Assembly: GCA_008632985.1 (NCBI GenBank)
Contig: QPGO01000210.1
Location: forward strand, 14,365 to 78,364
DNA from: Psammoneis japonica
Taxonomy: Eukaryota
DNA length: 64,000 nt
Reading direction: 5' to 3'
In this document: piece after piece, positions 1 to 64,000 of the stretch
Layout of the letters: every line of letters begins with the position of its first letter
How positions within the stretch are numbered: position 1 is the first letter of the stretch
Made by a program: the position numbers and the translations under genes
Notes under the pieces: model-generated
Told to the model about the DNA's origin: nothing
The model's input: the letters and a program-made list of their open reading frames with translations, nothing else
Databases searched by the model: none

Positions 1-2376
1 GTTCGCGGCGATTTGCAGAAACACGGGATCGATTTTTTCGAGACCTGCGCGCCGGCAGTGCAATGGTCGTCCATGCGCCTTCTCCTCACCACGGTGCTCA
101 AGGAAGGTTGGACTGCACGTCAAGTGGACTGTGCTGCAGCCTTCTGCCAAGCTGATGTCAAGGAGAAGGTCTGTGTAGAGCCTCCCAAGGGTTTCCAGCC
201 AAAATCGGGTGCCGATCTGGCACCAAAATTGTTGAAAGGCCCACACGGCCTACGCCAGTCTCCCAAGTGCTTCTATGAAAAGCTGAGGGACGGATTGCTC
301 GAAAGAGGATGGATTCAATCCGCCATTGACCCTTGTCTTTATTTCAAAAAGGGTGTGTTGTGTGTGGCACATGTTGATGATGCCGTGTTCGCCGGCACAT
401 CGGCCCAAGCCTTGGAAGCAGAGATTGCCAAGTTGGGCATTTCTGATGATGAGCAACGCCATGTCTTTGATCTACGTGATGAAGGCGAAGTCGGCAACTT
501 TCTAGGTATCAAGATTCAAAAGCTCGAAGACGGCCGATTCCTCCTGACCCAACCCGGCCTAATTGAGAAAGTTCTCCGCACCGCACAGATGACCAAGTGC
601 AACGGCGCACCCACTCCTGCCTTGCCTGCTCCTGCTGGCAGCGACACCGACGGGCCACCGTTCGACGAGCCTTATGACTGCCGTTCCGTGGTCGGCATGC
701 TGATGCATCTAGCGTCCAACAGCCGCCCGGACATTGCTTGCGCGACCCATCAAGTCGCACGGTTCTCGACTTGTTCCAGACTTAGGTGGCGCGCAAATGC
801 CCCTTTTCGCAGAAAAAATAATTTTTTAATGCTTTATTGAACACCGTACATATTTAATAAAATTGATCATATCAATGGCTTCGAAGTAAAATAAACAGAA
901 TAAACTCGAACAAACAAACAGCCAAACCGGCCATGGCTTTCAGTGACCATGACGGCCCACTTTTTTCAGCCTTATGGAAAATTGAATGTCATGACCAGGA
1001 TCTCCGTATTTGATATAGTCTGTGTCATCAACAACAATAGTGAAAATGCTTGTTGAAGGCTGCAGCGCGGCACAATAATGCTAAATCTGTCAGCAACAAC
1101 AATTGAGCCTCTATTCACTCACAATTTGCCTCTAAGGACCATTTCTTTTCTATTACCATGTATATTTCCTCAATATATTCGACTGATTCAAGTGTATCAA
1201 TCGTTTATGCCTTTTAAACCGTGAAAAATGGTCCGAAGTCGACGCCATTGCGTGGGCTGAGCTACACTTCTTCTCACGTCGTCCTAAACTTATTAATCAG
1301 CGTATGCTTTATTCGATCCGTTGAGTGTAACTCGTATTTGCGTATATAAACAAAATATTAATTATGCTATGTTAAAGACTTAATTTATATATATTAATTT
1401 TATTTTATATGTTTCTTGTTACATTTAGGCATATATAAATCGCTCATCGGAAAATTCGAGCTCTCAACTTACGGTACAATTTAGCGACTAACAACCGAGT
1501 CCATCAACAGTTTCGAATACATGGGTACACGCACAAGACAATTCTGTATGTACCCATAACAACACATTTGTAAATTGTTATGTTTTTACTATCGAAAATG
1601 GTACCGCAAGTGTGGACCGCGCGTTTCATGCAAAAAGGGTCATTTTTTCGCGCGTGAGTGCACCTGAGTCTGGAACAAGTCTCTCCTGCGTACCCAAGGC
1701 CTCCCACGCTGTGGCCATCAAGCGCATTCTTCGTCACCTGAAGGATGCGGCCGACAAAGGACTTGTCCTAACTCCAACGGCCGATCAACGACTCGACTGC
1801 TATGTTGATGCTGATTTCGCGGGACTCTTCAGTGTTGAAGATGGACAAGATCCCACGTCTGTTGAGTCACGCACGGGACATGTCGTTCATCATGCAGGAT
1901 GTCCGATTGTCTGGGTGTCCAAGTTACAGACCCTCGTCACACTCTCCACCATGGAAGCCGAGTGTGTCGCCCTCTCCCAAGCGATGCGTGATCTCATCCC
2001 CCTTCGCGAGATCGTGAAGGAAATCAACGCGCTCGTTTTCGGACAGCCGGACAGACAGACCGATATTTCGACACATTCGAAGGCTTTCCGACACGCCAAC
2101 GATGGAACTGAGGATTCTCCCATTGACTCTACTAACCTCCCAGCATCCGTTGTGTACGAAGACAATGCTGCCTGCCTCCAATTCGCCCGCATGCCAAAAT
2201 TGTCCCCACGAACCAAGCACATCGGCATTCCCTGCCATTGGTTTCGCACTAAAGTTGAGGCTTTGGAGATCAAAATTGAGCCTGTGAGCTCAGCTGCACA
2301 GCTTGCTGACCAGTTTACTAAAGGATTGACTATTGATCTATTCCGTGCTGGTCGCAAAGCCCTCATGGGCTGGTGA
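1..2376 (+). mobile_element. Ty1/copia (CoDi-like) retrotransposon, 3' part of pol (RT + RNase H), truncated by the window edge and split by a 914-bp insertion
   Basis: The translation has copia RT/RNaseH motifs: FFET(C)APAV, (H)GLRQSP, (H)VDD, FLGIKI, RPDIA, YVDADFAG, WVSKLQ, STMEAE, YEDNAAC, RTKHI, QLADQFTK. Removing 768-1685 rejoins ARF-SCVPKASHAVAIKRI in frame. Confidence 0.95.
768..1681. mobile_element. Non-autonomous TIR DNA transposon (MITE-like), 914 bp, nested in the copia pol
   Basis: 21-bp TIRs GACTTGTTCCAGACTTAGGTG (768-788) and CACCTGAGTCTGGAACAAGTC (1661-1681) with 1 mismatch. 4-bp TSD TCTC (764-767 and 1682-1685). AT-rich interior with no convincing ORF. Confidence 0.92.
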
Positions 2377-2402
2377 CTGATGGTTCTCCTTCTCTTTTCG
2401 GT

Positions 2403-2717
2403 TGAGAGGGAGAGTCACGAGTCAACAACCGAGTCTGATTCACGGATGACGCTTCCGGTCATGGATCTCTTCTTCCGGAAGAAATGTCCGTTGAGTCTTC
2501 TAGCGATAGTAATCGGAGTGACACACACGACCGTTAGGTCATAATGTCATCTCCAATCCCTCGTGAGATCTTCTCACAATTCGTATCTTTAGCGTATCTT
2601 ATTGTCCCAAAACTACTTCTTATCATCCTCTGTTGTATTGTACAACCTCAAGAGAGTCCTGAACTCTCCATCCTACACAGTGTATTGTTGTATCCCAAGT
2701 CTGTCGATCCTCTCACA
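2403..2717 (+). repeat. Polypurine tract and probable 3' LTR of the first copia
   Basis: TGAGAGGGAG at 2403-2412 follows the pol stop and is identical to the PPT of the second copia. The LTR end (..CTCTCACA, ~2717) is a guess because the 5' LTR is outside the window. Confidence 0.55.
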
Positions 2718-4445
2718 GTTTCTATTTGTCGCAATGCTGCACCGTTTCGTAGGTGGTATGGAACAATGCCCATGCAAGCACCATTCGGTTTTTCACTTCT
2801 TGTTCTCGAGGTTGGCGTCGCAATGTATAAAAGCCATCAAGGACAACCACAACCTCATGCGTTTCACGGGCACTAAAATCTACGACAAAGACGTGCATCT
2901 ATCGTTCAGGACACGCAATCGGAGTCAAGATACTCAGAGTCTCCGTTAGGAAAATCACTCTTGTCGTAACTTGCATGATCGTCATTCGTAAAGACAGTAC
3001 GTACGATCCTTTTCGCCGTCGCTGCGTCACCAAAGGGCGGGCATGGACTCGCTGACGGCTGCGGGATGTACACGGAAAGAATTGCAACATGTTGTGTAAG
3101 GTGGCATAGTGCTGGGGTGGTACATTATTGTTTCCGCCATTCTGTGGGCCATGTATTGCTTATCCATATTCTTTTGCTCATTCGGTATGGATACCGGCTG
3201 CCGTTTGGTTATATATTATCAAACTCGATGGTAAAGGAGATACAGTTGTCGTCCTACATTGGGCTCGGTATCTTCGCAGGGCGGACGTTGCCAGCAGAAT
3301 GAGGTACTCAACATTTTCTCTGAGCGTATCATTACTTTGGCGGGGGCTTATGACTGTTGGTTTCTTGGAAAGAAATGAAGTGTAGGATTGTTCAACGCTG
3401 CCGATACTACTGTACCTACTACGACGTGGACGAGTATATCGACCTAAAGAGAGTGAGAACAGTAGTTCATTGATTGTTGGTGGCTCGCCATGTCCTTTTT
3501 CATATGGCAACATTATGGGTTGGGGGAGCGAATATACTCAACCAATGTCTGGGCGTAGCGCCTTTGTCGGGTACAGGCTTGCCGTAGTGCGTTTATTCTG
3601 GATACAGAATTGGTACGGAAGAGAGAAGGAATGAAGCTAGCCCAACTGACGGCTTTACTGGTCTGTCGAGAGATTTTCTTGCAGAAGAAGAGTGCAACTA
3701 CTGGTATATGCAAGGGTTCTCGCTGTATGAATACGCATACGCTAACAAGAATGCTTCAACGAGGAATAACACCGGTGACGACGAGCAGCGTGGAGCCTAT
3801 TCAGCATGTATTGATCGCTCCGTCTTGTGTAAGTACTCGTGGATGACCTGTGTATTGAAGGAACCTCACTATTTGTACATTGTCGCACTCACTAGTATTT
3901 TTATATTGAATGATTATACGGATACTGCAGTCGCATCGGCTATAATGCGTTTCGTCCTCAAACCCTACTATATCGCAAGAGCAATTCTGTCGCCCGGCCA
4001 AAGACTTGCTGTGAAGAATACGCCTGCCTCTTGCCCATACCCGCGAGAATGACAATTGCGCCACAACAATAAGCCGTGGTGGTACTTGATGTGTATGCTC
4101 GTGGCCTATGCAGCTTTCGATGCCGGCATAGTATCTGTGATAATGAGGAGGTCTGGATAATTCGTCAATGTCGATCATCAACCAAAGTGTCGATTGCTCC
4201 TTGCGACTGTTGCGAAGGTGATGTCATTTTTGTGAATCCCCGTACGCTACGACATCCGTCGTACGTCAATAATGTGGGGCATCTTCCGTATGTAGCTTGG
4301 CAGCCTGCATCTGCAACTAGATATGTTGGGTTTCAACAATTGTACAAGGAGGATTCAATTGAAGCAGATGTAATGCCTTTCTAGTTGTTATTACTTTATG
4401 AAAAAAATAGACAAATCATTTACATGCATTACACTACGAAACTGT

Positions 4446-5924
4446 TCACACCGCAAACACTTCCTGCGATCGTCGCCCTCGCTTCCGACTCCACTCAAAA
4501 CCGATGCTGTCGAGTTTTGCAACGCGATCATCTTCCAACTCGCCTTTTGCTTGCAGCTTGCGTTGTTTGTTCACCCATCTTCCAAGCTGGGGATTTTCCT
4601 TGTAACCTTGCGGAACATTGCAGTTGCCATGTTCATTTTTGTACTCGATCAATTCATCAAATCTTTGTTCCCATCCAGCATCTTGCGGGTTCCAATCAAA
4701 TCCAATTTCGTCAAGTCGTTCCTTGCGGCAGTCTGACAACTCGCCTTTTGCTTGCAGCACGCGTTGTTTGTTCACCCATCTTCCAAGCTGGGGATTTTCC
4801 TTGTAACCTCGCGGAACATTGCAGTTGCCATCATGTTCATTTTTGCACTCGATCAATTCATCAAATCGTTGATCCCATCCAGCATCTTGCGGGTTCCAAA
4901 CAAATCCAATTTCAACAAGTCGTTCTTTGCGGCAGTCTGACAACTCGTCTTTTGCTTGCAGCTTGCGTTGTTTGTTCACCCATTGCCCAAGCTGGGGATT
5001 TTCCTTGTAACCTCGCGGAACATTGCAGTTGCCATGTCCATTTTTGTACTCGATCAATTCATCAAATCGTTGATCCCATCCAGCATCTTGCGGGTTCCAA
5101 ACAAATCCAATTTCAACAAGTCGTTCTTTGCGGCAGTCTGACAACTCGTCTTTTGCTTGCAGCTTGCGTTGTGTGTCCACCCATTGCCCAAGCTGGGGAT
5201 TTTCCTTGTAACGTTGTGGAACATTGCAGTTGCCATGTTCATTTTTGTACTCGATCAATTCATCAAATCTTTGTTCCCATCCAGCATCTTGCGGGTTCCA
5301 ATCAAATCCAATTTCGTCAAGTCGTTCCTTGCGGGAGGTTGACAACTCGTCTTTTGCTTGCAGCGTGCGTTGTGTCTCCACCCAATTCCCTAGCTGGGGA
5401 TTTTTCTCGTAACGATGCGGAACCTTGCAGTCACCGTGAGTTTCCCGATACGACACCAGCTCCAGATACTTAATGTTCCATCTTTCTTCTTGAGGCTTCC
5501 AAACAAAGCCAATGCTGTTGAGCTTCTCGATTCTGACAGGGGAAAGTTTGTTTTGCTTCTTCTTCTCTCGCTGATTATTGACCCATGTGGCAAGCTGTTT
5601 CTTTGGCTTGTATCGAGGTGAAATTTTTGTATGCTTGGCAAAGTACTTGCCTTTACGTTTCACAAGGCAATGACTGTGTCGAGCCTTGAACTCCTTCAAT
5701 GCCGCAAAACGAGCATTCCAAGCGTCCTGAGCGGGACGAGGCGCTGGAGGAGGCATGTTATATAAATCTTCTTCATCTTCCTCGGTCCAAAAATCGCTTT
5801 CAGGAGCGAAGTCGCTGTTAGCGGTAACATCAGACTCCTCCTGGGCTGCATCTACACGGCTAAAGAGGGGTTTTCTTGGATCACGTCGAGCATTGCGTCC
5901 AGGGTTGCGTCGGTGGCGCGGCAT
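4446..5924 (-). CDS. Helicase-associated (HA) repeat protein, about 6 tandem ~67-aa HA domains
   Basis: 492-aa ORF with repeats W-EQRFDELIEYKNEHGNCNVP-GY-ENPQLG-WV-KQR...RKERLDEIGF-W, matching the Pfam HA pattern that is expanded in diatoms. Near-identical ~201-bp DNA repeats lie at 4500-5400. Confidence 0.92.
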   Translation of the reverse strand: MPRHRRNPGRNARRDPRKPLFSRVDAAQEESDVTANSDFAPESDFWTEEDEEDLYNMPPPAPRPAQDAWNARFAALKEFKARHSHCLVKRKGKYFAKHTKISPRYKPKKQLATWVNNQREKKKQNKLSPVRIEKLNSIGFVWKPQEERWNIKYLELVSYRETHGDCKVPHRYEKNPQLGNWVETQRTLQAKDELSTSRKERLDEIGFDWNPQDAGWEQRFDELIEYKNEHGNCNVPQRYKENPQLGQWVDTQRKLQAKDELSDCRKERLVEIGFVWNPQDAGWDQRFDELIEYKNGHGNCNVPRGYKENPQLGQWVNKQRKLQAKDELSDCRKERLVEIGFVWNPQDAGWDQRFDELIECKNEHDGNCNVPRGYKENPQLGRWVNKQRVLQAKGELSDCRKERLDEIGFDWNPQDAGWEQRFDELIEYKNEHGNCNVPQGYKENPQLGRWVNKQRKLQAKGELEDDRVAKLDSIGFEWSRKRGRRSQEVFAV

Positions 5925-6226
5925 GGTGAATTGTAATAACGCAATCGAGTTGACAGCGAAACGGGATTAATGAACGCTTCAACAAACAACGAACGATAGT
6001 GTGAGGAGCAGCTGCTGTACAAGACTCATCATCTGCGTGCGTTTGATCGACAATCGCTCAAAAATTTGGTTGATTGCCGGCGATACTTCAAACGAGCAAG
6101 CCGCCACAACGGGCAAGCGAAACGATCCACTTGCACTTCTGTAGTCATACACCGGTATGGCTATCTCGCACCACACAACGTCAACCGTTACAAATCTATC
6201 TACGGTGTTCCAGGTGGCTTGACAAG

Positions 6227-6999
6227 TAGGGCTACCCTCTCTAGAGCTAGTAGAGCTACTCTCTACTCTAGCTCTACTCTCTAGCTACTCTCCTAGTAGC
6301 TAGAGTAGAGAGCTAGTAGCTACCGGTAGTAGTAGTCTACAGTATGAGTTGAGACGACTGCAACTTCTAGAGTAGAGTCTCTAGTTTTTACATATAAGCA
6401 GTGATTCGGGGAGCAGTGTCAGTGCAGTAACTAGAGCGTTCCGAAATGCTTCTACTAGCTAGAATTCCGTTCCTTTCTCTTCTTCTTTCTCCTTTTCTAC
6501 CTTCTTTCTCTTCCGTAACCTGGGCTCTCGGGCGGGTACATAGTTTCCCCACTCTCGGGTGGAGGACTCTCGAGATCGGATGCACTCCTGGAACTTTGGC
6601 AGGGCTACTCTCATTGGCTCTAGCTAGCTACTTCTAGCTAGAGAGCCTACTCTACTCTAGCTAGAGTGGAGCTAGTAGGGAGCTAGTAGCTACCGGTAGT
6701 AGTAGTCTACAGTACTAGACTATGAGTTGAGACGACTGCAACTTCTAGCTACTAGAGTAGAGTCGCCTAGTTTTTACATAAACAGTGATGCGGGAAGTAG
6801 GGTCAGCTCAGTGCTCTAGCTAGTAGAGCTCCGAAATGTGTCTAGTAGCTAGAATTCATCCGTTCGCCGCTCCTTTCTCTTCTTCTTTCTCTTTTTCTTC
6901 CTTCGTTTCTTCTCCGAGTAATCTGGGCTCTCGGGTGGGTACATAGTGTCCCCACTCTCAGGCGGAGGACTCTCGAGGTCGGATACACTCCTGGAACTT
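6227..6999. repeat. CTAG/TAG-rich low-complexity tract containing a tandem duplication of the neighbouring gene's 3' end
   Basis: 6311-6596 resembles 6681-6999, including a diverged copy of the last codons of CDS 6849-8099. Both copies carry the palindrome CTACCGGTAG and dense CTAG/GTAG/CTAC words. Confidence 0.85.
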
Positions 7000-8099
7000 C
7001 GTCTTTGCTCTTCGTCATGCGCCACGAAACCCGTGGACCTCCCAATGTCCCGGAACGTGCGTCGAACAAATTTCTTGACTTTTCGTTTATTCCCCACATA
7101 GTACGCAAGGCTTCCAAGAAATAGTCCCATCAAGAGTGCCACGGTCGAAATAATTCGTAACGGTACAGTCACTGCCTTGCCAAATCGTACCGTAAAGACA
7201 TTCCCCGTGATGGCATTGAGATAGGCTCGTTTGATACCGTAGGGGTCAGGACACTGTTCACCATAGATATCCAGATCACACGCGGTACTTGTTTGAAGCA
7301 ATGTTTCTGCAAACGAACCATATGTCGTGGAGGAAGAGTAGCCGTCGTCATTCTCGTCTTCTAATCGCCTGGTAACGTACGTATTATAATCCCATACTTT
7401 TTCGCACGTCACCTTGTTCATGGCACGGTTGAATTGTTTCATATTGTTGGAATCATCACTGAGTGTTTTGTTGATAAAATACGCCCCATTGCAATAATTA
7501 TCGGAAAAGAGTGCCATGACGTACTTGCCCGAATGGTCGAGAGCACACCCCATGGTGGTCGATGATGCCATGTCGTCATCGACATTGTTGGGTTGCGAAC
7601 AATACGATAGGCCGTATCCGTTGTCGTTCTCTCCAAAACTACCAAGCCCCAGTCCATCTGAAATTGTATCGGCACCCATAAAGGTAAAGAATGTGTTGAT
7701 ATACGTTTTTCTGGAACAGCTCCAACCAAAGTTACGGCTTGATTTCAAAACACCATAGATGGAATACGCCGCATTGGCCCCAAACGAGGTGGTCCGACCC
7801 TGATACCAATTTTCATCTCCATCGCGATACTCTCCATCATCATCAAAGGCATCAATACCAAATTCGGACCAAGCGCAACCGTGATGTTGAATATAGAGAG
7901 ACTCAAATTCGGTAATATCCTCGAGCAAATTACTGGCATCACTCCAATACATTCGAAATTTTCGCGGTGGTTTGCCGTCAGCCCATGGTGCGTTCGGATC
8001 CCTCTCGGCTGAACATAATGTCGACAACAAGATTATTATGAGAATTGGCAGCGTAGACCTCATGATGATGTTTATCCGAAACGCCGCCGCCGCCGCCAT
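6849..8099 (-). CDS. Single-pass membrane protein, Cys/Asp-rich, with an RXL motif (diatom-type; function unknown)
   Basis: 416-aa ORF with a signal peptide (LPILIIILLSTLCSA), Cys-rich luminal region, TRRLEDENDD, one TM segment (IISTVALLMGLFLGSLAYYV) and a basic tail. Confidence 0.85.
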   Translation of the reverse strand: MAAAAAFRINIIMRSTLPILIIILLSTLCSAERDPNAPWADGKPPRKFRMYWSDASNLLEDITEFESLYIQHHGCAWSEFGIDAFDDDGEYRDGDENWYQGRTTSFGANAAYSIYGVLKSSRNFGWSCSRKTYINTFFTFMGADTISDGLGLGSFGENDNGYGLSYCSQPNNVDDDMASSTTMGCALDHSGKYVMALFSDNYCNGAYFINKTLSDDSNNMKQFNRAMNKVTCEKVWDYNTYVTRRLEDENDDGYSSSTTYGSFAETLLQTSTACDLDIYGEQCPDPYGIKRAYLNAITGNVFTVRFGKAVTVPLRIISTVALLMGLFLGSLAYYVGNKRKVKKFVRRTFRDIGRSTGFVAHDEEQRRSSRSVSDLESPPPESGDTMYPPESPDYSEKKRRKKKRKKKRKERRTDEF

Positions 8100-8386
8100 G
8101 GTTGAAGAATGAGTGTTGATGCGATTGTTCGTTGCAACACAAAAAATGAGGTTTATACTTATTCAAAGACATATATCACATTGGATCCCAAAAATTCCAA
8201 AAATTTTGTGCGGGACTGGATTTTACAAGCTCATACGTACCCTAAGATTTTAATTTTCTCATTATTCTCAATACTTCAACAGAAACAATATTCCTTACTA
8301 TTCAGCCATACATGATTGATATATTTATCCATGTAAAATGTCTCATCCATTTTCACATGTGTTTTAGAAATTTAGAATCATCCACC

Positions 8387-9922
8387 ATGATGACGCTTGC
8401 CGTAGCCATCCTTCTTGTTGCCGCCATGGCTGTAGCCCAGGCCAAATTCATTCGTAAATCGGATCTTGCTCCTTTTGAAAACAATTGGATATCGTTAAAT
8501 CCCAATGTCGCATTTGTCGCAGCCGCCAACATGGCAGAACATGTTTCAGATCCAACACTGCGACGTCAGTTGCAAAACACAAAACGACGACTCGAATCCG
8601 AATCGTCTTCCATTTACACATCACATTCCTTTGTCGAGGGTGAATCGGAATACGATGAATACCAACAAGCATGGCGTTTTTTGGGATGGATGATTGATTG
8701 TGGAGAGGGCTACGATGATGATGGAGACGGAGGCGGTAGTAGCTTTGATGGTACCGGTGAGGGTTGTGCACGTTTTCTCTTGTGGGCAGCTTATATTGAT
8801 TTGGATTATACCGGTGGGGGGATTGGGGAATATCAATATTGGGATCGTAGTACAAAATCGTGGGATGCATCGCCTTGTAATTATAGACAAGAGGGAAGTG
8901 GAGATAACAACAATGGGGGAAACAATAATAACGGTGATGAAAATGATGAAGACTACAATGAATACGGCGAACGCTGTGCCAAAATGGATTGTCATTTGGA
9001 AGACACACATTATTCCTTACTTGGTTTTTATAAACATGTTTCTCACGATGATTGGATGGAACAAGTAAGTAAAAGGGAGAATACTGCTGTGAATTATGAT
9101 TGATCATTGCGATTTGCTTAACTCGTCTCCATGAATTTATATCATGTCACACAGCTCTTCAAACACGAGGGAATGTGTGTATGGAACGAGGAGCAATATG
9201 CATTCATGAAGACTGCCCGTAAAGCATGGCCCCAAGGTTGCGCCGCGTCTAGTAGTACGACCGCCAGTGGAAAGACCATTTATTACGACATCAAGCCCAC
9301 AAGCGGCGGCCGCATGGATATTGGGCTCTACACGGATACCAAATGTCTCAAGGAATACCATGGCGCATCCGTCGAAGGCGTTCTTGGAAATTTCTTTGCA
9401 GATCAAGAGGCCAGTGGCTCGCAAGACTATAGTGCGTATGACTTTAGTGATTGGAGCCTCAAGCAATCCTTTAGCTATTGGGAAGATGCCTTTGCGGAAT
9501 GGGAAATTTGTCATCCGTGCGTTGCCTACGACTTGACCAATGTCGGTGATAATCTTCATTCCGCCTATGGCGACGATGATCAGTACAATGACGAAGAACC
9601 GGAAAATTTCGATTGTTACGATGACGCGGGATACACCAATGTCAATCAGTGCATGAAATTCATGGCCAAAACCGACATGAGAGCCGCAACCTTTCAAGAT
9701 TTGAGTCTTGCCAGTCGACAGGGGAGCATGGTCCAGAATGTGGCCGTAGAAGGGTTCAAGGACCGGTCGAGAAAAATTACAGCAGCGTCGACGTGGTTTA
9801 CCACCATTTTCTTTGTCCTTTCCATTGCCGCCCTCCTTGGGGGGTTGTTTATGTTTGTCAAGGCTCGAAAAGATGCAAAGAATGCTCCGAAGTTCTTGCA
9901 GAAACCATTGGTATATGCATAG
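8387..9922 (+). CDS. Type-I membrane protein with RXL motifs and an acidic/Asn-rich Cys domain (diatom-type; silicanin-like architecture), 2 exons
   Basis: Signal peptide MMTLAVAILLVAAMAVAQA and motif RRQL..KRRLE. Intron 9065-9154 (GTAAGT..CAG) joins DDWMEQ|LFKHEG in frame. C-terminal TM segment with a short tail. Confidence 0.88.
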
Positions 9923-9961
9923 TCTAGATAGTGATGATAGTATCTCACCATGTCTAAACCA

Positions 9962-12004
9962 TTATCTATATCTCTTGCAATTTCGCGTCCACTCTCGAGG
10001 AAAGTCCCGGATGCGTATCCTCGTAGGATCCTCCTTGCACAGTTCCGATTCGGCTGTTGCCCCAACTTTTATTAAACTTTTCAATTCCTCCGCAGTCGAA
10101 GCAGATTGCACCTGTTTCCAAACGGCGTCGCTTAAAAGACCAAGAGAACAACAGGACGCAAAGACCTGTCGAGTCAGTTTTGTGCGGATTTCACATTGAG
10201 GAACAAGTCGGCGTATGCACTTGAAAAATGCAAAGAACGTTGCCGACGCGGGCTTTATCCTCGACGTGTCGTCGTCCTTTTTGAGAATCTCTCGAAAGGT
10301 TTGCAGTGCAATCTCAAAGGCGGTCCGTTTGATCGTTCCATCCCAATTGCATTTGCGCATGCCAACAGCACTGTATTAAACGTGATGATATCGGGCTGAG
10401 CTTTTGTGCCGCCGACGTCTCGCATTCTTTGTAAAAGATCCTGAGCCTTGGTGGCCTTGTGAATCGAGTGGCTTTTAGCATAACAGTTGAGTAGTGCATT
10501 GTAACAAAACGTCGTTGGTATGACTCCAAGTTCTTCCATTTCGTAAAACACAAGCTCCTCTGCCTTTTCCACAGAGTCGCGGTTGGGATTCTTGCTTAAT
10601 GCCGTAAGGGCAGATGTGTAGGTACGAGCATTTGGCAAAAAATCATCGTCACCATTAAGGAAAGCAAGTTGTTTCATTGTTCCAAAAGAGCCAAAGCCTT
10701 TTCCGATGCATCGGGTGCTTTGCTTTGCGCCCATCCATCAATAACGGCCGAAAAGGAAACCGCATCGGGTTTCATGTATTCGTCGCCCGTTTCCTCGTAC
10801 ATTTTCAAAACTCGATCCAACAAGTCTTGAGCCTCTTGGGCTTTACCATTTTTCGCCAAGACCGTCATGACGCTCGTATAGCTAATGGCATTAGGAGCGA
10901 GGTGCTCTTGACCTGGTTCTTGGGATTGTTGTTGCATGGTTTCCAAAAGTTCCATGGCTCGACGAGGAGCCGACGGACTTTGACTCGACGCCCAAGCACA
11001 AATGACACTGGAATAACTGTATACATCGGGGACGACATCTTCGTTTCCGGCATTGGACAAGTGTATCATGTGCAAAAGTAACTCTTGTGCTCGTTGCGCC
11101 GAATGAGGTGAACGGCTCTTGGCCCATGCATGAAGTACCGTGTTGAAGGAAAACGTGTCTGGCTTGACCTTGTGATTCCCATCATGATGTAATTCCATCA
11201 TTTCTCGAAGCAGTGCTTCTGCCTTTTGGGGAGCATTGCTTTTGTGTTGTGATTGTTGCGCCCAAGCGTAAATAACTGTATTGTAGGTAATGGTATCGGG
11301 TTGAATGTTTGTATCTTGCTGCATTTGACGGAGCAACGATTCGGCGTGTTGCGGTTGACCGCTGTTGGCAAATGCGAAAATGACGGTATTGTAGCTGACA
11401 ACATCGGGCTCTACCAACGAAGGCGTCATTTCAAATTTGTTCTTGTTGTCGTCATCGTTGTCAGGGCCGTTCTTGTCCTTGACATGTTGCACCATTGAAT
11501 TTAACAGGCCATGGCCTTGTCTGCGGCCTTGTCATCCGTACTCTTGGCCCACGCGTTCAAAACCGAATTGTACGACACAGCATCCGGAGCAGCCGCATAA
11601 TATCCTTCCTTGTGCAAAGCCTCAATTCGCTGTAACAATTCCTGAGCCCTCGTGGCGGCTCCTTTTGTCGTGCTTTTGGCCAAGGAATCCAAGTTGAGAT
11701 TGAGAGAAAGGAGCGGCATGTTGCCTCGTCGTAAACTGCGTTGACGGCGTTCTTGAGAAGCGGTATGGTGGTTCTTTGTTTCCGTCATGGATAGAACGGA
11801 ACGGTTTCTTCTTTTACTACTGGAAGTGGGTGCCGACATTGACATGCAGAAGGACGGCACATGACGTTGTTGTTTCTGTTCTTTCAGGACTCCTCTTGGC
11901 GTAGTTTTGAAGCTGATTTTTTCGGTGTTGTATGGAACCGAAAACGAGTCTGCTGCTGTATGGAGAAGTGCTAGCGATAAGGCAGCATACATATAACAAA
12001 ACAT
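9962..12004 (-). CDS. Pentatricopeptide repeat (PPR) protein, probably plastid-targeted; three 1-nt frameshifts (~11510, ~10677, ~10340)
   Basis: Repeats PD(A/V)VSYN(S/T)V(L/I).AWA.S...A..AE.LL..M run across four consecutive ORFs. The N-terminus MFCYMYAALSLALLHTAADS-FSV resembles a bipartite signal with an ASAFAP-like cleavage site. Confidence 0.88.
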
Positions 12005-12366
12005 GGCGATATCTCTCTTGTTTTTCTGTTCCAAGTAGTGCCGAAACGCGAAAGGAGAAAGGAGTTGGAGGTTGGAACGCAATAGCGACCATGCGGCGTC
12101 AGTCGTTGTTGAAGTTGAAGTCACGATCATGTGATGGAAAAGAGGAATCCGGAATCATGGAGTGAAAAAATGTTTTTTTTCGAATTCATGATCATAATTG
12201 TGAAAATTTCGTTGTTTTTGTTTTTTCCCGAACTTTCTCAAAACGAAGATAAAAAATCGAAAACGAGAACCATACAAACACCATCATGACACGACTGCGA
12301 ACTTCCAAACTGCAAATCAATCAGAAGTCCTTTTTTGTGCACAAGTTGAAGATAATACATCCGCAA

Positions 12367-15070
12367 ATGATGGCGCTGCTATTATTCCCCGGCACCTACC
12401 CGAAAAAGCAAACGTATAGGTTACAGCGTGCTCTGATACTTATAATATGGCTCCTCTGTGTTGATTATTCAAAAGCTTTCATCGATACAGACGGCGTATG
12501 CAATGTGTTTGTGTTTGCTCCCTTTACAACCAACTTTGGCTACACAGAAGCAATTGGCCTTGTTGACAACTCCACGAATGATGGTGAAGCTCCCATTTTT
12601 GGATTTCATCACATGGCTGCAGCTCTGTTTGCTGCAAAAGAATTCAACAATCGAAACGTTAATAGTACGGCAGTCTCTGATGGATGCAACATTACTTTGA
12701 ACATATCCGCCGTTTTCGATACCGGTTCATTGACACAGCTTGCAAGCAAACGATTAGCAGCATCCAACCAAGTACCGTGCGCTATAGCAGGACCGTTTCA
12801 TAGCCATCCTGCTATAGAACTGAGTGTCATGGCTCAAGCATTCGAGTATCCCATTGTCGTGCACCGATCCTTCAATCCCCGAACAACGTCGGATTTCTTT
12901 TCCAACTATACCACTCAAGTCTATCCTGCTCTACAGTCTTCTGCCAAGACGTTAGTCAGTTTTTTGTTGGAAAAACAAAGAACCAATTACATTGCACTCT
13001 TGTATTCCGGGACGTTTGAGAACTTTGCGAGACGAGAAAGTTTGATTTTTGAACTCGATGAAGTCAAGGTATCGTGGACGACGAGTTCGTACACGTCACC
13101 CTTTTCCGACAATGGAGTATTTGCCAATGATGAAATACGAAGTCCCTTTGCAGCCCTGAAACAAATCAAACAAAGTGGATATCGTACCATTGTGGTGGCC
13201 ATGGACAGCACGGGTGTTTTGCCCATAAGGTTTCCCGGAGGAGAGCTTTTGGGTGAGCTTCAAACGATTGCCGATGCTGCCGAAGCCTTACAAATGAATC
13301 AGGGGGATTACTTTTGGATTTGGTATGATGTCTTTGAACCGAGTATTTACGATATCAATGAAAATGTCTCGAAAATTGTGGGCGGATCGGCATGGATCTT
13401 GCCGGCAGATCGAGTGGTGGACAGTGACTTTGGATGGTCTTCCAATGGGAAAGAGGATGTCGATCAACTCAACTCGCTGAATCCAATCCCAAAACGTGAG
13501 AAGGGATATAGGGTCGCGAGGGATGATTTTTTCCAACACACACCAGAACCTTCGTATGGATCAGGTAAGTGCACTTTTTCGCGAGAACTTGTAGTTTCAG
13601 AGAAAAGTAGGAGTAGGTGGACTTATATGGCGTTCGGCTCCGTCCTCACTGCCGTATTTCATAGGTTTCATGTACGATGCCGTCATTAGCATAGGAATAG
13701 GCGCTTGTGTGGCTAAGCGAAAGCAGGATGGAACAATCACTGGAAAAGAACATGTCCACGGTATTCGAAGAGCGAGCTTTGGCGGTAAAACTGGAAAGGT
13801 ACAATTTGGTAGCAACACTGGCGACCTGGACAGTGCCGGTGCGAGGCTCCCATCTACCGTCAGTTGGGTGGCACTCAATTTTTTGCCACCCGGAATGGAA
13901 GAAAGTCTCAACTCGTCGGATCTTTTGCTGGCTTCCAACCCAAAGGAATGGTTCTCGGTTGCGCCGTTTTACTACCGAGACGGACGTACCGTGCCACCCG
14001 ATTTGCTTCGGGATCAGCCCGATCAGAACTACTTGTCCAACGGATTGCGAATCTTTGGTTTGGTTTTGATGTCTCTTGTCATTTTACTTGCAATTTTATC
14101 CGCCATTTGGGTGTTTGCCTGCCGAAAGCACCGCGTACTCAAGGCGTCGCAACCATACTTTTTGTATCCTATTTGTTTTGGCTGTGTGGCGCAGGCATCG
14201 GCTGTCCTTACCATTTCATTTGACGAGAGCCACGGAAAAAATGTTGACCAGTTGAGTAAGGCTTGCATGGCCTTACCTTGGCTACTTACCATGGGACACA
14301 CTGTCATTTACACTTCGCTCTTTACCAAGATGTGGCGTGTTCACAAAGTGCTACAGTTTAGGAGACAGCGAACGCCAGTGTATCGTCTCTTGTGGCCCAT
14401 GGCGATTATTCTATCACTGGACGTTGTTGTTCTCACACTATGGACAGTACTAGATCCTCTCAAATATGAAAGGGTCGAGATTAACCCAGTCACTGGTGAA
14501 AGCATTGGAGAATGCGTATCCGGCAACACTCTCGCGGTCTGGACTGTCCTTGTAGCACTCTTACTGATTCCAATGGGTATGACGGAGTACTTTGCTTGGA
14601 AGACAAAGGATGTGGACGAGGCTTTTACCGAAAGCAAGTGGGTCTTTTTCATGACGCTTTGGCAAATTGAAGTGTTGTGTATTGGCGTCCCGATTCTTGT
14701 TCTTTTGCAGGACGTTTCTACCGATGGTCGCTATCTGGGTTATCTTTTCATCCTCTTATCGTTTCCAGCAAGTACTCTTGGTTTTATTTTCATACCAAAG
14801 ATCATCACATACGCGCGGGACGTGAGAGGTATCAAGGATCGGCCGAAACGAGGGGAGCGAGCGCACGCAAGAGTCACGGGGTTATCGGGTCACGTGCCAA
14901 CGACAAATAATGATGGGACGCCCAGTCCGCAAGAGATTGTAGGCATCTCGGATAATAAGCCTTCAGACTTTGTTGCTTCGAATTATGAAAACGAAACGCC
15001 GACGCAGCAGAGTGTCGAGAAAACGGTGAAAGAAAATGGGGAACAGGATGGGGAACAGGCAGAGCAATGA
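12367..15070 (+). CDS. Class C (GABA-B-like) G-protein-coupled receptor: periplasmic-binding-type ectodomain + 7TM; 2 exons
   Basis: Ectodomain motifs CAIAGP, GYRTIVVA and MYDAVISIGIGAC. 7tm_3-like motifs KASQPYFL, LFTKMWRV, AWKTKDVDEAFTES and FIPKI. Intron 13565-13664 (GTAAGT..TAG) is in frame. Confidence 0.9.
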
Positions 15071-15715
15071 GCCTCACATGGTTCTTCAATGCTTGATACT
15101 CCTAGGAAAATAGCGGGCATCTCATCTCTCAAAGATTGAGTAAGTCGCCATCATTTGATAGCGACGAGCATAGATGACGACCCGGGGACTCAATCATCAA
15201 AAGGGAAATTCCGCACGCGCAACGATTGGCGACCTCAAACGTAACCGCTCATTGTCACAGGCGAAGCTCCCTTCGCCCGGTGCATCGGAGGAGGCTGGTT
15301 CAACTAAAATCATTATGTGCTGCGGCGAAAGGAATAATATGTGTTTTCGGTGCCTGAAACATTTCTTTCGTTGAGAATCATGAAAGAATAGTTTTCGTCT
15401 TCGGGCCATTCAGGCGTTTCTCTCTTGTCAGACCTGTTTTAATTATTTGTTAACGATATTGACTAATTTACAGCGGCATTTTATTACACGCGTAGCGAGA
15501 TACAGAAACAACCACACAGAGTCAAGGACACGACCCTCTGTTTCATGCAATAGTACCAACAATTCCGCGATACATCCTGAAAAGGAATATCGAGGCAAAC
15601 AGTACAAAAGTAATCTCGTACCCATCGAATCAACTTCCCAGAAAGCGCAGAACAAACTTGTCGTTTGAGAGTGGCTCAGAAACAAGAGCCTCTTCAGCTT
15701 TTTGCATAACTTCTT

Positions 15716-17890
15716 TTACTCAAATGCTCTTGAGTTCTTTCTACCACCTTTGCCTTTGCTCTTGGAAGAAGATCCGCCACCGGAGCCGGCGCTAGATTCC
15801 GCACCAGGGTGGTACCCGCTAGGTGATGGCGGGCTGGAAGGACTGGTTGGGCCTCCGCTGGATTGAGAGCGGCTGCCTTTCTTTCCGCCCTTCGATTTGC
15901 TGGAACTCGATCCAGTTGAGGGGCTGGATGGAGTGGATGGGCTTCCGCCAGTACCTGATGACGGGCTGGAAGGAGTAGATGGGCTTCCGCCAGTACCCGA
16001 TGATGGGCTGGAGGGAGCGGTTGGGCTTCCGCCAGTACCTGACGAGGGGCTGGATGGAGTGGACGGGCTTCCGCCGGTACCTGACGACGGGCTGGAAGGA
16101 GTGGATGGGCTTCCGCCAGCACCTGACGACGGGCTGGATGGAGTGGATGGGCTTCCGCTAGATTCTGAGCTGCTGCCTTTCTTTCCGCCCTTCGATTTGC
16201 TGGAACTCGAACCTGTTGACGGGCTGGATGGAGTGGATGGGCTTCCGCTAGACTCTGCGCTGCTGCCTTTCTTTCCGCCCTTCGATTTGCTGGAGCTCGA
16301 TCCTGTTGACGGGCTCGATGGAGTGGATGGGCTTCCGCCAGTACCTGACGATGGGCTCGATGGAGTGGATGGGATTCCGCTAGATTCTGAGCTGCTGCCT
16401 TTCTTTCCGCCCTTCGATTTACTGGAACTCGATCCTGTTGACGGGCTCGATGGAGTGGATGGGCTTCCGCCAGTACCTGACGACGGGCTGGATGGAGTGG
16501 ATGGGCTTCCGCTAGATACAGAGCTGCTGCCTTTCTTTCCACCCTTCGATTTGCTGGAACTCGATCCTGTTGACGGGCTGGATGGAGTGGATGGGCTTCC
16601 GCCAGTACCTGACGACGGGCTGGATGGAGTGGATGGGCTTCCGCCAGTACCTGATGACGGGCTGGATGGGCTTCCGCCATCACCTGATGATGAGCTGGAA
16701 GGGCTGGATGGGCTTCCGCCAGTACCTGATGACGGGCTGGATGGAGTGGATGGGCTCCCGCCAGTACCTGATGACGGGCTGGATGGGCTTCCGCCATCAC
16801 CTGATGATGGGCTGGAAGGACTGGATGGGCTTCCGCCAGTACCTGATGACGGGCTGGAAGGACTGGATGAGCTACCACTAGTAGATGATGACGGACTGGA
16901 AGGACTGGATGGGCTTGATTCAGAGCTGCTGCCTTTCTTTCCACCCTTAGACTTGCTAGAACTAGACGAGCTTCCACTTGATTCAGAGCTGCCGCCTTTC
17001 TTGCCTCCCTTAGACTTGCTTGAGCCACTGCCACCTTTCTTTCCGCCCTTGGACTTGCTCGAACCTTTCTTTCCGCCCTTGGATTTGCTAGAAGGAGGCT
17101 CCGGTGAGGGTGACGGTGGCGGTGGCGGTGGCATTGGCACAGAAGATGGAGGCTTGGGAGAAGGAGAGGGTGGCTTGGGTGATGGTGAAGGTGGCTTAGG
17201 CGACGGTGGCTTAGGCGACGGCGATGGCGGCTTTGGCGAGGGACTGGGAGGAGGCGGCTTGAATGTGGGCTTTGGTGTGGGCTTTGGAGTGGGCCTTGGC
17301 GTGGGCTTCGGAGTGGGCCTTGGCGTGGGCTTTGGTGTGGGCCTTGGCGTGGGCCTTGGCGTGGGCTTTGGGGGCTTTGGCGGTTTTGGCTTTGGCTTCG
17401 GACGTTTCCCGCCTTTGCTCTTGCTGCTACTTCCCTTCTTACCACCTTTGCTCTTGCTGCTGGAGCTACTACCCTTCTTGCCACCTTTGCTCTTGCTGCT
17501 GGAGCTACTACCCTTCTTACCACCTTTGCTCTTGCTGCTGGAGCTACTACCCTTCTTACCACCTTTGCTCTTGCTACTGGAGCTACTACCCTTCTTGCCA
17601 CCTTTGCTCTTGCTGCTGGAGCTACTACCCTTCTTGCCACCTTTACTCTTGCTGCTACTACTACTTGTGTACCAATATTTCTTTCCTCCGCCCTTGCATC
17701 CACTGCAATCACAATAACAATAATCGTCGGATGGCCCGTATTCATGGCATAGACAACCGGTACAGCAACCCAGCATTCGACTCTTGAGCACACGAGTCAG
17801 CTTGGTTTGCGTCTCGTCCAACGCCGCGCACTGATTGCTGCTCAAAAGCACGGCCGCGGCGGCGACAATCGCAGCAACCAACACTCTCAT
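15716..17890 (-). CDS. Silaffin/cingulin-like secreted low-complexity protein (KXXK, Ser/Gly/Pro-rich); candidate biosilica protein
   Basis: Signal peptide MRVLVAAIVAAAAVLL and RXL-type sites (TRVL, SRML). A short Cys cluster is followed by many SSSSSKSKGGKKG repeats, a PKPTPRPT stalk and SPSTPSSPSSGTGG repeats. Probable 5'UTR intron at ~17961-18121. Confidence 0.85.
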   Translation of the reverse strand: MRVLVAAIVAAAAVLLSSNQCAALDETQTKLTRVLKSRMLGCCTGCLCHEYGPSDDYCYCDCSGCKGGGKKYWYTSSSSSKSKGGKKGSSSSSKSKGGKKGSSSSSKSKGGKKGSSSSSKSKGGKKGSSSSSKSKGGKKGSSSSSKSKGGKKGSSSKSKGGKRPKPKPKPPKPPKPTPRPTPRPTPKPTPRPTPKPTPRPTPKPTPKPTFKPPPPSPSPKPPSPSPKPPSPKPPSPSPKPPSPSPKPPSSVPMPPPPPPSPSPEPPSSKSKGGKKGSSKSKGGKKGGSGSSKSKGGKKGGSSESSGSSSSSSKSKGGKKGSSSESSPSSPSSPSSSTSGSSSSPSSPSSGTGGSPSSPSSPSSGDGGSPSSPSSGTGGSPSTPSSPSSGTGGSPSSPSSSSSGDGGSPSSPSSGTGGSPSTPSSPSSGTGGSPSTPSSPSTGSSSSKSKGGKKGSSSVSSGSPSTPSSPSSGTGGSPSTPSSPSTGSSSSKSKGGKKGSSSESSGIPSTPSSPSSGTGGSPSTPSSPSTGSSSSKSKGGKKGSSAESSGSPSTPSSPSTGSSSSKSKGGKKGSSSESSGSPSTPSSPSSGAGGSPSTPSSPSSGTGGSPSTPSSPSSGTGGSPTAPSSPSSGTGGSPSTPSSPSSGTGGSPSTPSSPSTGSSSSKSKGGKKGSRSQSSGGPTSPSSPPSPSGYHPGAESSAGSGGGSSSKSKGKGGRKNSRAFE

Positions 17891-18727
17891 TTTGTCGATT
17901 TGCAAATACGTATCCACGTATCCGATGAAACCAATGCCTGAGTAAGGTCTCTCAGGTGACCTGGGCAAAAAGAAAAGAGCAAAACGTACATGTCATGAGG
18001 CACGGTACAAGACACCAATGCAAACAACAAGCCGCGAGCACCGCAAACGTGAACTGTAACTATAAAGCCCCACCGCTAGCTGTTGCTCTGTCTACTCATT
18101 GATTCTCACAATCGTTCGTACCTTGGTTATTCGCAACCCTTGTCGATTGACGCGAGGTTGGAAAAGTGAGAGTGATTTCAAGTGAAGAAAATGGAGCAAG
18201 GACTCGTGTCGTGAAAACCTTTCGAATTTTTAAAAAAATTGATTCCGAGTTATATCAGAATGTTTTCTTCATCTATGAATGTAAAAAACACTTTGATCGA
18301 CAATATTATTATGGCTATTATTTTCGATAATTTTAATATAAACCTTCAGCCTTCTAAGCGACATTATTTTCACTACAAGGGAAACCAAAAATACAAATCT
18401 ATTAGCTTAAATATCTATATTTTCTTTGTTTCTGAGAAGAAGTCACATCTCAATCTACATCAACGTTTACTTGATTGAAATTTTCGCGCCTCAAAATTTG
18501 AAAATTATTGGGCCCCAACGCAACAATGCACTGGTCCAGATGGGCAATGAATGCTTTTCTTGGAGAGAAGCAGACGCAGATTGTAAGTTGAAGGCGAGAC
18601 GGTGACCTCATGCCTCGTATGACAGACAAGTAAACAAGAGAGGTGAAGTTCGTTGCCGTTCTCGCGGTTCTCGCGGTTCTCCGGGTGCTCATTATTTTTA
18701 TTACACGATCGATTCTTATGATGGACC

Positions 18728-21521
18728 ATGGCGCTGCTCTTCTGTCCTAAAATCACTTACAGCAACATGTATCAACTGCTTATATGGACGCTTGTATTGC
18801 TTTCTAATTATGTTAATGCTTTAATTGATGCGAATGGCGTTTGTAAGGTCTTTACGTTTGTCCCATTCACTACGAACTTTGGTTTCACCGAGGCGATTGG
18901 TTTGGGCGATGACGCTGAAAATGGCACAAATGTTGGGTTTAACCACATGGCAGCGGCTCTGTTGGCAGCACGAACGTTTAATGATCGCAACGCTACGGTC
19001 ATTCCAGAATTAGCTGACTTGGACGGGTGCAACATTACCTTGGATGTGACTACCTTTTTTGATACCGGTTCGTTGACTCAGCTTGCAAGCCAGCGATTGG
19101 CAGAAACAAATGAAATACCGTGTGCTGTTGCGGGGCCCTTTAATGATCATCCGGCTGCAGAACTGAGTGTCATGGCTCAAGCGTTCAAATATCCCATTGT
19201 GGTGCACCGGGCTTTCTCCCCAAAAATCGTCTCTGATTTCTTTAGCAGTTACACAACACAACTCTTTCCTTCGCTGCAGTCTTCCACCAAGACATTGGTG
19301 AAATTTCTTCTCTTAAAGGGACGAAACAACTACGTGTCCATGTTGTATTCTTTGACCAGTATCAATCTAGCTCGGAGAGAGAGCTTAATCTTTGAACTGG
19401 ATGAGGAAAATGTATCTTGGATGACCAGCTCGTACACTTCACCCTTTTCCAATGGTGATTTTTCAAATGATGAGATCCGCAGTCCGTTGGCAGCGTTGAA
19501 ACAAGTAAAAGAGAGTGGATTCCGTACAATCGTCGTTGCCATGGACAAAACCAGCATATTGCCTGCCAACATTTCCAACACCACATATCTCGGAGAACTG
19601 CAAGAAATTGCAAATGCCGCCGAAGAGTTACAAATGAACCAAGGGGACTATTTTTGGATTTGGTACGATGTCTTTGAGCCGGCCATTTATGATATTAATG
19701 AAAATGTTTCAAAAATTGTGGGTGGGTCCGCCTGGATCATTCCCTTGGATCGCGATCCACTCGTACCCGATGGAGAAGACCCGCTCGGCTGGGCTACACA
19801 AGGCAAAGAGGAGGTCGACCTGCTCAATTCGGTGAACCCAATTGAAGAAGGCGAGATTGGATATCGATTTGCGGAGGATGACTATTTCCAAACGAATCTC
19901 GATCCATCTTATGGAGTCGGTAAGTATGAAATCAAAACATGCGCCGTTTTATATCACTCGGTTTGTTTTGATGCGCCTCAATACGAAATTCTTGCATGTT
20001 GATTGCACCGCGGCAGGTTACATTTACGATGCCATTATGAGTATTGGAGTGGGAGCATGCTTGGCTCAACGGGACCAAAACAACACAATCAGTGGAACAG
20101 ATCATGTTGACGGCATTCGAAATGCAAATTTTAGTGGAGCTTCTGGACCTGTACAGTTTGGTAGTCTAACTAAAAACCGCGACCATGAAGGCACAAGGCT
20201 AGAATCCACAGTCAGCTGGGCCGCCGTCAACTTTCATCCACCCCAACATGGATACGGAACTGAATGTGACAGATATTCTTTTAAGTGTCCTTTCGGATGA
20301 ATGGCTATCCGTTTTCCCGTTTTACTACCGAGACGGACGAACCGTGCCACCGGACCTGCTTCGCGATCAGCCTGAGCAAAACTATTTGACCAACGGATTG
20401 CGAATTTTCGGTTTGGTCTTGATGTCCCTTGTGATTTGCCTTGCAATTGTTTCGGCAATTTGGGTATTTGCATGTCGAAAGCACCGCGTAGTCAAGGCGT
20501 CGCAGCCTTACTTTTTGTATCTCATATGTTTTGGCTGTGTGGTGCAGGCAGCCGCTGTCCTTACCATTTCGTTTGATGAAAGCCACGAGAAAAACGTTGA
20601 TCAGTTGAGCGCGGCTTGCATGGCCACACCTTGGTTACTTACGCTTGGAAACACTATTGTGTACACTTCGTTGTTTACCAAAATGTGGCGTGTCCACAAA
20701 GTGCTACAGTTTAGGAGGCAGCGAACCAAGATGCGGAATCTCCTATGGCCCATGTTTGCAATTCTGCTTCTCGACATTGTTGTGCTTACGCTTTGGACAG
20801 TACTGGATCCTCTCAGGTGGGAGAGGGAAGAGATTAATAGCGTCACTGGCGAGAGTATAGGAGAATGTGTCGCGGATCACGTTGTAGCGTTTTGGGTTGC
20901 AATGGTAGTACTTACGTTGATTCCGATGGGCATGACTGAATACTTTGCTTGGAAGACAAAGGATGTTGACGAGGCATTTACTGAAAGCAAGTGGGTCTTT
21001 TTATGACGCTTTGGCAAATTGAAGTGTTATGTGTTGGTGTCCCAATTCTTATTCTGCTGCAAGAAGTGTCAACTGACGGAAAGGTGAGCAAGCAACCGCT
21101 GTTCCCCCTTTGTCGTTGTCTTCTTCTACGCCCTCCTCCTCATCCCCGTCTCTTTTTCTGCCCCTTTTCATGTTAGTACATTGGGTACCTTTTCATATTT
21201 TTGACCTTTCCGACGAGCACTATTGGATTCATGATCATTCCAAAGTTTGTCGCCTATGTGCGCGACGTACGAGGTGTCCAGGACCGGCCAAAACGAGGGG
21301 AGCGAGCTCACGGAAGAGTTACTGGTATTTCCACCCCCAGTCACGAGACGGGGGGGACCAAAAGTCACACAATGGCATCCATCGAAGAGGAAGAGAAGAA
21401 ACGGAGACAGAACGGTGACGCATCACCGATACATGTTGCCTCAAATCTCGACACGAACGGTGAGGACGCAGTCGGCAACGATGAGCAGGTGACGCCCGAA
21501 ACTCAGGTCCCGCCATCATGA
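18728..21521 (+). CDS. Class C GPCR paralog of 12367-15070; introns 19920-20016 and 21084-21176; apparent frameshifts at ~20250 and ~21000
   Basis: Collinear with and highly similar to the first copy (PFTTNFG, DTGSLTQLAS, QMNQGDYFWIWYDVFEP, YYRDGRTVPPDLLRDQP). The first intron is at the same position in both copies. Confidence 0.88.
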
Positions 21522-21679
21522 GGTAGAACTTAAGATGTGGGTTGTGGGGATTGCGGAGCAAAAAGTGTGTAAATAATGGTGTGCGTCATTTTGGAAGCGT
21601 ATAGTCGTATGGGTTGTCTGTTAATTTGAACGAGCTATCGCGTGCGTAATAGACAAGAGAATTTTGCTTTTTTTGAACA

Positions 21680-23959
21680 TCAGTACCCACGGTCTCTGAA
21701 ATAGTACCGTTCGTGGGCGTTCCTATCTTCTTGCTCTTCCATAGTTTCTGTGACATCTTCTTGGTCAAACCCAAGCAAGGCTCCCATATCTTCGAGTCCA
21801 ACGTAACGTACATTGTCGTCTTCCTCTCGTGGCCGGTCTGGCATGTTCATGGATGTGGCCCAGAGAGGCCCTAGTAACCCTGCTCGATTTGCCTTTGTCT
21901 CGTGCATAGCCAGAGCATTATCTATTGAATTCATGCGTACCTGCTTCTGCGGAGGAGGAGGTTCGAATTTTACAGCATCAACCGACATTTCGTCTTGCGA
22001 TTGATAGATAGCGGCCTTTGCGCCATCTTGAAGAACATCGACATTGACGGGAGGCATTTGTCCTTCTCCGCCTTCCGGGCTCTTGTTCCATTCGCGAGCA
22101 GCTTTGATATCTTTCGACCAAAAGGCAGATTTTTGTTCGGCTGGGGCTACTTCCTTGATCTCAAACATTGCAATGCCAGACAACCAAATACACACAATAT
22201 TGATGATGGTTAGAGCCAACGAGATCCCACCAATTACTGCAAAGTCATGAGCGCTCTTTCCGTTTCCATTTGTGACGGCGCCGACAGCGAGAAAGAAGGA
22301 GTATATACAACAGATACCGCTGTTGACCGCAGGTGGTAGTAACGACGCGGATATCGCTACACCGACAAGACTGCTGGTATTTCCACCGAGAATCGAAAGG
22401 CATACTCCCATACCGCTGGGAATTGCAATCGCGATACCCGTGAGCAAGCCAGATGTTTCGCCTCGTATTTCCATTTCGTTCGACGGCCAAGTGTCTTCTG
22501 CAAGGCTAGTAAAAGAGGAAGGAATGCCAACAAGAACGCCGATAACAAAACAACCGATCAACGCCAAGATTTCGTTCCACAGGGACGACTTGACGAGGGC
22601 CCAATCCAAAATTCGTGTGCCAAATGTACAACCGAGAACAGGGCCCATAATCGGCGAGACAAGCATAGATGCAACAATGACCACGGTATTGTCTGTAATC
22701 AGACCAATGCCAGCTATGATGCTGGCAACTAACAATAGGGCAATAAAGTCAAAGGAAAGAGCCGACATTTCCACAATCTGTTCTCGCACTTGCTCAATCC
22801 TCAGCTTTGTAGCGGCATTCTTCCACTCTTGACGAGCCTCTTGAATCTTTCGCTCCTGCTTGATCTTTTCTTGTTCTTCTTTTGCTAGTGCTTCCTTTTC
22901 TGAATCATTCTTGCTCACATTGCTATCGGTTTTTGCTACAGTACTGTTCTTGGCATGATTGGAAACGGTGGGAGACAATAATGGCTCTAGAAGGCTGTCT
23001 TGCGAATCCTCCTTTTCATCTTCGGCCACTGAAGGCATGTGTGCATAAGGCGATGCCGTCCTGCACAGTTCAGCTTTAAAGACGCTGACGGTTCCAATGT
23101 CGGTTCCTACTCCAATACGTTCCAATCGATCAAGAATGGCTCCGAGAGACGAAGGGCGAGCCATGACTTGCACTTGAATCCACGTTGGTTTGGAATCTTG
23201 CTTGTCGTCGTTGAGGTGCTCAAAGATACTGCGAAAGTCGTTACTGTTGCTCTTTTTCTTTTGATCCTTGGTGTCTTGAATGCGTCGATGAATCACAGTA
23301 TACGAAGGAAAGCTAAGAAGATGCCATTCTTCCAGTAAACTTTCAAATGTAAGTCGCAACAGCTCCTCCACATTGACTTGATTATCATCCGGATCCTTTC
23401 CAACCTTGACCACAGCTGCCGCTTCTTCCGGTGTGGGTTCATCCGTCTTTTCCTCATCTTTGGATTCCTCTTTTTCGTTTGTCTCTTCCTTTTTCATTTC
23501 TTCTTCTTTTCTCTTTTCTTCCTCCTTGGAATCTAAACTCGCTTCTGTAATAGTCGACGGGGCGGGTACGTTCAACTCGGTTCTGGCAAAGAATTCGGCT
23601 GTATGCTGCTCTTCTTCCTGAACGACAATCGGAGCTTCTGGTACGTTTGAATCTTTGTCATTGGCCGCTGGTGCATCGTAGACTCCTCGGTTTTGTTTTT
23701 GTTGTTGCTCACTGTTGTTATCATTCAAAGACGATGATGTCGTCGTACTAGTGGTGGCCGCTGTTGTCGAGTCGGTCGTCGTCGTCGTCTGCTGCTCCAC
23801 AACCACAATTTCACTCGGTGTCGTCACTTCTGTTTTTTGCTTGGTGGAAAACAAACGTGGTGTAATGATGCTTACCAGCAAAGCCTTTGTTGTGGATGTT
23901 GGGCCATCGGTATTCAATGAAAGAGACATGCTTTCTTCTGAATAATAGTGATACCCCAA
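21680..23959 (-). CDS. DUF389-domain multi-pass membrane protein
   Basis: 759-aa ORF. The hydrophobic block ASIIAGIGL..DNTVVIVASMLVSPIMGP...SSLVGVAISASLLPPAVN is typical of DUF389. The true start may be the Met at 23929. Confidence 0.85.
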   Translation of the reverse strand: MGYHYYSEESMSLSLNTDGPTSTTKALLVSIITPRLFSTKQKTEVTTPSEIVVVEQQTTTTTDSTTAATTSTTTSSSLNDNNSEQQQKQNRGVYDAPAANDKDSNVPEAPIVVQEEEQHTAEFFARTELNVPAPSTITEASLDSKEEEKRKEEEMKKEETNEKEESKDEEKTDEPTPEEAAAVVKVGKDPDDNQVNVEELLRLTFESLLEEWHLLSFPSYTVIHRRIQDTKDQKKKSNSNDFRSIFEHLNDDKQDSKPTWIQVQVMARPSSLGAILDRLERIGVGTDIGTVSVFKAELCRTASPYAHMPSVAEDEKEDSQDSLLEPLLSPTVSNHAKNSTVAKTDSNVSKNDSEKEALAKEEQEKIKQERKIQEARQEWKNAATKLRIEQVREQIVEMSALSFDFIALLLVASIIAGIGLITDNTVVIVASMLVSPIMGPVLGCTFGTRILDWALVKSSLWNEILALIGCFVIGVLVGIPSSFTSLAEDTWPSNEMEIRGETSGLLTGIAIAIPSGMGVCLSILGGNTSSLVGVAISASLLPPAVNSGICCIYSFFLAVGAVTNGNGKSAHDFAVIGGISLALTIINIVCIWLSGIAMFEIKEVAPAEQKSAFWSKDIKAAREWNKSPEGGEGQMPPVNVDVLQDGAKAAIYQSQDEMSVDAVKFEPPPPQKQVRMNSIDNALAMHETKANRAGLLGPLWATSMNMPDRPREEDDNVRYVGLEDMGALLGFDQEDVTETMEEQEDRNAHERYYFRDRGY

Positions 23960-24199
23960 AATAGAGAGAATAGCAGTTTGTTAGTTGTGAGTTGTGAGAA
24001 ATAAAACAGCGAATGGATTGCGCACGATTTTTCTGTAACTCGAAAATTGAAAAAGTGCGATGACGTGGACAATTTAGAGTGAGACACGGGAATAAGGCTT
24101 CTTACTATATATTCATGTAAAAATATCCGTGATATTTTAAAAATGTCGTGGACACTCTTTTGAATCGCGACTCTCACAAAATCGCCGCACGCGACGCTT

Positions 24200-24830
24200 G
24201 AAACTGCCACATTGTTTTTTTTTTTCGCCCAACAACTGAAGAGAGGTCATGCGATGCATGTGCCATAACAGAACGGCCAATGGGACAGGAAGGATGCATA
24301 AGATTCTCCAGCATAGATGCAAAAGCAAGGGTCAAGCTTGTCTGTCGTCTGGGCGCTGCTGCTGCGCAATTGTCACACCTTTCGCTGGTGCCATGCGGAT
24401 GACGACCAGGATTTCCAAGATGAATGCCACACAAAGCTTGTGTTGCACCCGCTGAGCCCTCCTGCTCTTGGCTTGTTTTTTCTCGCGTCTCGACTCGGCC
24501 GCAAAAGCACCACGACGACAATCTTCTTTCCAATTGATTGAACTGCAAAGAATGTGAACCCTCTTGTTGGTGCTGCTTCACACCACGCAGGTTTTTTGGG
24601 CTGGCTATGCCAAGGGGAGACGCATCGTACACGCATTCGCCACGGTAGTTGTGAGGTGTGTGTACTGTGGACTGGCAGCTGTTGTTGTTTTCGGTTCTTC
24701 AATTTCAAATTGCAGATGACGTGCTGGTGTTTGTGCGCAGCGGTTGCCAAGAACGAAAAATTAGCTGCTGTGGGGTGGTTGGTGTTGGGTGGGTTGACCC
24801 TTTGTGTGTATGCATTAGCATGCGATAAAC
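24200..24830. repeat. Short TA-depleted decayed tract (CpG still present)
   Basis: Very few TA dinucleotides, TG/CA-rich, no coherent ORF. It adjoins the conserved downstream flank of ELWxxDGT copy 1. Confidence 0.55.
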
Positions 24831-25099
24831 TCTTCTATGTATTACTATTGTTCTAATTTCTCGCTGCTTTTGTTGGTTCTTTTGCAGGGAATTCATGAAT
24901 CGGTAAAGGGTATACACATCATGTATTTTTATGAAAGACAACGCAGGAGCAAGTACTTTAACGCAGGGGATGCAGGTGCGTTGGTTTTTTTTTTTCGAAG
25001 CGAATGGCGCGTTTAAAATCACTGTTGAGAGCTTTTGTTGACATGTAGTTTCTTGCTGTATAAGAGAGACGTACGAATCCTGGTGCGAGTATACATCCT

Positions 25100-27283
25100 T
25101 CACTCTCCAAAATAACGGAAAGGCGTGAAACCCGATGGCTTAGACGATCCCCTGGCTGGCGAAATATTCTTGACCATCCTCGTACCTTGGGAAGTTCCAT
25201 CTGTGACCCAGAGCTCTTCGCCAAAGTCGGGACTAGATGCACTGAAGAACAGGAGATCTTGGAGAGCGACTAAATTACGAGGAGAGGATCCTTCGGCGCC
25301 CGGTCTGATATCTTTGACCATTGTAGTGCCTTCGATGCTCCCATCAGAGCGCCACAGCTCCCTTCCATGTATTCCGTCATCGGCCGAAAAGAATAGGTTG
25401 TCGCGGAACGAAGCAGATTCCCAAGGAATATAGTAGGAATAATGGACCGGGAAGACCTTGACCAGATGGGGTGATAATGATGATGTTGTTTCGGGGATGA
25501 CCACCCATAGCTCCGTTCCCTGCTCGCCGTCGTCCGCCAAGAAGAAGAGCTTTTTGCCCACCACAATCAAGCCTTTCGGTGGCGTTTGGAATGACTTTAC
25601 ACTGAAACTCTGCAATCCGTAGTGAGAAACCCTCAACTCACTTTGGCCGTGGCCGTTTTCAGCCACAAAGAAAAGAAGCCCCCCACTGTTATAGGGGTCG
25701 TACACAGTGAGCTCTCTCGGTAATGCGTACTTCTCCCCTTCAGCTATCTCCTCTGTCAGCATCCAAGCGTGCCTTCCATCGGATCTCCACAACTCCGCGC
25801 CGTGAGCCTCATCGAATGCTTGGAAGAATAAGCGGCCCCGGAATGATGTTAGCTCACTGGGGTAAGCATAATCTCCGGGCACGAGACTTGATGTTATACC
25901 ATTCTGGGTGACAAACAGCCCTTCCCACGTGCCAATAAAGAGCTTGTCGTTTACAACAGCAAACCCAGAAAAACCAGAACAGTTTTGGAAGAAATGATCA
26001 GTTCCGCCTCGCGTTCCATCCGTTACCCACAGGTCGGTTACGTAGGGCGTTGCAGTTCCACGTTTCGTCCCACCCGGCGTTTGAGTGGCAAAGTAGACCC
26101 TCTCCTTGTAGAAAGCAAAGCCGTATATACGGTGAACAGGCAAGTTAGGGTACAGATCCTTGATTATGAAAGTGCGTCTGAAGCTGCCGTCAGATCTCCA
26201 AAGCTCGACACGTTCGTTCCATGTAATAACACCGAAAATGATCTGATCTCCAAAGGGCGTCAAACTGTGCTCGATGATATATCCAGGTGAAACATCTTTC
26301 ACCATTTCTGTTCCTTCGGAGGATCCATCTGTCACCCACAACCCGCGGTTAGGAGGAATAAGAGAGAAGGCCAAAAGCGGCTTGTACACAGAAACTGTGG
26401 CACCAGCGACCTCTATGGCAGAAAAGCCCTCTTTAACAACTTCATAATAGGCACGGAAATCAAACCTCCGCTCACCCAGGTCGCCAGTCATTGTCTTTGT
26501 AATGTTGCAAAAATTCACCATCGTACGTGAAGTGAGGGAACGTGATGGACATTCCTTCCCCAGCTCTTGAGAGGCGTCAAGGTCAACGAGGCGCACAACA
26601 GTAATTGGGGAGGTCGTCAAAGCTCGAAAGAACATAGTGAAGGTGACTGAAGTGCCAATTTGGGCTACGGTCGGATTCGCTCTGACCAAAAAAGGCTTGT
26701 AAACGAAAACTGTTGCACCAGCATCCTTCATGGCAGAATACTGCCCTTCGACTTGATAATAGGCACGGAATTCAAACATACGCTCACCAACGTCGCCGGT
26801 AATTTTCTTTGTAATGCTGCATGTATGCACCATTGTAGGTGCGAGGGAACGTGATGGAAGGCCGCATTCCTGTCCCAGGTCTTCAGAGGTGTCAAGGTCA
26901 TCAAGGCCAACAATCTTGATGGGAGAGGTTGTCAGATATTTATGACGAAAGGTAATAGAGAAGTCGACTGAGGTGCCAATTCGGGCTTCAGTCGGATTCG
27001 CCCTGACCTCAAAGCCAAGAGGTGGCGCTGGCAGGGTCTCACGATGGACGGAAGGCTCCTGAGAGCATCAAATGAACGATTTTCAACAGATACGATTGAA
27101 TGAGAACACCATCGTAAAGGGATTCGTAGGCACTCGCAGTCCGGCTTGTTAGCATACCTGCTGGAGGAAATGGAGTCCTCGAAGGTGATGGGACGCCACG
27201 CCGTGCGTGTCTACCTGTCCGGTTGTGTTTTCCACGACAACGCACAGCGCAGTAACAATGAAAAGAAAAAATAGGGATGACAT
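25100..27283 (-). CDS. Secreted ELWxxDGT-repeat beta-propeller protein with two N-terminal Ig-like repeats, copy 1 (intact; intron 27059-27157)
   Basis: Exon 1 MSSLFFLFIVTALCVVV..HHLRGLHFLQQ ends at a GTATGC donor, and exon 2 is in frame with the 577-aa ORF. Repeats LWVTDGS/ELWRSDG/ELWVTDGT..GT.MVKDI. Confidence 0.9.
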
Positions 27284-27599
27284 TGTCACATTGTAATCGC
27301 ATCTCGGTTTGGCAATTTTTGTTTTTTTATGTGTTTTCTTTGTTGTGGTCGATGATCGACGACTCCCTTGCAGTCTGGCACAACATAAATGTTAAACAAG
27401 ACGATGTCCGCAGTCGTGGGAGTTTGTGTAGCAGCATGTAGGAACACTACCAGATGAAAACACGATTGCAATTAAAGACAACAAGGCCCTGTAAGTTTGC
27501 GAATGTCGCAGATGTTTCCACGACCCACGACACAAAAGATTGGCTCTGTTGACACTTGGTTGCAATTTTCTAACTTCCAATCACCATTGTTCTAAACGT

Positions 27600-30500
27600 C
27601 AAGCTTCAGTCAAAGTGTCAATGCATTGCATGTTGATGCAAAAGAGCAAACAACTTGCGTGCAGGTGATGCAGCTGCACCATGAAAATGTGCCGAGAGTT
27701 TCAAAGCCCTTGCTCATGCAAAGCTTCTTTTGGCACAAGTGTGATGGAATTGTTTCCTTGTTCCACAAGAAATGTGGCAAAGTCAGGCTTGTTGCTGGGA
27801 GCTTGCCCGCAAAGGCCAGTGGCAGGCACGCCACTGTGGTGCGACTTTGCAGCAGGACTGTCCTTGCCAAAAAGGCTTGTGCCAGCTTGTCACTTTCACA
27901 CTGCTGGGCCCAATGTAAAAGCCGTCAAAGGCAGCAGCAAAGTCATTGGTGGCTGGGGTGGCAATGCTGGCAGGAACTTTGTGCACTTGCACCAAATTTT
28001 GGGGCTGATTCATTCTTGCTTTGTGCCTCCTTCCAAGCTCTTCGCTTCCTGTTGTTGAATGACAACAGGAGGCCATGTGCCCCACATTGTCCAGGTCCAC
28101 TTTGCTGCAGCCTTGAGACAGAGCCTTGCACTCACCAGGCTCAAATTCTTTGCCACCCACAAGATGACAGTGCTCAAATCATTTGAAAAGTTGCCAAGAT
28201 GGGCAACAGCTGAAGTGGGGCAAGTTGTGGCATTGGCGCTTCCAGCACCTTTGGGAAGCTTTTGAACAACACAAAGAAGTGCCTGGGGTTGGAGCTCTCC
28301 TGAGTTGCTGCAAGAGCCTCCTCACTCACTTGGTGTTGGAACACTCTTGTGGTTTGAGGCAATTTTGGCAGGGCAGACAGACAGCGATGCAGCAAAGATC
28401 GCCAATGATGGCCTGTGATGATGATGAGGGTTTGCACCAACAAATTCCAAAGAATGCTGATTTTTGGCTTTTGCGTCAGGTTGACATGGCAACAGCATGG
28501 AGAGTGTGGTTGCAAGCCATTCAGCAAGTTTTGGAGTTGTTGCAGAGTTGGTTGACAAAACCTTGAAGCTCCAACACAGGAGCCAAAAAGAGGCACAAAG
28601 TCTGGGAAGTCAAGGGGGAAATCCAAGGGAAGGCTGAGAAGCCAAAGGAATGGAAAGTGAGGTGGGATCCAAGGTTTGTTGCTCCAGTTGAAGGAGTGGC
28701 TGGGTGAACTTTTGTGTTGCCCTGGCTTGGGGAGCTTCTGGCACCTGCAATCTCTGGAGGGTCTTTGCCAGGACCAAGCAGCAAGCACCCACTGAAAGAG
28801 GGTGTGGCAACATTGTGTCAGGATGGCAACAATGTGCACAAGAAAATGGTCAAGTGCAGGGGCATGAAAGATTTGAGGGAGTGGGTGCATGACATGGGAT
28901 GACAGGCAGATGGTTGCATGTGGAGAGCATGAAGAAGACAAGTGAGTGCATTGGAAGAGTGTTTGGACCAGAGATGCAAGCGTTGGTGTCTCCGAGGCAA
29001 GAGAACAGTCCAAAGGAGCCAGAGCATCTGTCAGAGTTGTCTGCATCAGAGAAGGACAAGACTGTCTGGGAGAAATGGTGCAGCTGCTGCATGAAACAGA
29101 GGGCATGATCCACAAGACACAGAAGGCAAAGGCACTTGACACAATCATGGGACAGCATGCAAAGGGTGTCCATCACAAGGTCAAAGGAGTGACAGATTTT
29201 GCAAAGGTTGCAAAGAAGTGGGGTGTGGCAGTGCTGTCAGACATTCTCAAGTTGATCTTGTTGGATGCAAATGAGAGACTTCACCCTGGGTGTTGCCACT
29301 TGCAGCAAGAATTGCAGTGGCGGTCTGTTTGCACAGTGACCTCTGTGCATGTTTTGTGCTTTCATCTGTCCCTGCCACCTCCAGCCCAATCCAACTGGAG
29401 TCGGGTTGGTTGGGTTTGGGCTGGAGGTGGTGGGGACAGATGAAGGTGCAAAATGTGTGCAGAAATCACCACACAGACAGACCGCCACTGCGATTCTCAC
29501 TGCGAGTGGGGTGACACCCAACCCACATGACATTCAAACTGCAAGAGCTTGGGAGGGGCAGTTGGCGATCATTCATCAAGATGGGGAGAAGGCACTCAAA
29601 ATGTCACTGCAGTGGGCTCAGATTTTTTTTGAGATGGTGGAAGGGTCCTGCAGCAAAATTGTCCCAGAAGACATCATGCCAAGAAAGACAATGGATTCAG
29701 TGCAAATGCTGATGATCCCCAGAAGAAAAGGGTGAGACAAGCTGTCAGCAGCTTTGCCAATGGAGTGCATGCACCAAAAGAAAAGAAACTTTGGCACACA
29801 TCTTGAAAAACCTGCATTGGCTGTTTGCACTGGGGGTGGGCAACAATCCCAAGCTGGTCAAGGAGGCACTGCATGCAGGCACTGAGGGTGCATGTTTTGA
29901 GCTGGGACAGAAGAGACCAAATGCTGGAAATGTGACAAAGCTGGGCACATGATGAAAAAGGGTTGTCCTTTGCTCAATGAAAAAGATGGCAACTCTCAAT
30001 GGTGGACTCAGATGAGGCTGGCCAAGGGTCTCATTGGAACAAGCAATGCAGGGGCTGGGTGGCATGGTGCCCAGTTGTCGTCCTCCTTTGGCTGGTGTGC
30101 ACAAGGTCAGCTGGTCAACAGCTTGTGTGAAGGAGTGTTTTTGAACATTGTGGTTTGAGGCAGTTTTCTGAGGATGGGTGGACAATGTTTCAGCAAAAGA
30201 TTGCTGATGATTGATGATGACATGGAGGGTCTGCATTGACAAACTCTGAAGAACATCAGTCCTGTGCTCACTTTTTTGCATCTGCGCCAGGCTGGCATGG
30301 CAACAACACAGAGAATGTTTTTGCAATCCACAGGGCAAGTTCCAGAGTGGACAGGCTAACACAAAGTTGTGTCAACACTGCTTTCTGTGAGCAGCTCTCA
30401 TCATGGTTTGCACAGCATCACTTTGAAGCAAGGCTGGTCTGTTTTTTCTTTCACACGCAACCTCACCCACCTTTGCTGCTTTGTTGCTGCAATGCAAACA

Positions 30501-33360
30501 GAGCACCAACCTTTGTTTTGATGCAACCCCACAAATGTGTTTCATGGGCCAAACGCTGCAGTGGCACCTCAGCAGTGCCATGGAGAGAGGCCACACAAAA
30601 TGTCAGAACATGGTTTCATGCTTTGTGTTTGCTGTGACCAATGCAGCGGCACATCTTTTTTTGCTGAGCCTTTTTTCAACGTTGTGGAGCATTGACAACA
30701 GTCTCCTGTTTGTTCTGTTGTGTTGTTGAGGTGTGTGCATCTTCTGCCAAAAACTGTTTGCAGATTGGACAATTGGAGCTCACAGAATGGCTGGCATGTC
30801 AAGTTGTCTTGACAACTCCACTTGCAACTCAACAATCAAACACATGCACCTCAAGCGTTGCACTTGCATCTGGTTTCTGTTGCTCAAGAAAATGTGGAAA
30901 TCTCAATCTGTGTGGTGGGGTGGACATGCATCAGATTCGATTGAAACAAAAAAGCTCTCTTTCAGCAACACTGAGCAGCACAGCACTTTTCACCTTAAAA
31001 AAATGGTTCATTGTCAGGATCTTTTTTTATGAAGTCAATCCCCAGTGCAGCACTGCAAGGTTGTGTTGAGTGCAGCTTCTGCAGCAGCTTTGTGAAAAAC
31101 CTTGTGTCTTGTTGCTGAGTCAAGTCCTGCTTTTTTGTGTGCAAAGCAGTGTCTTTCTTGCATCTTGCACATGCCTGAGAAAGGCATCAACCTTCACACA
31201 CCTCACTTTTGAAAAAGGGTTGTCCTCCATGTGCGCTTTTCTTGTGATGCTGCATTTCTTTTCCAGCAAAGTGACAGGGTTGTTTTCCCATTTTGGTGCT
31301 GAAAACACCTCTTGGCTGTGGCAGTCAATCTTGCAGTGATTGCATTGAGAACAGAAGAGTCCTCAGAAGCAGCTCTCACCAAAAGTTAAGTTGTGGCAAC
31401 CAAGATGTGGAGCCAAGTCAGGCTGACTTGCTCCAGCCAACTGGGCCCAATTGCTCAAGTGCTTTGTCACTCTGCAAGCCATGGCTCACCTTCTGTGTGC
31501 TCTCCCCCCTGCTGTGACCCAGCCAGCCCAATGTGTGTGCAGCTTGACAGCAGGATCCACCTTGAGGGAAAAGGAAAAAGGCTGTGGAGACAAAAGCCAA
31601 GAAGGGGCAGCAGAGCTGAGTTGCTGAAAGAGCTGCATGGCGTGCGCAGCCACAGTGTAGAACAATCAGGGGGGAGGATGCTCTTTTTTCCAAAATTGCC
31701 CACTGTTGTGAAAGCGTGCAACTTTGCATGTCACATGCCATTGCAAACAGGGCACTGCCAGAACATGAGCTTGCACTTGTGAGCACCACAGAAATGTGCC
31801 ACAATCAGGTGTTGAAGGGGGCAATTGGATCTGAAAAATTTCTGTTTTTTAGATTTGAGTTGCAAGCGCCAACTCTCAGCACAAACCACTTGCACAACAT
31901 GACCCACCATGCCACAATGCGCCATTGCTCTTGAGTGTGCTGTGATGCACCAGACCTGCCTCCTCTGCCTCTTGGATGGCACTGAACTCATTCTTGTTCT
32001 TGTGTTTGACAACGTGGGTGTCCACATCATTGTTGTTTGCGGCAAGCAATGAAGATCATTTGTCTCAACTTGCTGGTGTGCTCATTTTGTCAATGCAACA
32101 TTGCACAAGTTTGCTCTGAGCTCTGGGCTGTTTGTCCAAGAATCCTGAACTTGTCATGGATCCTTCTCTTGGCAAAAAGGCTCGTTGCACTTGTTTCAGC
32201 ATGTGTGACAAAGCTTTCAGCATTGGTGGCTTGAAGCCCTGTTGCTCTTCATGCTTTCTTTGTTTTTGTTTCTTGCCCCATGTGCCTTTGAATTTCTGAT
32301 GTGCTTTGTGAGACACAGCTGCAAATCTGCAATTTTGGAGTTTCTGGCTGGCATTGCCCACAAGCTTGTTCAAGGAATTTGTGCAGATCTGGCCAGATGA
32401 ACGGGTTGTGTGTGTCTTTCTGTAGCCTCTTTTTTTGTTGAACACATCATTCTTGTGGTTGGAGTCTGATGGCATGAAATGCTTTTTGATGGGTGCCAAC
32501 ACAGTGCCTTCCTCTTGTGGCACTCACTCACAGCTGTTGTTGGAAACACCCACATCACAGAGGGTTGTTGCTGCAGTGCCAGTTGAGGCTGTCATTCTCT
32601 GGCATGAGGAGAGCAAGCAACCTCACCCACATTCAACAGTCATCGGCCTTTTTCATTTCAGCATCTGTGGATTGTGAGTTCACATGCAGCAGCAGCCAGA
32701 ATCACCAATGCATGGCTTGTTTGCCAAGCTGATTTGGCAATTGTCATGACAAGACTTGATTCTTGTCTGCCATGCCAGTTCACTGTGTGAGACCATTTTG
32801 TTGTCATTCTGCAACTCGCACATCTGGTGACAGCAGCAACACTCAGCTGCTTTCTCTCATGTGCAAAGAAGACACAAAAGGTTTTAATCTCCACCATCAC
32901 TTGTTGACACAGTCATTTGATCTGTGTGGCATTGGTCTGCAAGGCATTGGCAGTGGAGCAGAGCTTGGAGAAAAGGGAGACCTGATCCCTTCAGGACGTT
33001 GCTTCAGCAATTGCCCAGCAGTGCACATTTCCAGCTGCAGGCCATTTCAGTTTCAGATTTCCATGGGCGTGGAGAAGCCCAAACATCCTTCACCTGCAGA
33101 GGGAAGATCTTTTTTGAGTTGATGAATGCAACCGAAGTGCAGAGTTGTGCAAGGATGAAGGGGCTTCCCTCCTCAGTGCTGCTGGGCACAATTCCGTCGT
33201 TGTTGATGCTTTTTCGCGTGACTCAACACCTGATTGTGGTGGGTGTCCACAACACATTTCCCTTGCCACATGGGCACCGCAGACCGGAAGAACTTCCATA
33301 GCACAAAAATCTGTGGATGGGCGGGCAAGTTGCCACCGAACAAAACGACCGGTCTGCTGC
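27600..33360. repeat. Heavily decayed repeat/TE-derived tract, almost devoid of TA and depleted of CG
   Basis: TG/CA-saturated sequence giving spurious Cys/His/Gln-rich, nearly Tyr-free ORFs in all frames. The first ~350 bp are homologous to ~59960-60390. Confidence 0.75.
29287..29520. repeat. Imperfect inverted repeat (arms ~110 bp, short spacer)
   Basis: GCAGTGGCGGTCTGT...TTCATCTGTCCC..CCACCTCCAGCCCAA is mirrored by TTGGGCTGGAGGTGG..GGGACAGATGAA...ACAGACCGCCACTGC. Confidence 0.85.
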
Positions 33361-33466
33361 AAGAATCTAAAACGGACAATGAAGAAATCAACAAAACTTG
33401 TCACAATTGTTAAAGCCGCTAGACCTGTTCTTTATTCGAAGCTCCAAAACAAAACATGGAATCGAT

Positions 33467-36274
33467 TCACCTAATCAAGCGAAAGGTATAGACGGATCCT
33501 GAATCTGTGCCGGCGACATCAGTGTTTGGTGCACCAACTCCAATGATAGTGCCGTCGACCGACAATGCCACGGATGATCCAAAAAGATCAACTGGAGACT
33601 CGCCAATCAAATCTTGCCCCATTTGGACCCATTCGCTTGTGTTGTTTTTGTATTCAAAAACTCCAACTTGACCAGCTTCATCTATTCCGTTGAAGTTGTG
33701 ACTGATGCTTCCAACGGCCAAAACATTTCCATCCCCACTCAACGACACAGAAAAACCAAACTCATCATTATCTTGAGAAGTCAGGATGGTTTGACCACGT
33801 TGAATCCAGGTCGACGTCGCACTGTCATAGGCGTAAACCAAAGCCCTCTCACTGCTTCCAGGTGCACCAATGCCTACGATCAAGCCACTGTCATCCAGAG
33901 AAACTGACCACCCAAACCTCGCAAAACTGACTATTGAGTTGATTGGATCACTCACTGGAACCCACAATTTTGCAGTAGCGTCATACTCGTACACATGCAC
34001 TTGCCCGGCCTCGGGGCTAACCGAACCACTAAAGGGCGCTCCAACGCCAACTATGTTCCCCGCTTCATTTAGCGACACAGAACGCCCAAATCGATCATCT
34101 GTAGATTCACCAACAAGAGTTTGTCCGAGTTGGTTCCACGAGGACCTGTCACGGAAATATTGAAAAAGTTGTACCGACCCGGCACCCTCATTAACCCTTT
34201 GGGATCCAACTGCAAGGATATCACCCGCTTCATTTAGTGACACGGAATCACCAAAACGATCACCCGATCCATGTCCGTCCAAGTCACTCCCAAGTTGGAC
34301 CCAACGATTTGTCGCGTCAACATATTCAAATACTCGAACGTGACCCGCATCATCTCCGCCAGCATCATTGTTGTCCCCACCAATGGCTAAAATAGTCCCG
34401 TCGCCATTCAACGACACGGACTCACCAAACGTATCACCTTTGGCTTCTACAATCAATTGCTCTCCCAGGCGTGTCCACTCTTGTTTGGCTTGGTCCATTC
34501 GAAATACGGAGACGACACCGGGCTCGGTAGAAGAAACCGATGGTGCTCCCACCGCCATGGCATTGCCGTCGCGTGACAACGAGACGGAGCAGCCAAAATT
34601 AACAAAAGCAGCGTTTCCATGCAGGATTTGGAAAAGTGGTTGCCAATTGGCGAAGCTTACTTCGATCAATTCGTCAAACATTCCGTTTCGAACAGATTCC
34701 CCTGAAGCCTTTAGATTTGTGAGATAGTCAACCTTTTGAACAGAAGTACGGAACGGCTCCATGACCAGGCTCTCAATGGAAATATTGTTTTCTTTCGATG
34801 TATATGTAAATGCTTGGCTATAGGTGATTCGCAAAGAACCTGGGACAACTTTTGTTTCAGTGAGCTCCAAAACTGTTGCAACATCTTGAATGTCGGAGAT
34901 TTGCAATACGCGGTTTCTGAGGAGGCGTCGATTTTGAAAGAAGTCTTCGACAAAAGTCTTGGTAACGTTTATCCACAATTCAGTGTCAAGATCGTCAAAG
35001 CTATTTTCGACGCCAACCAAGCTCATGGTCAAGCCTGTTGCTTGCTTGGAGAACTCTGTGCCATTATTGGCGTTGTCTTTACCGGCCACAGCGCCAGTAG
35101 CTGCAACAACAACGGCAACCACTACGGCGACCGCGAATCCAGCAATTACTAGTCGAAAGCGGCGTTTTTTTTCGAGTCCTTCTTCGGGAGCCAACGTAGC
35201 CTCGACTAGCTTATCGTCAACTAGTTCAGCTTCAAATAGCTCGTCGGCATCACTTGTGTTTCTCGAGCTCTGAGAACCCTCGTCAATAGAGCTCTGAGAA
35301 TCCTCGTCAATAGATCTCGAGGTCATGTCGGATCTGTCTATTGACTGCCCCCCGGGAAACACTGCAAACGCTCCAGGGCGGGTTACCGGTGCGGCGTTAG
35401 CTGCATCTTGTACCTGGTTTGGGACAGCTGGACTAAACTGTTGTGCCTCGTTGTTGGCCTCTTCGATCCTTTCTTCCTCGTGACTAATGGAAGGAGGCGT
35501 TTCAGAACGACGACGACGATGATTCCTGCTTCGCTTTTTGACCTCTGCGGTTTGTCCCTGTTCTCCTTCAGTCCTACATTGCCGGTGTCTCTCCTTAGAT
35601 CGTTTCGTCGATTTGACATTGCCACTATCATCACTGGCAGAGGATGCAATAGCTGAAGCCCTGTTACTCAAAGCAGCATCCACTCGATTATTGTCTCCGG
35701 AACGGCGGTGTCCATGATACCGAGCGGCAGGCTGCTCATTCGCATCACTGGCAGAGGATGCAATAGCTGAAGCCTTGCTGCTCAAAGCAACACCCGCTTG
35801 ATCATGACGACGACGATTACTGCTTCGCTTTTTGGCCTTTACGGCTTGTTCCTGTTCCTCTTCAGTCCTAGGTTGCCGGTGCCTCTCCTTTGACCGTTTC
35901 GTCGATTTGATATTGCCACTAATATCACTGGCAGAGGATGTGCCAGCTGAAGCCACATTACTCAAAGCTCCATCCCCTTCATTATTGCCTCGCGATCGAC
36001 GGTGTCCATGATACCGAGTGACAGGTTGCTTAGCCGCATCATTGGCAGAGGAGGCAATAGCTGAAGCCCTGATATGCCCGGCAACATCCGATTGATTACT
36101 CCCTCGGGAACGACGGTGCCCATGATTCCGAGTGGCGGGCTGATTAGTCACAGCTTGACGATCCCTTCCAGGTTGGGAGTTATCCCGGCTGCCAAATCTG
36201 TTCATCACGACATCGTCGTCGTCGTCCTGAGGTTCGTTGTTAGGCTTTCTTTGTGATTCACTGCCTGTATTCAT
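33467..36274 (-). CDS. Type-II membrane protein with C-terminal FG-GAP-like repeats (beta-propeller)
   Basis: 935-aa ORF. Repeated HGHRRSRG..ASAIASSASD N-terminus, RPGAFAV motif, TM segment (LVIAGFAVAVVVAVVVAA), then ~7 FG.SVSL..DG..LAVG(AP) repeats. Confidence 0.88.
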   Translation of the reverse strand: MNTGSESQRKPNNEPQDDDDDVVMNRFGSRDNSQPGRDRQAVTNQPATRNHGHRRSRGSNQSDVAGHIRASAIASSANDAAKQPVTRYHGHRRSRGNNEGDGALSNVASAGTSSASDISGNIKSTKRSKERHRQPRTEEEQEQAVKAKKRSSNRRRHDQAGVALSSKASAIASSASDANEQPAARYHGHRRSGDNNRVDAALSNRASAIASSASDDSGNVKSTKRSKERHRQCRTEGEQGQTAEVKKRSRNHRRRRSETPPSISHEEERIEEANNEAQQFSPAVPNQVQDAANAAPVTRPGAFAVFPGGQSIDRSDMTSRSIDEDSQSSIDEGSQSSRNTSDADELFEAELVDDKLVEATLAPEEGLEKKRRFRLVIAGFAVAVVVAVVVAATGAVAGKDNANNGTEFSKQATGLTMSLVGVENSFDDLDTELWINVTKTFVEDFFQNRRLLRNRVLQISDIQDVATVLELTETKVVPGSLRITYSQAFTYTSKENNISIESLVMEPFRTSVQKVDYLTNLKASGESVRNGMFDELIEVSFANWQPLFQILHGNAAFVNFGCSVSLSRDGNAMAVGAPSVSSTEPGVVSVFRMDQAKQEWTRLGEQLIVEAKGDTFGESVSLNGDGTILAIGGDNNDAGGDDAGHVRVFEYVDATNRWVQLGSDLDGHGSGDRFGDSVSLNEAGDILAVGSQRVNEGAGSVQLFQYFRDRSSWNQLGQTLVGESTDDRFGRSVSLNEAGNIVGVGAPFSGSVSPEAGQVHVYEYDATAKLWVPVSDPINSIVSFARFGWSVSLDDSGLIVGIGAPGSSERALVYAYDSATSTWIQRGQTILTSQDNDEFGFSVSLSGDGNVLAVGSISHNFNGIDEAGQVGVFEYKNNTSEWVQMGQDLIGESPVDLFGSSVALSVDGTIIGVGAPNTDVAGTDSGSVYTFRLIR

Positions 36275-36724
36275 TGCGGTGATACTGGAAGAGAGATGAA
36301 GGTAGGAAAAGGAGCATGAGGTACATCGTTCTCACAAATCATCGATTCGGATTCTTCATTCAGTCAACACGTTTTCTCTTTCATCGGCACCATCAACGAG
36401 ATACACTCAATGAGCTTACCAATGAGGAACGGCGACAATTGAGTCTAACTAGAGTCAGCAGCAACTAACTTAACTATCGTGTGCTGCAATATCAGAGGTT
36501 GAAGGTCAATAATAAGACCGAAGCGACGAACACGACACACGACCCGCGAACCGTACCGCCGCAATGTGGAAATGCGAACCGCGTATCCGCGTTTCATCCA
36601 GTCGTGGATCGTGCATCGCGGCGAAGTGTGAGAATAACACATCTTTTTTTTCTTGAACCGTTCGCCGAAAAGGGATGAGTGTGATGCACGAGACAAGCTC
36701 CACGAGAGAAAAAAAAGAGAGTCA

Positions 36725-39700
36725 ATGGAGACTTTACGCGGCTGGAGGTCATCGATTGCGTCCCGGATCAGCCGAGGCGGAAAAGGGGAAGAGCCAACGA
36801 AGACGAAAATCGTTCAAGTCGACGAAGAAGAATGCATCAGGGGAGATTTTTTTGTCGACAACAACACACTGAGCAAATCATTTCCCGAAGCGACTGGTGT
36901 AAACTACGAAAATGCTGCTGGTGATCCCACACGTGGAGACCCCGAGCAATCATTGGGCTCCATCGACAGTCAAGGAGGTGCGTCAAAACAGTCACCGATC
37001 AAGGAAAGCCAAGAAAACAGCTTGTGGACCCATCGTAGCAAAACTGCCATTGCTGTCGCGGTAGCTTTGCTTTTCCTAGCAGGTGGTATCGTAGCGGTCG
37101 TTGTTGGTGCAAACGCATCAAGTTCTTCATACTTGCCTTCAACCGCATCTCAAAGTGAAATAGAAGGGACGAGTTACACCGAAACATGGACAGATCAGCT
37201 TGTTGTTAGTCCCTCGTACAAGTCATTCGGTGTCACTTCTCTTCTTCTTTGTGCTCAGCAATGCGACAACCTTGGTGCTTCAACGGGATTCTTTATAGCC
37301 AGCCAAGGTTTCGAAGCCTCTTCCATTTGCGGTTGTGAGCTAGATTCCAAATGCGTTGACCCCGCGCTGTTGATAATCGGCGCGCAGGTATTTGCCACGT
37401 TTCCCAAACCGGGCGAGTGCGTTGTTTCATTTTGTCAAGTTGATCCGGAAGAAGACCTTTGTTCATTGTCAGCGAGGACTGTCGCACCCACAACTCAAGA
37501 TGCAAACATTTTTGAAAGACCACCACAACCCACTTCAGGCTCTACTGCGACCGAAACAAACCCGACGCCGACGCCGACGCCAACTCCATCACCTCTTCCG
37601 ACTCCCGCCCCTGCGGAACCAGTAGAAGAATTTCCGCCGCCACCGACTCCCGCCCCTGCGGAGCCAGCAGAAGGGCTTCCACCGCCAATGCCGGAACCAA
37701 CCCCGAACCCGACTCCGCAGACGTCACCGCCGCCGCCTGCTCCCGCCCCCAAGGAACCAGCAGAAGTTTTTCCGCCGCTAACGCCCCAACCAACGCTGAA
37801 CTCGCCACCGCCGCCGCAAACACCAGGTCCGACGTCACCACCACCGACTGCCGCCCCTACGGAACCATCAGCGCCCCAACCAACGCCAAACCCGACACCG
37901 CCGCCGCCAACTCCAGGTCCGACGTCACCACCACAGACTGCCGCCCCTACGGATCCAGCAGTGCCCCAACCAACGCCGAACCCGTTGCCAAACCCGACAC
38001 CGCCGCCAACAACAACAGGTCCGCCGCCACTACCTCCGACTGCCGCCCCTGCGGAACCAACACTCCCTTCAGCGTTTCCAAGCTACAAACCGTCTGAAGA
38101 AGACAGTTCAGCGCCATCGGAGGCACCGTCCAATGTACCGTCTGAGGTACGATCATCAGCTCCTTTGGTTCCGAGCAATTCACCGTCTACATTGGCGCCA
38201 CCTTCTAGCTTACCTTCAGCGGTTCCAAGCTACAAACCGTCTGAAGAAGACATTTCAGCGCCATCGGAGGCACCGTCCAATGTACCGTCTGAGGTACGAT
38301 CATCAGCTCCTTCTTTGGTTCCGAGCAATTCACCGTCTACATTGGCGCCACCTTCTAGCTTACCGAGCGCTGTGCCAACGCCCCAACCAAGAACGCCGAA
38401 CCCGACGCCAAACCAGACACCGCCGCCGCCAACACCAAGTCCTATGTCACCACCAACGACTGCCGCCCCTACGGAACTAGATGGAGTTTTTCCGCCGCCA
38501 ACGCCCCAACCAACAGGTGTAACGTCACCGCCTACACCTCTGTAAACTGCAACGCCAACACCGTCATTACCAAAGTTGATTTAGGCAACATACATCACAG
38601 TATGGCATGGAAACGTAGACGAGAACGCCTTGTGCCAAATGCCCCAGCCCGGGATTAGTATTTCTTTCGGAGCCGGGGGTCCATTGCCTTGCTGAATTCG
38701 ACCAGCAAAGTGCAATGTGAGGCGTCTGGAACAGACACATTGGACTGTGTGGCTGAGCATGATATTGAAGATATTCTTCCTATTGCAGTTTATGGATGCG
38801 TTGGGATGTCAGATTCGGCTTGGTCATCACAGGTTGTTGCGATCCCGGACACTTCTGTCCAATGTTTCAATGATGGTGAAGCTGGAGTAAGGATCTACCT
38901 CAGCCAACGGTGCCCCGGAGTGTTACCTGAACTAGGAGATGACTTCAGCCGAATGCATTGCATACCTTCGAGCGTCGAAGAGTAGATTTTGCGGAGAGGC
39001 ATTATTGCGCGGCGTTCAATACGTGCAGCTCTACTTCCTGTGAGCTAAGCGCGCCGAGTATAACATCAAGTGTCAACGAGAACACCCTTTCAAGGGACTG
39101 CTTGTTCGGGAGGACAGACCTCTCACCACCGACACCCGCAGCTACCCCATCTCCTACGACTACTACCACACTCGGTGGCGTTAAATTAGCTCAATATGTA
39201 GCAGAATGGTCGGGGGCAACCCATCAACAGGGACTCTGTGGATCACTGTAAGTTTCTGTCTTGCGAACTTGCCGACACTTGTAACCTTTTCTACCGCACG
39301 ACTAACCATAGTGGACTGTGGTTATTAGGGTGCCGGGAGCTCTTGTCAGCTGTGGAGAGGGTGCTACGATATCACTCATTGACACCCGAGATACAACATC
39401 TTGTGATGTTGTTGCAGGCAAAGAAATGCTGAATTGCACTATAACTCGTGACAGCATTGGCGGTGTCCGATATGAATGTCAAAGAGAAGGCCCAGAATCA
39501 TGGACAACAGAGGTTGAATCTGTTCCAGACACTTCTGTGCTCTGCAATGCCGGAGGCATAGCCGGCTCAAGGATTCAAATTGGGAGGGTTTTTTCTCCTG
39601 ATTTGGAAGTTGACAGAAGTCGGATAAACTGCATTCCACGAGATGCACTGGTTGCAGAAAGTCTTGACTATCAATTTTGCGCTGTCGGTCACGGTTGTTC

Positions 39701-39791
39701 CCAAGAAAACTGTGACTTACCGACCCTCCCTATGACGGGTAGCATATCCTCAGGTTTGCTTCTTTCTGACGAATGTCTTTTCAGTCCCTAA
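36725..39791 (+). CDS. Type-II membrane protein with a Pro/Thr-rich stalk and two C-terminal Cys-rich repeats; frameshifts at ~38545, ~38690 and ~38985, intron ~39248-39311
   Basis: TM segment AIAVAVALLFLAGGIVAVVV, Cys domain and PTPxPT mucin-like stalk. Downstream ORFs share W(S/T)..V..(I/V)PDTSV.C..G.AG.RI...SR..CIP...(Y/F)CA..C...C motifs. The exon structure is approximate. Confidence 0.72.
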
Positions 39792-39989
39792 GAATCATTA
39801 AAATCGCCCTGTAGTATTGGGCGTTATGATTTGGAGATATGTAGTGCGCTCGTACATGCAGAATGCATGTTTATGGACATCGATGGATGCATGCGTTAAA
39901 TTGACTTGCTTTTGTTGCTTGGCTTGTCACTTGATATCGGAGTTAGAATGCGTCGATGAAAGCATGTTTGACCTCTGCTGCATAACATC

Positions 39990-42900
39990 GCACTGGTGCT
40001 ACTACATGTTGTATTGTGGGAGTTTGGTCTGCTGGATGGTGGACGGACGGCAAGGTGAAAAAATTGTCAGCAGCTGCCACAGCTGCTGGAGCAGTTTTCT
40101 TCCTTCTTGCGCCTTTTCCCACTTCCAATTTGGCATCCACTGAAATCACAATGATGTCATGGCTAGTTGGCATGGGCTGCAGCAAAATCAACAAAGGCAA
40201 TGAGTCAATTGGTTTTGACAGTTGCGGCAGCAAAGTTGTTGTCAACAGACGGAGCTTTTGCTTTTGAAAGTCTGCAGCATTGCAAGCAACAACAAACAAA
40301 AGCACCCAGATCACTGCAATTTCTGTCAGCCTGCCTGCATTGGCTCCCACCCAAAACTTGGCAATGGACAACACAAGCAAGCATTTGAAATGTGTGGACA
40401 AAACTCATCCTCCAGCGGCCAAGCAATCAATTGTTTGGTTTCTCTTGCAGCGTGTTCTTGAAAGTTCTTCAAAAGATGGCTGTCAAGGGCCAAAACTCTT
40501 CAAAGAAAGCTGTTGGCCTCATGCCAGTGATGGCAAGAAACTTGAGATGGGGTGCTCCTGTCAAGCCAGACAATGTCAGAGAACCAATGGGCGAAGCAAA
40601 GGTTGGCAGTTGGCAAGACTGTTGCAGAACGCTGGGGCAAGAAAAAAGCTCTGACCTCAAGCACAGCAAAGATTTTCAAGCTGGCACATCAGGAACACCA
40701 ATGATCTGGGTGTCGCACCTCCCATCAAGATTTTTTGAGTTGCAGCCAGGCAATTTTTTTTTAACCCAATGTCCAAGACTGCACCAATTTGTCCAGCCCA
40801 CATTTGTGTGAAACACTCAACGACAAACGCCTGCATTCCTGAAGTCAACATTTTCTCTGCCACATGGACAAGACTGCAGCATGATTTGTGTCATGTCAAT
40901 TCCTGAGTGAGGTGTTGCCTGCTTTCCTGGATCAAAATCTCTTCAGCCGTGCATCAAGCTGGAGATTCTCTTCCTTGCTCCAAATTTTTTGCTCCCTGTT
41001 GTTGCCATTCTCTGTTTTTGTGTGATGCCCCTGGCATTGCTCTTCCTCATTTGTCTTGACAGCACAGCATCTTTTGGCCCCACTCTTCACCAAGTGATTG
41101 CTGTTCAGTGTGATTGACATTTGCTTTCATTGCAGCGGCCTTGCTGTTTCTCCAAAGTGCTTTGCAGAGGGTGCAGTCTGATGATGGTCTCATTTGTCCT
41201 TGGTGCAAATGTTCTGGGTTCAGCTCCATGTGTGTGGTCTTAGCCGGCACACCCACACAATGCCAGCTGTCTCTGTTCTGTGGGTCCAACCAAGTCTTTC
41301 AGTTGTCCACATTGTGGACAATGTGGTTTTGACTCCAAAAGCCAGGTGCAGCATCACCTTTCTCATCACTGCCACACATCTGCTGTTCTCCCTTTTTGCC
41401 AGGAACACACTTGCACTCAAGGACTTGATGCCATCTTGTCCAACAACTGCACTGGGGAATCCCGTTGGAGAAAGGACACATGAGATTCTCTGCCATGGAT
41501 GCAAGAGCAAGTGTCAAGCTTTTCCATCATCTGGGCCATTGCTGCACAAGTCATTGCACACAGCAGGCTCCCTGCCTTTTGCTGGCACCATGCAACCAAC
41601 TGCCAGAGTGGGGCCTTGCAAGGACAGTCCTGAAAGTTCTGGGCTGCCGGCAGCCTCAAACGTTCCCGTGCATTGCATCAAACGTTCCCACCATGCCCAA
41701 AGGAAGATGCGCGCAAGATTTGAATTCCCTCCAATGTGCCGGGACCGTGCTGCTGTTGCTTCAAATGCAGTTGCATCTCCAACAAACACCACAAACCGCA
41801 GCAACAAACCATGAGCTGCCCATGTGCTTCATCTGCTGCTTCACTGCTCAAGGGTGCTGAAGAAAATGATGCAATGCCAGCAAAACATGCTGAAAGATGT
41901 CCAGAGCACATTGAACAGTGGGGAGAAAGCATCACAGCAGAAGTTGAAAGAAGTTGTCAGCAAGCTCAAAGTTGTTGAAAATGGCCTTTCCATTTTGCAA
42001 GTGATGATGAAAGGAGCAACTGTGACAGCAGCTCATGCCACTCATCTCCCCAACAATCAGTGCGTCCACAATCGTTTGAACAGTGAAAAAGCCCACAAGA
42101 AGCAAATGCAAGAGAATGTGAGCAGGAGCCAATCACAAGAATCAAAAGCTGCCAGCCCCAAATGTCCATCCAATTCCCTTGCTGTGCTGGAGGATGTGTG
42201 CCAAAGTGTGAACAACGAAGAAAATCAACCACCGAAGCCTCGACCTCCCCAGAATTTCACCTGCTGCAAAGCCCAGAGTCGCAGCTGCAGCACCACAAAG
42301 ATCTCCCAAAATGACACAGGCAATGTTGTGTCTTGGACAATGATGACAATGCGGTCGAAGAGCAGGTGGAAAGGGTCAAAAAGGACCAGAGGACAACTGC
42401 ACGCGTGAACGAGAGACGCACAAAAAAGGCTCATGAGGAGGTGTGCAAGTTTCTCATCAAAACAAGTCCAGTGCTCAAGCAGTTGCACCATGCTCACAGG
42501 ATTGCCTTTTTTGGACTACGATGAGACTCTCTGACAAATGCCAACATTGCAAGTGTCCTCCAGGCTCCATCGCGTCATTTTGTTCCCACAGCATGCACTT
42601 TCCAAATGTTGCGACACAGCCGAAAAATGACGTGGCATGATTGTGCACCGACCAAGTCCCCAAGAAGGACATCAAGCATTTCAAAAAACCATCTTAACAT
42701 GCATGACAGGTGAGCCAAATGACGCAGAGTGGGGCGAGGCATGGGGCTCCCAAATGGACACACTGTGGTGGTGCAAATGCCACGAAAAAGATGCCAACAC
42801 CACCCACGCAACAATCGACTGCACGAGATGATCAACCCACCTGTGAAGCTTTGACAAAGTGCAAACAACATCTTTGGTGAGCATGCAATTGGTGTAAAAT

Positions 42901-43260
42901 GAGAAAACAAAGAAAGAACTTACTTCTGCAATGTTGTCCACTGTTCAGATGCAGCCCGCACCGCAACACATCGAGTCACGAGTCGAGGCACGCAACCATT
43001 TGCACTGTGTGTCAAAACCAAAGCCCCTCAGAAAACCAAACCGATCTGTCAACCTCTTCATAACAATGGTAGAAAAAGCCCCCCATGAAAGAAATGTCGA
43101 CCCAAACGATGTTTGCCATGTCGAGACACATCAAAGTGCAACATGCCGTTTTTTATTTTTTTTATGCCAAATCGGGAACGTTTAAGTCCAATCGACTTAT
43201 TCGAATCACGCACTTCACCGTGGTGAAATTTCAGTCACGGACGCCGGGAACGTTTGAGGC
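39990..43260. repeat. Heavily decayed TA-depleted tract
   Basis: TA is nearly absent over ~3 kb, with TG/CA excess and no recognisable intact ORF. Confidence 0.7.
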
Positions 43261-43497
43261 CAGCGGTACGACAGCATTAGAGGGAATTCATGAATCGGTA
43301 AAGGGCGCACATGTATTTTATGAAAACCAACACAAGAGCAAGTACTTCCACGCAGTCGATGCAGATGCGTTGGATGCTGTTTTTCCGATGCAATGGTCCA
43401 ATTGATGCCACTGTCAAGAGCTTATAGAGGTTTTGTTGATATGTAGCTTCTTGCCGTATAAGAGAGACGTTCGAATCCTGGTGCGAGTATGCATCCC

Positions 43498-45687
43498 TCA
43501 CTCTCCGAAATAACGAAGAGGGGTGAAACCCGCTGGCTTGGACGATCCCTCGCCGGGCAAGATATCCTTGACCATCCTCGTACCTTGAGAAGTTCCATCT
43601 GTGACCCATGGCTCTTCGCCATAATAGGGACTAGCTGCACTGAAGAACAGCTGATCTTGGAACACGACTAAATTTCGAGGAAAGGATCCTTCGGCGCCCG
43701 GTTTGATATCTTTGACCATAATAGTGCCTTGCCTGCTCCCATCAGAGCGCCACAGCTCCCTTCCATGTATGCCATTATCGGCCGAGAAGAATAGGTTATC
43801 GCGGAACGAAGCAAATTCCCTCGGAATAGAGTGGGAATGATGGCCCGGATCGGAGCCACTGAATCCGCTGTTTATGTCCTTTACCAGATGGGTTGATGCT
43901 AATGTCTCGGGGGTGGTCACCCACAGCTCCCTTCCAAGTTCGCCTTCGTCTGCCGAGAAGAAAAGCTTTCTGCCTGCCACAGTCAAGCCTTTAGGTGGCC
44001 TTTGGAACGACTTTATGCTAGAACTGTAATGTCCTTGATGAGTGACCCTCAACTCATATTGGCCTTGGCCGTTACCGGCCACAAAGAACAGAACCCCCCC
44101 AAGATGAGAGTGGTTATACACAGTGAGCTCTCGCGGTAATGAGCCCTTGCGGCCTTCAGCTATGTCCGTCATCCTCCGAGCGCGACTTCCATCCGAACTC
44201 CATAACTCCCTGCCGTGAGCGCTATCGAATGCTTGGAAGTATAAACGGTCCTGGAATGATGTTAGCTCACGAGGCGTATAACCATACGCATAGTCTCCGT
44301 TCACGCGACTTCTTGTTCTGTCATTCTGGATGACCCACAGCCCACTGTACGCCCCAAAAAAGAGCTTGTCGCCAACTACAGCAAACTCAGAAAAGCCGGA
44401 ACAGTTGGGCTTGAAACGTTCAGTTCCACCTTGCGTTCCATCTGTTACCCACAGATCAATGAAAGAGGTCTGAGAGTTAGAGGCAGCGGCAAAGTAGACC
44501 CTGTCCTTGAAGACGGTGAAGCGGACCGGTATGGAAATGCCTGGGCCTGGGTAGAATCCTTGACCATGACAGTACCTTTGGCGCTGCCGTCAGATTTCCA
44601 GAGCTCGGCACCATTTCTACCATTACCAGCGAAAATGATCTGATCTCCAAAGGACGTCAATGTGTGATCCAGTAGGCCGCCATGTGAGATATCTTTCACG
44701 AGTTTTGTTCCTTCGGAGGATCCATCTGTCACCCACAACCCGGGTCCTCCCACACCATTACTGGCAGAGAAGGCCAAAAGCGGCTTGTACACAGAAACTG
44801 TGTCACCAGCGACCTCTATGGCAGAAAAACCCTTTTTTACAACTTCATAATAGGCACGGAAATCAAACCTACGTTCACCCAGGTCGCCAGTTATTGTCTT
44901 TGTAATATTGCAAAAATTCACCATCGTAGGTGAAGTGAAGGAACTTGATGGAAGAGGGCATTCCTTTCCCAGGTCTTCCGAGGTGTCAAGGTCGACGAGG
45001 CGAACAACCCTAATTGGAGAGGTCGTCGCATATCGAAAAAAGATGAAGGTGACTGAAGTGCCAATTTGTGCTACGGTCGGATATGCCCTGACAAAAACAG
45101 GCTTGTAAACGAAAACTGTTGCACCAGCATCCTCCATGGCAGAAAACTGCCCTTCGACTTGATAGTATGCGCGGAATTCAAACCTACGCTCACCAACGTC
45201 GCCAGTCATTGTTTTTGTAATGTGGCATGTATGCACCATTGTAGGTGCGAGGGAACGTGATGGAAGGCCGCATTCCTGTCCCAGGTCTTCAGAGGTGTCA
45301 AGGTCATCGAGGCCTACAATCTTGATGGGATAGGGCGTCACATATCTATGACGAAAGAGGATAGAGAAGGTGACGGAAGTGCCGATTTGGGCTTCAGTCG
45401 GATTCGCACTGACCGCAACGCCAAGAGGCGGTGCTGGCAGGGTCTTACGATTGACGGCAGCTTCCTTGACAGCATCAAATGGACGATTTTAACAGATACG
45501 ATCGAATGAGAACACCGTCGTAAAGGGATTCGTAAGCACTCAGTCCGGCTTGTTCGCATACCTGCTGGAGGACCTTCAGTCCTCGAAGGTGATGGGGCGC
45601 CACGCCGTGCGTGTCTGCCTGTCCGGTTGCGTTTTCCACAACAACGCACAGCACGATAACGAGTGATAGAAGAAAGAGGGAGGACAT
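43498..45687 (-). CDS. ELWxxDGT-repeat protein, copy 2 (frameshifts at ~44540 and ~44310)
   Basis: Collinear with copy 1: signal exon MSSLFLLSLVIVLCVVV, the same intron donor, Ig-like repeats, ELWSSDG/ELWRSDG and the C-terminus RYFGE. Confidence 0.85.
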
Positions 45688-45829
45688 CGTCACATTGCAA
45701 TATCTCGTTTTTTTTTTCATTTGTGTGTTTAATGATCGGCGACATCCCTTGTTGTGGTCTGGCACAATAAATGTTCCGATGCCACGATTGCAATTAAAGT
45801 CAATGAGGCCCTGCAAGTTTGCGAATGAC

Positions 45830-48800
45830 TCCTCGCATCCCGAAAGATCTGCATGTTGCCATCACGCGCGACATGTCAGAAAAATGCGCGGCTGCTGCGC
45901 AGTTTCGCAAGATGTTTTGCTCGAACATCCATGACCTCACAATGAGACAGCAGCGCTTTACCTGCACCACCGCTGTTGACGATGGGCACCATCACAATGT
46001 CCCCTGCTCTGCCCCCACTTCTGCTGCTTCTCATTGTGGTGCTGCAATGTTGTGCCAGCTCACCTTGACAGTGCACTTTGGCGCACAGCATCTGGCTGCT
46101 GCCTGCGTGCGGTGTGCAAGAAAACGACATGGCGGGCAAAGCCTTCCCTCCCAGAAAATGAAGCAGAGGGCACCAGAATCAAGTCACAAGGAGAGCGCAA
46201 GATTGGCATCAGGGGAAATGGTGAAGCGGCCCCCAAAAAACTGCGCAGATCTGCCGCAACAACAAAGCGCAGCTGCGGGAGCTCTGGGCAGCTGCCTCGC
46301 TTGCTGAGTCAATGGCCGGCGGGATTGACAAACAGTTTTTGATGTCAGTGCACAGGGGGGGGTGCAGTCTGGTGGCANTTGCACCTCTTTCCTCAAGTCT
46401 TTGTCTCACAAAGATGCCGCAAGCTGGGGAGGGTCGAGGCTGCTCTGCAGCCCACGAGAGCTGCTGTCCATGTCAGAGGCGCCCTTGCCGCCGGCACAAG
46501 CCAGTGCAAGCTCTGTGGACAAGCTCCATCTGCCTGTCTGCTGCCTGCCCATGAACCTGCCAAATCAAGTGCTGCGACCAGCACTGCAGAGCCTTCAAGG
46601 GCACATGAAAAGCTGGGCCTGAAGCTCTGCGGTGCACTGGGCAGGGCTTCAGCCCCAAGCGATGTGCCTTTGGACTTTTTTCTTGTTTGTGAGCTGGTTC
46701 TTTGTCCAAAAAAGCTTTGTTTGTGCACCCATGCTGGCAGTTTTTTGAAGCTCTTTTGAAGGGCTGGCTTGAGAGTGTGCTGAATTGGAAACGGTGCGAA
46801 GCCACACAACAACCTTGCTCTGCCTGGAGCTGGAAAGCACCGCTGCCTCCATCTGCCTGTCTGCTGCCGGTCCATCAGCCTGCTCAATCCAAGCATGCAT
46901 GGTGATTGTCCCTTGTGTCAACAAGGGCTGTGGCCAGCACTGCAGAGCCTTGAAAGGCACATGGAAAAGCTGGGCCCCAAGCTCTGTGGTGCACTGGGGG
47001 CAGGGCTTCAGCCAGCCCCAAGTGAGGCAGGTGCCTTTGGACTTTTTTCTTGTTTGTGAGCTGGTTCTTTGGCCACAAAAGCTTTGTTTGTGTGCCCATG
47101 CCAGCAGACTTTTGAAGCTTTTGAAGGACTGGCTTGAGAGTGAGCTGTGTTGGAAATGGCGCAAAGTCGCGCAACCTTGTTCTGCCTGGAGCTGGAAAAT
47201 GCTGTTGGAGCTGCAAGCCACCTGCTTCCTTTTGCTGCTCAAGAGAAGCCACAGACCCAGAGACAGAGAAGCCCACAGCAGTTTTGACCCAAGCCTTCCG
47301 GGGTTCGGCATCAACCATGGGGCCACGCATGGAGCAGGTGGGCCTCAGAGTGGTGCTGGCCTTTGTGCAGCCCTTGTTGGGGCTGGAAGCAACAAGCTCA
47401 TCTTGTGGGGTGTTGCGCTGTGGTGGGCAGAGTGCACGTGGCAGGTGTCATGCCACAGCCAAGTTTGTCACCCTGCCACTTCTCTTTTGGCTGGTGGTTC
47501 TTGGGTTCTTCAGCACACAGTCATTTCTGTGGCCCTGGCTGCATCTGCTTTGACAACTGCAGCAGTTGTTCCCTCTGTGGCACAGAGCACCAGTGTGGGC
47601 TCTGGTGGAGTGTGCTCTTGAGAGCAGCGGCCACTTTTGTCTTGCACTTTGTGGGGTTGACCAGTTGTTTGTGATGTGCAAGGAGGGCCAGCATGAATTT
47701 GGCTTCTTCTGGGGGGCAGCTTGAGCCCCAACATCCCTGTGCTTCAAATGCCATCAGGAGGCTGTGCTGGTTCTTTGAAGGTCTTCTCAGCAAGAGCGTG
47801 CTTGAGCACAGCATCTCATGTGTTGTGCAAGCAAAGGTGCTGCCAGTCTTGCTTGCTGCTGCAATCAGCAGCAGCTGGGAAAAGCCCTGACATCATCTGA
47901 GATCGGAGGTTGTTGGCACACACCTGTGGAGACAGAAACAGCTTCCCAAAGCCATGCCAGAAGTGCCCCAAATCACAAAAACAAAACATCATCCAAGGTC
48001 AGACATTGAGCTGCCATTGTTTGTCATGCAGGGCTGCAAGCATCTCTTTCAACACACGTGCAAAAGCTGGACAGCTTGGTCATCACAGAGTTTCTTGGCA
48101 GTGTCCTCCAGAAGGCCACAGCTCCACCTTTTGTCCTCTGCCTTCAATCCAAAGCACAAAGCTTCAAGCCAGGCAAACTTCTTGGTGACAAGCACACTGT
48201 CACCAAGTTGGGCAACTTTCTCTCATGTTGGGAAGCTCTCAAGATGCTCCTCTTGGATCAACCCAGACTGGTGCCACTTTGCTGCAATGCCCAGCTGGGG
48301 CAGCTTGGCATGGAGAGGCAACACTTGGTTGACAAGATTTGTCACTTTCTTTTGGGCTCACGCTGAAGCAGAACTCCACCAAAGCAAAACACAGCCACAC
48401 GCAGAGCATGATTCAAAAACAGACAGGCTCCCGGAGGGGGGGGGGGAGGCAACAAGTGTTGCTGTCTTGGCATCCCGCCCACCCCTCTTTTTGAGTGGGA
48501 TTCTTTGCACCCCGTTTTCTTCTGTGTGCTGCTTGCTTGCTGCAGACTTTTGTTTGTGCTGGCAAAAGCATCTGGTGGGTGTGACCACACAAATCCAAAT
48601 TGCAACTTTTGAGCTGAGCACCACAGAGAGAACAGTCCCTTGATGTCCCAAGGCACCATCTGGCAAAATCAGCACATGAGATGGACCATCTCCAAATGTT
48701 GCTTCTGGCAGCCAGACAATCTTTGTGTTGCACTCACTGCAATGCAGTGCGCCCATTGCCCACCACTTCACTTTTTCATTTTTCTCAACATCTTGTGTTT

Positions 48801-50584
48801 TTCAACTCTGTCATGCACTTGGCTGCAAAAGTGCACAGCACGGCTGTGAAATGATGAGGTTCTGTCTTCCCAGAGTTGTGCTGCAATCAGGTGCGGAGCC
48901 TCGTGGATGCTCTAGAAAAATGGAATCTTGACAAAAACAGCTTCAGAAAAAACACTTTTCTTGTCATTTCTTGTGTCTGCAACTCTCTTTGTTGGCATCA
49001 ACAACAACACCAGAATTGCCTCCAATGCCACAGCAAAGAGAGTGTTTTTGGTCATTGCACACAACATCCACTTGGCTGCGCTTGTCACAACTTGAGCACA
49101 GCTGTCCAGCTGCAGGCAAAGGCCAACCAAACTTCTTTGCTCTCGTGCGGGGATGTCAAAGTGAAGTTGCCTGCAGATGCTGGAAACCATGTCTGCGGTT
49201 GTTGCAACAGCATTTCAGAGGGTGTTGTTGCCAAAAACATGTTTTGTCACACAAACAGCATCAACACAATGAAACAGGGGCACTCCTGCTTTGCTCTGCC
49301 CTCTCTTCTGGAATGAAAGAGAGAGCAACAGCTGACCAAAGCAGGTCTCTTTGCTTCCAGCAGCTGAGAGCAGCAAGAGAGCAGAGGATCTCCACAAAAC
49401 ACACCACAACACTGACAGACATTTGGACCTGATGGAGTCATGCAACATCCACTCCTTTCCACTGTGTTTTCCTGTGGCCACTGGACATCAACTGAAAATG
49501 CAAGAATCATCACAACAGAGAGCCGCGCCACCTTGACCTTGCAGGCTTGAGGTGTTCGAGTTGTTTTGTTGCTGCTCAGCAGCTGCTTCAAAAGCTCCTG
49601 ACAAAAAGTGACTTTTTCAACTTCCAGGGCTGAACTCTCAGGAACAAACTGTGTTGGCATGATGCATCAAAACAAGGAGAGGCTCCAAGACCTGGTCTCG
49701 TGTGCACGCGGCCAATGTCAGAACCAAAGCAATGGGCCCAAAGAGAGAGATGTCACAACAGCACCCACTGATCCAGCAAGAAGCACATCAGTTGATGACA
49801 GCTCATGTTGCCTTTAACAGTGAACACCAAGTCCTCCCATGATCTGGATGAAAATCAGCTGCAGACAAGAAGCCCCCCCACAACTTGGGTGTCGTTTGAA
49901 AAGTGTGGCCATTTGTGCTGTCAAGATCATCGCCATTGTTGGTGTCTGCATCAGATGGAGCATGACAGCATGGGCCCAAGGGGACAGTGAAGACTTTGTT
50001 TTCCACTCAGGAATGAAGTCACGCTGAATGTTTTGCAAGGAAATGAGCCCAGGTGTCAGTCATTTGAAAAGCCAAGTGTGTGCTGCCAACTGGAAAGTCA
50101 GGGTCGGAGCAGATGGAACCCAAGGGGTTTGAGCTGGTGTTTTCACAGAAAAAATGACAAAGGCCAGAAACAAATTTGTTTCCACCCACACTCAAAATGG
50201 TTTTCCTCCTCCCAGCGTCAGCTGTGCTTCGACAAGAAGACACCAGAAAAACAACAAGTGGGGGGGGGGGGGGCGGCGCAAGCTTCAGGAAATGGTTGCG
50301 CTGCTGTGGATGCTGACATCAACAATGACGAGAATGATGTGATGATGACTTGGCTGGTGTCGAGGATGCAGAGGAGGTTGACACCGCAGCTTCAAACAAC
50401 AGAGCAACATGGTGGTTCGCTGATGATGTGTTGATTGTTGTTTCTGCGATGCGTGCTCTGTGTGGGGGTGGATCGGCACTCGTGACTGACAGATGAAAAA
50501 ATCGAAATGTCGCCGATCCAATTGCCCCCCTCGACAATGGTGCAACAAGCTTGTTGCTCCTGCTGTCTGCTGCACTGCACAGCA
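45830..50584. repeat. Heavily decayed TA-depleted tract with an internal ~300-bp direct duplication; insertion target of the copia
   Basis: Essentially no TA. 46579-46850 resembles 46935-47200. The tract continues on the other side of the copia (56874-57150). One N at 46378. Confidence 0.75.
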
Positions 50585-50792
50585 TGTTTAAACACTCAAA
50601 AGCAGATCAGCAGCGGCAGCTGGTGATGACTGGTGAGTGTTGGGGCGATCAAACAGGTGTTGCAATGACAGCTGTGGCAAAATTGTGAGGATGTGAGAGG
50701 CTCCTCGTCTCTCATTGAAGACCGATGTTCATGAGTCATTTTTGGGACAGTGAGTCATAATGCAATGACGCATGAAATATGACATCTTCACA
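50585..50792 (-). repeat. 3' LTR (208 bp)
   Basis: Direct repeat of 56661-56867, adjacent to the PPT TGAGAGGGAG (minus strand). Confidence 0.95.
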
Positions 50793-50861
50793 CTCCCTCT
50801 CATTTTGATCTCATGCATCTCAAAAATGAAGGTTTGACGCACTTTGCGCGCGAATCCACTT

Positions 50862-53800
50862 TTAAAGCACTTCAAATACCTGCCAACCCATTGCTTTCGG
50901 TCGCAACCAAAGCAGAACGTCCAGATTGACCGCTTTAGTTAGAAAATCGGCCAATTGTGCAGCAGTGTCGATAGAGTGGATTGAGATCTCCTTTCGACTG
51001 ACACAGTCACGGAAATGGTGCAGCTTCACGTTGAGGTGCTTGGTGCGCGGTCTGTGCTCATGTGCCTTCGCCATTTCCAGCGCGCCGCTGTTGTCCTCAA
51101 AAACTTTGCAGTGCATCTTCGCCGTCGTCGAGTTGATTGGACACCCTCGCAACTTCAGTTCCTTCAACATTTCCATCACAGGGATGGCCTCTCGCAAGGC
51201 ATGCGACAATCCGGTGTGTTCACTTTCGGTGCTGGACAACGCCATTTCAGTCTGTAGCTGAGACTTCCAAAGGATCGGACAACCAGCGTAAGTGATGACA
51301 TACCCGTGACGGGATCTTGCGGTGTCTCTGTCGCTCGCGGCTTCCTTTCGATCCCAATTGCCGCTGAAGTCGGCGTCTACGTACACCTCCAAATCCTTTT
51401 TGGAATCTGGTTTCAGAATTGCACCTTTGTCTCTCGTGGCATGCAGATGTCTGCCTAGCCACCGTATGGCCTCGCCATGTTCTACCTTCGGGTCTGCAGT
51501 GAATCTCGCGCACTGGTGCGCAATGTATGCGATGTCGCTTCGGGTGCATTTCTCCAAGTAATTCAGCTTACCGATGATCGACCTGTAATTGAAGGAATTG
51601 TCAAATGGTCTTGATTCTGAATGCCTGGATAGGAGCTTGGATGAAGCTGCAGGTGTGTCTTTTCCGACGACACTCGGTTTATCAAGTCGCAAGTCTTTCA
51701 GAATCTGGTTGATCAGGTGGGGTTGCGTCAGGTGCATCGTTCCATCCGACTTTCTGGTGATGTTTATGCCAAGGAAATCTTGAATGTCGCCTTCCACCGT
51801 GACATCTAACTTTGCTTGCTTGATTTCCTCTATGATCTTGTTGATCTCAGATTCATCAGGGCCTGCGAGCAAAGAATCATCCGTGTGGAGAAGGCAAATC
51901 GTTTTTCCGCGATAAAACACACACTCGTCGACCTTGGATTGCTCGAAACCCAACTTGTTGACTAACTTGTCCACGAGACACTTGTTCCAGACTCGCCCTG
52001 CCTGCTTCTGCCCGTGTGCATTCCGATGCAAGCGTAGGACATAATCCTTGGTGTTGGCGCCTTCGAGCTCGAATCCGGACGGAATCTCCATGTAGAGATC
52101 CTTTTCGACCGGTGCTTGAGGAAAAGCGAGGACATAATCCAGTTGCTTTGAATGCCACCCATGTGCTCCCACTAAGGCAAGCAGCAGCTGCATTGAATTT
52201 CGTGATGCAACCGGCGCACACGTCTCATCGTAGTCTTTTCCTTTTCTCATCCTCGAGCCGTCAATGTTAAGTCGCGCTTTCCACTTCTTCACCTTTCGGG
52301 TGCGCACGTCTCGCTTTCGCTTCATTTGCCACACTGCAGGTAGCACTTTTCTGTCTTGTTTCACCTGTGATCTTGGAATGATGGAGTGGTTTCCATTTTC
52401 CATTTGATCCTTCACCTCTTTTTGCATCGCCTTGAGGAACTCCTTGCGGCCCGGTTCTTTCATGGCTTGGTGCATGTACATGGTGTCAGGATCTGCTGAT
52501 GCTTTGTGGGCAAGGAGGGGATTTGCGACTTCTTCTTGGAGGGCTTGCGAGTCTCGAGGATGCAGTGCGGCCAAGCACAGCAGTTCTCCTTCGACGCCTC
52601 CTTCAGTGTCTTTCTTGATCTCAGTCTCCATGGACTCAATCAATCTGCTGACCGGTTGGCTCTTGCGCCCTGATCGTGTCACTTTTGGTTCAGCATGACC
52701 GTCTCGTGCTTGATCAGACTCGCCCTCATGTGGAGGTGCTTCTAGAGATTCAGTCCTTTCGGATGCGTTGGCCTTGTTGTGATTGGGCTCTCGGCGCATC
52801 TCTCGTTCGGACACCGATTGGCTGTCGGTTACTGCAGTGTCGCCATCTTGTGGCCGTGTTAGTTGGTCAGCCCAACGAATGGTTCTTCGTTTCTTGCCTT
52901 GCCCCGCTCCCTCTGAAGCTCGTGCGCGCTTCTTCTTGGGACGATCCGGAGCACTTGTGGGAGCCGTTTTGGTCTCGCCACTCTTCTTGGTTCCTTTTGT
53001 CTCCCTCTGAGCAACGAACTTGGCTTTTACTTGCCACAGAGAATCGTAAGTGTCTTGCTTCAGCGTGTGGAATGATGGATCAAATTTTACGTGGAACTGT
53101 GGACTCACCAGTGCCGACTCTCGGTCGAGTGCCAGGGCCACGTTCTTGCCATGTTGTGGGCTTCGGCCTGAGCACATTCCAACCCTTGATCTGTCTTTCC
53201 ATTTGTGGTGCGGCAGACCTGATTGCAATGTGGAGTCCAATGCGTACACTGGGCAACCAAATGGTTTCCAGTGCTTTGGATTGGTGGCAACTTTCGTGTT
53301 GGAAAACAGCTGGAGTGGGCTTGATCGGTCTTTGTGTTGGAGGTTGGGCGCATGATTGATGGCGTCACAGGCCATGCGAATCGCGCAGGGCCATAAATTT
53401 GCGGCAATGCACTTCTTCCAGCGGCTGTTGGCATGGATCAACATTGTTCGGGCGAGCTCTTGGAGCTCTCGGATCCGTCGCTCCGCCGTGCCATTTTGGT
53501 GATGAGCGCCCACGGCAGCGAACGTCAGTTGTTGCCCTTGTCTCCTGCACGCATGCACCCAGTCGTTGGCCTTGAACATTCCGTTGTCAGCATGGCAAGC
53601 CTGAACGGTCACGCCACAACTCTTTGCATGCAACTCGAAAGCTTGTTTTCCCTCTGACGTTTCAGCTGCCGTTGCTGTCTTTTGCAGACAAACGCAACCC
53701 AATTTGGAGTGCTGGTCGACATAGACTGTGGCGCACTTGCACCGTTTTGTGGTCAAGAAGCCCGTCATTTGTGCGATTGGACCCGGTGTCGGAGACACCA

Positions 53801-55010
53801 ATTGATCCACTGAGACAATTTGGCCTGGTTTTGTTGGAGCTTCTATCTTGGCATCATCGTTCCGTGCCTTGTCGCGCCATTTTCTCTTGGTCGCCTTTGC
53901 GCACAGGCATGCCGAGCAAGCAGGTACGTTGCACTTTGCGAGCCGTCTTGGTAGAATGCCCATCTTTGCCATCCATTGCAACTTTGTGAAGCCAATGTGC
54001 CCAAATTGTTGGTGGCACTTGAGGAGCAGCGCCGCATCCGTGTCTGGCTGTCTGTCTTCTTCATCTTCCACCACTCGTGGCGGTGGAGCAGTCGGCACTC
54101 CCTCTGAGTTGCCACTGCTTGTTGGCCCATTTATATCAAACGTTGCTCCCAGTGGGCAGACGCGCTGATCGGTGGCCAACCCTGTCTCTTGCGCTGCCTC
54201 CTGGGGTTCAGGTTGCCATTCCTTGGCGATGCTTTTTGCATCGCATTGGACATCCGTCTCTTCCTCGTCCTCGTCATCACTGACGACTGCTGCATCTAGT
54301 GCAAGGAGAGGATCGTCTGCTTCTTTCGCTGGATCGATGTCCGCGTCGGCGCAAAATGCTTCGAACTTCTGATAACCCGGTGCTAAGCGGAAGGTGGCTA
54401 CGTTCGTAGTCTCGCTCAACGGCATAGTCAGTCGATGCTTTCGTTGGTTCCAGAACAGTGTGACCTCTTTCGAGTTTGTCTCTGATCCAGTTCCTTCGAT
54501 CGGCTTGTTGTCTCTCAGTGCCTTTGCCCAGTGTTGGGGACTTAGCAGGCGGACCTTGCCGTCAGGTACGTAGAATGAGTTGGGGATTACGAACTTGTGT
54601 GTCTTTCCCTCATCGTCACTCCATCTCCATGGCAGGGTGCCAACTTTCACACCTGTAGTTCGAGAGCCACCGAATCCCTCAATGGCTCTTCTTGTGTCTC
54701 TCAGCTCGCCAATGAAGTCTTCTGTTCGGTCGGACATGCAACCTGTGCATCTGTTGTCCACTCCGACTGGCCCAGAATCGGTGTCAAACGTGACGGTGTG
54801 CTCTTTTATGTGTTTCCCTTCGGCTTGCATGGCCACCATGGCTAGCGCCATAATCGAGCCCCATGTTCGCCTCTTCTGTCTGGGTTTCACCTTTGTTGCG
54901 GCACGTTGGATCTTGATTGTTCTCCCTCTTCTGGGTTTGTTGGCAGTGGTGATGCTTTCTACAATCTGCTCAATGCTGGTCCCCATCTTGTGTGTGCCTT
55001 CAGTGAGCAT
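50862..55010 (-). CDS. pol: Copia pol polyprotein (protease, integrase, RT, RNase H); open but missense-damaged
   Basis: 1382-aa ORF with GVDNRCTGCMS (protease), H..FGH..C..C (integrase HHCC), VSVDQ/HADNG/QNG.AER (DDE), KARLNIDG, HTDD (for Y.DD), VYVDADFSG and FEDNSGA. Confidence 0.93.
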   Translation of the reverse strand: MLTEGTHKMGTSIEQIVESITTANKPRRGRTIKIQRAATKVKPRQKRRTWGSIMALAMVAMQAEGKHIKEHTVTFDTDSGPVGVDNRCTGCMSDRTEDFIGELRDTRRAIEGFGGSRTTGVKVGTLPWRWSDDEGKTHKFVIPNSFYVPDGKVRLLSPQHWAKALRDNKPIEGTGSETNSKEVTLFWNQRKHRLTMPLSETTNVATFRLAPGYQKFEAFCADADIDPAKEADDPLLALDAAVVSDDEDEEETDVQCDAKSIAKEWQPEPQEAAQETGLATDQRVCPLGATFDINGPTSSGNSEGVPTAPPPRVVEDEEDRQPDTDAALLLKCHQQFGHIGFTKLQWMAKMGILPRRLAKCNVPACSACLCAKATKRKWRDKARNDDAKIEAPTKPGQIVSVDQLVSPTPGPIAQMTGFLTTKRCKCATVYVDQHSKLGCVCLQKTATAAETSEGKQAFELHAKSCGVTVQACHADNGMFKANDWVHACRRQGQQLTFAAVGAHHQNGTAERRIRELQELARTMLIHANSRWKKCIAANLWPCAIRMACDAINHAPNLQHKDRSSPLQLFSNTKVATNPKHWKPFGCPVYALDSTLQSGLPHHKWKDRSRVGMCSGRSPQHGKNVALALDRESALVSPQFHVKFDPSFHTLKQDTYDSLWQVKAKFVAQRETKGTKKSGETKTAPTSAPDRPKKKRARASEGAGQGKKRRTIRWADQLTRPQDGDTAVTDSQSVSEREMRREPNHNKANASERTESLEAPPHEGESDQARDGHAEPKVTRSGRKSQPVSRLIESMETEIKKDTEGGVEGELLCLAALHPRDSQALQEEVANPLLAHKASADPDTMYMHQAMKEPGRKEFLKAMQKEVKDQMENGNHSIIPRSQVKQDRKVLPAVWQMKRKRDVRTRKVKKWKARLNIDGSRMRKGKDYDETCAPVASRNSMQLLLALVGAHGWHSKQLDYVLAFPQAPVEKDLYMEIPSGFELEGANTKDYVLRLHRNAHGQKQAGRVWNKCLVDKLVNKLGFEQSKVDECVFYRGKTICLLHTDDSLLAGPDESEINKIIEEIKQAKLDVTVEGDIQDFLGINITRKSDGTMHLTQPHLINQILKDLRLDKPSVVGKDTPAASSKLLSRHSESRPFDNSFNYRSIIGKLNYLEKCTRSDIAYIAHQCARFTADPKVEHGEAIRWLGRHLHATRDKGAILKPDSKKDLEVYVDADFSGNWDRKEAASDRDTARSRHGYVITYAGCPILWKSQLQTEMALSSTESEHTGLSHALREAIPVMEMLKELKLRGCPINSTTAKMHCKVFEDNSGALEMAKAHEHRPRTKHLNVKLHHFRDCVSRKEISIHSIDTAAQLADFLTKAVNLDVLLWLRPKAMGWQVFEVL

Positions 55011-55326
55011 GGTCCACCCTCGTCGTACCCGGTGCCATCTCTTCCGTTTCGGCGTGCATCCGGGCTTGTCAGTTGGGGTCGGTCGCGTAGAAGTAAATGT
55101 AGATCAGGACCATCGCTGTCGACAGTAAAATTAGAGCATGAGCTAGCAGCTTTTGTTCAATCACTCGTTTGTTTTCAAATGAGAGCGACGTCATTATAAT
55201 GGTCATGTGGTTGCAGGCGAATGCCTGCCAGGCGAAGAGCGCAGTTGCCTTGATGATCGCAAAACACTTCGACGCCATGGTTTCCAACCCATGTCCATCA
55301 CAACCGCTGCAGCCGTGCTCAAGGAG

Positions 55327-56638
55327 TCATTGAGACTCCTCGCCCGAGTCCTGCCCGTCCACTGCGGCTTGGCATGCTTTGTTGAGCTTGAGCCGTGGGT
55401 GTCCGTCAGGTCCCTTCTGTTTCTTGTGGGGTGGTGCTGTAGACTCGTTTTTCTGTGGCTTGTTCTTGCCTTCTCTGCCTTCACATTGGGAGGGCTTGTG
55501 GACACGCCACTTGCCAGAACACTTGCCGCCGGCACTCTTCTCACACCAACAGCATGCGGTGCCTTTCCAAGTTCTCGGGTTGGTTGGCTGGTCTCGTTTG
55601 GGACGCCTGTGTTTCTTCAACCACGCAGGCTTCCCGTCTTTCTGAGCACCTTGAGACGCGTCGTGGTCTTTTCCCTTGTTTCCCGTCTTCTTGTGGGATT
55701 TCTTGCTGAGGGCCTCCACTTGAGCTTGGAGAGCCAAGATCTTTTCTTCAGACGCACTGGGGGTGTTCCACAGCAATTTCTGAAGCAGGTTCTTGCACTT
55801 GTTGCCTGCGAGGTTCATAAAGTTGCGACGCCGACATGTCCTCGCCCTCTTCACACTGTTCTTGCTTGCGCTCGATGCACTTGACAAAAACTTTGTCGGA
55901 AGCAGCCAGGCACCCCTTGAAGAGGTTCGCAAGCAGGTCCTCAGTGGTTTCGCCTCGTGACTTAAGGGCGGCAAGCAACAATGCCACGTGCTGGTTGAAC
56001 TTCAAGATGTCATGACCGATCGTTGGGAGACAGAGGTCGAGTTGACTCAATTTCGTTCGGATCGCACTCGTCGTGGCGTTCGCATCGAGGTGGGATTCTC
56101 TGATGATGATCTTGAGAAGGAGATTTCCGGACATACGATCTCCGATCTTGCACTCTGATTCCCAGATCCTCACTTTATCCTTTCCGGCTTTCGATGTGGA
56201 GTTCATCAGGCAGCGATGCGCTAGACAGGTGTCTTGCGCTGCGCGACTCTCGTTGCCGATGTGGGATTCTTCAAAGCCCCGGATCCTCTCTGGGTCCATC
56301 TGACCACAGTCGGTCAACAGATTAGACCTCTCGGATTCCAGGATGTCTTCGTGGTCTTCTGGGATCATGAATGTTCCGTTCTCATCATTCCACCCAAACT
56401 CTCTGGCTCTGTCTTCCAAGTTCTTGAGGAACTGGCACAGGTCTCCTGGTTCACAATCGAACAATTCCTCGTCCAGCGGCTTGGTGGCTTGCTCAAAAAG
56501 CTTACGACCCGCACTCGAACGACAATCGATGACCGTGGTGATCGCTTGTGCCGGAGCCAATGCAAATGGGACATCTTCGGGAACATCTCCTAGCTCCGGT
56601 CCAGAAACGGACGAAGCGTCTGAAGAGGCGTCAGACAT
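55327..56638 (-). CDS. gag: Copia gag (1-nt frameshift at ~55820)
   Basis: PFALAPAQA, SGNLLLKIII, DILKFNQHV and LLANLFKG in the first frame. The second frame carries the C-terminal knuckle WKGTACCWC...WRVHKPSQC. Confidence 0.85.
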
Positions 56639-56645
56639 GTTACTC

Positions 56646-56660
56646 AGCGCAGAGGAAGCG
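56646..56660 (-). other. Putative primer-binding site complementary to the D-arm of initiator tRNA-Met
   Basis: The + strand AGCGCAGAGGAAGCG(TG) directly abuts the 5' LTR and resembles eukaryotic tRNA-iMet GGCGCAGCGGAAGCGUG (recalled from memory). Confidence 0.65.
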
Positions 56661-56867
56661 TGTTTAAATCTCAAAAGCAGATCAGCAGCGGTAGCTAGTG
56701 ATGACTAGCAAGCATTGGGGCGATCAAATAGGTGTTACAATAACAGCTGTAGTAAAATTGTGAGGATGTGAGAGGCTCCTCGTCTCTCATTGAAGACCGA
56801 TGTTTATGAGTCATTTTTGGGACAGTGAGTCATAATGTAATGACGTATGAAATATGATATCTTCACA
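56661..56867 (-). repeat. 5' LTR (207 bp)
   Basis: Direct repeat of 50585-50792; retains most TA sites. Confidence 0.95.
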
Positions 56868-57453
56868 ACAGCATCTGCCGTGATGTCCCTGTCGCTCTGG
56901 CCCCTGTCTATCTGGCCGCAAAAGAAGTGAACTTGTTGATGGTCCTGCACATGTTGTGGACATGTAGGATGCTCTTGGGCTGGATGCTGCACGGTGTTGG
57001 CGCTGACGCATCGCACACTCATTCGCCACACGGTTGAGGTGTGCACTCTGTTGACTGCGGGCTGCGACATGCTGCGCATTGCACAATTCTCTTTGTTTCG
57101 GCCTGCTGGTGCGGTGCTGCGTTCGCCAGAAACGAAATGTACAGTGGGGGGCAAACGTGGATGTAATGGTTCTATGTGTGCGTGCAAGAACACGCGATAA
57201 GCTCTTTCATTTATTACTGTTGTTCTTATGTCTACCCTCTTCCGTTGGTCCTTATGTAGAGGGAATTCATGGATCGTTAAAGGGTGCGTATCACGTATCA
57301 TGTATTTCACGAAAGACAACGCAAGAGCAGGTACTTTATGCAGCCGATGCACAGGTGATGGTCCGTTTTATTTCATTGTCGAGAGATTTTGGTGTGATTT
57401 AGATTGTTGCCGTAACAGGGATACGTTCGAATCCTGGCGCTAGTATACATCCC

Positions 57454-59626
57454 TCACTCTCCGAAGTAACGGAAAGGCGCGAAACCCGCTGGCTTGGACG
57501 ATCCCATGCCGGGTAAGATATCCTTGATCATCCTCGTACCTTGGGAAGTTCCATCTGTGACCCAGAGCTCTTCCCCATTGTAGGTAGTATGTGCGCTGAA
57601 GAACAGCTGATCTTGGAAAACGACTAAATTTCGTGGAGAGGATCCTTCGGCACCCGGTCTGATATCTTTGACCATAGTAGTGCCTTCCTTGCTCCCATCA
57701 GAGCGCCACAGCTCCCTTCCATATGTGCCGTCATAGGCTGAGAAGAATAGGTTGTCGTGGAACGAAGCAAATTCCCCCGGAATATACTGGGGATAACGGC
57801 CCGGGAAGACTTTGACCAAATGGGGTGATAATAATGATTTTTCGTGGATGATCACCCATAGCTCAGTTCCAAGCTCGCCGTCGTCAACCAAGAAGAAAAT
57901 CTTTCTGCCTACCACAGTCGAGCCCATAGGTGGCTTTTGGAATGACTTAAAAGGGGCACTGTAATATCCGGAATGAGAGACCCGCAACTCGTATCGGCCT
58001 TGGCCGTTGGTGGCCACAAAGAAAAGAAGCCCCACAAGATTATCTGGGTTGTACACGGTGAGTCCTCTCGGCAATGAGTCCTTCTTGCCTTCAGCTATCT
58101 CCAACATTCTCAGAGCGCGACTTCCGTCAGATCTCCACAACTCCCAGCCATGTGCGCTATCGAATGCTCGGAAGAATAAGCGGCCCCGGAATGATGTTAG
58201 ATCATTTGGCGTATAATCAGACGCATACTGTCCGGGCACGCGACTTAATGTTTCGCCATTCTGGGTGACAAACAGGCCCCTGTTCTCGCCAAAAAAGAGC
58301 TTCTCGCCAGCAACAGCAAACTCAGAGAAGCCTGAACAGTAAGGGAAGAAACGATAAGTTCCTTCTTGCATTCCATCTGTTACCCACAGGTCGACTAAAG
58401 AGGACTTGGTGCTAGAGGATGCGACAAAGTAGGCCATGTCCTTGAAGACGGTAAAGCGCCTGTTTATGGTCATGTATGCGCCTGGGTAGAGAGTCTTGAT
58501 CATGACAGTACCTTTGGCGCTGCCATCAGATTTCCAAAGCTTGACACCATCTTTGTCCTGACTGGCGAAAATGATCTGATCTCCGAAGGACGTCAATGTG
58601 TTTGTCAAGATGTAACCCAGTCCATGTGAGACATCTTTCACTAGTTTTGTTCCTTCGGAAGATCCATCTGTCACCCACAACCCGGGTCCCCTCGTACGAT
58701 TTCTGGCAGAGAAGGACAACAATGGCTTGTACACAGAAACCGTGGCACCAGTGACCTCTATGGCAGAAAAATCCTCTTTACAACTTCATAATAGGCACGG
58801 AAATCAAACCTGCGCTCACCCAGGTCGCCAGTCATTGTCTTTGTTATGCTACAAAAATTTACCATCGTAGCTGAAGTGAGGGAACGTGATGGACATTCCT
58901 TCCCCAGGTCTTTAGATGCGTCAAGGTCAACCAGGCGCACAACAGTAATTGGAGAGGATGTCAATGCTCGAAAGAAGATAGTGAAGGTGACTGAAGTGCC
59001 AATTTGCGCTACGGTCGGATTCGCTCTGACCAAAAAAGGCTTGTAAACGGAAACTGTTGCACCAGCATCCTTCACGGCGGAATACTGCCCTTCGACTTGA
59101 TAATAGGCACGGAATTCAAACCTACGCTCACCGACGTCGCCAGTAATTTTCTTTGTAATGCTGCATGTATGCACCATCGTAGGTGAGAGGGAACGTGATG
59201 GAAGGCCGCATTCCTGTCCCAGGTCTTCAGAGGTGTCAAGGTCATCGAGACCTACAATTTTGATGGGATAGGGCGTCGCATATCTATGCCGAAAGAGGAT
59301 AGAGAAGGTGACGGAGGTGCCGATTTGGGCTTCAGTCGGATTCGCACTGACCTCAAAGCCAAGAGCTGGTGCTGGCAGGGTCTCACGATGGAAGGAAGGT
59401 CCCTGAGAGCATGAAATGAATGATTTTTTAACAGATACGATTGAATGAGAACACCATGGTAAAGGCATTCGTACGCACTCAGTCCGGCTTGTTAGCATAC
59501 CTGCTGGAGGACCTGGAGTCCTCGAAGGTGATGGGACGCCACGTCGTGCGTGTCTACCTGTCCGATTGCGTTTTCCACAAAAACGCACAGCGTAACAACA
59601 ATGAAAAGAAAAAATAGGGATGACAT
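57454..59626 (-). CDS. ELWxxDGT-repeat protein, copy 3 (frameshift at ~58775)
   Basis: Collinear with copies 1 and 2, including the signal exon, intron, ELWRSDG/ELWVTDGT repeats and the RYFGE end. Confidence 0.87.
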
Positions 59627-59949
59627 TGTCACATTGTAGCAGCATCTCGGTTTCGCAATTTTTGTTTTCTATGTGCTATGTTTGTTGTGGTCGATGATCG
59701 GCGACCTCCCTTATGCAGTCTGGCACAATAAATGTTAGACAAGACAATGTCCGCCGTCGCGGGACTTCTTGCAGCACCAGTAAGAACACTGCCAGATGAA
59801 AACACGATTGCAATTAGAGACAATGAGGCCCTGTAAGTTTGCGAATGTCTCGGATGTTTCCACGACCCACGACCCACGACACAAAAGATTGACTCCATCG
59901 CTTGGGTGCAATCTTCTCATTTCTAATCACCATTGTTCCAATCGTCAAG

Positions 59950-62900
59950 CTTTGATCAAAGAGTCAATGCATTGTTTGCACTTGTGCAGCCGATGCAGCT
60001 GCTTTGGAGGCTTTTCCGAGGCCACGCTTCAAAGTGGTTGTTCAGGCACAGTGCCTTTTCGTCCGCTGCAATGACGTGAGCCATGGCCAAAGCTGATTCT
60101 GGCACAAGTGAGATGGAGTCAATTCCTTGTTCCACAAGAAATGTGGCAATGTTGTTGGGCTCATTGCTGGGGAGCTTGTCGGCAAAAGCCAGTGAGTGCC
60201 ACGATGTGAGCCAGCGCTGGCTGCTCCAGCAGCTGACTTTGCCGCAGGGCTGCTCTTGTCAAACAGCCTTTCCAGCTCACTGTCATCATTTTCTGAACCA
60301 AAAAAAAGCTGTGCCAAGTCATTGAGTCCATTGAAAAAACAGTCAAAGAGAGCAGTGAAGTCATCAGCAGCTGGGGTGCTGGCAGGGGCTTCACAGCACA
60401 CTGCACCCCAAACTTCGAGGGTTTTTTGTTGCCCTTGCTTTGGCCCCCTCTTGGCAAGAACATCAGTCACAACACAAGGGAACAACAAGCTCTGCATTGT
60501 TCAGGCACCTGCTTTGTTTTGAGCATGAGACAGACCCTTGTGCTCAAACTCAAATGTGTTTTTGAGCTTTTGGCAGAGACATCACACAGCTCTCCAAGAA
60601 GCCAGCTCCAATTTTCTTCATCCAGCTCAAAGACCTTGCCACTCACAAGACAACAGTGCTTGTTTGGTTTGAAGCTGCTGGGGTGAACAACAGCCAGGTG
60701 AGGATGAAAGGGAGCAGTGGCACCCCCCCACGCCTTTGGAGAGCTTTTCAATGAAAAAGTGCTGGGGGTGGGAATCATTTCAGGCTTTTTCACAAACCAC
60801 CACACACAACAGCCTCACTTGCTCAATTGAGAAAGATCACCAAATTTGGCACAACCACAGAACCTTGGTAAGCTGGCCCAACTCCAGTGATGGACAGATG
60901 ACAGCTCAAAAGAGCAGAGCTGGGATCTCCCAAGATGGAGCTTTGCCCTGGTTTTGGAAGGTCATCAATGCTGAACTCAGTGTGCTGAGTGTCAGCAACT
61001 CCATGGTGGGTGAATCTGCTGCTGCCATTGAGCCAGTTTGTTGCACACAAATTGCCAGCTTCAGGAGAGTTACAGGGATGAACAGCGCAGGTTTGCTTTC
61101 ATCCAACACAGTGGTTGATGACAGCAGGATCCTCTGCTTTTTCAACTGTGGGTTTGAACAGCTCTGGTGCTCATTGGGGCCCCATCTTTCTGCCAACAAT
61201 GGACTGTCAAAGACCACACAAGCTGGCAACAACAGCAATGCCATGAAATCCCACATGTCAGGGTTGAGTGCAAAGGCAGTGCCCAAACTTGCAGCATCAC
61301 TCCACACCATTGTCAGGTGATGGTGCAACCAGCAGATGCTCTCCAGGATGGCATCTGCCGCTGCCGCTTCCCCCCCAGCAACCTCACTTGAAGATGAGGC
61401 TTGCTGCCTGTCAGAGGATGTGTGCAGCTGTCAGATCTTCAGCGGTTTCCAAGCTCTGTGTGGCAATGGAAGTTTCCACACATTGCTGCCACACACACTT
61501 TCATGCACCACTTCAGCATTTTGTGAATGACATCTTTTTGCCATTTTTGCTCAGCTTTGCAGCTGCACCATGCTGACTTGCACTGCAATGCCCAATGCCA
61601 CAACATTGGCATTTTTTGGTGTGTGCCTCATGTTGCACATGCACACATTCCCACATGACTTTGGTGGCATTTTGCATCATTTTGCAGTCACATGCATTGC
61701 TCCCAGCACACAAACATTGGATCTTGTGGGCAGAACTCATTGGGCCCACATCACATGGAGTCCTGGCTGGGGCTGAAGTGTGCACATCAGCAGAATTTTG
61801 TTTCTCTCACTGGCAGAGGACCTTTCTTCTATGCACATGCTGACCACGCAATGCACTTTGCTGCCTCAAGATGAGTTGTCAGTGTTGGAGATTAAAAAAG
61901 AACAAACAGGGGGTGCAAAACACAGTGAGCCACACTGCCCTGTCTTTGAGCAATGCACAAACAACAGCAAGGCAGAACATGTGCTCACACACACCACCTG
62001 GCTCCAGCCCCCTCTTCAGGCCAAAAGAAGGCCAAGCTGTTCTTGCAGATTGCTTTGATTGAGAACCATGCTGCAGGTGCTGGTTGTTGTGGCAAATCCA
62101 TCACAAAAACTTGCACCCCAACTGGTGCCAACTCTTGAGCAAGCTTGCTGAGATGGAAGGTGTCAAGGGCTGGGCCTTGATCAACAAGTCCATTGCTGTG
62201 AAGGCTTGTGCTGCATTGAGCCAAACAACCCTTGAAGCAATTCTGGCAGAAATTGTTGAAATGGTCAGAGTGACCCACACATCCAATCATCATGGTGGAA
62301 ACCAGACAAATTCTTTTGCCAACAGGAGTCAAGGAACCAACTCCAACAGAAGAAACCAACAGCCCAACACTGCATGTCCCGTGCACAGCATTTTACAAGC
62401 AGCATCAACAAAGCTGTGCCAACCGTGGTCAACAATGGCAAGGCTCCAACAGTCACAACCAGAGCAATCAGAAGACTCAGCCAAACCATCAACACAATGC
62501 AAGGAGTTGTTCTCATCAGTTGGGAAGAGAACAATCAAGTTCAGAGTCAACCTGCTCATTCAACTCAAGTTTGTTTGTTTGTTTGTTTGAACCCAAGCAA
62601 TGCTGACAGCACATTGTTGCAAGACATCAACAAAATCTCTGATGTGTTTGAAGTGATGAGCACTGTTCAAGAGCCCCAACCAAAAGTGCTGGACCCTGCA
62701 ACAACTGCAAAAGTGACAGCTCAGTTTCTCAATGATGGAACAGGCCAGAGCAAATGTCACCTTGGCCTGCTCAACACTGGGGCACGTGGTGATTTTGTCA
62801 AGCGTGATGCACTCAAGTCTGTTCCTCATTCCATCAAAGGGGCTGTGGGTGCAAAAGTCAATGGAGGGTGCAAAGCGATCAAATCTTCCCAGCTTCCCAA

Positions 62901-64000
62901 CATTGAAGTCAAGCTTCTGGAATTTACAAGCATGAAGAAGCATCTGCCAATGCTTGCATCAAAGAGAAGCAAGGCAACTGGGTGCCTTGATGTTGTCATT
63001 GGCGCTGCTGAGCACACCAAAGCAATGGCATTGTCCGCAACTTCAAGACAGACTGCCTGTTGCACAGGATGATGTTGCTGTCCCAACGTGTCCAGAAGGG
63101 TTGATGGACCAAAACAAGGCTTTGCCTGACTTTGTGCTGGCTGCCACACAATGTCAGACTTGCACCATTTGAAGCAATGAGTGTGTGAGCAGCTCAGTTG
63201 TCAGAAGATGGCATCATGGTGCAATGATTTGACAGCAGAAAGTCAAAAAGAAGATCTGTTGGAATTGATTGGATGTCATCCCAGTTCAGTTGATGAAGCT
63301 CTTTGTGAAGCTCCTGGACCTCTGAACATGCTCTGAGTCAAGCCTGGTGCTGAGCCTTGTTGTGCCAGAGCTTGTGTCATTCCTCAAGCTCTTTGTCCCA
63401 TTGCAAGGGAAGAAGTTTTGATGAGCTTGAAATTGTTGGCATTGTTGCTTGCAATGTTGCTTTTAAGTGGGGCAAGCCATGTTTGTTCTCACCAAAGGAA
63501 AACAGTGGAGTCCAACATGTCTTAACCAACTTGAAGCACCCCAACTCATGTCTCACAAGTCACCCTCATCTGATGTCAAACCCTGATGATGTGATTTGGA
63601 AAATCAACAGGTTTGCATGGGTGCTTGCTTTGATCTCAACCACATGGCCATCATCATTCTTTTGTTCTTGACTGCCAGTCAAGCAAGCTCTGAGCAACCA
63701 TCTTGCCATGGGGCAAGTGTTGTCAGCCACCCTCAACTCCCTCAAGGAGCCACGCCTTCAAGAAGTGACATCTTTCAAGCTTTTGTGAGCCAGTGCTTTG
63801 GTGATGCAGAAGACACCGCTGCTTTCTTTGACAATGTTCTTTTGTTTGCAAAATCAGCCTTTGTTCAGCACCTTCTTCAAAAACTTGTCAAGAATGACCT
63901 TTGCACACACATTGAAGGAACTTTTCTTGCTGGTGCCAAGGTTGGCATTTTTGGGACATCATGTCAAAAGGAAGGGTGTCACGCCTCAGAAGCAGAAAAT
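59950..64000. repeat. Heavily decayed TA- and CG-depleted tract
   Basis: Almost no TA or CG over 4 kb; TG/CA-saturated. Confidence 0.8.
62600..64000 (+). mobile_element. Degenerate Ty3/gypsy pol remnant (protease + RT)
   Basis: GLLNTGA (~62764, for LLDTGA), PCLFSPKENSGV..LTNLK.PN (~63480), TILPWGKC (~63697) and FFDNVLLF (~63824, for Y.DD). RT follows the protease directly, as in gypsy elements. Confidence 0.7.

Follow-up and report, generated by a model that had tools for sequence, protein, structure and literature searches.

Two unrelated Ty1/copia elements located in a 64-kb stretch of DNA from the diatom Psammoneis japonica (the window, that is, all 64,000 nucleotides analysed) carry the traces of the same type of mutation. 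The changes run from A:T to G:C, they fall at TpA dinucleotides and they affect both strands about equally; in one of the two elements they reached DNA that was already integrated, and along the window they are confined to particular regions. The process behind them is encoded by the host and regionally targeted, and its action was probably episodic. The description that is considered likely here is that of a host hypermutation of A:T to G:C aimed at TpA, restricted to certain domains and accompanied by a slower decay of CpG, for which DNA free of both TA and CG would be the end state.

The first of these elements, copy A, is cut on its 5' side by the edge of the window, of which positions 1-2376 correspond to the terminal portion of a Ty1/copia pol gene, encoding RT and RNase H, interrupted by a 914-bp element with terminal inverted repeats (TIR). 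The RT part of the pol frame (1-763, + strand) was identified from a Pfam RVT_2 match (PF07727, E 2.6e-29, 1-768) and from its columns in an alignment with 56 relatives. The TIR element, which is non-autonomous and MITE-like, occupies positions 768-1681; its termini (768-788 and 1661-1681) form a 21-nt inverted repeat with 95% complementarity, and it is flanked by a target site duplication, TCTC, at 764-767 and 1682-1685. The empty site is found in other copies, for which Logan contigs join position 763 to position 1682, with four shared letters, at a depth of 719. The pol frame continues in the RNase H part (1682-2376, + strand, with a TGA stop at 2374-2376), which was delimited from the ORF table and the alignment to the relatives; the reading frame was kept across the insertion because 918 equals 3 x 306. 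This tail (1682-2373) aligns with the C-terminal part of 56 copia polyproteins and gave no Pfam match. The initial annotation had assigned the whole of 1-2376 to copia, which is correct for 1-767 and 1682-2376, the stretch 768-1681 being the inserted TIR element. Downstream, a PPT-like purine run (2404-2414) and the 3' LTR of copy A extend over 2404-2700 (+ strand), with approximate limits derived from summed depth and loose contig ends. These data come from run X1, the sole DNA sequencing run found to match 1-2400, which may be the source sample of the window itself: the summed depth reaches 7400-10700 between 2413 and 2680 and is down to 43 past 2815, and four contigs end loose at 2700. The TIR element is also highly repeated in this run (summed word depth 1700-6900). 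No RNA run was listed as matching 1-2400. Copy A is interpreted as a diatom Ty1/copia element that is dead.

The most conspicuous property of copy A is the replacement of its tyrosines. In the RT part, eight columns in which Tyr is the majority residue are occupied by Cys or His, including the YVDD motif, which reads HVDD at 370-381; in the RNase H part, RYLK has become RHLK, EAEY has become EAEC and IPYH has become IPCH. In the alignment of copy A with its 56 relatives (38-63% identity), Tyr is present in all 56 relatives at the columns read as PH, DC and RH in copy A, in 54 of 54 at EAEC, in 53 of 56 at AH (YVDD), in 48 of 56 at VDC (the others having Phe), in 48 of 53 at IPC, in 47 of 56 at MH and in 43 of 56 at VC. 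Two further columns are less strict: IAC (Tyr in 30 of 56 relatives, Phe in 25) and TGH (Tyr in 34 of 56, His occurring naturally in 9). Scoring was performed on the 11 columns where Tyr reaches at least 70% among the relatives. Copy A has Cys or His at ten of them and Tyr at one, and the second element, copia #2, has five Cys/His, five Tyr and one Leu. The same count is zero in 50 relatives and one in the remaining six; among 80 metagenomic copia loci it is zero in 75 and one in five. When Tyr is replaced in the relatives, the substitute is Phe or Trp, not Cys or His. The Tyr content of copy A is 1.0%, versus 3.88 +/- 0.71% (minimum 1.7) in 60 control loci, and its TA observed/expected ratio (O/E) is 0.30, versus 0.63 +/- 0.12 (minimum 0.35) in the same controls. 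The signature pointed out by the initial annotation is consequently real and far beyond chance, and the ten motifs that it listed can all be read in frame 1 when 1-840 and 1492-2376 are translated. Its remark that CpGs remain abundant is borne out by a CG O/E of 0.90 in copy A.

The changes have a clear direction. At the 197 columns where at least 80% of the 56 relatives agree, copy A deviates 27 times: 18 deviations are of the A>G/T>C type, one is of the G>A/C>T type, four are transversions and four are multi-step. The relatives, scored in the same way by leave-one-out, are never skewed. Lowering the threshold to 60% gives 60 differences. A>G accounts for 15 of them, T>C for 10, G>A for 5 and C>T for none; single transversions (13) and multi-step differences (17) make up the rest, these two classes being at the level found in the relatives. 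The two strands contribute about equally (15 A>G versus 10 T>C), and strand clustering is not significant in a runs test (p = 0.15). Of the 25 changes of the A>G/T>C type, 22 have an inferred ancestral TpA context. Since 11 of the 14 changes that lie outside Tyr codons also occurred in TpA, the process is not specific to Tyr. All Tyr codons are TAY, so that under a TpA rule Tyr becomes Cys (TGY) or His (CAY); this rule would also turn Thr into Ala (T|ACN), Val into Ala (GTA), Leu into Pro (CTA) and Lys into Glu (T|AAG). Among the conserved residues of copy A, Tyr was changed in 9 cases of 10, Thr in 5 of 11, Val in 3 of 12 and Leu in 2 of 24; the corresponding values are 0 of 8 for Ile, 0 of 5 for Met and 1 of 15 for Phe. 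In neither copia frame does any A>G or T>C change yield a stop codon, the probability of a stop for a random substitution being 0.033-0.042. As such changes never create a stop, the frame stays open even though it has lost catalytic residues, the Y of YVDD among them. Copy A nevertheless keeps 23 TA in 1455 bp despite the loss of 10 of 11 conserved Tyr; this residue may reflect either later regeneration of TA or a preference of the process for Tyr-type contexts. Among 104 sites with surviving TA, TAT contexts are scarce and TAG contexts are enriched.

Two general causes of TA loss were rejected. GC-biased gene conversion is ruled out by the strict TpA context and by the presence of only two A>C and no T>G among the 60 differences. 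Selection against UpA in RNA cannot account for the loss of an invariant catalytic Tyr.

The possibility that Cys and His are simply residues tolerated by family A, found in a TA context by coincidence, was examined with the other copies present in run X1. The comparison covered positions 1-4000 of the window. In all, 848 contigs were aligned, 190 of them at 99% identity or more and 216 at 95-99%, and 318 variable places were found; none of the best-supported 40 of these 318 falls on a Tyr-derived codon. This uniformity is what would be expected if the family itself encoded these residues. It has to be set against the fact that one Cys/His at the Tyr columns is the maximum in any of 136 relatives, whereas in copy A the catalytic Tyr of YVDD and nine other near-invariant Tyr disappeared together. 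The frequent TpA context of the non-Tyr changes and the occurrence of the same pattern in the unrelated copia #2 are equally difficult to reconcile with coincidence, and this explanation is very improbable. Family A is highly repeated, so that a founder which was already mutated may have been amplified. The major other copies in run X1 have CA at 2064 and TG at 2317, two places where the window retains TA. Protein-level searches provided no closer reference: no same-family protein was present among seven hits obtained with shorter fragments (the best being 61% identical), none of the 89 stretches matched in a metagenome scan with the copy A protein was confirmed, and the 80 loci recovered by the alignment-based metagenome scan are all at most 59% identical to copy A.

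The same data bear on an artefact of assembly or of base calling at modified bases. The only DNA run available for comparison may be the source of the window, and the interval compared contains none of the four TA-free blocks described below, which leaves some room for such an error. On the other hand, 55% of the sampled 31-mers of 1-2400 are present in the contigs of run X1, where the 190 contigs at 99% identity or more are also found, and the changes are coherent with codons in two elements. Modified A residues miscalled on both strands should presumably produce CG too, yet CG is depleted. An artefact is accordingly scarcely credible.

Copia #2, the element from which the Tyr to Cys/His signature was first noted, is a full-length element recognized from an RVT_2 match (E 2.4e-40, Pfam) and a pair of LTRs (50581-56867, - strand). 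Its frame is open over 1413 codons (50862-55103); a gag_pre-integrase match is weak and falls below the curated cut-off (E 3.5e-4). In RT/RNase H the amino acid identity between the two copia is only 35-38%, which agrees with the initial annotation of copy A as a second, independent family. Copia #2 shows the same signature at a lower dose, and its overall TA O/E is about 0.29-0.33. Its LTRs (50581-50792 and 56657-56867) are identical at 193 of 212 positions and contain 3 versus 15 TA. Of the 17 ancestral TA, 14 were changed in the first LTR versus 2 in the second, and the heavily mutated LTR adjoins a TA-free block (block 3). The differences between the LTRs are for the most part (16 of 19 positions) of the TA type: they comprise 12 sites with TA versus TG or CA and two doublets with TG versus CA (four positions), a configuration that requires an ancestral TA to have become TG in one LTR and CA in the other. 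As LTRs are identical at integration and now differ at TA sites, the process acts at least partly on integrated DNA.

An adenosine deaminase could also have edited the genomic RNA (A>G), the minus-strand cDNA (T>C) or both, the mutated copies being inserted afterwards. Several observations are compatible with such pre-integration editing. The interiors are more depleted in TA than one LTR, both in copy A (TA O/E 0.09-0.49 in 250-bp bins of 1-763; about 0.66-0.68, that is, no depletion, in the 3' LTR) and in copia #2 (0.08-0.40; 0.62 for the LTR at 56657). The TIR element within copy A, which is AT-rich, is unaffected, with 74 TA and an O/E of 0.83, and family A is multi-copy. Finally, a UA context is favoured by tRNA-type deaminases and by ADAR, which prefers U 5' of the edited A according to the available text of a preprint on Bigelowiella natans (Mettrop et al., bioRxiv 10.64898/2026.01.13.699255, 14 Apr 2026). 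However, editing before integration predicts a one-strand signature, whereas A>G and T>C are mixed along copy A, and it predicts identical edits in the two LTRs, whereas those of copia #2 are strongly asymmetric, the mutated one lying against a TA-free block. About 17 kb of blocks without detectable copia homology are also TA-free, and in B. natans, as far as the accessible portion of the preprint goes, integrated DNA present in a single copy acquires this signature de novo. Although LTR asymmetry might in theory be generated while the element is reverse transcribed, and a mixed route through RNA and cDNA keeps a small probability, pre-integration editing is unlikely.

The regional confinement of the hypermutation is supported by the dinucleotide map, which covers the 64-kb window. 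About 17 of its 64 one-kb windows have a TA O/E of at most 0.07, with TG and CA at about 1.5-2.25. These depleted regions form four blocks. Block 1 (27593-33299) has a TA O/E of 0.00-0.06, CG of 0.10-0.15 and TG and CA of 1.6-2.25 each, with a TA-free run of 2441 bp. Block 2 (40164-42517) was delimited from the map and from TA-free runs, and six-frame translation through stops gave no Pfam match in it. Block 3 (45959-50589), whose 500-bp bins contain 0-1 TA, includes the longest TA-free run of the window, 2954 bp at 45959-48913, versus 322 bp for the longest run in 293 kb of control loci. Block 4 (59924-64000), delimited in the same way as block 2, extends past the end of the window. The edges of the depleted domains are sharp, at 27593, 45959, 56650 and 59924; TA O/E returns abruptly to 0.62 at 56501. 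A graded series is apparent, from the copia copies (TA 0.29-0.30, CG 0.86-0.90) to the blocks (TA 0.00-0.07, CG about 0.1-0.3). It fits the proposal of the initial annotation that the mutator precedes or outpaces CpG decay. The summed O/E of TA, CG, TG and CA is about 3.8 in genes and in blocks alike, so transitions alone account for the blocks. On these compositional grounds, the four blocks are likely to be the end state of the TpA process combined with CpG decay.

The blocks have little recognizable content. Among 51 ORFs of 110 aa or longer, just two Pfam matches were obtained, both marginal (IER, E 0.0029; PEP-utilizers_C, E 2.2e-5). Outside the two elements, tblastn with 127 copia-related proteins gave no match below E 0.04, and a self-comparison of purine/pyrimidine-recoded 26-mers revealed no homology between blocks beyond the first ~200 bp common to 27593 onwards and 59924 onwards.

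Host DNA next to these regions is ordinary. The TA O/E of host genes is 0.5-0.6, and three neighbouring paralogous segments of the host, 80% identical and polarised two versus one, show an ordinary spectrum without TpA enrichment (AT>GC 50/62/47 versus GC>AT 56/52/42, with 78-116 transversions), from which it follows that the process is regional and not genome-wide. The inference that the mutator is host-wide and not a quirk of one element's RT has therefore to be divided. Two copia lineages, both strands, the divergence of the LTRs and TA-free DNA without recognizable RT all argue against a quirk of a single RT. Action everywhere in the host is contradicted by the balanced paralogues, by the composition of the host genes and by the TIR element which keeps its TA inside copy A.

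In immunoglobulin somatic hypermutation, mis-pairing of the polymerase-eta type takes place at WA motifs. By analogy, repair patches in methylated, deamination-prone heterochromatin might be filled by a polymerase-eta-like enzyme. The coincidence of TA and CpG loss in the same blocks and the involvement of both strands are in line with this idea. Yet the copia copies lost TA with CG nearly intact, so the loss of TA is independent of CpG deamination; AA shows no depletion (O/E 1.21 window-wide and 1.06-1.18 in the copia copies), and just 3 of the 25 changes lie outside TpA. Error-prone repair is consequently quite improbable.

The mechanism that is retained, TpA-targeted hypermutation by the host, can be outlined as follows. 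Most ancestral TpA in the coding DNA of copy A would have been lost by A:T>G:C transitions converting TA to TG or CA, the process operating on both strands and, at least partly, on integrated DNA. Its targets would be delimited domains with sharp edges, consisting of transposons and other silenced or foreign DNA, the neighbouring genes being spared. A slower CpG decay would take place in the same domains, and the two processes together would produce TA-free, CG-free DNA rich in TG and CA. The chemistry may be enzymatic: a deaminase of the ADAT2/TadA type would convert adenine to inosine at TpA, with chromatin or small RNA as its guide, as has been proposed for the same signature in B. natans. 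The absence of depletion in the 3' LTR and in the TIR element implies either that the action was uneven at this locus or that the process had ended before the TIR element arrived.

Known systems offer partial parallels. In animals, APOBEC3 and ADAR edit retroviruses and retrotransposons at the cDNA or RNA stage, ahead of integration, and the signature lies on a single strand (G>A or A>G); ADARs are metazoan enzymes. The diatom case shares with them a deaminase-type hypermutation of retroelements, but differs in that both strands and integrated DNA are affected. In bacterial mRNAs, TadA recodes Tyr (UAC) to Cys (UGC). The passage from Tyr to Cys through A>I after U is common to both situations, although TadA recoding is site-specific, non-heritable and takes place at the RNA level. 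Fungal RIP changes C to T at CpA in duplicated DNA, and creates TpA and stop codons. Like RIP in filamentous fungi, the process seen here is a host process causing transitions in a dinucleotide context, in transposons, on both strands and with some leakage into flanks, and it destroys coding capacity; unlike RIP, it destroys TpA, raises GC content and produces no stop codons. The sparing of the high-copy TIR element indicates that duplication is apparently not the trigger, which is another difference from RIP. RIP itself, described as C>T in the accessible text of a published account (PMC7296669), is excluded as a cause by the TA>TG/CA polarity at conserved Tyr columns, by the 0 C>T and 5 G>A, by the depletion of TA and by the two open frames.

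The closest precedent is B. natans. Targeted A:T>G:C hypermutation at TpA has one earlier report, the 2026 preprint on integrated viruses in this chlorarachniophyte. In its available text, the hypermutation of integrated viral DNA is described as TpA-restricted: two integrated viral regions acquired 231 mutations in mutation-accumulation lines, of which 230 were A>G/T>C, all of these at TpA, and an ADAT2-like adenine deaminase is proposed (10.64898/2026.01.13.699255). The process is presented there as episodic; the clusters that it leaves are TpA-poor and CpA+TpG-rich, and their genes show an enrichment in reverse transcriptase and DDE domains (10.64898/2026.01.13.699255). The resemblance is extensive. 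In both cases the changes are nearly exclusively A>G/T>C (25 in copy A versus 5 reverse transitions), at TpA and on both strands; they are confined to delimited foreign or mobile DNA, other DNA being ordinary, in the present case along the 64 kb examined; and TpA-poor, CpA+TpG-rich 1-kb windows are clustered. The differences concern the host, a diatom (stramenopile) instead of a rhizarian, and the targets. According to the same partial text, the proven targets in B. natans are an NCLDV and a virophage insert in which rho(TpA) is still 0.45; here they are two copia and blocks with zero TA over up to 2954 bp. That text mentions no CpG loss, whereas the present blocks are CG-poor, and it reports measured de novo mutations, whereas the evidence here is entirely fossil. 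Literature searches found no diatom report of TpA-directed mutation. Mutation-pattern terms in the relevant sense are absent from the available text of two papers on diatom transposons (PMC2806351 and 10.1101/2025.10.24.684338), the word transitions occurring once in the former with an unrelated meaning. As for the element itself, copy A resembles the CoDi (copia of diatoms) described in the accessible part of PMC2806351 (Maumus et al. 2009) in being a diatom Ty1/copia with an RVT_2-type RT, and Cylindrotheca closterium, a diatom (40%), is the only named organism among the 120 relatives listed for it.

If the diatom signature is the same as that of B. natans, the process is not the peculiarity of one alga, its targets extend to LTR retrotransposons, and its long-term outcome can be seen as loss of Tyr codons with open frames, local gain of GC and DNA free of TA and CG. 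A wider interpretation, possible though more doubtful than not, is a RIP-like defence of diatoms in which a host deaminase, acting on adenine, would turn every TpA of silenced mobile or foreign DNA into TpG/CpA on both strands and, with methyl-CpG decay, erase both TA and CG. Given the same signature in a rhizarian, such a system would have an early origin in the SAR supergroup, and could represent a third major mutational defence of eukaryotes beside RIP and APOBEC. Its products, if this were true, would be genes that are open but dead and kilobase-scale fossils free of TA and CG. For diatom genomics, rho(TA) plotted against rho(TG+CA) provides a simple marker of silenced or foreign DNA. A warning also has to be given, as intact-looking transposon ORFs may be dead and such regions break standard substitution models. 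The search for the enzyme becomes tractable, since genetic tools exist for diatoms.

Some minor observations can be added. Two paralogous segments have TA-free tails that are homologous to each other, and TG-versus-CA doublets in these number 8 in 279 positions versus 6 in 2698; a random alignment of TG/CA-rich DNA gives as many. The triplicated 655-aa gene gave no lead in the ESM Atlas (best score 0.81). Finally, block 4 contains on its - strand a PEP-synthase-like fragment (60045-60500), which corresponds to the marginal PEP-utilizers_C match and matches the phosphoenolpyruvate synthase PDB 2ols_A with an E value of 3.7e-5.

The RT/RNase H end of a Ty1/copia pol gene (copy A of family A, window 1-2376) was described in the initial annotation as carrying Cys or His at positions normally occupied by Tyr. 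This observation is confirmed by the comparison with 120 longer relatives, 56 of which were aligned (38-63% identity). All the flagged residues sit in Tyr-majority columns, and at five of them, one of which holds the Tyr of the YVDD catalytic motif, Tyr is found in 53-56 of the 56 relatives. Eleven columns reach at least 70% Tyr among the relatives; in these, copy A has ten Cys/His and a single Tyr, and a second Ty1/copia element, copia #2 (50581-56867, minus strand), has five Cys/His, five Tyr and one Leu. By comparison, each relative or locus has at most one Cys/His: none in 50 and one in six of the 56 related proteins, none in 75 and one in five of 80 metagenomic copia loci. Where the relatives naturally replace Tyr, they carry Phe or Trp. 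Tyr content is 1.0% in copy A and 2.1% in copia #2, versus 3.88 +/- 0.71% in 60 control loci. Three metagenomic copia RT-RNase H loci (L009, L024 and L043) keep the conserved Tyr despite low TA and very low CG (observed/expected ratios, O/E, of 0.35-0.40 and 0.19-0.29, with TG at 1.6-1.7), a pattern resembling CpG decay that lacks the Tyr signature.

The polarity of the changes in copy A was inferred from relatives at no more than 63% identity. Where at least 80% of them agree, copy A deviates at 27 of 197 columns. Eighteen of these deviations require A>G or T>C and one the reverse transition, the others being four transversions and four multi-step changes; the same test, applied leave-one-out to each relative, detected no such skew in any of them. 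At a 60% threshold, 25 A>G/T>C changes (15 + 10) are observed versus five reverse transitions, and 22 of the 25 fall within an inferred TpA: TAY>TGY or CAY (11), ACN>GCN after a T (4), GTA>GCA (3), CTA>CCA (2), and AAG>GAG and ATC>GTC, both after a T (1 each). Among conserved residues, alterations affect Tyr (9 of 10), Leu (2 of 24) and Phe (1 of 15), and none of the 8 Ile or 5 Met. As these comparisons show, the signature of copy A is a TpA effect rather than a tyrosine effect. The dinucleotide O/E values of copy A are 0.30 for TA, 1.40 for TG, 1.18 for CA and 0.90 for CG, the control loci averaging 0.63 +/- 0.12 for TA and none of them falling below 0.35. No stop codon is obtainable by A>G/T>C in either frame, versus 3.3-4.2% for random substitutions, and both frames are therefore open although catalytic residues have been lost. 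The 104 surviving TA sites are scarce in TAT and abundant in TAG, a weak context preference that serves as a lead only.

The window edge cuts off the 5' part of copy A. The pol of this copy (plus strand, frame 1) is open from the edge to 840, then from 1492 up to a TGA stop (2374-2376). Pfam RVT_2 is recognised in the translation of 1-768 (E 2.6e-29), and past 1682 the sequence can be aligned to the RNase H part of copia polyproteins. An AT-rich, 914-bp TIR element (768-1681) is inserted within the pol frame, with 21-nt terminal inverted repeats starting GACTTGTTCCAGAC and a 4-bp duplication, TCTC. Its empty site is found in contigs of other copia copies in a public run, which connect 763 directly with 1682. 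The interruption of 918 bases (the element plus one duplication) is a multiple of three, so that the pol frame runs on across the insertion. Read depth indicates that the TIR element is present at very high copy in the genome. It retains 74 TA (O/E 0.83). Further downstream come a purine run and some 290 bp with very high read depth that end around 2700; they resemble the 3' LTR of copy A, with a TA O/E of 0.66-0.68. Here the process either acted unevenly or had ended by the time the TIR element arrived, and this retention of TA fits an episodic process. Family A is highly repeated, with a summed depth of 680-10700 over 1-2700 versus 43-133 past 2815 in the public run, and the Cys/His codons may be private to copy A or may come from a mutated founder amplified later. 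The main other copies in that run carry CA at 2064 and TG at 2317, both TA in the window; the process therefore continued independently in different family A copies.

A more direct view of these changes is provided by the LTRs of copia #2 (50581-50792 and 56657-56867), which are identical at 193 of 212 positions and contain 3 versus 15 TA. Twelve of the 19 differing positions show TA on one side and TG or CA on the other, four constitute two TG-versus-CA doublets, and the remainder are one CA versus CG and two in an indel. The doublets most readily derive from an ancestral TA that became TG in one LTR and CA in the other, and they thereby also set the direction of change, TA>TG/CA. Both LTRs of an element start out identical at integration, so at least these 16 changes must have occurred afterwards, in the integrated DNA. 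The interiors of the copia elements may have been shaped by mixed editing of RNA and cDNA before integration; one-strand, pre-integration editing of the ADAR/APOBEC type does not fit the pattern, given both A>G (15) and T>C (10) in copy A and LTR changes in integrated DNA. The strongly mutated LTR adjoins a TA-free block, and TA O/E is 0.08-0.40 across the element, rising abruptly to 0.62 at 56501. The 1413-codon frame of copia #2 (50862-55103, minus strand) is entirely open, with LTRs 9% diverged and five of 11 conserved Tyr lost; Pfam detected RVT_2 in it and no integrase core domain.

A 1-kb dinucleotide scan of the assembled window located four blocks almost free of TA and CG (TA/CG-free blocks), at 27593-33299 (block 1), 40164-42517 (block 2), 45959-50589 (block 3, with one N at 46378) and 59924-64000 (block 4). 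Their O/E values are 0.00-0.07 for TA, about 1.5-2.25 for both TG and CA, and about 0.1-0.3 for CG (0.52 in one block-edge bin). Runs without any TA extend over as much as 2954 and 2441 bp, the longest in 293 kb of control loci being 322 bp, and the sequence is complex and not microsatellite. Added together, the O/E values of the four pyrimidine-purine steps come to about 3.8 in genes and blocks alike, so that transitions of TA and CG into TG/CA account for the block composition. The blocks are read as the end state of the TpA process combined with CpG decay, and the copia copies would be an earlier stage, which supports a loss of TA outrunning that of CpG. Neither copia homology nor block-to-block homology, even with purine/pyrimidine recoding, was found in the blocks, and their only convincing domain lies at 60045-60500 (minus strand). 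This 152-aa ORF of block 4, resembling the C-terminal PEP-binding domain of phosphoenolpyruvate synthase (Pfam E 2.2e-5; PDB 2ols_A E 3.7e-5), may be a hypermutated pseudogene or a foreign fragment.

The mutation process is regional rather than genome-wide. Paralogous host segments of about 3 kb (~80% identity), present three times (24800-27821, 43281-45775 and 57172-60194) and encoding a 655-aa ORF that belongs to no known family, were polarised two versus one. They gave 50/62/47 AT>GC transitions, 56/52/42 GC>AT transitions and 96/116/78 transversions, and no TpA enrichment among their changes. Host genes in the window have a TA O/E of 0.5-0.6 and a CG O/E of about 1.0. The initial annotation had proposed a host-wide mutator, distinct from a quirk of one element's RT and ahead of CpG decay. 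A host process is supported by its two copia targets, sharing only 35-38% amino-acid identity, and by the changes in integrated DNA; a TA loss running ahead of CpG decay is supported by the copia copies (TA 0.3, CG 0.9) versus blocks depleted of both; the host-wide extent is contradicted by the balanced transitions of the paralogues and the TA content of the genes. Each 655-aa-ORF segment is followed by a TA/CG-free block, and these blocks set in at roughly equivalent points of the segments, about 500 bp upstream of where the ORF begins, as if the mutated domain had a fixed boundary there.

The reading that fits these data best, and quite probably the right one, is a hypermutation of silenced mobile DNA that is directed at TpA and acts at the DNA level, and the window case belongs to a kind of hypermutation first described in 2026. 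Full-text literature searches retrieved one direct precedent, Bigelowiella natans. In its mutation-accumulation lines, the mutation rate of an integrated NCLDV and of a virophage insert is about 1000 times that of the remaining genome, in some lines only; A>G/T>C makes up 230 of the 231 mutations, each of these 230 on TpA. TpA-poor, CpA+TpG-rich clusters are enriched in domains of the reverse-transcriptase and DDE types, and the authors propose a DNA adenine deaminase similar to ADAT2 (bioRxiv 10.64898/2026.01.13.699255). For the window, we infer the chemistry and the enzyme of the TpA process. Both cases share direction, TpA context, strand symmetry and confinement; the window differs by its diatom host, its LTR retrotransposon targets, a greater extent, with TA wholly erased over kilobases, and a CpG loss that goes along with TA loss. 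Fungal RIP, which turns CpA into TpA, is the mirror image of the window case. The literature searches returned no diatom report of TpA-directed mutation, and of six mutation-pattern terms, a single one occurs in the CoDi paper (PMC2806351), once and with an unrelated meaning, and none in a 2025 diatom transposon preprint (10.1101/2025.10.24.684338).

The window also encodes a DUF389 membrane protein, whose best named relatives (43-49%) are from Seminavis, Cylindrotheca, Attheya and a Bacillariaceae MAG, which marks the host as a diatom. A further gene (4449-5966, minus strand) encodes a protein with six "helicase-associated" HA domains (E 1e-123), a domain much expanded in diatoms; its internal 201-bp-phased repeats are 90-93% identical and its TA O/E is only 0.26, a low value that may come from codon choice or from mild exposure to the TpA process. 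Region 15824-16966, without a Pfam match, contains internal repeats with units ~70-84% identical and lies inside overlapping ORFs, on both strands, that exceed 700 codons (GC content 57%, CA O/E 0.52). Finally, a tandem pair of family-C GPCR-like genes (ANF_receptor + 7tm_3) is found at 12464-14727 and 18807-21079, with 71% DNA identity.

What the first reader, a model, noticed from the sequence alone, without database searches (positions are those of the whole stretch)
27600..33360. Multi-kb TA-free, CG-poor domain with sharp edges against normal genes
Seen in sequence: TA almost vanishes from ~27600 to ~33360 and returns at the FG-GAP gene's 3' end and in the ELWxxDGT upstream region. The same holds for 39990-43260, 45830-50584 and 59950-64000. 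Domain cores lack both TA and CG, whereas the edges (e.g. 24200-24500, 42900-43100, 45830-46300, 50400-50560, 56880-57150) keep CG but lack TA. Inference: two processes converge on TG/CA, with TA conversion reaching further or acting faster than 5mCpG deamination. TA depletion would then be a sequence-encoded map of heterochromatin.
Basis: partly seen in the sequence, partly recalled or inferred. Interest (0 to 1): 0.8.

Follow-up and report, generated by a model that had tools for sequence, protein, structure and literature searches.

The report
TpA-erasing hypermutation tracts in a diatom
Several multi-kilobase stretches of this diatom-like genome have had almost every TA, and most CG, turned into TG or CA by mutation acting on the DNA in place, a kind of targeted hypermutation so far reported only once, in an unrelated alga.

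Summary
Four blocks (27594-33298, 40013-42894, 45830-50588, 59925-64000) have TA o/e 0.02 and CG o/e 0.20, against 0.56 and 0.94 elsewhere, with edges under 100 bp wide. The TG+CA surplus (1367) matches the TA+CG deficit (1439).

Direction and timing come from internal clocks:
- The two LTRs of a Copia element (50585-56867), identical at insertion, differ at 14 substitution sites. All 14 are TA versus TG/CA or TG versus CA. All 5 CpGs are intact.
- The Copia polyprotein has lost 15 of 27 conserved tyrosines to Cys or His (TAY to TGY/CAY).
- An inverted repeat and the paralogous blocks D1/D4 carry many TG-versus-CA sites.

So a TpA-specific A:T>G:C process acts on integrated DNA and is faster than CpG decay.

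It is not duplication-dependent. Three ELWxxDGT paralogues next to the blocks are untouched, and D3 and the left of D4 are single-copy.

D1 and D4 hold relics of a PEP synthase gene. D2 and D3 are unidentified.

The host is a diatom by its proteins. The same signature was described in 2026 in the chlorarachniophyte Bigelowiella natans. My five literature searches found no diatom report.

The link to heterochromatin or methylation and the enzyme could not be tested.

The parts
27594..33298 (.). Block D1: TA-free, CG-poor tract filling the space between ELWxxDGT paralogue A and the FG-GAP gene
   Evidence: 9 TA and 49 CG in 5705 bp; deficit 487 against TG+CA surplus 470
27716..28325 (-). Relic of the C-terminal (PEP-binding) part of a PEP synthase gene, at the left end of D1
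   Evidence: tblastn with full-length PEP synthases; own HMM of 106 family members hits 27716-27838 at E 5e-8; paralogous to the D4 relic
29296..29509 (.). Inverted repeat, 97-nt arms with a 20-nt spacer, decayed almost only by transitions
   Evidence: 76 identical, 20 transitions, 1 transversion; 7 TG-versus-CA sites
40013..42894 (.). Block D2: TA-free tract with intermediate CG; right edge keeps CG up to about 43060; origin unknown
   Evidence: 5 TA and 50 CG in 2882 bp; deficit 221 against surplus 218; no Pfam or NCBIfam hit
45830..50584 (.). Block D3: TA-free tract that starts where homology to ELW units A and B ends (about 45828). Its left 500 bp and right 370 bp keep CG. Origin unknown.
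   Evidence: 2 TA and 81 CG in 45960-50588; junction comparison; single-copy depth 47-67; 3 of 3 listed differences from the run's contigs are CpG versus TpG/CpA
46566..47198 (.). Two-copy tandem repeat inside D3 (84% identity)
   Evidence: 5 TG-versus-CA sites against 0 GT-versus-AC
50585..56867 (-). Full-length Ty1/Copia LTR retrotransposon inserted into the right edge of D3. TA is partly erased and CG kept. The 1413-aa pol ORF is open but has lost conserved tyrosines.
   Evidence: RVT_2 E 2.4e-40; LTRs and TSD ACAGCA at 50579-50584 and 56868-56873; 15 of 27 conserved Tyr changed to Cys/His; 99 TA against 206 expected
50585..50792 (-). 3' LTR of the Copia: heavily hit (3 TA left)
   Evidence: 12 sites TG/CA here against TA in the other LTR; 2 sites TG here against CA there
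56661..56867 (-). 5' LTR of the Copia: nearly spared (15 TA), a TA-rich island between depleted DNA on both sides
59925..64000 (.). Block D4: TA-free, CG-poor tract, cut by the window end; paralogue of D1
   Evidence: 8 TA and 29 CG in 4076 bp; D1-D4 transition-tolerant local score 355 against nulls of 146 or less
60049..61032 (-). Relic of a PEP synthase gene (C-terminal third, frameshifted) at the left end of D4
   Evidence: Pfam PEP-utilizers_C 24.2 bits; NCBIfam NF005057 E 1e-8, with a second frame at E 1.3e-4; PDB 2ols E 3.7e-5; 109 library hits; tblastn; HMM E 2e-18
24800..27593 (-). ELWxxDGT paralogue A with its upstream region: ordinary TA and CG, not affected (context)
43280..45828 (-). 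ELWxxDGT paralogue C with its upstream region: not affected (context)
   Evidence: 79.5% and 81% identity to A and B
57170..59924 (-). ELWxxDGT paralogue B with its upstream region: not affected (context)

Best explanation
These tracts are the end state of a regional, TpA-specific A:T>G:C hypermutation of nuclear DNA. Each TpA becomes TpG (A>G on one strand) or CpA (A>G on the other). On older tracts, ordinary CpG>TpG/CpA decay is superimposed.

Shown:
- The direction is TA>TG/CA.
- The process acts after integration, on DNA already in the chromosome.
- It hits both strands about equally.
- It runs at least two orders of magnitude faster than other substitutions, and faster than CpG decay.
- It stops within tens of bases at the borders of neighbouring genes, at homologous positions in paralogous copies.
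- It does not need sequence duplication.
- It cannot create stop codons, so dead elements keep long ORFs.

Inferred:
- The targets are transcriptionally silent DNA: a Copia retrotransposon, decayed PEP synthase pseudogenes and unidentified spacer DNA. Diatom transposons are known to carry CG methylation and H3K9/H3K27 methylation.
- The chemistry is enzymatic deamination of adenine to hypoxanthine at TpA in DNA, by an ADAT2/TadA-like or other deaminase, as proposed for Bigelowiella natans.
- The CG loss reflects 5mC deamination in a narrower or slower domain.

The confidence given is for the shown part together with the silent-DNA reading. The deaminase chemistry alone I put at about 0.45.
For: 1. 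LTR clock. The two LTRs share the TSD ACAGCA, so they come from one insertion. In about 200 aligned nt, all 14 substitution sites (16 of 16 differing bases) involve TA. Twelve are TA in the 5' LTR against TG (5) or CA (7) in the 3' LTR. Two are TG against CA. All 5 CpGs are intact in both LTRs. There is no other substitution apart from one indel-associated difference at the LTR start.

2. Outgroup polarity.
-, 60 homologues: at 27 columns with Tyr conserved at 80% or more, the window's Copia has 10 Cys (TGY) and 5 His (CAY), against 1.13 Tyr changes per homologue. It also has I>M x4 (ATG), V>A x3 (GCA), and K>E x2, T>A and I>V each behind a T.
-, 120 homologues: the window's copy scores 14 of 28. 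Of the homologues, 119 of 120 score 4 or less.

3. Other genomic copies. Forty of 605 differing positions were listed. The 34 that lie in the Copia make 27 sites. Of these, 12 are TA against TG/CA, 7 are TG against CA, 5 are CG against TG/CA and 3 are other.

4. Paralogous blocks D1 and D4. TG-versus-CA sites number 34 against 3 GT-versus-AC controls in 753 aligned dinucleotides. The adjacent unaffected flank gives 6 against 3 in 2468.

5. Inverted repeat: 20 transitions, 1 transversion, 7 TG-versus-CA sites.

6. Mass balance: deficit 1439 against surplus 1367.

7. Not duplication-driven. The ELW paralogues and their promoters are 85-95% identical up to 27640/59988 and keep normal TA. Identity then drops to about 65% inside the blocks. 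D3 and the left of D4 have single-copy depth.

8. Precedent (abstract, Results and Discussion read). In B. natans mutation-accumulation lines, 230 of 231 mutations in two integrated viral regions were A>G or T>C. All of these fell on TpA, at about 1000 times the background rate. The genome holds 124 TpA-poor, CpA+TpG-rich clusters.
Against: - No methylation, chromatin or expression data, so the link to silent chromatin is inference. Support comes from another diatom, P. tricornutum (passages of PMC4504042).
- No genome is held, so no deaminase candidate could be sought and the genome-wide extent is unknown.
- D2, D3 and most of D1/D4 have no recognisable origin. None of the 111 ORFs of 80 aa or more has a family hit, apart from a PEP synthase match to two of them at the left end of D4 and one weak sub-threshold hit. 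'Foreign or silent DNA' is therefore shown only for the Copia.
- The 5' LTR is spared although it lies between depleted DNA on both sides. A simple spreading model does not explain this.
- Transversions and indels are also raised inside D1/D4 relative to the flank. Part of the block divergence is therefore plain neutral decay, or gene conversion has kept the flanks alike.
- The signature is rare among sampled relatives: 1 of 65 environmental Copia loci and 1 of 120 database proteins.
Confidence: 0.77

Rival explanations
1. Error-prone repair synthesis. Repeated patch repair in silent or methylated chromatin, for example after T:G mismatches from 5mC deamination, is filled in by a polymerase-eta-like enzyme. 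That enzyme's known hotspot is WA with A>G outcomes (recalled from work on somatic hypermutation). No adenine deaminase is involved.
For: TA loss and CG loss occupy the same domains. A>G at TA is part of the WA signature (recalled, not tested).
Against: AA is not depleted in the blocks (o/e 1.29 against 1.18 elsewhere), so the target is TA rather than WA. In the Copia and its LTR, TA loss is massive while no CpG has changed, so TA loss does not depend on preceding CpG deamination.
Confidence: 0.1
2. Methyl-adenine route. The palindromic TpA is N6-methylated in these domains, as CpG is 5-methylated, and loss of the methylamino group gives hypoxanthine. Both losses would then be decay of methylated palindromic dinucleotides.
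For: Both lost dinucleotides are self-complementary YR steps, and both end as TG/CA with balanced books. The domains are nested.
Against: No evidence for 6mA at TpA in diatoms was seen in any call. Known eukaryotic 6mA sits at ApT (recalled). The Copia shows that the two losses are separable.
Confidence: 0.05
3. RNA editing before integration. ADAR-like A>I hyperediting of double-stranded transcripts is fixed by reverse transcription.
For: ADARs prefer a 5' U (as cited in the preprint's Discussion). One target is a retrotransposon.
Against: The LTRs of one insertion are made identical by reverse transcription, yet differ at 14 TA sites. The PEP synthase relics, an inverted repeat and the tandem and segmental duplicates, none of them retroelements, decayed in place after duplication.
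Confidence: 0.03
4. Artefact. Modified bases in these domains were misread during sequencing or polishing, and the true DNA has TA and CG.
For: The window's sequencing technology is unknown. The window holds a single N at 46378.
Against: Contigs built from reads with exact 31-mer depth of about 52-67 reproduce the blocks with 0-7 differences per 1-5.4 kb. That run may, however, be the window's own source. The blocks also show frameshifts, indels and transversions typical of real decay. Two unrelated records from elsewhere, L069 and P0180, show the same signature.
Confidence: 0.03
5. Intrinsic composition or selection. The tracts came from a source that avoids TA and CG, or TA is selected against, for example as a transposon or nuclease target.
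For: None beyond the composition itself.
Against: Four internal clocks show TA being lost in place: the LTRs, the inverted repeat, the tandem repeat and the D1/D4 paralogues. Conserved tyrosines were destroyed, which selection for function would oppose.
Confidence: 0.02

Closest known systems
TpA hypermutation of integrated viral DNA in Bigelowiella natans (Mettrop et al., bioRxiv 10.64898/2026.01.13.699255; abstract, Results and Discussion read; supplements closed)
   Same: Exclusive TpA>TpG/CpA transitions on both strands. Confined to discrete regions. Rates far above background. Long-term TpA-poor, CpA+TpG-rich clusters that include reverse-transcriptase and DDE-transposase ORFs and many unannotatable sequences.
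   Different: The host here is a diatom (stramenopile), not a chlorarachniophyte (rhizarian). Depletion here is saturated (o/e 0.02), against Rho 0.45 for the NCLDV region there. The targets shown here are a Copia element and PEP synthase pseudogene relics, and no viral gene was recognised. CpG loss is superimposed here, whereas the word CpG does not occur in that text. Here the evidence is comparative, there experimental.
Repeat-induced point mutation (RIP) of fungi
   Same: Regional, dinucleotide-specific transition hypermutation of DNA that kills transposons in place and leaves sharp compositional domains.
   Different: Opposite chemistry and direction. RIP makes TpA from CpA by C>T, whereas here TpA is destroyed by A>G. 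RIP needs duplication, whereas here 85-95% identical paralogues are untouched and single-copy DNA is hit. RIP creates stop codons, and this process cannot.
CpG decay of methylated DNA (vertebrate type); CG methylation of diatom transposons
   Same: CG o/e of 0.2 with a TG/CA surplus in the block cores. Three of 3 listed polymorphisms in D3 are CpG against TpG/CpA.
   Different: It explains only about 55% of the TG/CA surplus: the expected CG deficit is 805 of the total 1439. It does not explain TA loss. Methylation itself was not measured.
APOBEC/AID and ADAR hypermutation of viruses and retroelements in animals
   Same: Deaminase-type, context-specific transitions used against mobile DNA or RNA.
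   Different: APOBEC/AID act on C. ADAR acts on dsRNA. Here A:T pairs in chromosomal DNA change after integration.

Membership tests
TpA-targeted A:T>G:C regional hypermutation (B. natans type) | Mutations fall on TpA and give TpG or CpA | tested here: met
   All 14 LTR substitution sites. Fifteen of 27 conserved Tyr changed to Cys/His, with TGY/CAY codons. Nineteen of the 27 sites formed by the listed variant rows among Copia copies. 34 TG-versus-CA against 3 control sites between D1 and D4.
TpA-targeted A:T>G:C regional hypermutation (B. natans type) | Confined to discrete regions, at a rate orders of magnitude above the local background | tested here: met
   Edges under 100 bp. In the LTR pair, 16 of 34 TA sites changed against 0 other substitutions in about 2 x 200 nt. 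A rate per generation cannot be measured here.
TpA-targeted A:T>G:C regional hypermutation (B. natans type) | Long-term footprint: clusters of TpA-poor, CpA+TpG-rich 1-kb windows | tested here: met
   Four tracts of 2.9-5.7 kb with TA o/e 0.02 and TG/CA about 1.8.
TpA-targeted A:T>G:C regional hypermutation (B. natans type) | Targets are of foreign origin (virus, transposon, bacterial-like) | tested here: inconclusive
   Copia: yes. D1 and D4 hold relics of a PEP synthase gene whose origin is not established. D2 and D3 are unidentified.
TpA-targeted A:T>G:C regional hypermutation (B. natans type) | De novo occurrence in cultured lines; ADAT2-like deaminase as candidate enzyme | not testable with these tools
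   No genome is held, there are no line data, and the only runs are contigs of one sample.
Fungal RIP | C:G>T:A transitions that create TpA | tested here: not met
   The direction is the opposite.
Fungal RIP | Dependence on duplicated sequence | tested here: not met
   The ELW paralogues and promoters, 85-95% identical, are not mutated. D3 and the left of D4 are single-copy at 80% likeness or more.
5mC-driven CpG decay | CpG deficit matched by TpG/CpA gain | tested here: met
   CG o/e 0.20. The books balance once the TA deficit is added. Three of 3 listed D3 variants are CpG transitions.
5mC-driven CpG decay | Cytosine methylation of the region | not testable with these tools
   No bisulfite data or raw long reads are available.
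ADAR-type RNA hyperediting fixed by retrotransposition | Changes made before integration, so both LTRs carry the same edits | tested here: not met
   The LTRs differ at 14 TA sites, and one TSD flanks both.
Ty1/Copia LTR retrotransposon (the element at 50585-56867) | Paired LTRs beginning TG and ending CA, a target-site duplication, and gag-pre-integrase and RVT_2 domains in Copia order | tested here: met
   LTRs of 208 and 207 nt at 91% identity, TSD ACAGCA. RVT_2 E 2.4e-40, and a weak gag_pre-integrs match (20.8 bits, below the family's 28.4 cut-off). 50-60% identity over 89-99% of its length to the 120 listed Copia-type polyproteins, the named ones from diatoms.

The most novel reading that the evidence does not exclude
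Diatoms have a DNA-level adenine-deaminating genome defence aimed at TpA, shared by descent with the chlorarachniophyte system. That would make it old within the SAR supergroup. It would be guided to silent chromatin or to transcription-unit borders rather than to repeats. It would erase every TpA of a transposon or pseudogene within a time too short for any other substitution to occur. It would leave a permanent, sequence-encoded map of past silencing that can be read from any assembly. Surviving TpA are enriched in TTAA (9 of 24 against 3.7% elsewhere), which would be a first hint of the enzyme's wider sequence preference.
Probability: 0.35. Interest if true: 0.9.

Novelty: new member of a known kind. 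Interest (0 to 1): 0.72.

Why it matters
Targeted A:T>G:C hypermutation of chromosomal DNA has one report so far, a 2026 preprint on one rhizarian alga. Its enzyme and targeting rule are unknown.

- A second case in a diatom shows that the process is not a peculiarity of one species. Diatoms are a major and genetically tractable group of phytoplankton.
- This case gives cleaner natural experiments. The LTR pair proves post-integration action. The three paralogous gene-plus-block units show that borders are set at homologous positions and not by duplication. The partly mutated Copia still holds 99 TA to watch.
- It affects annotation. The process cannot make stop codons, so dead transposons and pseudogenes keep long ORFs rich in Cys and His and poor in Tyr, and these will be called as genes.
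- A simple TA-against-CG scan of assemblies would find further hosts. If the chromatin link holds, it would also give a proxy map of long-term silencing.

Tried and rejected
Origin of the blocks
- Pfam and NCBIfam scans of all 111 stop-to-stop ORFs of 80 aa or more in the blocks gave only the PEP synthase relic in D4, plus one weak IER hit below its cut-off.
- A purine/pyrimidine-alphabet dot plot of each block against the whole window on both strands (200-nt windows, 74% or more) showed no relation among the blocks or to the Copia. It found only the inverted repeat at 29296-29509.
- An HMM of 121 Copia polyproteins against all six-frame ORFs found no Copia relic in any block.
- An HMM of 106 PEP synthase fragments found nothing significant in D2 or D3.
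- Transition-tolerant local alignment of all block pairs cleared the nulls only for D1-D4. The D1-D3 reverse-strand score of 174 proved to be a long alignment at 44% identity and was rejected.
- tblastx gave weak colinear D2-D4 and D3-D4 hits (E about 3e-4). These were not taken as evidence.

Other searches
- Rfam at gathering threshold: 0 matches in the window.
- Strand bias: TG and CA are balanced in the blocks (1929 against 1951), and local skews follow the A-T skew. In the LTR, the TG and CA changes form 5 runs where about 8 are expected. This is only suggestive.
- No whole genome is held. Earlier findings of this scan: none.
- The ESM Atlas look-up of the DUF389 protein gave no useful taxonomy.
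- No RNA holder is listed among the sequencing runs, so nothing can be said on expression.
- X2 and X3 cover little or none of the stretch.

Literature
- Five full-text searches found no report of TpA depletion or TpA hypermutation in diatoms or other stramenopiles.
- The preprint's supplementary tables are closed and may hold context data.

Full report
OBSERVATION

A sliding 500-bp count shows four tracts in which TA almost disappears (0-3 per window, against 14-40 elsewhere). CG falls there to 1-12 per window, against 20-35 elsewhere. G+C stays near 0.49, and TG/CA rises to an o/e of 1.7-2.2.

Exact positions give these tracts:
- D1, 27594-33298.
- D2, 40013-42894, with a CG-keeping tail to about 43060.
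- D3, 45796/45830-50588, with one TA at 45959.
- D4, 59925 to the window end.

The longest TA-free runs are 2954 and 2441 bp. The mean TA spacing in the rest of the window is about 27 bp.

Pooled over the blocks, TA o/e is 0.02 (26 sites in 17.3 kb), CG 0.20, CA 1.83 and TG 1.77. The rest of the window gives 0.56, 0.94, 1.17 and 1.19.

45960-46500 has 0 TA and about 22 CG. 50216-50588 has 0 TA and 17 CG. 32997-33350 has 13 CG. 24314-24606 is TA-free with 15 CG.

The missing TA and CG reappear as TG and CA. The deficit is 1439 and the surplus 1367. Each block balances on its own: 487/470, 221/218, 376/334 and 353/343.

HOST AND SURROUNDINGS

The window is gene-dense with long uninterrupted ORFs. 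Pfam finds:
- a protein of six HA domains;
- a PPR protein;
- two family-3 GPCR pairs;
- a DUF389 protein;
- an FG-GAP protein;
- two Copia-type reverse transcriptases.

The DUF389 protein's best named relatives are diatom proteins: Seminavis robusta at 49% identity, then Attheya, Cylindrotheca and a Bacillariaceae MAG. Its best hit of any kind has 53% identity. The Copia polyprotein's named relatives are from Chaetoceros, Cylindrotheca and Fragilaria. The host is therefore a diatom whose own proteins are not in the searched collection. No whole genome is held.

THE COPIA ELEMENT AS A CLOCK

A full-length Ty1/Copia element lies at 50585-56867 on the minus strand. It has LTRs of 208 and 207 nt and the target-site duplication ACAGCA on both sides. 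It is inserted into the right edge of D3.

LTRs are identical at integration. Here they differ at 14 substitution sites, and all 14 involve TA. Twelve are TA in the 5' LTR against TG (5) or CA (7) in the 3' LTR. Two are TG against CA, which needs an ancestral TA hit independently in both. All 5 CpGs are intact in both LTRs. No other substitution is present beyond one indel-associated difference at the LTR start.

With 17 inferred ancestral TA per LTR, 16 of 34 TA sites have changed. None of 10 CpG sites and none of the remaining roughly 2 x 170 bases have. The process therefore acts on integrated DNA, is TA-specific, and runs at least two orders of magnitude faster than background and faster than CpG decay.

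The 3' LTR keeps 3 TA and the 5' LTR keeps 15. The change-over sits at the inner border of the 5' LTR, near 56660.

POLARITY FROM OUTGROUPS

I aligned the 1413-aa pol ORF with 60 homologues. It differs at 52 of 583 columns conserved at 80% or more. Fifteen of these lie at the 27 conserved tyrosines, giving 10 Cys (TGY) and 5 His (CAY). Homologues show on average 1.13 Tyr changes, mostly to Phe.

The other excess changes are those TA>TG/CA predicts: I>M x4 (ATG), V>A x3 (GCA), and K>E x2, T>A and I>V each with a T before the codon.

With 120 homologues, the window's copy scores 14 of 28 and has 1.2% Tyr, against 3-4% in typical homologues.

TA>TG/CA cannot turn a sense codon into a stop. TAA becomes TGA or CAA, and TAG becomes TGG or CAG. 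The open 1413-aa frame is therefore no sign of activity. The same property explains the 111 ORFs of 80 aa or more found in 17.3 kb of blocks.

OTHER COPIES IN THE SAME GENOME

Contigs of a public run were laid on 45000-64000 at 80% likeness or more. Depth is about 47-67 over D3 and 63 over the left of D4, which is the single-copy level. The summed depth over the Copia is 360-840, so it belongs to a multi-copy family.

Forty of 605 differing positions were listed, and 34 of them lie in the Copia. They make 27 sites:
- 12 are TA against TG/CA, in either direction;
- 7 are TG against CA;
- 5 are CG against TG/CA;
- 3 are other.

All 3 listed differences in D3 are CpG against TpG/CpA.

The same contigs reproduce the block sequences with 0-7 differences per 1-5.4 kb. 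This argues against a base-calling artefact, although the run may be the window's own source.

WHAT THE BLOCKS WERE, AND THE PARALOGY

Two adjacent, frameshifted ORFs at the left end of D4 match PEP synthase:
- Pfam PEP-utilizers_C, 24.2 bits;
- NCBIfam NF005057, E 1e-8 for profile positions 655-732 and E 1.3e-4 for positions 757-795;
- PDB 2ols, E 3.7e-5;
- 109 library proteins at E of 0.001 or better.

tblastn with full-length family members places a relic at 60049-61032(-) in D4. A second relic lies at 27716-28325(-) in D1. An HMM of 106 family members confirms both, at E 2e-18 and 5e-8, and finds nothing significant in D2 or D3.

D1 and D4 are paralogues within a larger repeated unit. The ELWxxDGT gene occurs three times, and each copy has a TA-free block on its upstream side:
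- A at 24800-27400;
- C at 43280-45775;
- B at 57170-59740.

Between A and B, identity is 85-95% through the gene and its upstream region up to 27640/59988. It then drops abruptly to about 65%, with many indels, inside the blocks. The drop lies within about 50 bp of the TA borders at 27594 and 59925. In unit C, homology ends at about 45828 and D3 begins there.

Inside the blocks, D1 and D4 differ by 34 TG-versus-CA sites against 3 GT-versus-AC controls in 753 aligned dinucleotides. The flank gives 6 against 3 in 2468, and there TA against TG/CA (13+13) equals its control AT against GT/AC (15+10). Much of the conversion therefore happened independently in both copies after the duplication. It stopped at the same homologous border and spared equally duplicated neighbouring DNA.

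An inverted repeat in D1 (97-nt arms) shows 20 transitions, 1 transversion and 7 TG-versus-CA sites. A tandem repeat in D3 shows 5 TG-versus-CA sites against 0 controls.

D2, D3 and the remainder of D1 and D4 have no recognisable origin.

MECHANISM

Shown:
- a TpA-specific A:T>G:C change on both strands (TG 1929, CA 1951 in the blocks);
- it acts in chromosomal DNA after integration;
- it is regional, with sharp and reproducible borders;
- it is independent of duplication;
- it is faster than CpG decay;
- it is separable from CpG decay, because the Copia has TA loss alone.

Inferred:
- The targets are silent DNA. In P. tricornutum, Copia elements carry H3K9me2/3, H3K27me3 and DNA methylation and are mostly untranscribed (passages of PMC4504042).
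- The chemistry is adenine deamination to hypoxanthine. This was proposed for B. natans with an ADAT2-like candidate.
- Stramenopile-specific deaminase-SAM-Tudor proteins (passages of PMC3239186) are further candidates.
- The CG-poor cores would be the older or methylated part, and the CG-keeping edges and the Copia the younger or unmethylated part.

Unexplained: the 5' LTR is spared, as is a cluster of 9 TA at 55026-55197.

The surviving TA of the blocks are enriched in TTAA. They make 9 of 24, against 3.7% of TA elsewhere. The TA in TTTAAA is also kept in both LTRs.

COMPARISON WITH WHAT IS KNOWN

The closest precedent is the B. natans preprint (abstract, Results and Discussion read; supplements closed).
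- 230 of 231 mutations in two integrated viral regions were A>G or T>C, and all of these were at TpA.
- The rate there was about 6e-7 per site per generation, against 3.5e-10 elsewhere.
- The genome holds 124 TpA-poor, CpA+TpG-rich clusters.
- The text does not mention diatoms, stramenopiles or CpG.

Fungal RIP works in a similar way as a genome defence, but it fails both defining tests here: direction and dependence on duplication. ADAR-type editing before integration is excluded by the LTR asymmetry. A polymerase-eta-like WA signature is disfavoured because AA is not depleted (o/e 1.29).

SPREAD

Among 120 database homologues, one (P0180, from an ENA assembly) has the same signature. It has lost 17 of 28 conserved Tyr to Cys/His and holds 1.06% Tyr.

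Of 76 environmental Copia loci, 65 cover 10 or more conserved Tyr columns. One of these, L069 from a microbial-mat metagenome, shows the signature:
- 5 of 10 conserved Tyr changed to Cys/His;
- TA o/e 0.16, CG 0.98 and TG/CA about 1.4-1.5.

The other 64 do not show it. The peptide patterns used for that search favour intact copies, so the frequency is a lower bound.

VERDICT

The finding is real, strong and biologically interpretable. It is a second, independent and more extreme instance of the newly described TpA hypermutation, in a diatom, with CpG decay superimposed. The heterochromatin link is plausible but untested.

Noticed in passing
window 4446-5966 (-), repeats 4536-5431: An HA-domain protein (Pfam HA, E 1e-123, six stretches) is built of 201-bp tandem units 90-93% alike. 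It holds only 3-9 TA per 500 bp, with normal CG, and the few TA recur with the repeat period (4603/4642, 5008/5047, 5209/5248, 5410/5449). This may be low TA copied with the unit, or mild exposure to the same process..
   Followed up: partly
window 24800-27400, 43280-45775, 57170-59740: Three paralogues of the ELWxxDGT-repeat gene (79-81% DNA identity overall). Each has a TA-free block on its upstream side. Copy C is split into two overlapping ORFs (43498-44589 and 44445-45488), as is copy B (57454-58785 and 58758-59675)..
   Followed up: partly
window 1-2373 (+): The 3' part of a second, distant Copia pol (33-37% identical to the full element) is interrupted at about 850-1690 by an AT-rich stretch (G+C 0.35, TA o/e about 1.0). 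TA o/e is only 0.18 in 1-500..
   Followed up: no
L069 (whole locus, 4773 bp) and protein P0180: Two unrelated records from elsewhere carry the same 'TA lost, CG kept, Tyr to Cys/His' signature in a Copia pol. L069 is from a microbial-mat metagenome and P0180 from an ENA assembly..
   Followed up: partly
blocks D1-D4; LTRs at 50585-50792 and 56661-56867: The surviving TA are enriched in the TTAA context: 9 of 24 in the blocks, against 3.7% of TA elsewhere. TTTAAA is kept in both LTRs. This may reflect a wider sequence preference of the process, or newly arisen TA..
   Followed up: partly
window 61654-61688 (inside D4): Many contigs of run X1 end or begin here with unlike continuations, and the summed depth rises to about 212 in 61484-62117. 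A short piece is probably shared with other loci of the genome. One search, tables 2 and 7.
   Followed up: no
window 12464-14727 and 18807-21079: A duplicated pair of family-3 GPCR genes (ANF_receptor plus 7tm_3), 71% identical at DNA level, with ordinary TA and CG..
   Followed up: no
window 15700-18000: A G+C-rich (0.58-0.60), strongly G- and T-skewed internally repetitive region with overlapping 600-760-aa ORFs on both strands and no Pfam match. CG o/e is 0.5-0.8..
   Followed up: no
window 46378: A single N inside block D3..
   Followed up: no
window 55026-55197: A cluster of 9 retained TA in 170 bp around the start of the pol frame, between the gag-like and pol ORFs of the otherwise TA-poor Copia body..
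   Followed up: no

Follow-up and report, generated by a model that had tools for sequence, protein, structure and literature searches.

A 64,000-nt stretch of DNA from the diatom Psammoneis japonica (hereafter the window) carries the footprint of a mutational process that turns 5'-TA-3' into CA or TG. The change runs in the direction of TA loss, occurs at TpA (strict specificity is not proven, see below) and on both strands, has sharp limits, reaches saturation and is independent of reverse transcription. It is very probable that a regional mutator acting at the DNA level on silenced or foreign DNA is responsible, a process of the same kind as that in the chlorarachniophyte Bigelowiella natans. 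In mutation-accumulation lines of B. natans, A→G and T→C accounted for 230 of the 231 mutations found in two regions of integrated virus, and all 230 are stated to lie at TpA (Mettrop et al. 2026, bioRxiv 10.64898/2026.01.13.699255). An earlier note on the window, made from the letters alone, knew of no described equivalent; this preprint supplies one.

The window contains a Ty1/copia element (Table 1) whose LTRs stand in direct orientation, end in TG...CA and are flanked by a short target-site duplication, as expected for this class. As the six bases at both flanks are identical, the element represents a single insertion. A purine-rich tract, read from the sequence as the reverse complement of CTCCCTCTC, lies directly inside the 3' LTR at 50793. 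The pol frame stays open over 1413 codons, from 55103 to 50862, and matches RVT_2 at residues 885-1110 (E = 2.3e-40). Integrase precedes reverse transcriptase, as in Ty1/copia elements, with an integrase-side match (gag_pre-integrs, residues 333-372) that lies below the cut-off (20.8 vs 28.4 bits). A gag-like ORF is found at 56704-55748 in a frame different from that of pol. At 55819 the window has one base more than every contig covering that position.

Table 1 Features of the window.
Feature	Position	Strand	Basis or remark
Ty1/copia element	50585..56867	-	LTR pair, target-site duplication and RVT_2
3' LTR ("left" LTR)	50585..50792 (208 nt)	-	repeat finder and alignments
5' LTR ("right" LTR)	56661..56867 (207 nt)	-	repeat finder and alignments
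Copia internal region	50793..56660	-	partly hypermutated, non-functional copy
Target-site duplication, left copy (ACAGCA)	50579..50584	.	read from sequence
Target-site duplication, right copy (ACAGCA)	56868..56873	.	read from sequence
Second copia pol relic, unrelated to the first	1..2391	+	pol residues 947-1202 at 1-768; 1205-1413 at 1693-2391
Saturated TA-free, CG-poor tract	27916..33298	.	9 TA, 35 CG in 5.1 kb
Saturated TA-free, CG-poor tract	40013..42894	.	composition and edge mapping
Saturated TA-free, CG-poor tract adjoining left LTR	45960..50584	.	2 TA, 81 CG in 4628 bp
Saturated TA-free, CG-poor tract	59925..64000	.	runs past window end

Alignment of the two LTRs gave 18 differing columns, corresponding to 15 sites, and all other positions were free of substitutions. 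The left LTR has CA where the right has TA at seven sites (left positions 50617, 50654, 50678, 50730, 50763, 50771 and 50783), TG where the right has TA at five (50622, 50632, 50662, 50667 and 50676) and TG where the right has CA at two (50634-5 and 50638-9); the remaining site is an indel (AAACACTC vs AAAT-CTC). TA occurs three times in the left LTR and 15 times in the right, and CG five times in each. Over 50585-56500, 81 TA persist. The realignment thus agreed exactly with the earlier note, which had reported 15 differing sites (12 with TA against CA or TG, two with CA against TG and one indel), all five CpGs identical and three remaining TA in the left LTR. Every substitution site (14/14) falls at TA, CA or TG, giving 14-15 TA changes against no substitution of any other type, and the 12:0 split in orientation has p ~0.0005 (two-sided binomial test). 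The two LTRs differ by 7%.

The hypermutated copy is the 3' LTR, which has CA or TG at 14 sites where the other LTR or other copies of the element have TA. The 5' LTR was hit at no more than two sites (CA at 56709-10 and 56713-14) and has a 1-base deletion at 56669, where other copies have TG (depth 192/500) or TA (depth 85). This polarity is based on the interior, the flanking 270 bp and one three-state site, rather than on an LTR consensus; in the 270 bp adjoining the left LTR, a multi-copy contig retains TA at five sites at which the window copy has CA or TG. Summed depth was 993 in the bin of the right LTR and 382 in that of the left, a difference that fits a TA-type LTR in the family but is too coarse to serve as evidence.

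By itself, the LTR pair is symmetric in direction, and the same differences could be written as C→T at CpA and TpG in the right LTR, by a process resembling fungal RIP or by methyl-cytosine deamination, with the ancestral CA and TG kept in the left LTR. The direction was read from the coding sequence, using 133 related copia proteins as the outgroup and counting a column as conserved for Tyr where at least 80% of the outgroup has Tyr. At the 28 conserved Tyr columns, the window copy has 13 Tyr, 9 Cys (TGY), 5 His (CAY) and 1 Phe. Substitutions at conserved columns numbered 67, among them 23 single TA→CA/TG changes (Y→C 9, Y→H 5, I→M 5, V→A 2, I→T 1 and L→S 1), the nine at codons other than Tyr being ATA→ATG/ACA, GTA→GCA or TTA→TCA. 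No change in the RIP direction was found at the conserved columns (20 His, 10 Cys, 11 Met, 29 Thr, 47 Ala and 28 Ser), and 0 of the 41 conserved His, Cys and Met columns had turned to Tyr or Ile. Similarly, among the 12 sites with a readable ancestor that differ between the window copy and multi-copy contigs, 11 had an ancestor containing TA and one, at 53849, was a CpG→TpG change. At three Tyr codons, the window copy and the contigs bear different products (His vs Cys) of one ancestral TA.

The polarised changes are therefore A→G or T→C, as in B. natans, at 23 interior TA and at 11 of the 12 between-copy sites, with none in reverse. Wherever the outgroup proteins fix the ancestral codon, that codon has TA, and CA or TG is derived from it, which bears out the direction proposed in the earlier note; a consensus with CA or TG, which that note named as the sign of ordinary RIP, came out the opposite way at the polarisable codons (at the protein level). 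Intact relatives have a TA o/e (observed/expected) of 0.59-0.80, so that the TA-poor state is the derived one. RIP proceeds from C:G to T:A, chiefly CpA→TpA, and here the direction is reversed. It is also true that the left LTR (TA o/e 0.20) resembles the remainder of the element (internal region o/e: TA 0.26, CA 1.45, TG 1.24, CG 0.86) and that diatoms have DNMT4 enzymes, relatives of the fungal RID protein (Hoguin et al. 2023, PMC9998398). Nevertheless, CA/TG→TA changes are seen at 0 polarisable sites against 23 + 11 in the opposite direction, no stop is found in 1413 codons although RIP makes TAA and TAG, the contig adjoining the left LTR retains TA, the relatives place TA poverty as derived, and, for the two TG/CA sites, both LTRs would have had to be hit at identical positions, two of seven CpGs (chance ~1 in 21). 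We regard a RIP-like origin of the differences as extremely unlikely.

At 51570, 52035, 52831, 53952 and partly 54425 the window has TA; as these sites are either synonymous or without polarity, the opposite direction is conceivable for them. Selection against TA was dropped as a cause, as it does not account for the loss of conserved Tyr. A 2-bp inversion behind the CA/TG swaps was likewise dropped, since Tyr ancestry accounts for them.

Other copies of the family were read from contigs of one public run, whose sample may be the one behind the assembly of the window. The copia family is multi-copy (depth 180-1085 vs ~55 in the flanks). A contig at single-copy depth (56) spans 50400-50697 with two letters different from the window, and one at depth 55 spans 56838-57100 with none. 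Transitions made up 162 of 192 between-copy variants, of which 40 were listed individually, all 40 outside the LTRs; CA/TG swaps between window and contigs account for 9 of 31 listed sites. The changes private to the window copy are contiguous, from 50585 to ~51064. This contiguity, together with the multi-copy state of the family, is what would be expected if one LTR had been converted from a diverged family member with no mutation in place, and gene conversion is compatible with the intact target-site duplication. However, all 15 LTR differences are of the TA type, unlike ordinary subfamily divergence, the abutting host tract is equally saturated, and the donor itself would need the same mutator, which merely moves the event elsewhere. 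Gene conversion is accordingly very unlikely as the explanation.

The same Tyr damage is present beyond this element. In the second copia relic of the window, 16 conserved Tyr columns contain 6 Cys, 6 His and no Tyr. Among environmental copia proteins, Tyr→Cys/His replacement reached 16/19 in P0104, 10/15 in P0221 and 7/17 in P0015, against 1/19 and 0/21 in the control proteins P0006 and P0012; P0104 and its sibling P0221 have differing outcomes at shared sites. Members of the family itself did not turn up elsewhere: a metagenome scan for same-family copies gave 14 loci with only 32-73% protein identity, the best match in a protein search was 73%, and a 45-base LTR core had no match in genome contigs or in viral contigs. 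Direct repeats were found at two of eight metagenome loci scanned, both as terminal repeats with 100% identity (123 and 127 nt), which are uninformative.

These data also bear on an artefact of base calling or assembly, or a modified base at TpA that is read as C or G while the DNA is not heritably mutated. The window does contain one N (46378), the only run with the locus may come from the very sample that was assembled, and the CA/TG swaps could also come from strand-discordant reading of a modified base. Against this, the letters of the left LTR and the tract are reproduced by single-copy contigs, other copies have different outcomes fixed at high depth, Tyr→His/Cys damage recurs in proteins from unrelated metagenome sources, and mutations of the same type arose de novo and were heritable in the B. 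natans lines (Mettrop et al. 2026). An artefact is exceedingly improbable.

By sense strand, the polarised events comprise 22 A→G and 16 T→C changes, which are interleaved. Strand-coordinated clustering was rejected by runs tests (LTR alone p = 0.05, interior p = 0.95, all events p = 0.50). This bears on editing before integration, either by an ADAR-like A-to-I activity on the element RNA or by deamination of single-stranded cDNA during reverse transcription. In retroviral replication, the 5' LTR is made from plus-strand strong-stop DNA, and the minus strand of the 3' LTR is single-stranded for longest. The LTR spared here is the 5' LTR, as this explanation would have it, and ADAR prefers a 5' U (bioRxiv 10.64898/2026.01.13.699255, Discussion). 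Editing of RNA or single-stranded cDNA, however, gives one polarity, and here the strands are mixed (22 vs 16); RNA editing is furthermore unable to make the LTRs of one insertion differ. The same TA loss is seen in long tracts with no retroelement homology (0/83 ORFs) and with edges sharp against genes, and the changes in B. natans arose in resident single-copy DNA (Mettrop et al. 2026). Neither the single polarity nor the identical LTRs of ADAR-type editing were thus observed, and we judge editing before integration to be very improbable.

The pattern is not the general mutation spectrum of the window, as three pairs of gene paralogs have 47-50% transversions (222/464, 181/381 and 208/414). 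Changes were confined to TpA, which became TpG or CpA depending on the strand hit, with exceptions at 50870, an A→G change outside TpA, and possibly at 52307. Of seven differences that involve CG against CA or TG, most lack polarity, and T→C at TpG is a possible reading of two or three (51339, 51363, 52307); strict TpA specificity is for this reason not proven. The TA that survive in the tracts are enriched in TTAA (8/20 vs 48/1302 in genic DNA; Fisher p = 5e-7), and in none of the 20 is the 5' base A. AA→AG changes were essentially absent, and the WA motif of Pol-eta was dropped; the Pol-eta-like error-prone repair with a WA→WG signature that the earlier note had suggested is hence unlikely.

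Long tracts of the window outside the element have lost TA almost completely (Table 1). In the tract adjoining the left LTR, which is complex, non-repetitive sequence, 2954 bp (45959-48913) contain no TA at all. To the right of the element, 56868-57139 (270 bp) has two TA and looks like the rest of this tract, meaning that the copia element was inserted inside it. Pooled over the four tracts (16.3 kb), o/e is 0.02 for TA, 0.18 for CG, 1.83 for CA and 1.76 for TG, compared with 0.60, 0.99, 1.15 and 1.18 in genic DNA. Clustered TpA depletion with enrichment of CpA and TpG, the long-term footprint of the B. natans process, is therefore present. The tract edges are sharp to ~50-150 bp, and together with genic TA o/e of 0.60 and the ordinary spectra of the paralogs this confines the process to particular regions. 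Loss of CpG in the saturated tracts, like the polarised CpG→TpG change at 53849, is probably explained by CpG decay.

None of the 83 stop-free ORFs of the four tracts matched a retroelement or viral family in a Pfam scan. The only match above cut-off was weak and covered part of a PEP-synthase-like C-terminal domain, on the minus strand at 60045-60500 (PF02896, PEP-utilizers_C, 24.2 bits against a cut-off of 22.8); this fragment also matched PDB chain 2ols_A (E = 3.7e-5). The longest tract ORF had no match in an Atlas look-up. With TAA and TAG absent, the tract ORFs are probably accidental. Fungal RIP is triggered by sequence duplication; here the copia family is multi-copy, the tract adjoining the element is at single-copy depth where sampled, and no tract-to-tract similarity was found within the window. 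The earlier note put forward a targeted mutator of repeat DNA. The process is indeed specific for TpA, hits both strands about equally, is regional and spares neighbouring genes; repeats as such are only a possible target.

The regional mutator suggests the following history. The copia element would have landed recently in an already saturated tract; since then, ~14 of 17 TA would have gone from its 3' LTR and roughly half from its interior, with the 5' LTR, ~270 bp from the tract edge, almost spared so far. Following the hypothesis of the preprint, the chemistry may be enzymatic deamination of the TpA adenine to inosine, which is read as G; for B. natans, an ADAT2-like enzyme is named as a candidate only (Mettrop et al. 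2026). Such a deaminase would work on one strand at a time and poorly when T precedes TA, which would leave TTAA refractory on both strands. The tracts may be methylated heterochromatin; this would account for CpG being lost to TpG and CpA separately and at a slower pace.

We tentatively extend this to an enzymatic genome defence of diatoms, shared or convergent with that of chlorarachniophytes and possibly old in SAR, which erases all TpA from silenced mobile or foreign DNA, strand by strand and with the preference for a non-T 5' base expected of a DNA adenine deaminase. Together with CpG decay, it would yield a previously unrecognised, "TA-free, CG-free" class of heterochromatin that makes up a quarter of the window. 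This wider proposal is quite possible, although we would stop short of calling it probable.

TpA-directed A/T→G/C hypermutation is known from one earlier report, the 2026 preprint on a chlorarachniophyte; here its footprint is seen in a diatom, where it lies on retrotransposons and has reached saturation. With this, the process looks less like a peculiarity of one species and more like a widespread defence of eukaryotic genomes, opposite in direction to fungal RIP. Diatoms offer transformable model species and numerous genomes, and if the models carry the footprint, the enzyme, the targeting signal and a link to methylated chromatin would become testable. Hypermutated elements keep kilobase-long open frames (1413 codons here, despite the loss of 14 of 28 Tyr), so that gene and transposon annotation will call them intact; if the defence proposed for diatoms is real, no stops can be created and long false ORFs will result. 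The LTR divergence of 7% badly overstates the age of the insertion, and window-wide dinucleotide statistics (TA o/e 0.42) blend two very different compartments.

Compared with known systems, decay of CpG by deamination of 5-methylcytosine likewise produces an excess of CA and TG and CA-versus-TG differences between copies. It is unable, however, to remove TA, all five CpGs of the LTRs here persist, and the ancestors of the CA/TG twin sites are Tyr codons (TAY) rather than CGY. Fungal RIP is similar in being targeted, regional and specific for a dinucleotide, in causing transitions on both strands, in inactivating mobile DNA and in being able to saturate. Its direction is the reverse: under RIP, CpA becomes TpA, GC falls and stop codons arise, whereas the process here destroys TpA, leaves GC near 50% and is unable to create stops. 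ADAR and APOBEC3 also leave clusters of deaminase-type transitions in retroelement copies, and ADAR favours a U 5' of the edited A. Their substrate is RNA or single-stranded cDNA that has yet to integrate, and the changes they leave have a single strand polarity, with LTRs that are identical. Here, changes lie on both strands, the LTRs differ and DNA other than retroelements is also hit.

The B. natans process differs in its host, a rhizarian compared with a stramenopile here (the available preprint text does not contain the word "diatom"), and in its identified targets, integrated viruses rather than LTR retrotransposons. TA depletion is saturated in the tracts here (o/e 0.02), compared with a Rho of 0.45 in the B. 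natans NCLDV region. Loss of CpG (o/e 0.18 in the tracts) is not mentioned in that text, which also describes neither a refractory TTAA, nor His and Cys as twin outcomes, nor an asymmetry between LTRs. In B. natans an elevated de novo rate was seen in living lines, and in only some of them, whereas the evidence here is the footprint alone, with the 14-15 TA changes between the LTRs as the sole proxy for a rate. The two processes agree in consisting solely of A→G and T→C at TpA, giving TpG or CpA by strand, and in being confined to particular regions of a genome that otherwise mutates normally. The footprint in B. natans likewise consists of clusters depleted in TpA and enriched in CpA and TpG, mostly unannotated, with low-TpA coding sequences enriched for reverse-transcriptase and DDE domains (Mettrop et al. 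2026).

The LTR pair belongs to a Ty1/copia retrotransposon on the minus strand, whose long frame carries an RVT_2 domain (E = 2.3e-40) and a sub-threshold match to gag_pre-integrs. Both LTRs have TG at the start and CA at the end, and the hexamer ACAGCA borders the element on either side. Together with the LTR pair, these flanks identify a single insertion, and a recombinant of two elements is ruled out by them. The copy is non-functional, with gag-like and pol frames in different registers, one extra base at 55819 relative to every contig from a public sequencing run that covers the position, and half of its conserved tyrosines lost. The host is a diatom: the top named matches of its DUF389 gene come from Seminavis, Attheya, a Bacillariaceae MAG and Cylindrotheca (best identity 53%), and the named relatives of the copia from Fragilaria and Attheya. 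Six HA domains, family-3 GPCRs and PPR proteins are also encoded in the window.

Realignment reproduced exactly the 15 differing sites that the earlier note had counted between the LTRs. The left LTR has CA where the right has TA at seven sites and TG where the right has TA at five; at two more, TG in the left faces CA in the right, and one site is an indel (left AAACACTC, right AAAT-CTC). No further substitution separates the two LTRs, all five CpGs are common to both and three TA are present in the left LTR, again as first described; the right LTR has 15 TA. In three pairs of paralogous genes in the window, 47-50% of the differences are transversions with no concentration at TA; the LTR pattern is therefore not the local background. 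Contigs at single-copy depth match the left LTR over its first 110 bases and the right LTR over its last 30; the public run behind them may be the assembly's own sample.

No second LTR copy of this family was retrieved from metagenome loci, by protein search or by matching the LTR core to collections of genome and viral contigs, and the direction of change was therefore determined from the protein-coding part of the element, with 133 related copia sequences as outgroups (120 proteins, the remainder translated metagenome loci). Tyr is present in at least 80% of these at 28 columns; there, the copia copy retains 13 Tyr and has nine Cys (all TGY), five His (all CAY) and one Phe. In ordinary protein evolution Phe is the main replacement of Tyr, and the outgroups themselves have 71 Phe, 23 Cys and 20 His at these columns, 33 of the 43 Cys/His being concentrated in five sequences. 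Across all conserved columns the copy carries 67 substitutions, 23 of which are single TA->CA/TG steps (nine Y->C, five Y->H, five I->M by ATA->ATG, two V->A by GTA->GCA, one I->T and one L->S). No change in the direction of RIP was seen, with no Tyr or Ile at 20 His, 10 Cys and 11 Met conserved columns and no Ile, Val or Leu at 29 Thr, 47 Ala and 28 Ser conserved columns. The direction proposed in the earlier note, TA to CA or TG, is thus supported.

The family is multi-copy (contig depth 180-1085, against ~55 in the flanks). Contigs aligned to the window at 80% likeness gave 192 places of between-copy variation, 162 of them transitions. Forty of these places were listed, forming 31 sites: 12 were TA versus CA/TG, nine were CA versus TG double differences, seven were CG versus CA/TG, one was another transition and two were transversions. 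At 51055-6, 51886-7 and 52219-20 the window has His and the contigs Cys, or vice versa, where the outgroups have Tyr (90/133, 128/132 and 122/126, respectively); at 53511-2 GTG is opposed to GCA and Val is found in 10/10 outgroups. Judged from these outgroup codons, each of these double differences results from two separate hits, of one step each, on the same ancestral TA, and not from CpG decay. Among the sites listed, 12 could be polarised: 11 had a TA-containing ancestor, one was CpG->TpG (53849) and none was CA/TG->TA. In the 270 bp adjoining the left LTR, a multi-copy contig has TA where the window has CA/TG (50868, 50893, 50904, 50963, 51064), so the left end of the window copy is derived. 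Since these TA are kept, and since the LTR indel site is TG or TA in other copies, the right LTR is taken as close to the insertion state and the left as mutated at ~14 of 17 TA. The sole correlate of the sparing of the 5' LTR is its closeness to a tract edge.

Similar damage was found in another copia relic, at 1-2391 and unrelated to the first, where 16 conserved Tyr columns comprise six Cys, six His and no Tyr. This relic is interrupted by an AT-rich piece (1000-1500; 51 TA and GC 0.35 in 1001-1500), which looks like a later, unhit insertion. Among environmental copia proteins, conserved Tyr became Cys/His at 16/19 columns in P0104 (with five V->A, three L->S, three I->T and two I->M), at 10/15 in its 82% identical sibling P0221 and at 7/17 in P0015, compared with 1/19 and 0/21 in the controls P0006 and P0012. 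At shared sites P0104 and P0221 differ as His versus Cys, and also as Cys/His versus Tyr, and the majority of the clade has no such damage. Each copy is damaged either heavily or little, which is the pattern expected from hypermutation and not from slow drift. In four related copia loci from other metagenome samples (L013, L011, L009, L012), CpG is strongly depleted (CG o/e 0.04-0.47) while TA is lost slightly or not at all, which indicates that CpG decay and TpA loss are independent.

The phenomenon extends well beyond the LTR pair. The window-wide TA o/e of 0.42 averages two compartments: genic DNA (TA 0.60, CG 0.99, CA 1.15, TG 1.18) and four tracts, pooled 16.3 kb (TA 0.02, CG 0.18, CA 1.83, TG 1.76). 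By simple arithmetic, if the genic shares of TA and CG are added to those of CA and TG, the sums come close to the tract values. Tract sequence is complex, non-repetitive and of even base composition, with one stretch of 2954 bp entirely free of TA; the edges are sharp and the genes alongside normal. The copia lies within one tract, ~270 bp from its right edge, and is intermediate, with TA at 0.26 but CG at 0.86 (intact relatives, TA 0.59-0.80 and CG ~1), so TpA is lost faster than CpG. None of the 83 tract ORFs matched a retroelement family, and one weak PEP-synthase-like fragment was found among them; with this fragment inside a tract, the tracts may hold dead non-TE genes.

Positions of features in the window
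Feature	Position	Strand	Details
Copia 3' LTR (left)	50585-50792	-	208 nt
Copia 5' LTR (right)	56661-56867	-	207 nt
Copia long frame	55103-50862	-	
Second copia pol relic	1-768 and 1693-2391	+	33-37% identical to first copia
TA-free tract	27916-33298		~27.9-33.3 kb
TA-free tract	40013-42894		40.0-42.9 kb
TA-free tract	45960-50584		45.96-50.58 kb
TA-free tract	59925-64000		59.9-64 kb
PEP-binding C-terminal domain fragment, PEP synthase-like	60045-60500	-	Pfam 24.2 bits (cut-off 22.8); PDB 2ols_A E = 3.7e-5
Paralogous gene segments	24800-27821, 43278-45775, 57172-60194	-	~80% identical; no Pfam match
ORF with six HA (helicase-associated) domains	4446-5966	-	
Tandem repeats of 201 bp in HA ORF	4536-5431		90-93% identical
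Direct repeat	6304-6596 / 6674-6999		80% identical
Tandem-repeat block	15824-16966		GC 0.58-0.60; no Pfam match
DUF389 gene	21680-23980		

Each of the three paralogous gene segments is adjoined on its right by a TA-free tract; a tract also lies to the left, ~0.4 kb from the second and directly adjoining the third, and the segments look like islands of normal DNA amid mutated surroundings. At 50559, in a short CTG-rich repeat left of the copia, a single-copy contig has seven extra bases (CTGCTGT), a difference in repeat number. Elsewhere, the ORF encoded by HA repeats has a TA o/e of 0.09-0.27 with normal CG (0.91) and ordinary differences between repeats. The opposite bias is seen at 6001-7000 (TA o/e 1.25-1.45, CA/TG 0.5-0.96), which contains the direct repeat, and the tandem-repeat block lies within long overlapping ORFs on both strands.

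These data support the earlier proposal of a targeted mutator acting on TpA: the activity is TpA-specific, regional and reaches saturation, and it uses both strands (22 vs 16 events) with no strand-coordinated runs among the events (p = 0.5). Its substrate is resident DNA, given that the two LTRs of a single insertion differ and that non-retroelement DNA is affected; together with the hits on both strands, these observations exclude editing of RNA or of single-stranded cDNA as the main cause. Twenty TA survive in the saturated tracts, eight of them in TTAA (48/1302 in genic DNA; p = 5e-7), with T as the 5' base in 14 and A in none. This enrichment may hint at the mutator's sequence preference. 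TTAA is the sole context that reads T-T-A on both strands, and its survival is consistent with an activity that reads a single strand and is averse to T two bases before its target. In the proposed mechanism, the target adenine of TpA would be deaminated to inosine, which would then be copied as G; alternatively, a modified thymine could mispair with G. The simplest account of CpG loss in the tracts is that methylated CpG in silenced chromatin decays by a process of its own.

By the genetic code, T->C and A->G changes cannot give rise to stop codons, and they eliminate TAA and TAG. Dead elements therefore retain very long open frames. The LTR divergence here (15 sites/207, all of TA type) is uninformative on insertion age; judged by other substitutions, of which there are none, the insertion is young.

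Both the direction and the consequences of this process are opposite to those of RIP. Diatom DNMT4 enzymes are related to RID, with no function assigned to them in the accessible part of the source (PMC9998398), and nothing in the present data points to a role for them. The earlier note knew of no described equivalent, a view since overtaken by one 2026 preprint on B. natans, from another supergroup. This work (Mettrop et al. 2026) was the only equivalent found in a full-text search of the open literature, which returned no diatom report. According to the accessible part of the preprint, 231/302 mutations from mutation-accumulation lines of B. natans lay in one of two viral regions (an integrated giant virus and a virophage), and 230 of these 231 were A->G or T->C, all stated to be on TpA, at ~6e-7 per site per generation and in some lines only (bioRxiv 10.64898/2026.01.13.699255). 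The same source describes 124 TpA-depleted, CpA+TpG-enriched clusters in the genome, low-TpA coding sequences enriched in reverse-transcriptase and DDE domains, and a proposed deamination of adenine to inosine with an ADAT2-like candidate (bioRxiv 10.64898/2026.01.13.699255). Relative to that account, the host here is a diatom, a group never mentioned in the preprint, the identified targets are LTR retrotransposons, and the process is saturated and coupled with CpG loss. Every sequence-level hallmark of the B. natans hypermutation, as far as the accessible part of the preprint sets them out, is present in the diatom, and the diatom case belongs with this very recently described TpA hypermutation.

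Follow-up and report, generated by a model that had tools for sequence, protein, structure and literature searches.

The locus raises the question of how a retrotransposon polymerase frame can stay open along its whole length while losing its conserved tyrosines, and in which direction the underlying mutations ran. The frame lies in the window (the whole 64,000-nt stretch of Psammoneis japonica DNA analysed) within an element that bears the hallmarks of Ty1/copia: direct LTRs with TG...CA ends, a TGCTG(T) target-site duplication, a polypurine tract and a copia-type reverse transcriptase (Table 1). In Pfam, Pol matched RVT_2 (PF07727; E 2.4e-40; 139 bits, cut-off 31.6), with gag_pre-integrs below its cut-off (20.8 versus 28.4 bits). 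It is collinear with copia Pols, integrase preceding RT: 98-99% of its length is covered in alignments to 120 relatives that have PF13976 and PF07727, and whose named members include Chaetoceros, Cylindrotheca and Fragilaria proteins. With diatom Ty1/copia elements (CoDi groups; PMC2806351, available text) it shares this alignment and the presence of LTRs, a target-site duplication and a polypurine tract, the best protein identity of this Pol to diatom copia relatives being just 63%. With diatom proteins as its nearest named relatives, the element appears to be one copy of a multi-copy, CoDi-like LTR retrotransposon (CoDi clades after Maumus et al. 2009). The family has several copies in X1, a set of read-derived contigs of a public run that may be the assembly's own sample and whose library type is unrecorded. 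Dropping a single T from the TTT at ~55819-55821 merges the two overlapping gag frames, and both read-derived contigs there lack that T. X2 contigs, which leave out stretches of 73 and 82 bases bounded by GT..AG, cover the flanking genes; X2 depth is zero over 45601-56400, which is neutral on the element's expression.

Table 1. Features of the window discussed in the text.
Feature	Position	Strand	Remarks
Complete Ty1/copia element	50585-56867	-	Contains Pol ORF
3' LTR, 208 nt, TG...CA ends	50585..50792	-	
5' LTR, 207 nt	56661..56867	-	15 TA kept
Pol ORF P0001, stop to stop, 1413 codons	50862..55103	-	First ATG at 55010, giving 1382 aa
RVT_2 domain	P0001 residues 916-1141		Pfam PF07727
YxDD > HTDD in Pol	Codon 51885-51887	-	
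gag region, two overlapping frames (56704-55748, 56001-55327)	55327..56704	-	
Polypurine tract AGAGGGAG	50793..50800	-	Directly upstream of 3' LTR
Target-site duplication TGCTGT, downstream copy	50579..50584	-	
Target-site duplication TGCTGT, upstream copy	56868..56873	-	
Second copia fragment, different family (33-37% aa identity)	1..2391	+	
Block B1, nearly TA-free, CG-poor	27594..33298		
Block B2, nearly TA-free, CG-poor	40013..42894		
Block B3	45796..50584		Adjoins element's 3' end; 3 TA in 4.8 kb
Block B4, nearly TA-free, CG-poor	59835..64000		Extends past window end

The first-pass annotation had described an uninterrupted ORF of 1382 aa with nine degraded motifs, and had read the replaced tyrosines as fixing the direction of change as TA to TG/CA. 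We recovered that ORF, and all nine motifs are present in its translation, on Tyr columns of the alignment with the 120 diatom-type relatives: KRCKCATV (relatives' consensus KRYKYATV), ACHADNG (aYHADNG), WPCA (WPYA), VGMCSG (VGIYLG), ETCAPV (TYAPV), NAHGQKQA (vYGQKQA), LLHTDD (VLYTDD), SEHTGLSHAL (SEYTGLSYAL) and HFRDCV (HFRDYV). Over the 410 columns conserved in at least 90% of the relatives, P0001 departs from the consensus at 25, and Cys or His occupies 12 of the 21 near-invariant Tyr columns (Y>C 7, Y>H 5). The possibility that relatives naturally carry Cys or His was looked at and found not to hold: the residue of P0001 occurs in none of 120 (or 118) relatives at 11 of these 12 columns and in 2/120 at the remaining one, and when each of the 120 was left out in turn such replacements averaged 0.03 per protein, with a maximum of one (four proteins with one each). 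At the codon level, a single TA>TG or TA>CA change accounts for 17 of the 25 departures; the others comprise one CG>CA, one A>G outside TA, two transversions and four that need more than one change. The tally proposed as a check thus yields the expected excess of Y>C/H, and the Tyr columns do fix the direction, with which the LTR sites and the other copies described below agree.

This direction also accounts for the open frame. By the genetic code A>G and T>C never yield a stop from a sense codon, and Pol hence stays open while TAY becomes TGY (Cys) or CAY (His), as had been proposed; ATA>ATG, GTA>GCA and TTA>TCA codons are altered likewise. In simulations, the Pol ORF remained open in 2.4% of trials after 80 random changes and in 0% after 80 RIP-type CA/TG>TA changes. 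A point missed earlier is that Pol is open partly owing to near-nil ordinary mutation since insertion. Given its RVT_2 match, screens based on ORFs and Pfam would rate this Pol intact, in keeping with the warning that such surveys miscall these copies. The copy is probably dead, to judge from YxDD having become HTDD, and the process that struck it may be a system serving to inactivate TEs.

When and on which strand the changes arose could be read from the LTRs. Eighteen TA sites can be inferred for the ancestral LTR; in the 3' LTR 15 of them have been converted, eight to TG and seven to CA, with all five CpGs kept, whereas in the 5' LTR two went to TG, one was lost through a 1-nt deletion and the rest remain. 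The pair differs at 12 sites with TA in the 5' and TG or CA in the 3' LTR, at two sites with TG versus CA, and by one indel; all 16 substituted positions lie within TA/TG/CA dinucleotides and there are no substitutions elsewhere. This asymmetry, together with the intermixed TG and CA outcomes, places the change in DNA, after integration and on both strands, and a TG-versus-CA pair at one site requires a TA intermediate. Since all substituted positions are of this class, the ~8% LTR divergence reflects hypermutation and not age, so that the caution against LTR dating was warranted. Conversion was moreover independent in each copy, as outcomes at one site differ among copies: at 51055-51064 the window has TG/CA/TG and other copies in X1 contigs have CA/TG/TA, and at an LTR site with TG in the 3' LTR others read TA or CA. 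The sense strand of Pol was likewise affected in both ways (Y>C 12 versus Y>H 8 at a 50% conservation threshold). Runs tests on the order of TG and CA outcomes in Pol and the 3' LTR revealed no significant strand-wise clustering (z 0.46 for 41 events in Pol, -1.87 for 15 events in the 3' LTR, -0.5 combined), so that nothing in Pol points to an enzyme moving processively along a single strand. Nor did surviving TA sites differ in wider context (WTAW share 0.26 in the element versus 0.25 in relatives; Fisher p 0.79).

The loss of TA is large and local. About 55-60% of the element's TA sites are gone, leaving an observed/expected (o/e) ratio of 0.29, while its CG o/e of 0.85 reflects a small CpG loss; for eight closer relatives the DNA gives 0.59-0.80 for TA and about 0.9-1.0 for CG. 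No hypermutated relatives resembling this element were found among 14 metagenome loci; one locus, L013, is CpG-poor, yet its match is distant and fragmented. Counts of TA per 500 bp are 2-11 in the element, ~20 in genes and 0-2 in four blocks of about 3-5.5 kb (B1 to B4), where CA/TG is almost the sole pyrimidine-purine step left; TG/CA are in excess and CpG o/e is 0.1-0.25 in the cores. B3 includes a 2954-bp gap without TA. The blocks contain 90 stop-to-stop ORFs of 90 aa or longer, of which one gave a Pfam match above its curated cut-off, PEP-utilizers_C in B4 (60045-60500, minus strand; 24.2 bits versus 22.8), with a second, IER, under its own. B1 and B4 are 62-65% similar over their first ~800 bp and B1 and B3 share a 62-nt match; other similarity between the blocks was not found using exact 26-mers in purine/pyrimidine coding, tblastx and relaxed blastn. 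In the second copia fragment, Cys or His stands at 8 of 11 conserved Tyr columns within RT and at 3 of 7 within RNase H. Paralogous flanks entering B1 and B4 have 58 paired TG-versus-CA differences among 149 transitions. On sequence grounds, the process appears general in this genome, with the second copia and these flanks alike.

Direction, dinucleotide target, strand symmetry, post-integration timing, copy independence and restriction to certain stretches are thus observed, and they are probably best explained by a localised chromosomal hypermutation of TpA to TpG or CpA acting after integration. The copia copy would have integrated first and been struck afterwards in the chromosome, by A:T>G:C transitions that fell on either strand and had no strong dependence on sequence beyond the dinucleotide. 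The chemistry may be enzymatic deamination of adenine in DNA to hypoxanthine, read as G, and CpG in these silenced domains may be lost as 5-methylcytosine deaminates at a slower pace, such that in the neighbouring blocks TA conversion would be complete and CpG also decayed to TpG/CpA. Its role would presumably be TE silencing.

The best surviving alternative, though in our view improbable, is error-prone repair in methylated heterochromatin, with deaminated 5-methylcytosine eliciting long-patch repair in which a Pol eta-type polymerase writes A>G at TA. This would link CpG decay with TA loss, and both do occur in the same blocks: TA-free domains enclose the CG-poor cores (in B3, CpG depletion is confined to ~46500-50200) and reach 100-700 bp past them. 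Pol eta prefers WA motifs, but it also makes A>T and A>C and hits AA, whereas the substituted LTR positions are transitions alone (16/16), A>G outside TA accounts for just 1/25, 1/73 and 6/143 departures, and the 3' LTR was heavily converted at TA with none of its CpGs changed.

Editing before integration, by an ADAR/ADAT-like A-to-I activity on element RNA or a deaminase on cDNA and fixed by reverse transcription, is less probable still. Adenosine deaminases prefer a 5' U, a preference that the TA (UA) context fits, and different copies do bear different edits. The LTRs of one insertion should then match, yet here they differ at 14 TA-derived sites, and sense-strand T>C is as frequent as A>G. 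Moreover, non-retroelement DNA is equally affected, namely the block margins, the flanks shared by paralogues and the PEP-synthase-like relic in B4, which indicates that the targets are not TEs alone.

We give very little weight to general neutral decay, in which the background spectrum favours TA>TG/CA and CG>TG/CA and selection alone keeps TA and CG elsewhere. TA o/e is indeed low across the window, at 0.42 for its full length and about 0.55-0.65 where it is genic, but some intergenic stretches (1001-1500 and 6001-7000) are TA-rich, with counts of 44-51 per 500 bp, and a 914-bp TIR insertion within the TA-poor second copia is itself rich in TA. Block edges are sharp, and ordinary paralogues in the window have about as many transitions as transversions, with TA<>TG/CA making up ~7% of their differences.

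Equally hard to credit is an artefact in which modified bases in silenced DNA, for instance at TpA and CpG, are misread and TG/CA called where the DNA has TA or CG. The pattern is limited to domains that are possibly heavily modified, and since X1 may derive from the assembly's own sample, with its library type unrecorded, a sequencing artefact at the level of chemistry keeps a small chance. Even so, independently built X1 contigs reproduce 4.9 kb of B3 at an even word depth of ~52-56, those of 988, 1413 and 1851 nt matching at single-copy depth with 0-2 differences per contig; all three differences between assembly and reads in B3 are CG<>TG/CA. Besides, TG and CA outcomes are finely mixed and copies differ in outcome at one site. 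Finally, a classical RIP-like C>T process with ancestral Cys/His codons and derived TA states, for which TA<>TG/CA is also a RIP dinucleotide class and the LTRs alone give 16 steps in either polarity, is refuted by the conserved Tyr columns and has practically no chance of being correct, with TG-versus-CA pairs needing their TA intermediate, TA depleted rather than enriched and no stop having arisen.

A post-integration hypermutation at TpA would nonetheless share much with RIP of Neurospora and other ascomycetes, which also acts on integrated DNA and on both strands, inflates LTR divergence, and leaves dense transitions in bounded stretches with fairly sharp edges, some spill into flanks and disabled TE copies. 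Here, however, the change is A:T>G:C at TpA and not C:G>T:A at CpA, TA is erased and not created, GC content is not lowered and stops are not produced. As to RIP's confinement to duplicates of sufficient length and identity, the element's family is multi-copy in X1, B3 lies at single-copy depth, three gene paralogues that are 80% identical are untouched, and the 5' LTR was nearly spared though repeated as much as the 3' LTR. RIP also runs premeiotically and depends on a RID/DNMT4-type enzyme. In diatoms, DNMT4, of unknown function, has been reported as RID-related (PMC9998398, available text). The low CpG of the block cores recalls CpG/TCG-targeted hypermutation or methylation-driven CpG decay in basidiomycetes, animals and plants, but CpG decay spares TA, and the element has lost TA while largely retaining CpG. 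Retroelement hypermutation by ADAR (A>G) or APOBEC (G>A) similarly leaves copies full of missense changes, with A>G beside a 5' U/T neighbour; it acts on RNA or cDNA before integration, marking one strand and leaving LTRs identical, in contrast to what is found here on all counts, non-retroelement DNA included.

More tentatively, the process may be a diatom genome defence mirroring RIP, with a DNA deaminase (acting on adenine at TpA and perhaps on cytosine at CpG) aimed at silenced or repeated DNA, turning both self-complementary pyrimidine-purine steps into TpG/CpA, killing TEs by missense and leaving TA- and CG-free 'fossil' blocks. In a search of openly accessible literature, we found no published hypermutation of TpA to TpG/CpA, whether for diatoms or for any other eukaryote, nor a report of it in the available text of PMC2806351 and bioRxiv 10.1101/2025.10.24.684338. 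If real and enzymatic, this would be a hypermutation that disables TEs through A:T>G:C change at TpA, a polarity and target undescribed for any genome defence, and it could bring to light a natural deaminase of adenine in DNA, of relevance to genome evolution and base editing; the RIP-mirroring defence, if true, would give eukaryotes their first natural system of DNA hypermutation directed at adenine. For diatom genomics, ORFs with domain matches overstate the number of functional TE copies and LTR divergence overstates insertion age, while TA/CG-free blocks may escape homology-based repeat annotation. The signature can be scanned for by windowed TA and CG observed/expected ratios, and its spread across diatoms is hence directly testable.

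The Pol frame of the element matched RVT_2 in Pfam (E 2.4e-40) and is preceded upstream by gag, present as two overlapping frames. A protein database search with this Pol (P0001) scored 8000 candidates and gave 1045 proteins at E <= 0.001. The best 120 of these 1045, which we used as relatives, were 54-63% identical over 92-99% of the query region, most of them over 98-99%, and the few named proteins among them come from the diatoms Chaetoceros tenuissimus, Cylindrotheca closterium and Fragilaria crotonensis. A diatom nuclear region also fits the neighbouring window genes, which encode HA-domain repeats, family-C GPCRs and PPR and FG-GAP proteins. Given its LTRs and ORF, the named relatives and these fitting neighbours, the element is a complete Ty1/copia of the diatom type, and its host genome is probably that of a diatom.

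Features of the element and its surroundings (window positions)
Feature	Position	Strand	Remarks
Pol ORF, stop to stop	50862..55103	-	1413 codons; 1382 aa from first ATG at 55010
3' LTR	50585-50792	-	direct repeat, limits refined from junction sequences; TG...CA ends
5' LTR	56661-56867	-	direct repeat, limits refined from junction sequences; TG...CA ends
Flanking repeat	both sides of element		TGCTGT, 6 bp
Polypurine tract	in element		AGAGGGAG
Block B1	27594-33298		from TA/CG counts
Block B2	40013-42894		from TA/CG counts
Block B3	45796-50584		from TA/CG counts
Block B4	59835-64000		from TA/CG counts
Paralogous gene segments, about 80% identical	24800-27821, 43281-45775, 57172-60194		TA and CG normal
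Second copia fragment, another family	1-2391	+	RT 1-840, RNase H 1492-2376

P0001 was aligned with the 120 relatives and compared with them at the 410 columns on which at least 90% of the relatives agree, from which it departs at 25. Conserved Tyr had turned into Cys (7) or His (5) at 12 of 21 columns; at 11 of these 12 no relative carries the P0001 residue, and in a leave-one-out control over the 120 relatives such changes averaged 0.03 per protein, with a maximum of 1. The pattern that the first-pass annotation had read from the sequence, conserved Tyr lost to Cys or His through TA to TG or CA changes, is therefore confirmed far beyond chance, and its interpretation is supported: all nine motifs that it quoted occur in the translation and map to Tyr columns of the relatives, and a single TA>TG or TA>CA step in the real codons accounts for 17 of the 25 departures (the other eight comprise one CG>CA, one A>G outside TA, two transversions and four multi-step changes). 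The RT catalytic box reads LLHTDD for the consensus VLYTDD. The same substitution classes lead at looser conservation thresholds: at 50%, Y>C was counted 12 times, I>V 9, Y>H 8 and I>M 7 times, with T>A, K>E and V>A next. With YxDD and 11 other invariant Tyr lost, and an extra T in gag, the window copy is probably inactive. This T may be a true frameshift or else an assembly error in a homopolymer; both of the two read-derived contigs at 55819-55821 have one T fewer in the TTT run, and its removal would join the two gag frames.

Depletion of TA goes well beyond Pol. The observed/expected ratio (o/e) of TA is 0.42 over the window as a whole and 0.29 within the element, which has 2-11 TA per 500 bp with normal CG, whereas ordinary window DNA has about 20 TA and 28 CG, and some intergenic stretches 44-51 TA. 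In the four blocks, 3-5.5 kb long, these counts fall to 0-2 TA and 1-9 CG, with CA/TG reaching some 1.7-1.95 times its expected level; the longest gap without TA is 2954 bp, and TGA makes up 763 of 795 stop triplets in the block cores over six frames. On each side the TA-free domains reach some 100-700 bp past the CG-poor cores. The insertion point of the element is no more than about 40 bp from the B3 edge; its 3' flank is TA-free and its 5' flank normal. TTAA holds 8 of the 20 TA remaining in the cores (27951-33000, 40201-42500, 45961-50580 and 59951-64000), compared to about 6% of TA in relatives, and may be relatively resistant to TA loss. The blocks share no similarity except between B1 and B4 over their initial ~800 bp. 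A Pfam scan of 90 block ORFs gave one match above the curated cut-off and a further one (IER) below it. The former, a PEP-utilizers_C or phosphoenolpyruvate-synthase-like relic in B4 at 60045-60500 (-), scored 24.2 bits (cut-off 22.8) and matched PDB 2ols_A (E 3.7e-5), and hence the blocks contain more than TE remains. B1 carries at 29922-29966 (+) a zinc-knuckle-like CX2CX4HX5C stretch, CWKCDKAGHMMKKGC, which may be a retroelement gag relic.

The sequence was not made by the assembler or by polishing, since contigs of 988, 1413 and 1851 nt derived from reads of the public run X1 reproduce B3, the most extreme adjoining block, with 0-2 differences each and at a word depth of 52-56, the same as that of flanking single-copy genes. 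Misreading of modified bases at the level of sequencing chemistry is unlikely, with the reservation that X1 may share the sample of the assembly and that its library type is unrecorded. The sole differences between assembly and X1 contigs in B3, at 48058, 48272 and 49706, are all CG<>TG/CA; they may be allelic, and hint that CpG decay is ongoing. The one N in the window, at 46378, also lies in B3.

At integration the two LTRs of an element are identical, so that differences between them date from afterwards. TA in the 5' LTR faces TG (7) or CA (5) in the 3' LTR at 12 sites, and TG faces CA at two others, for which the simplest account is an ancestral TA struck separately in each LTR. The remaining difference is one 1-nt indel, with no other substitution, and five of five CpGs are intact in both. 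Among 18 inferred ancestral TA sites, 15 were converted in the 3' LTR and two in the 5' LTR. With the X1 contigs as outgroup, other copies have TA or CA at the indel site where the 3' LTR has TG, and CA, TG and TA at 51055-51064 where the window has TG, CA and TG. Both strands were affected about equally (Y>C 12 versus Y>H 8 in Pol; 8 TG versus 7 CA in the 3' LTR). From the LTR differences and the states of other copies, the changes arose after integration, in chromosomal DNA, on both strands and separately in each copy. RNA or cDNA editing as their main source is ruled out, as the LTRs of one insertion differ and both strands are changed. The C:G>T:A polarity of repeat-induced point mutation of fungi (RIP) is likewise ruled out.

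That Pol stays open, which the first-pass annotation had ascribed to the inability of TA to TG or CA changes to create stops, follows from the genetic code: A>G and T>C cannot make TAA, TAG or TGA from a sense codon. In simulations the ORF remained open in 2.4% of trials with 80 random changes and in 0% with 80 RIP-type changes. It is open also because ordinary mutation since insertion has been essentially nil, the LTRs showing 0 background substitutions. The uninterrupted frame of 1382 residues itself was borne out.

A TA/CG-free block lies to the right of each of the three paralogous gene segments, whose proteins match no Pfam family; X2 contigs span copies 2 and 3 and leave out stretches of 73 and 82 bases that have GT..AG ends. 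As a control for locality, the differences between these paralogues, and within a GPCR pair in the window, comprise about as many transitions as transversions, and some 7% of them are TA<>TG/CA. Where two paralogous flanks enter B1 and B4, identity drops from about 80% to 62-65%, and inside the blocks paired TG-versus-CA differences constitute 58 of 149 transitions, which we read as the mark of independent conversion of shared ancestral dinucleotides. In metagenome DNA of eight closer relatives, TA o/e is 0.59-0.80 and CG o/e 0.89-1.01; by arithmetic from these TA values the element has lost about 57% of its TA, in agreement with the 12 of 21 Tyr columns. Targeting by repetition alone does not agree with the data: the changes are absent from the 80% paralogues, the 5' LTR has nearly escaped them, and B3 is at single-copy depth.

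The second copia reads ETC for ETY, HVDD for YVDD and EAEC for EAEY, and among its conserved Tyr columns Cys or His stands at 8 of 11 in the RT part and at 3 of 7 in the RNase H part. It is TA-poor, yet is interrupted at 768-1681 by a very TA-rich, unmutated 914-bp insertion with 21-nt terminal inverted repeats (sole mismatch between arms, TTAGG versus TCAGG), and hence the process is not simply regional and continuous. An HA-domain gene at 4536-5431 (-), with tandem repeats of about 201 bp that are 84-93% identical, is TA-poor (3-9 per 500 bp), and its repeats differ in an ordinary way, by about as many transitions as transversions. Tandem repeats at 15800-17000 (GC 57%) are strongly strand-asymmetric, with 5-16 CA versus 56-62 TG per 500 bp, and their long ORFs on both strands match no Pfam family.

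The TpA change is thus localised, post-integration, strand-symmetric and A:T>G:C, with no strong wider sequence context around TpA sites and no detectable strand-wise clustering of outcomes. As the spectrum is purely transitions, adenine in DNA is most likely deaminated at TpA, and CpG loss would reflect slower 5mC deamination within the same silenced domains. The o/e values of element, LTR and block cores would roughly agree with one clock in which TA mutates some four times as readily as CG. The process resembles RIP in its dense transitions in DNA and disabled TE copies, but lacks the polarity that defines RIP and erases TA, so that RIP indices would miss it; with ADAR/ADAT editing it shares the 5'-T preference but differs in substrate, and CpG decay accounts for the block cores only. 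Diatom DNMT4 is reported to be RID-related and of unknown function (PMC9998398), and the text on it shows no link to the TA pattern. No account of TpA>TpG/CpA hypermutation came up among the abstracts and matching passages that full-text literature searches and term look-ups within diatom TE papers turned up. Altogether, the phenomenon is best classed as a TE-directed hypermutation, unlike any system found described in its polarity, target and TA/CG-free blocks, and its signature of TA loss is easily tested, both genome-wide and at the bench.
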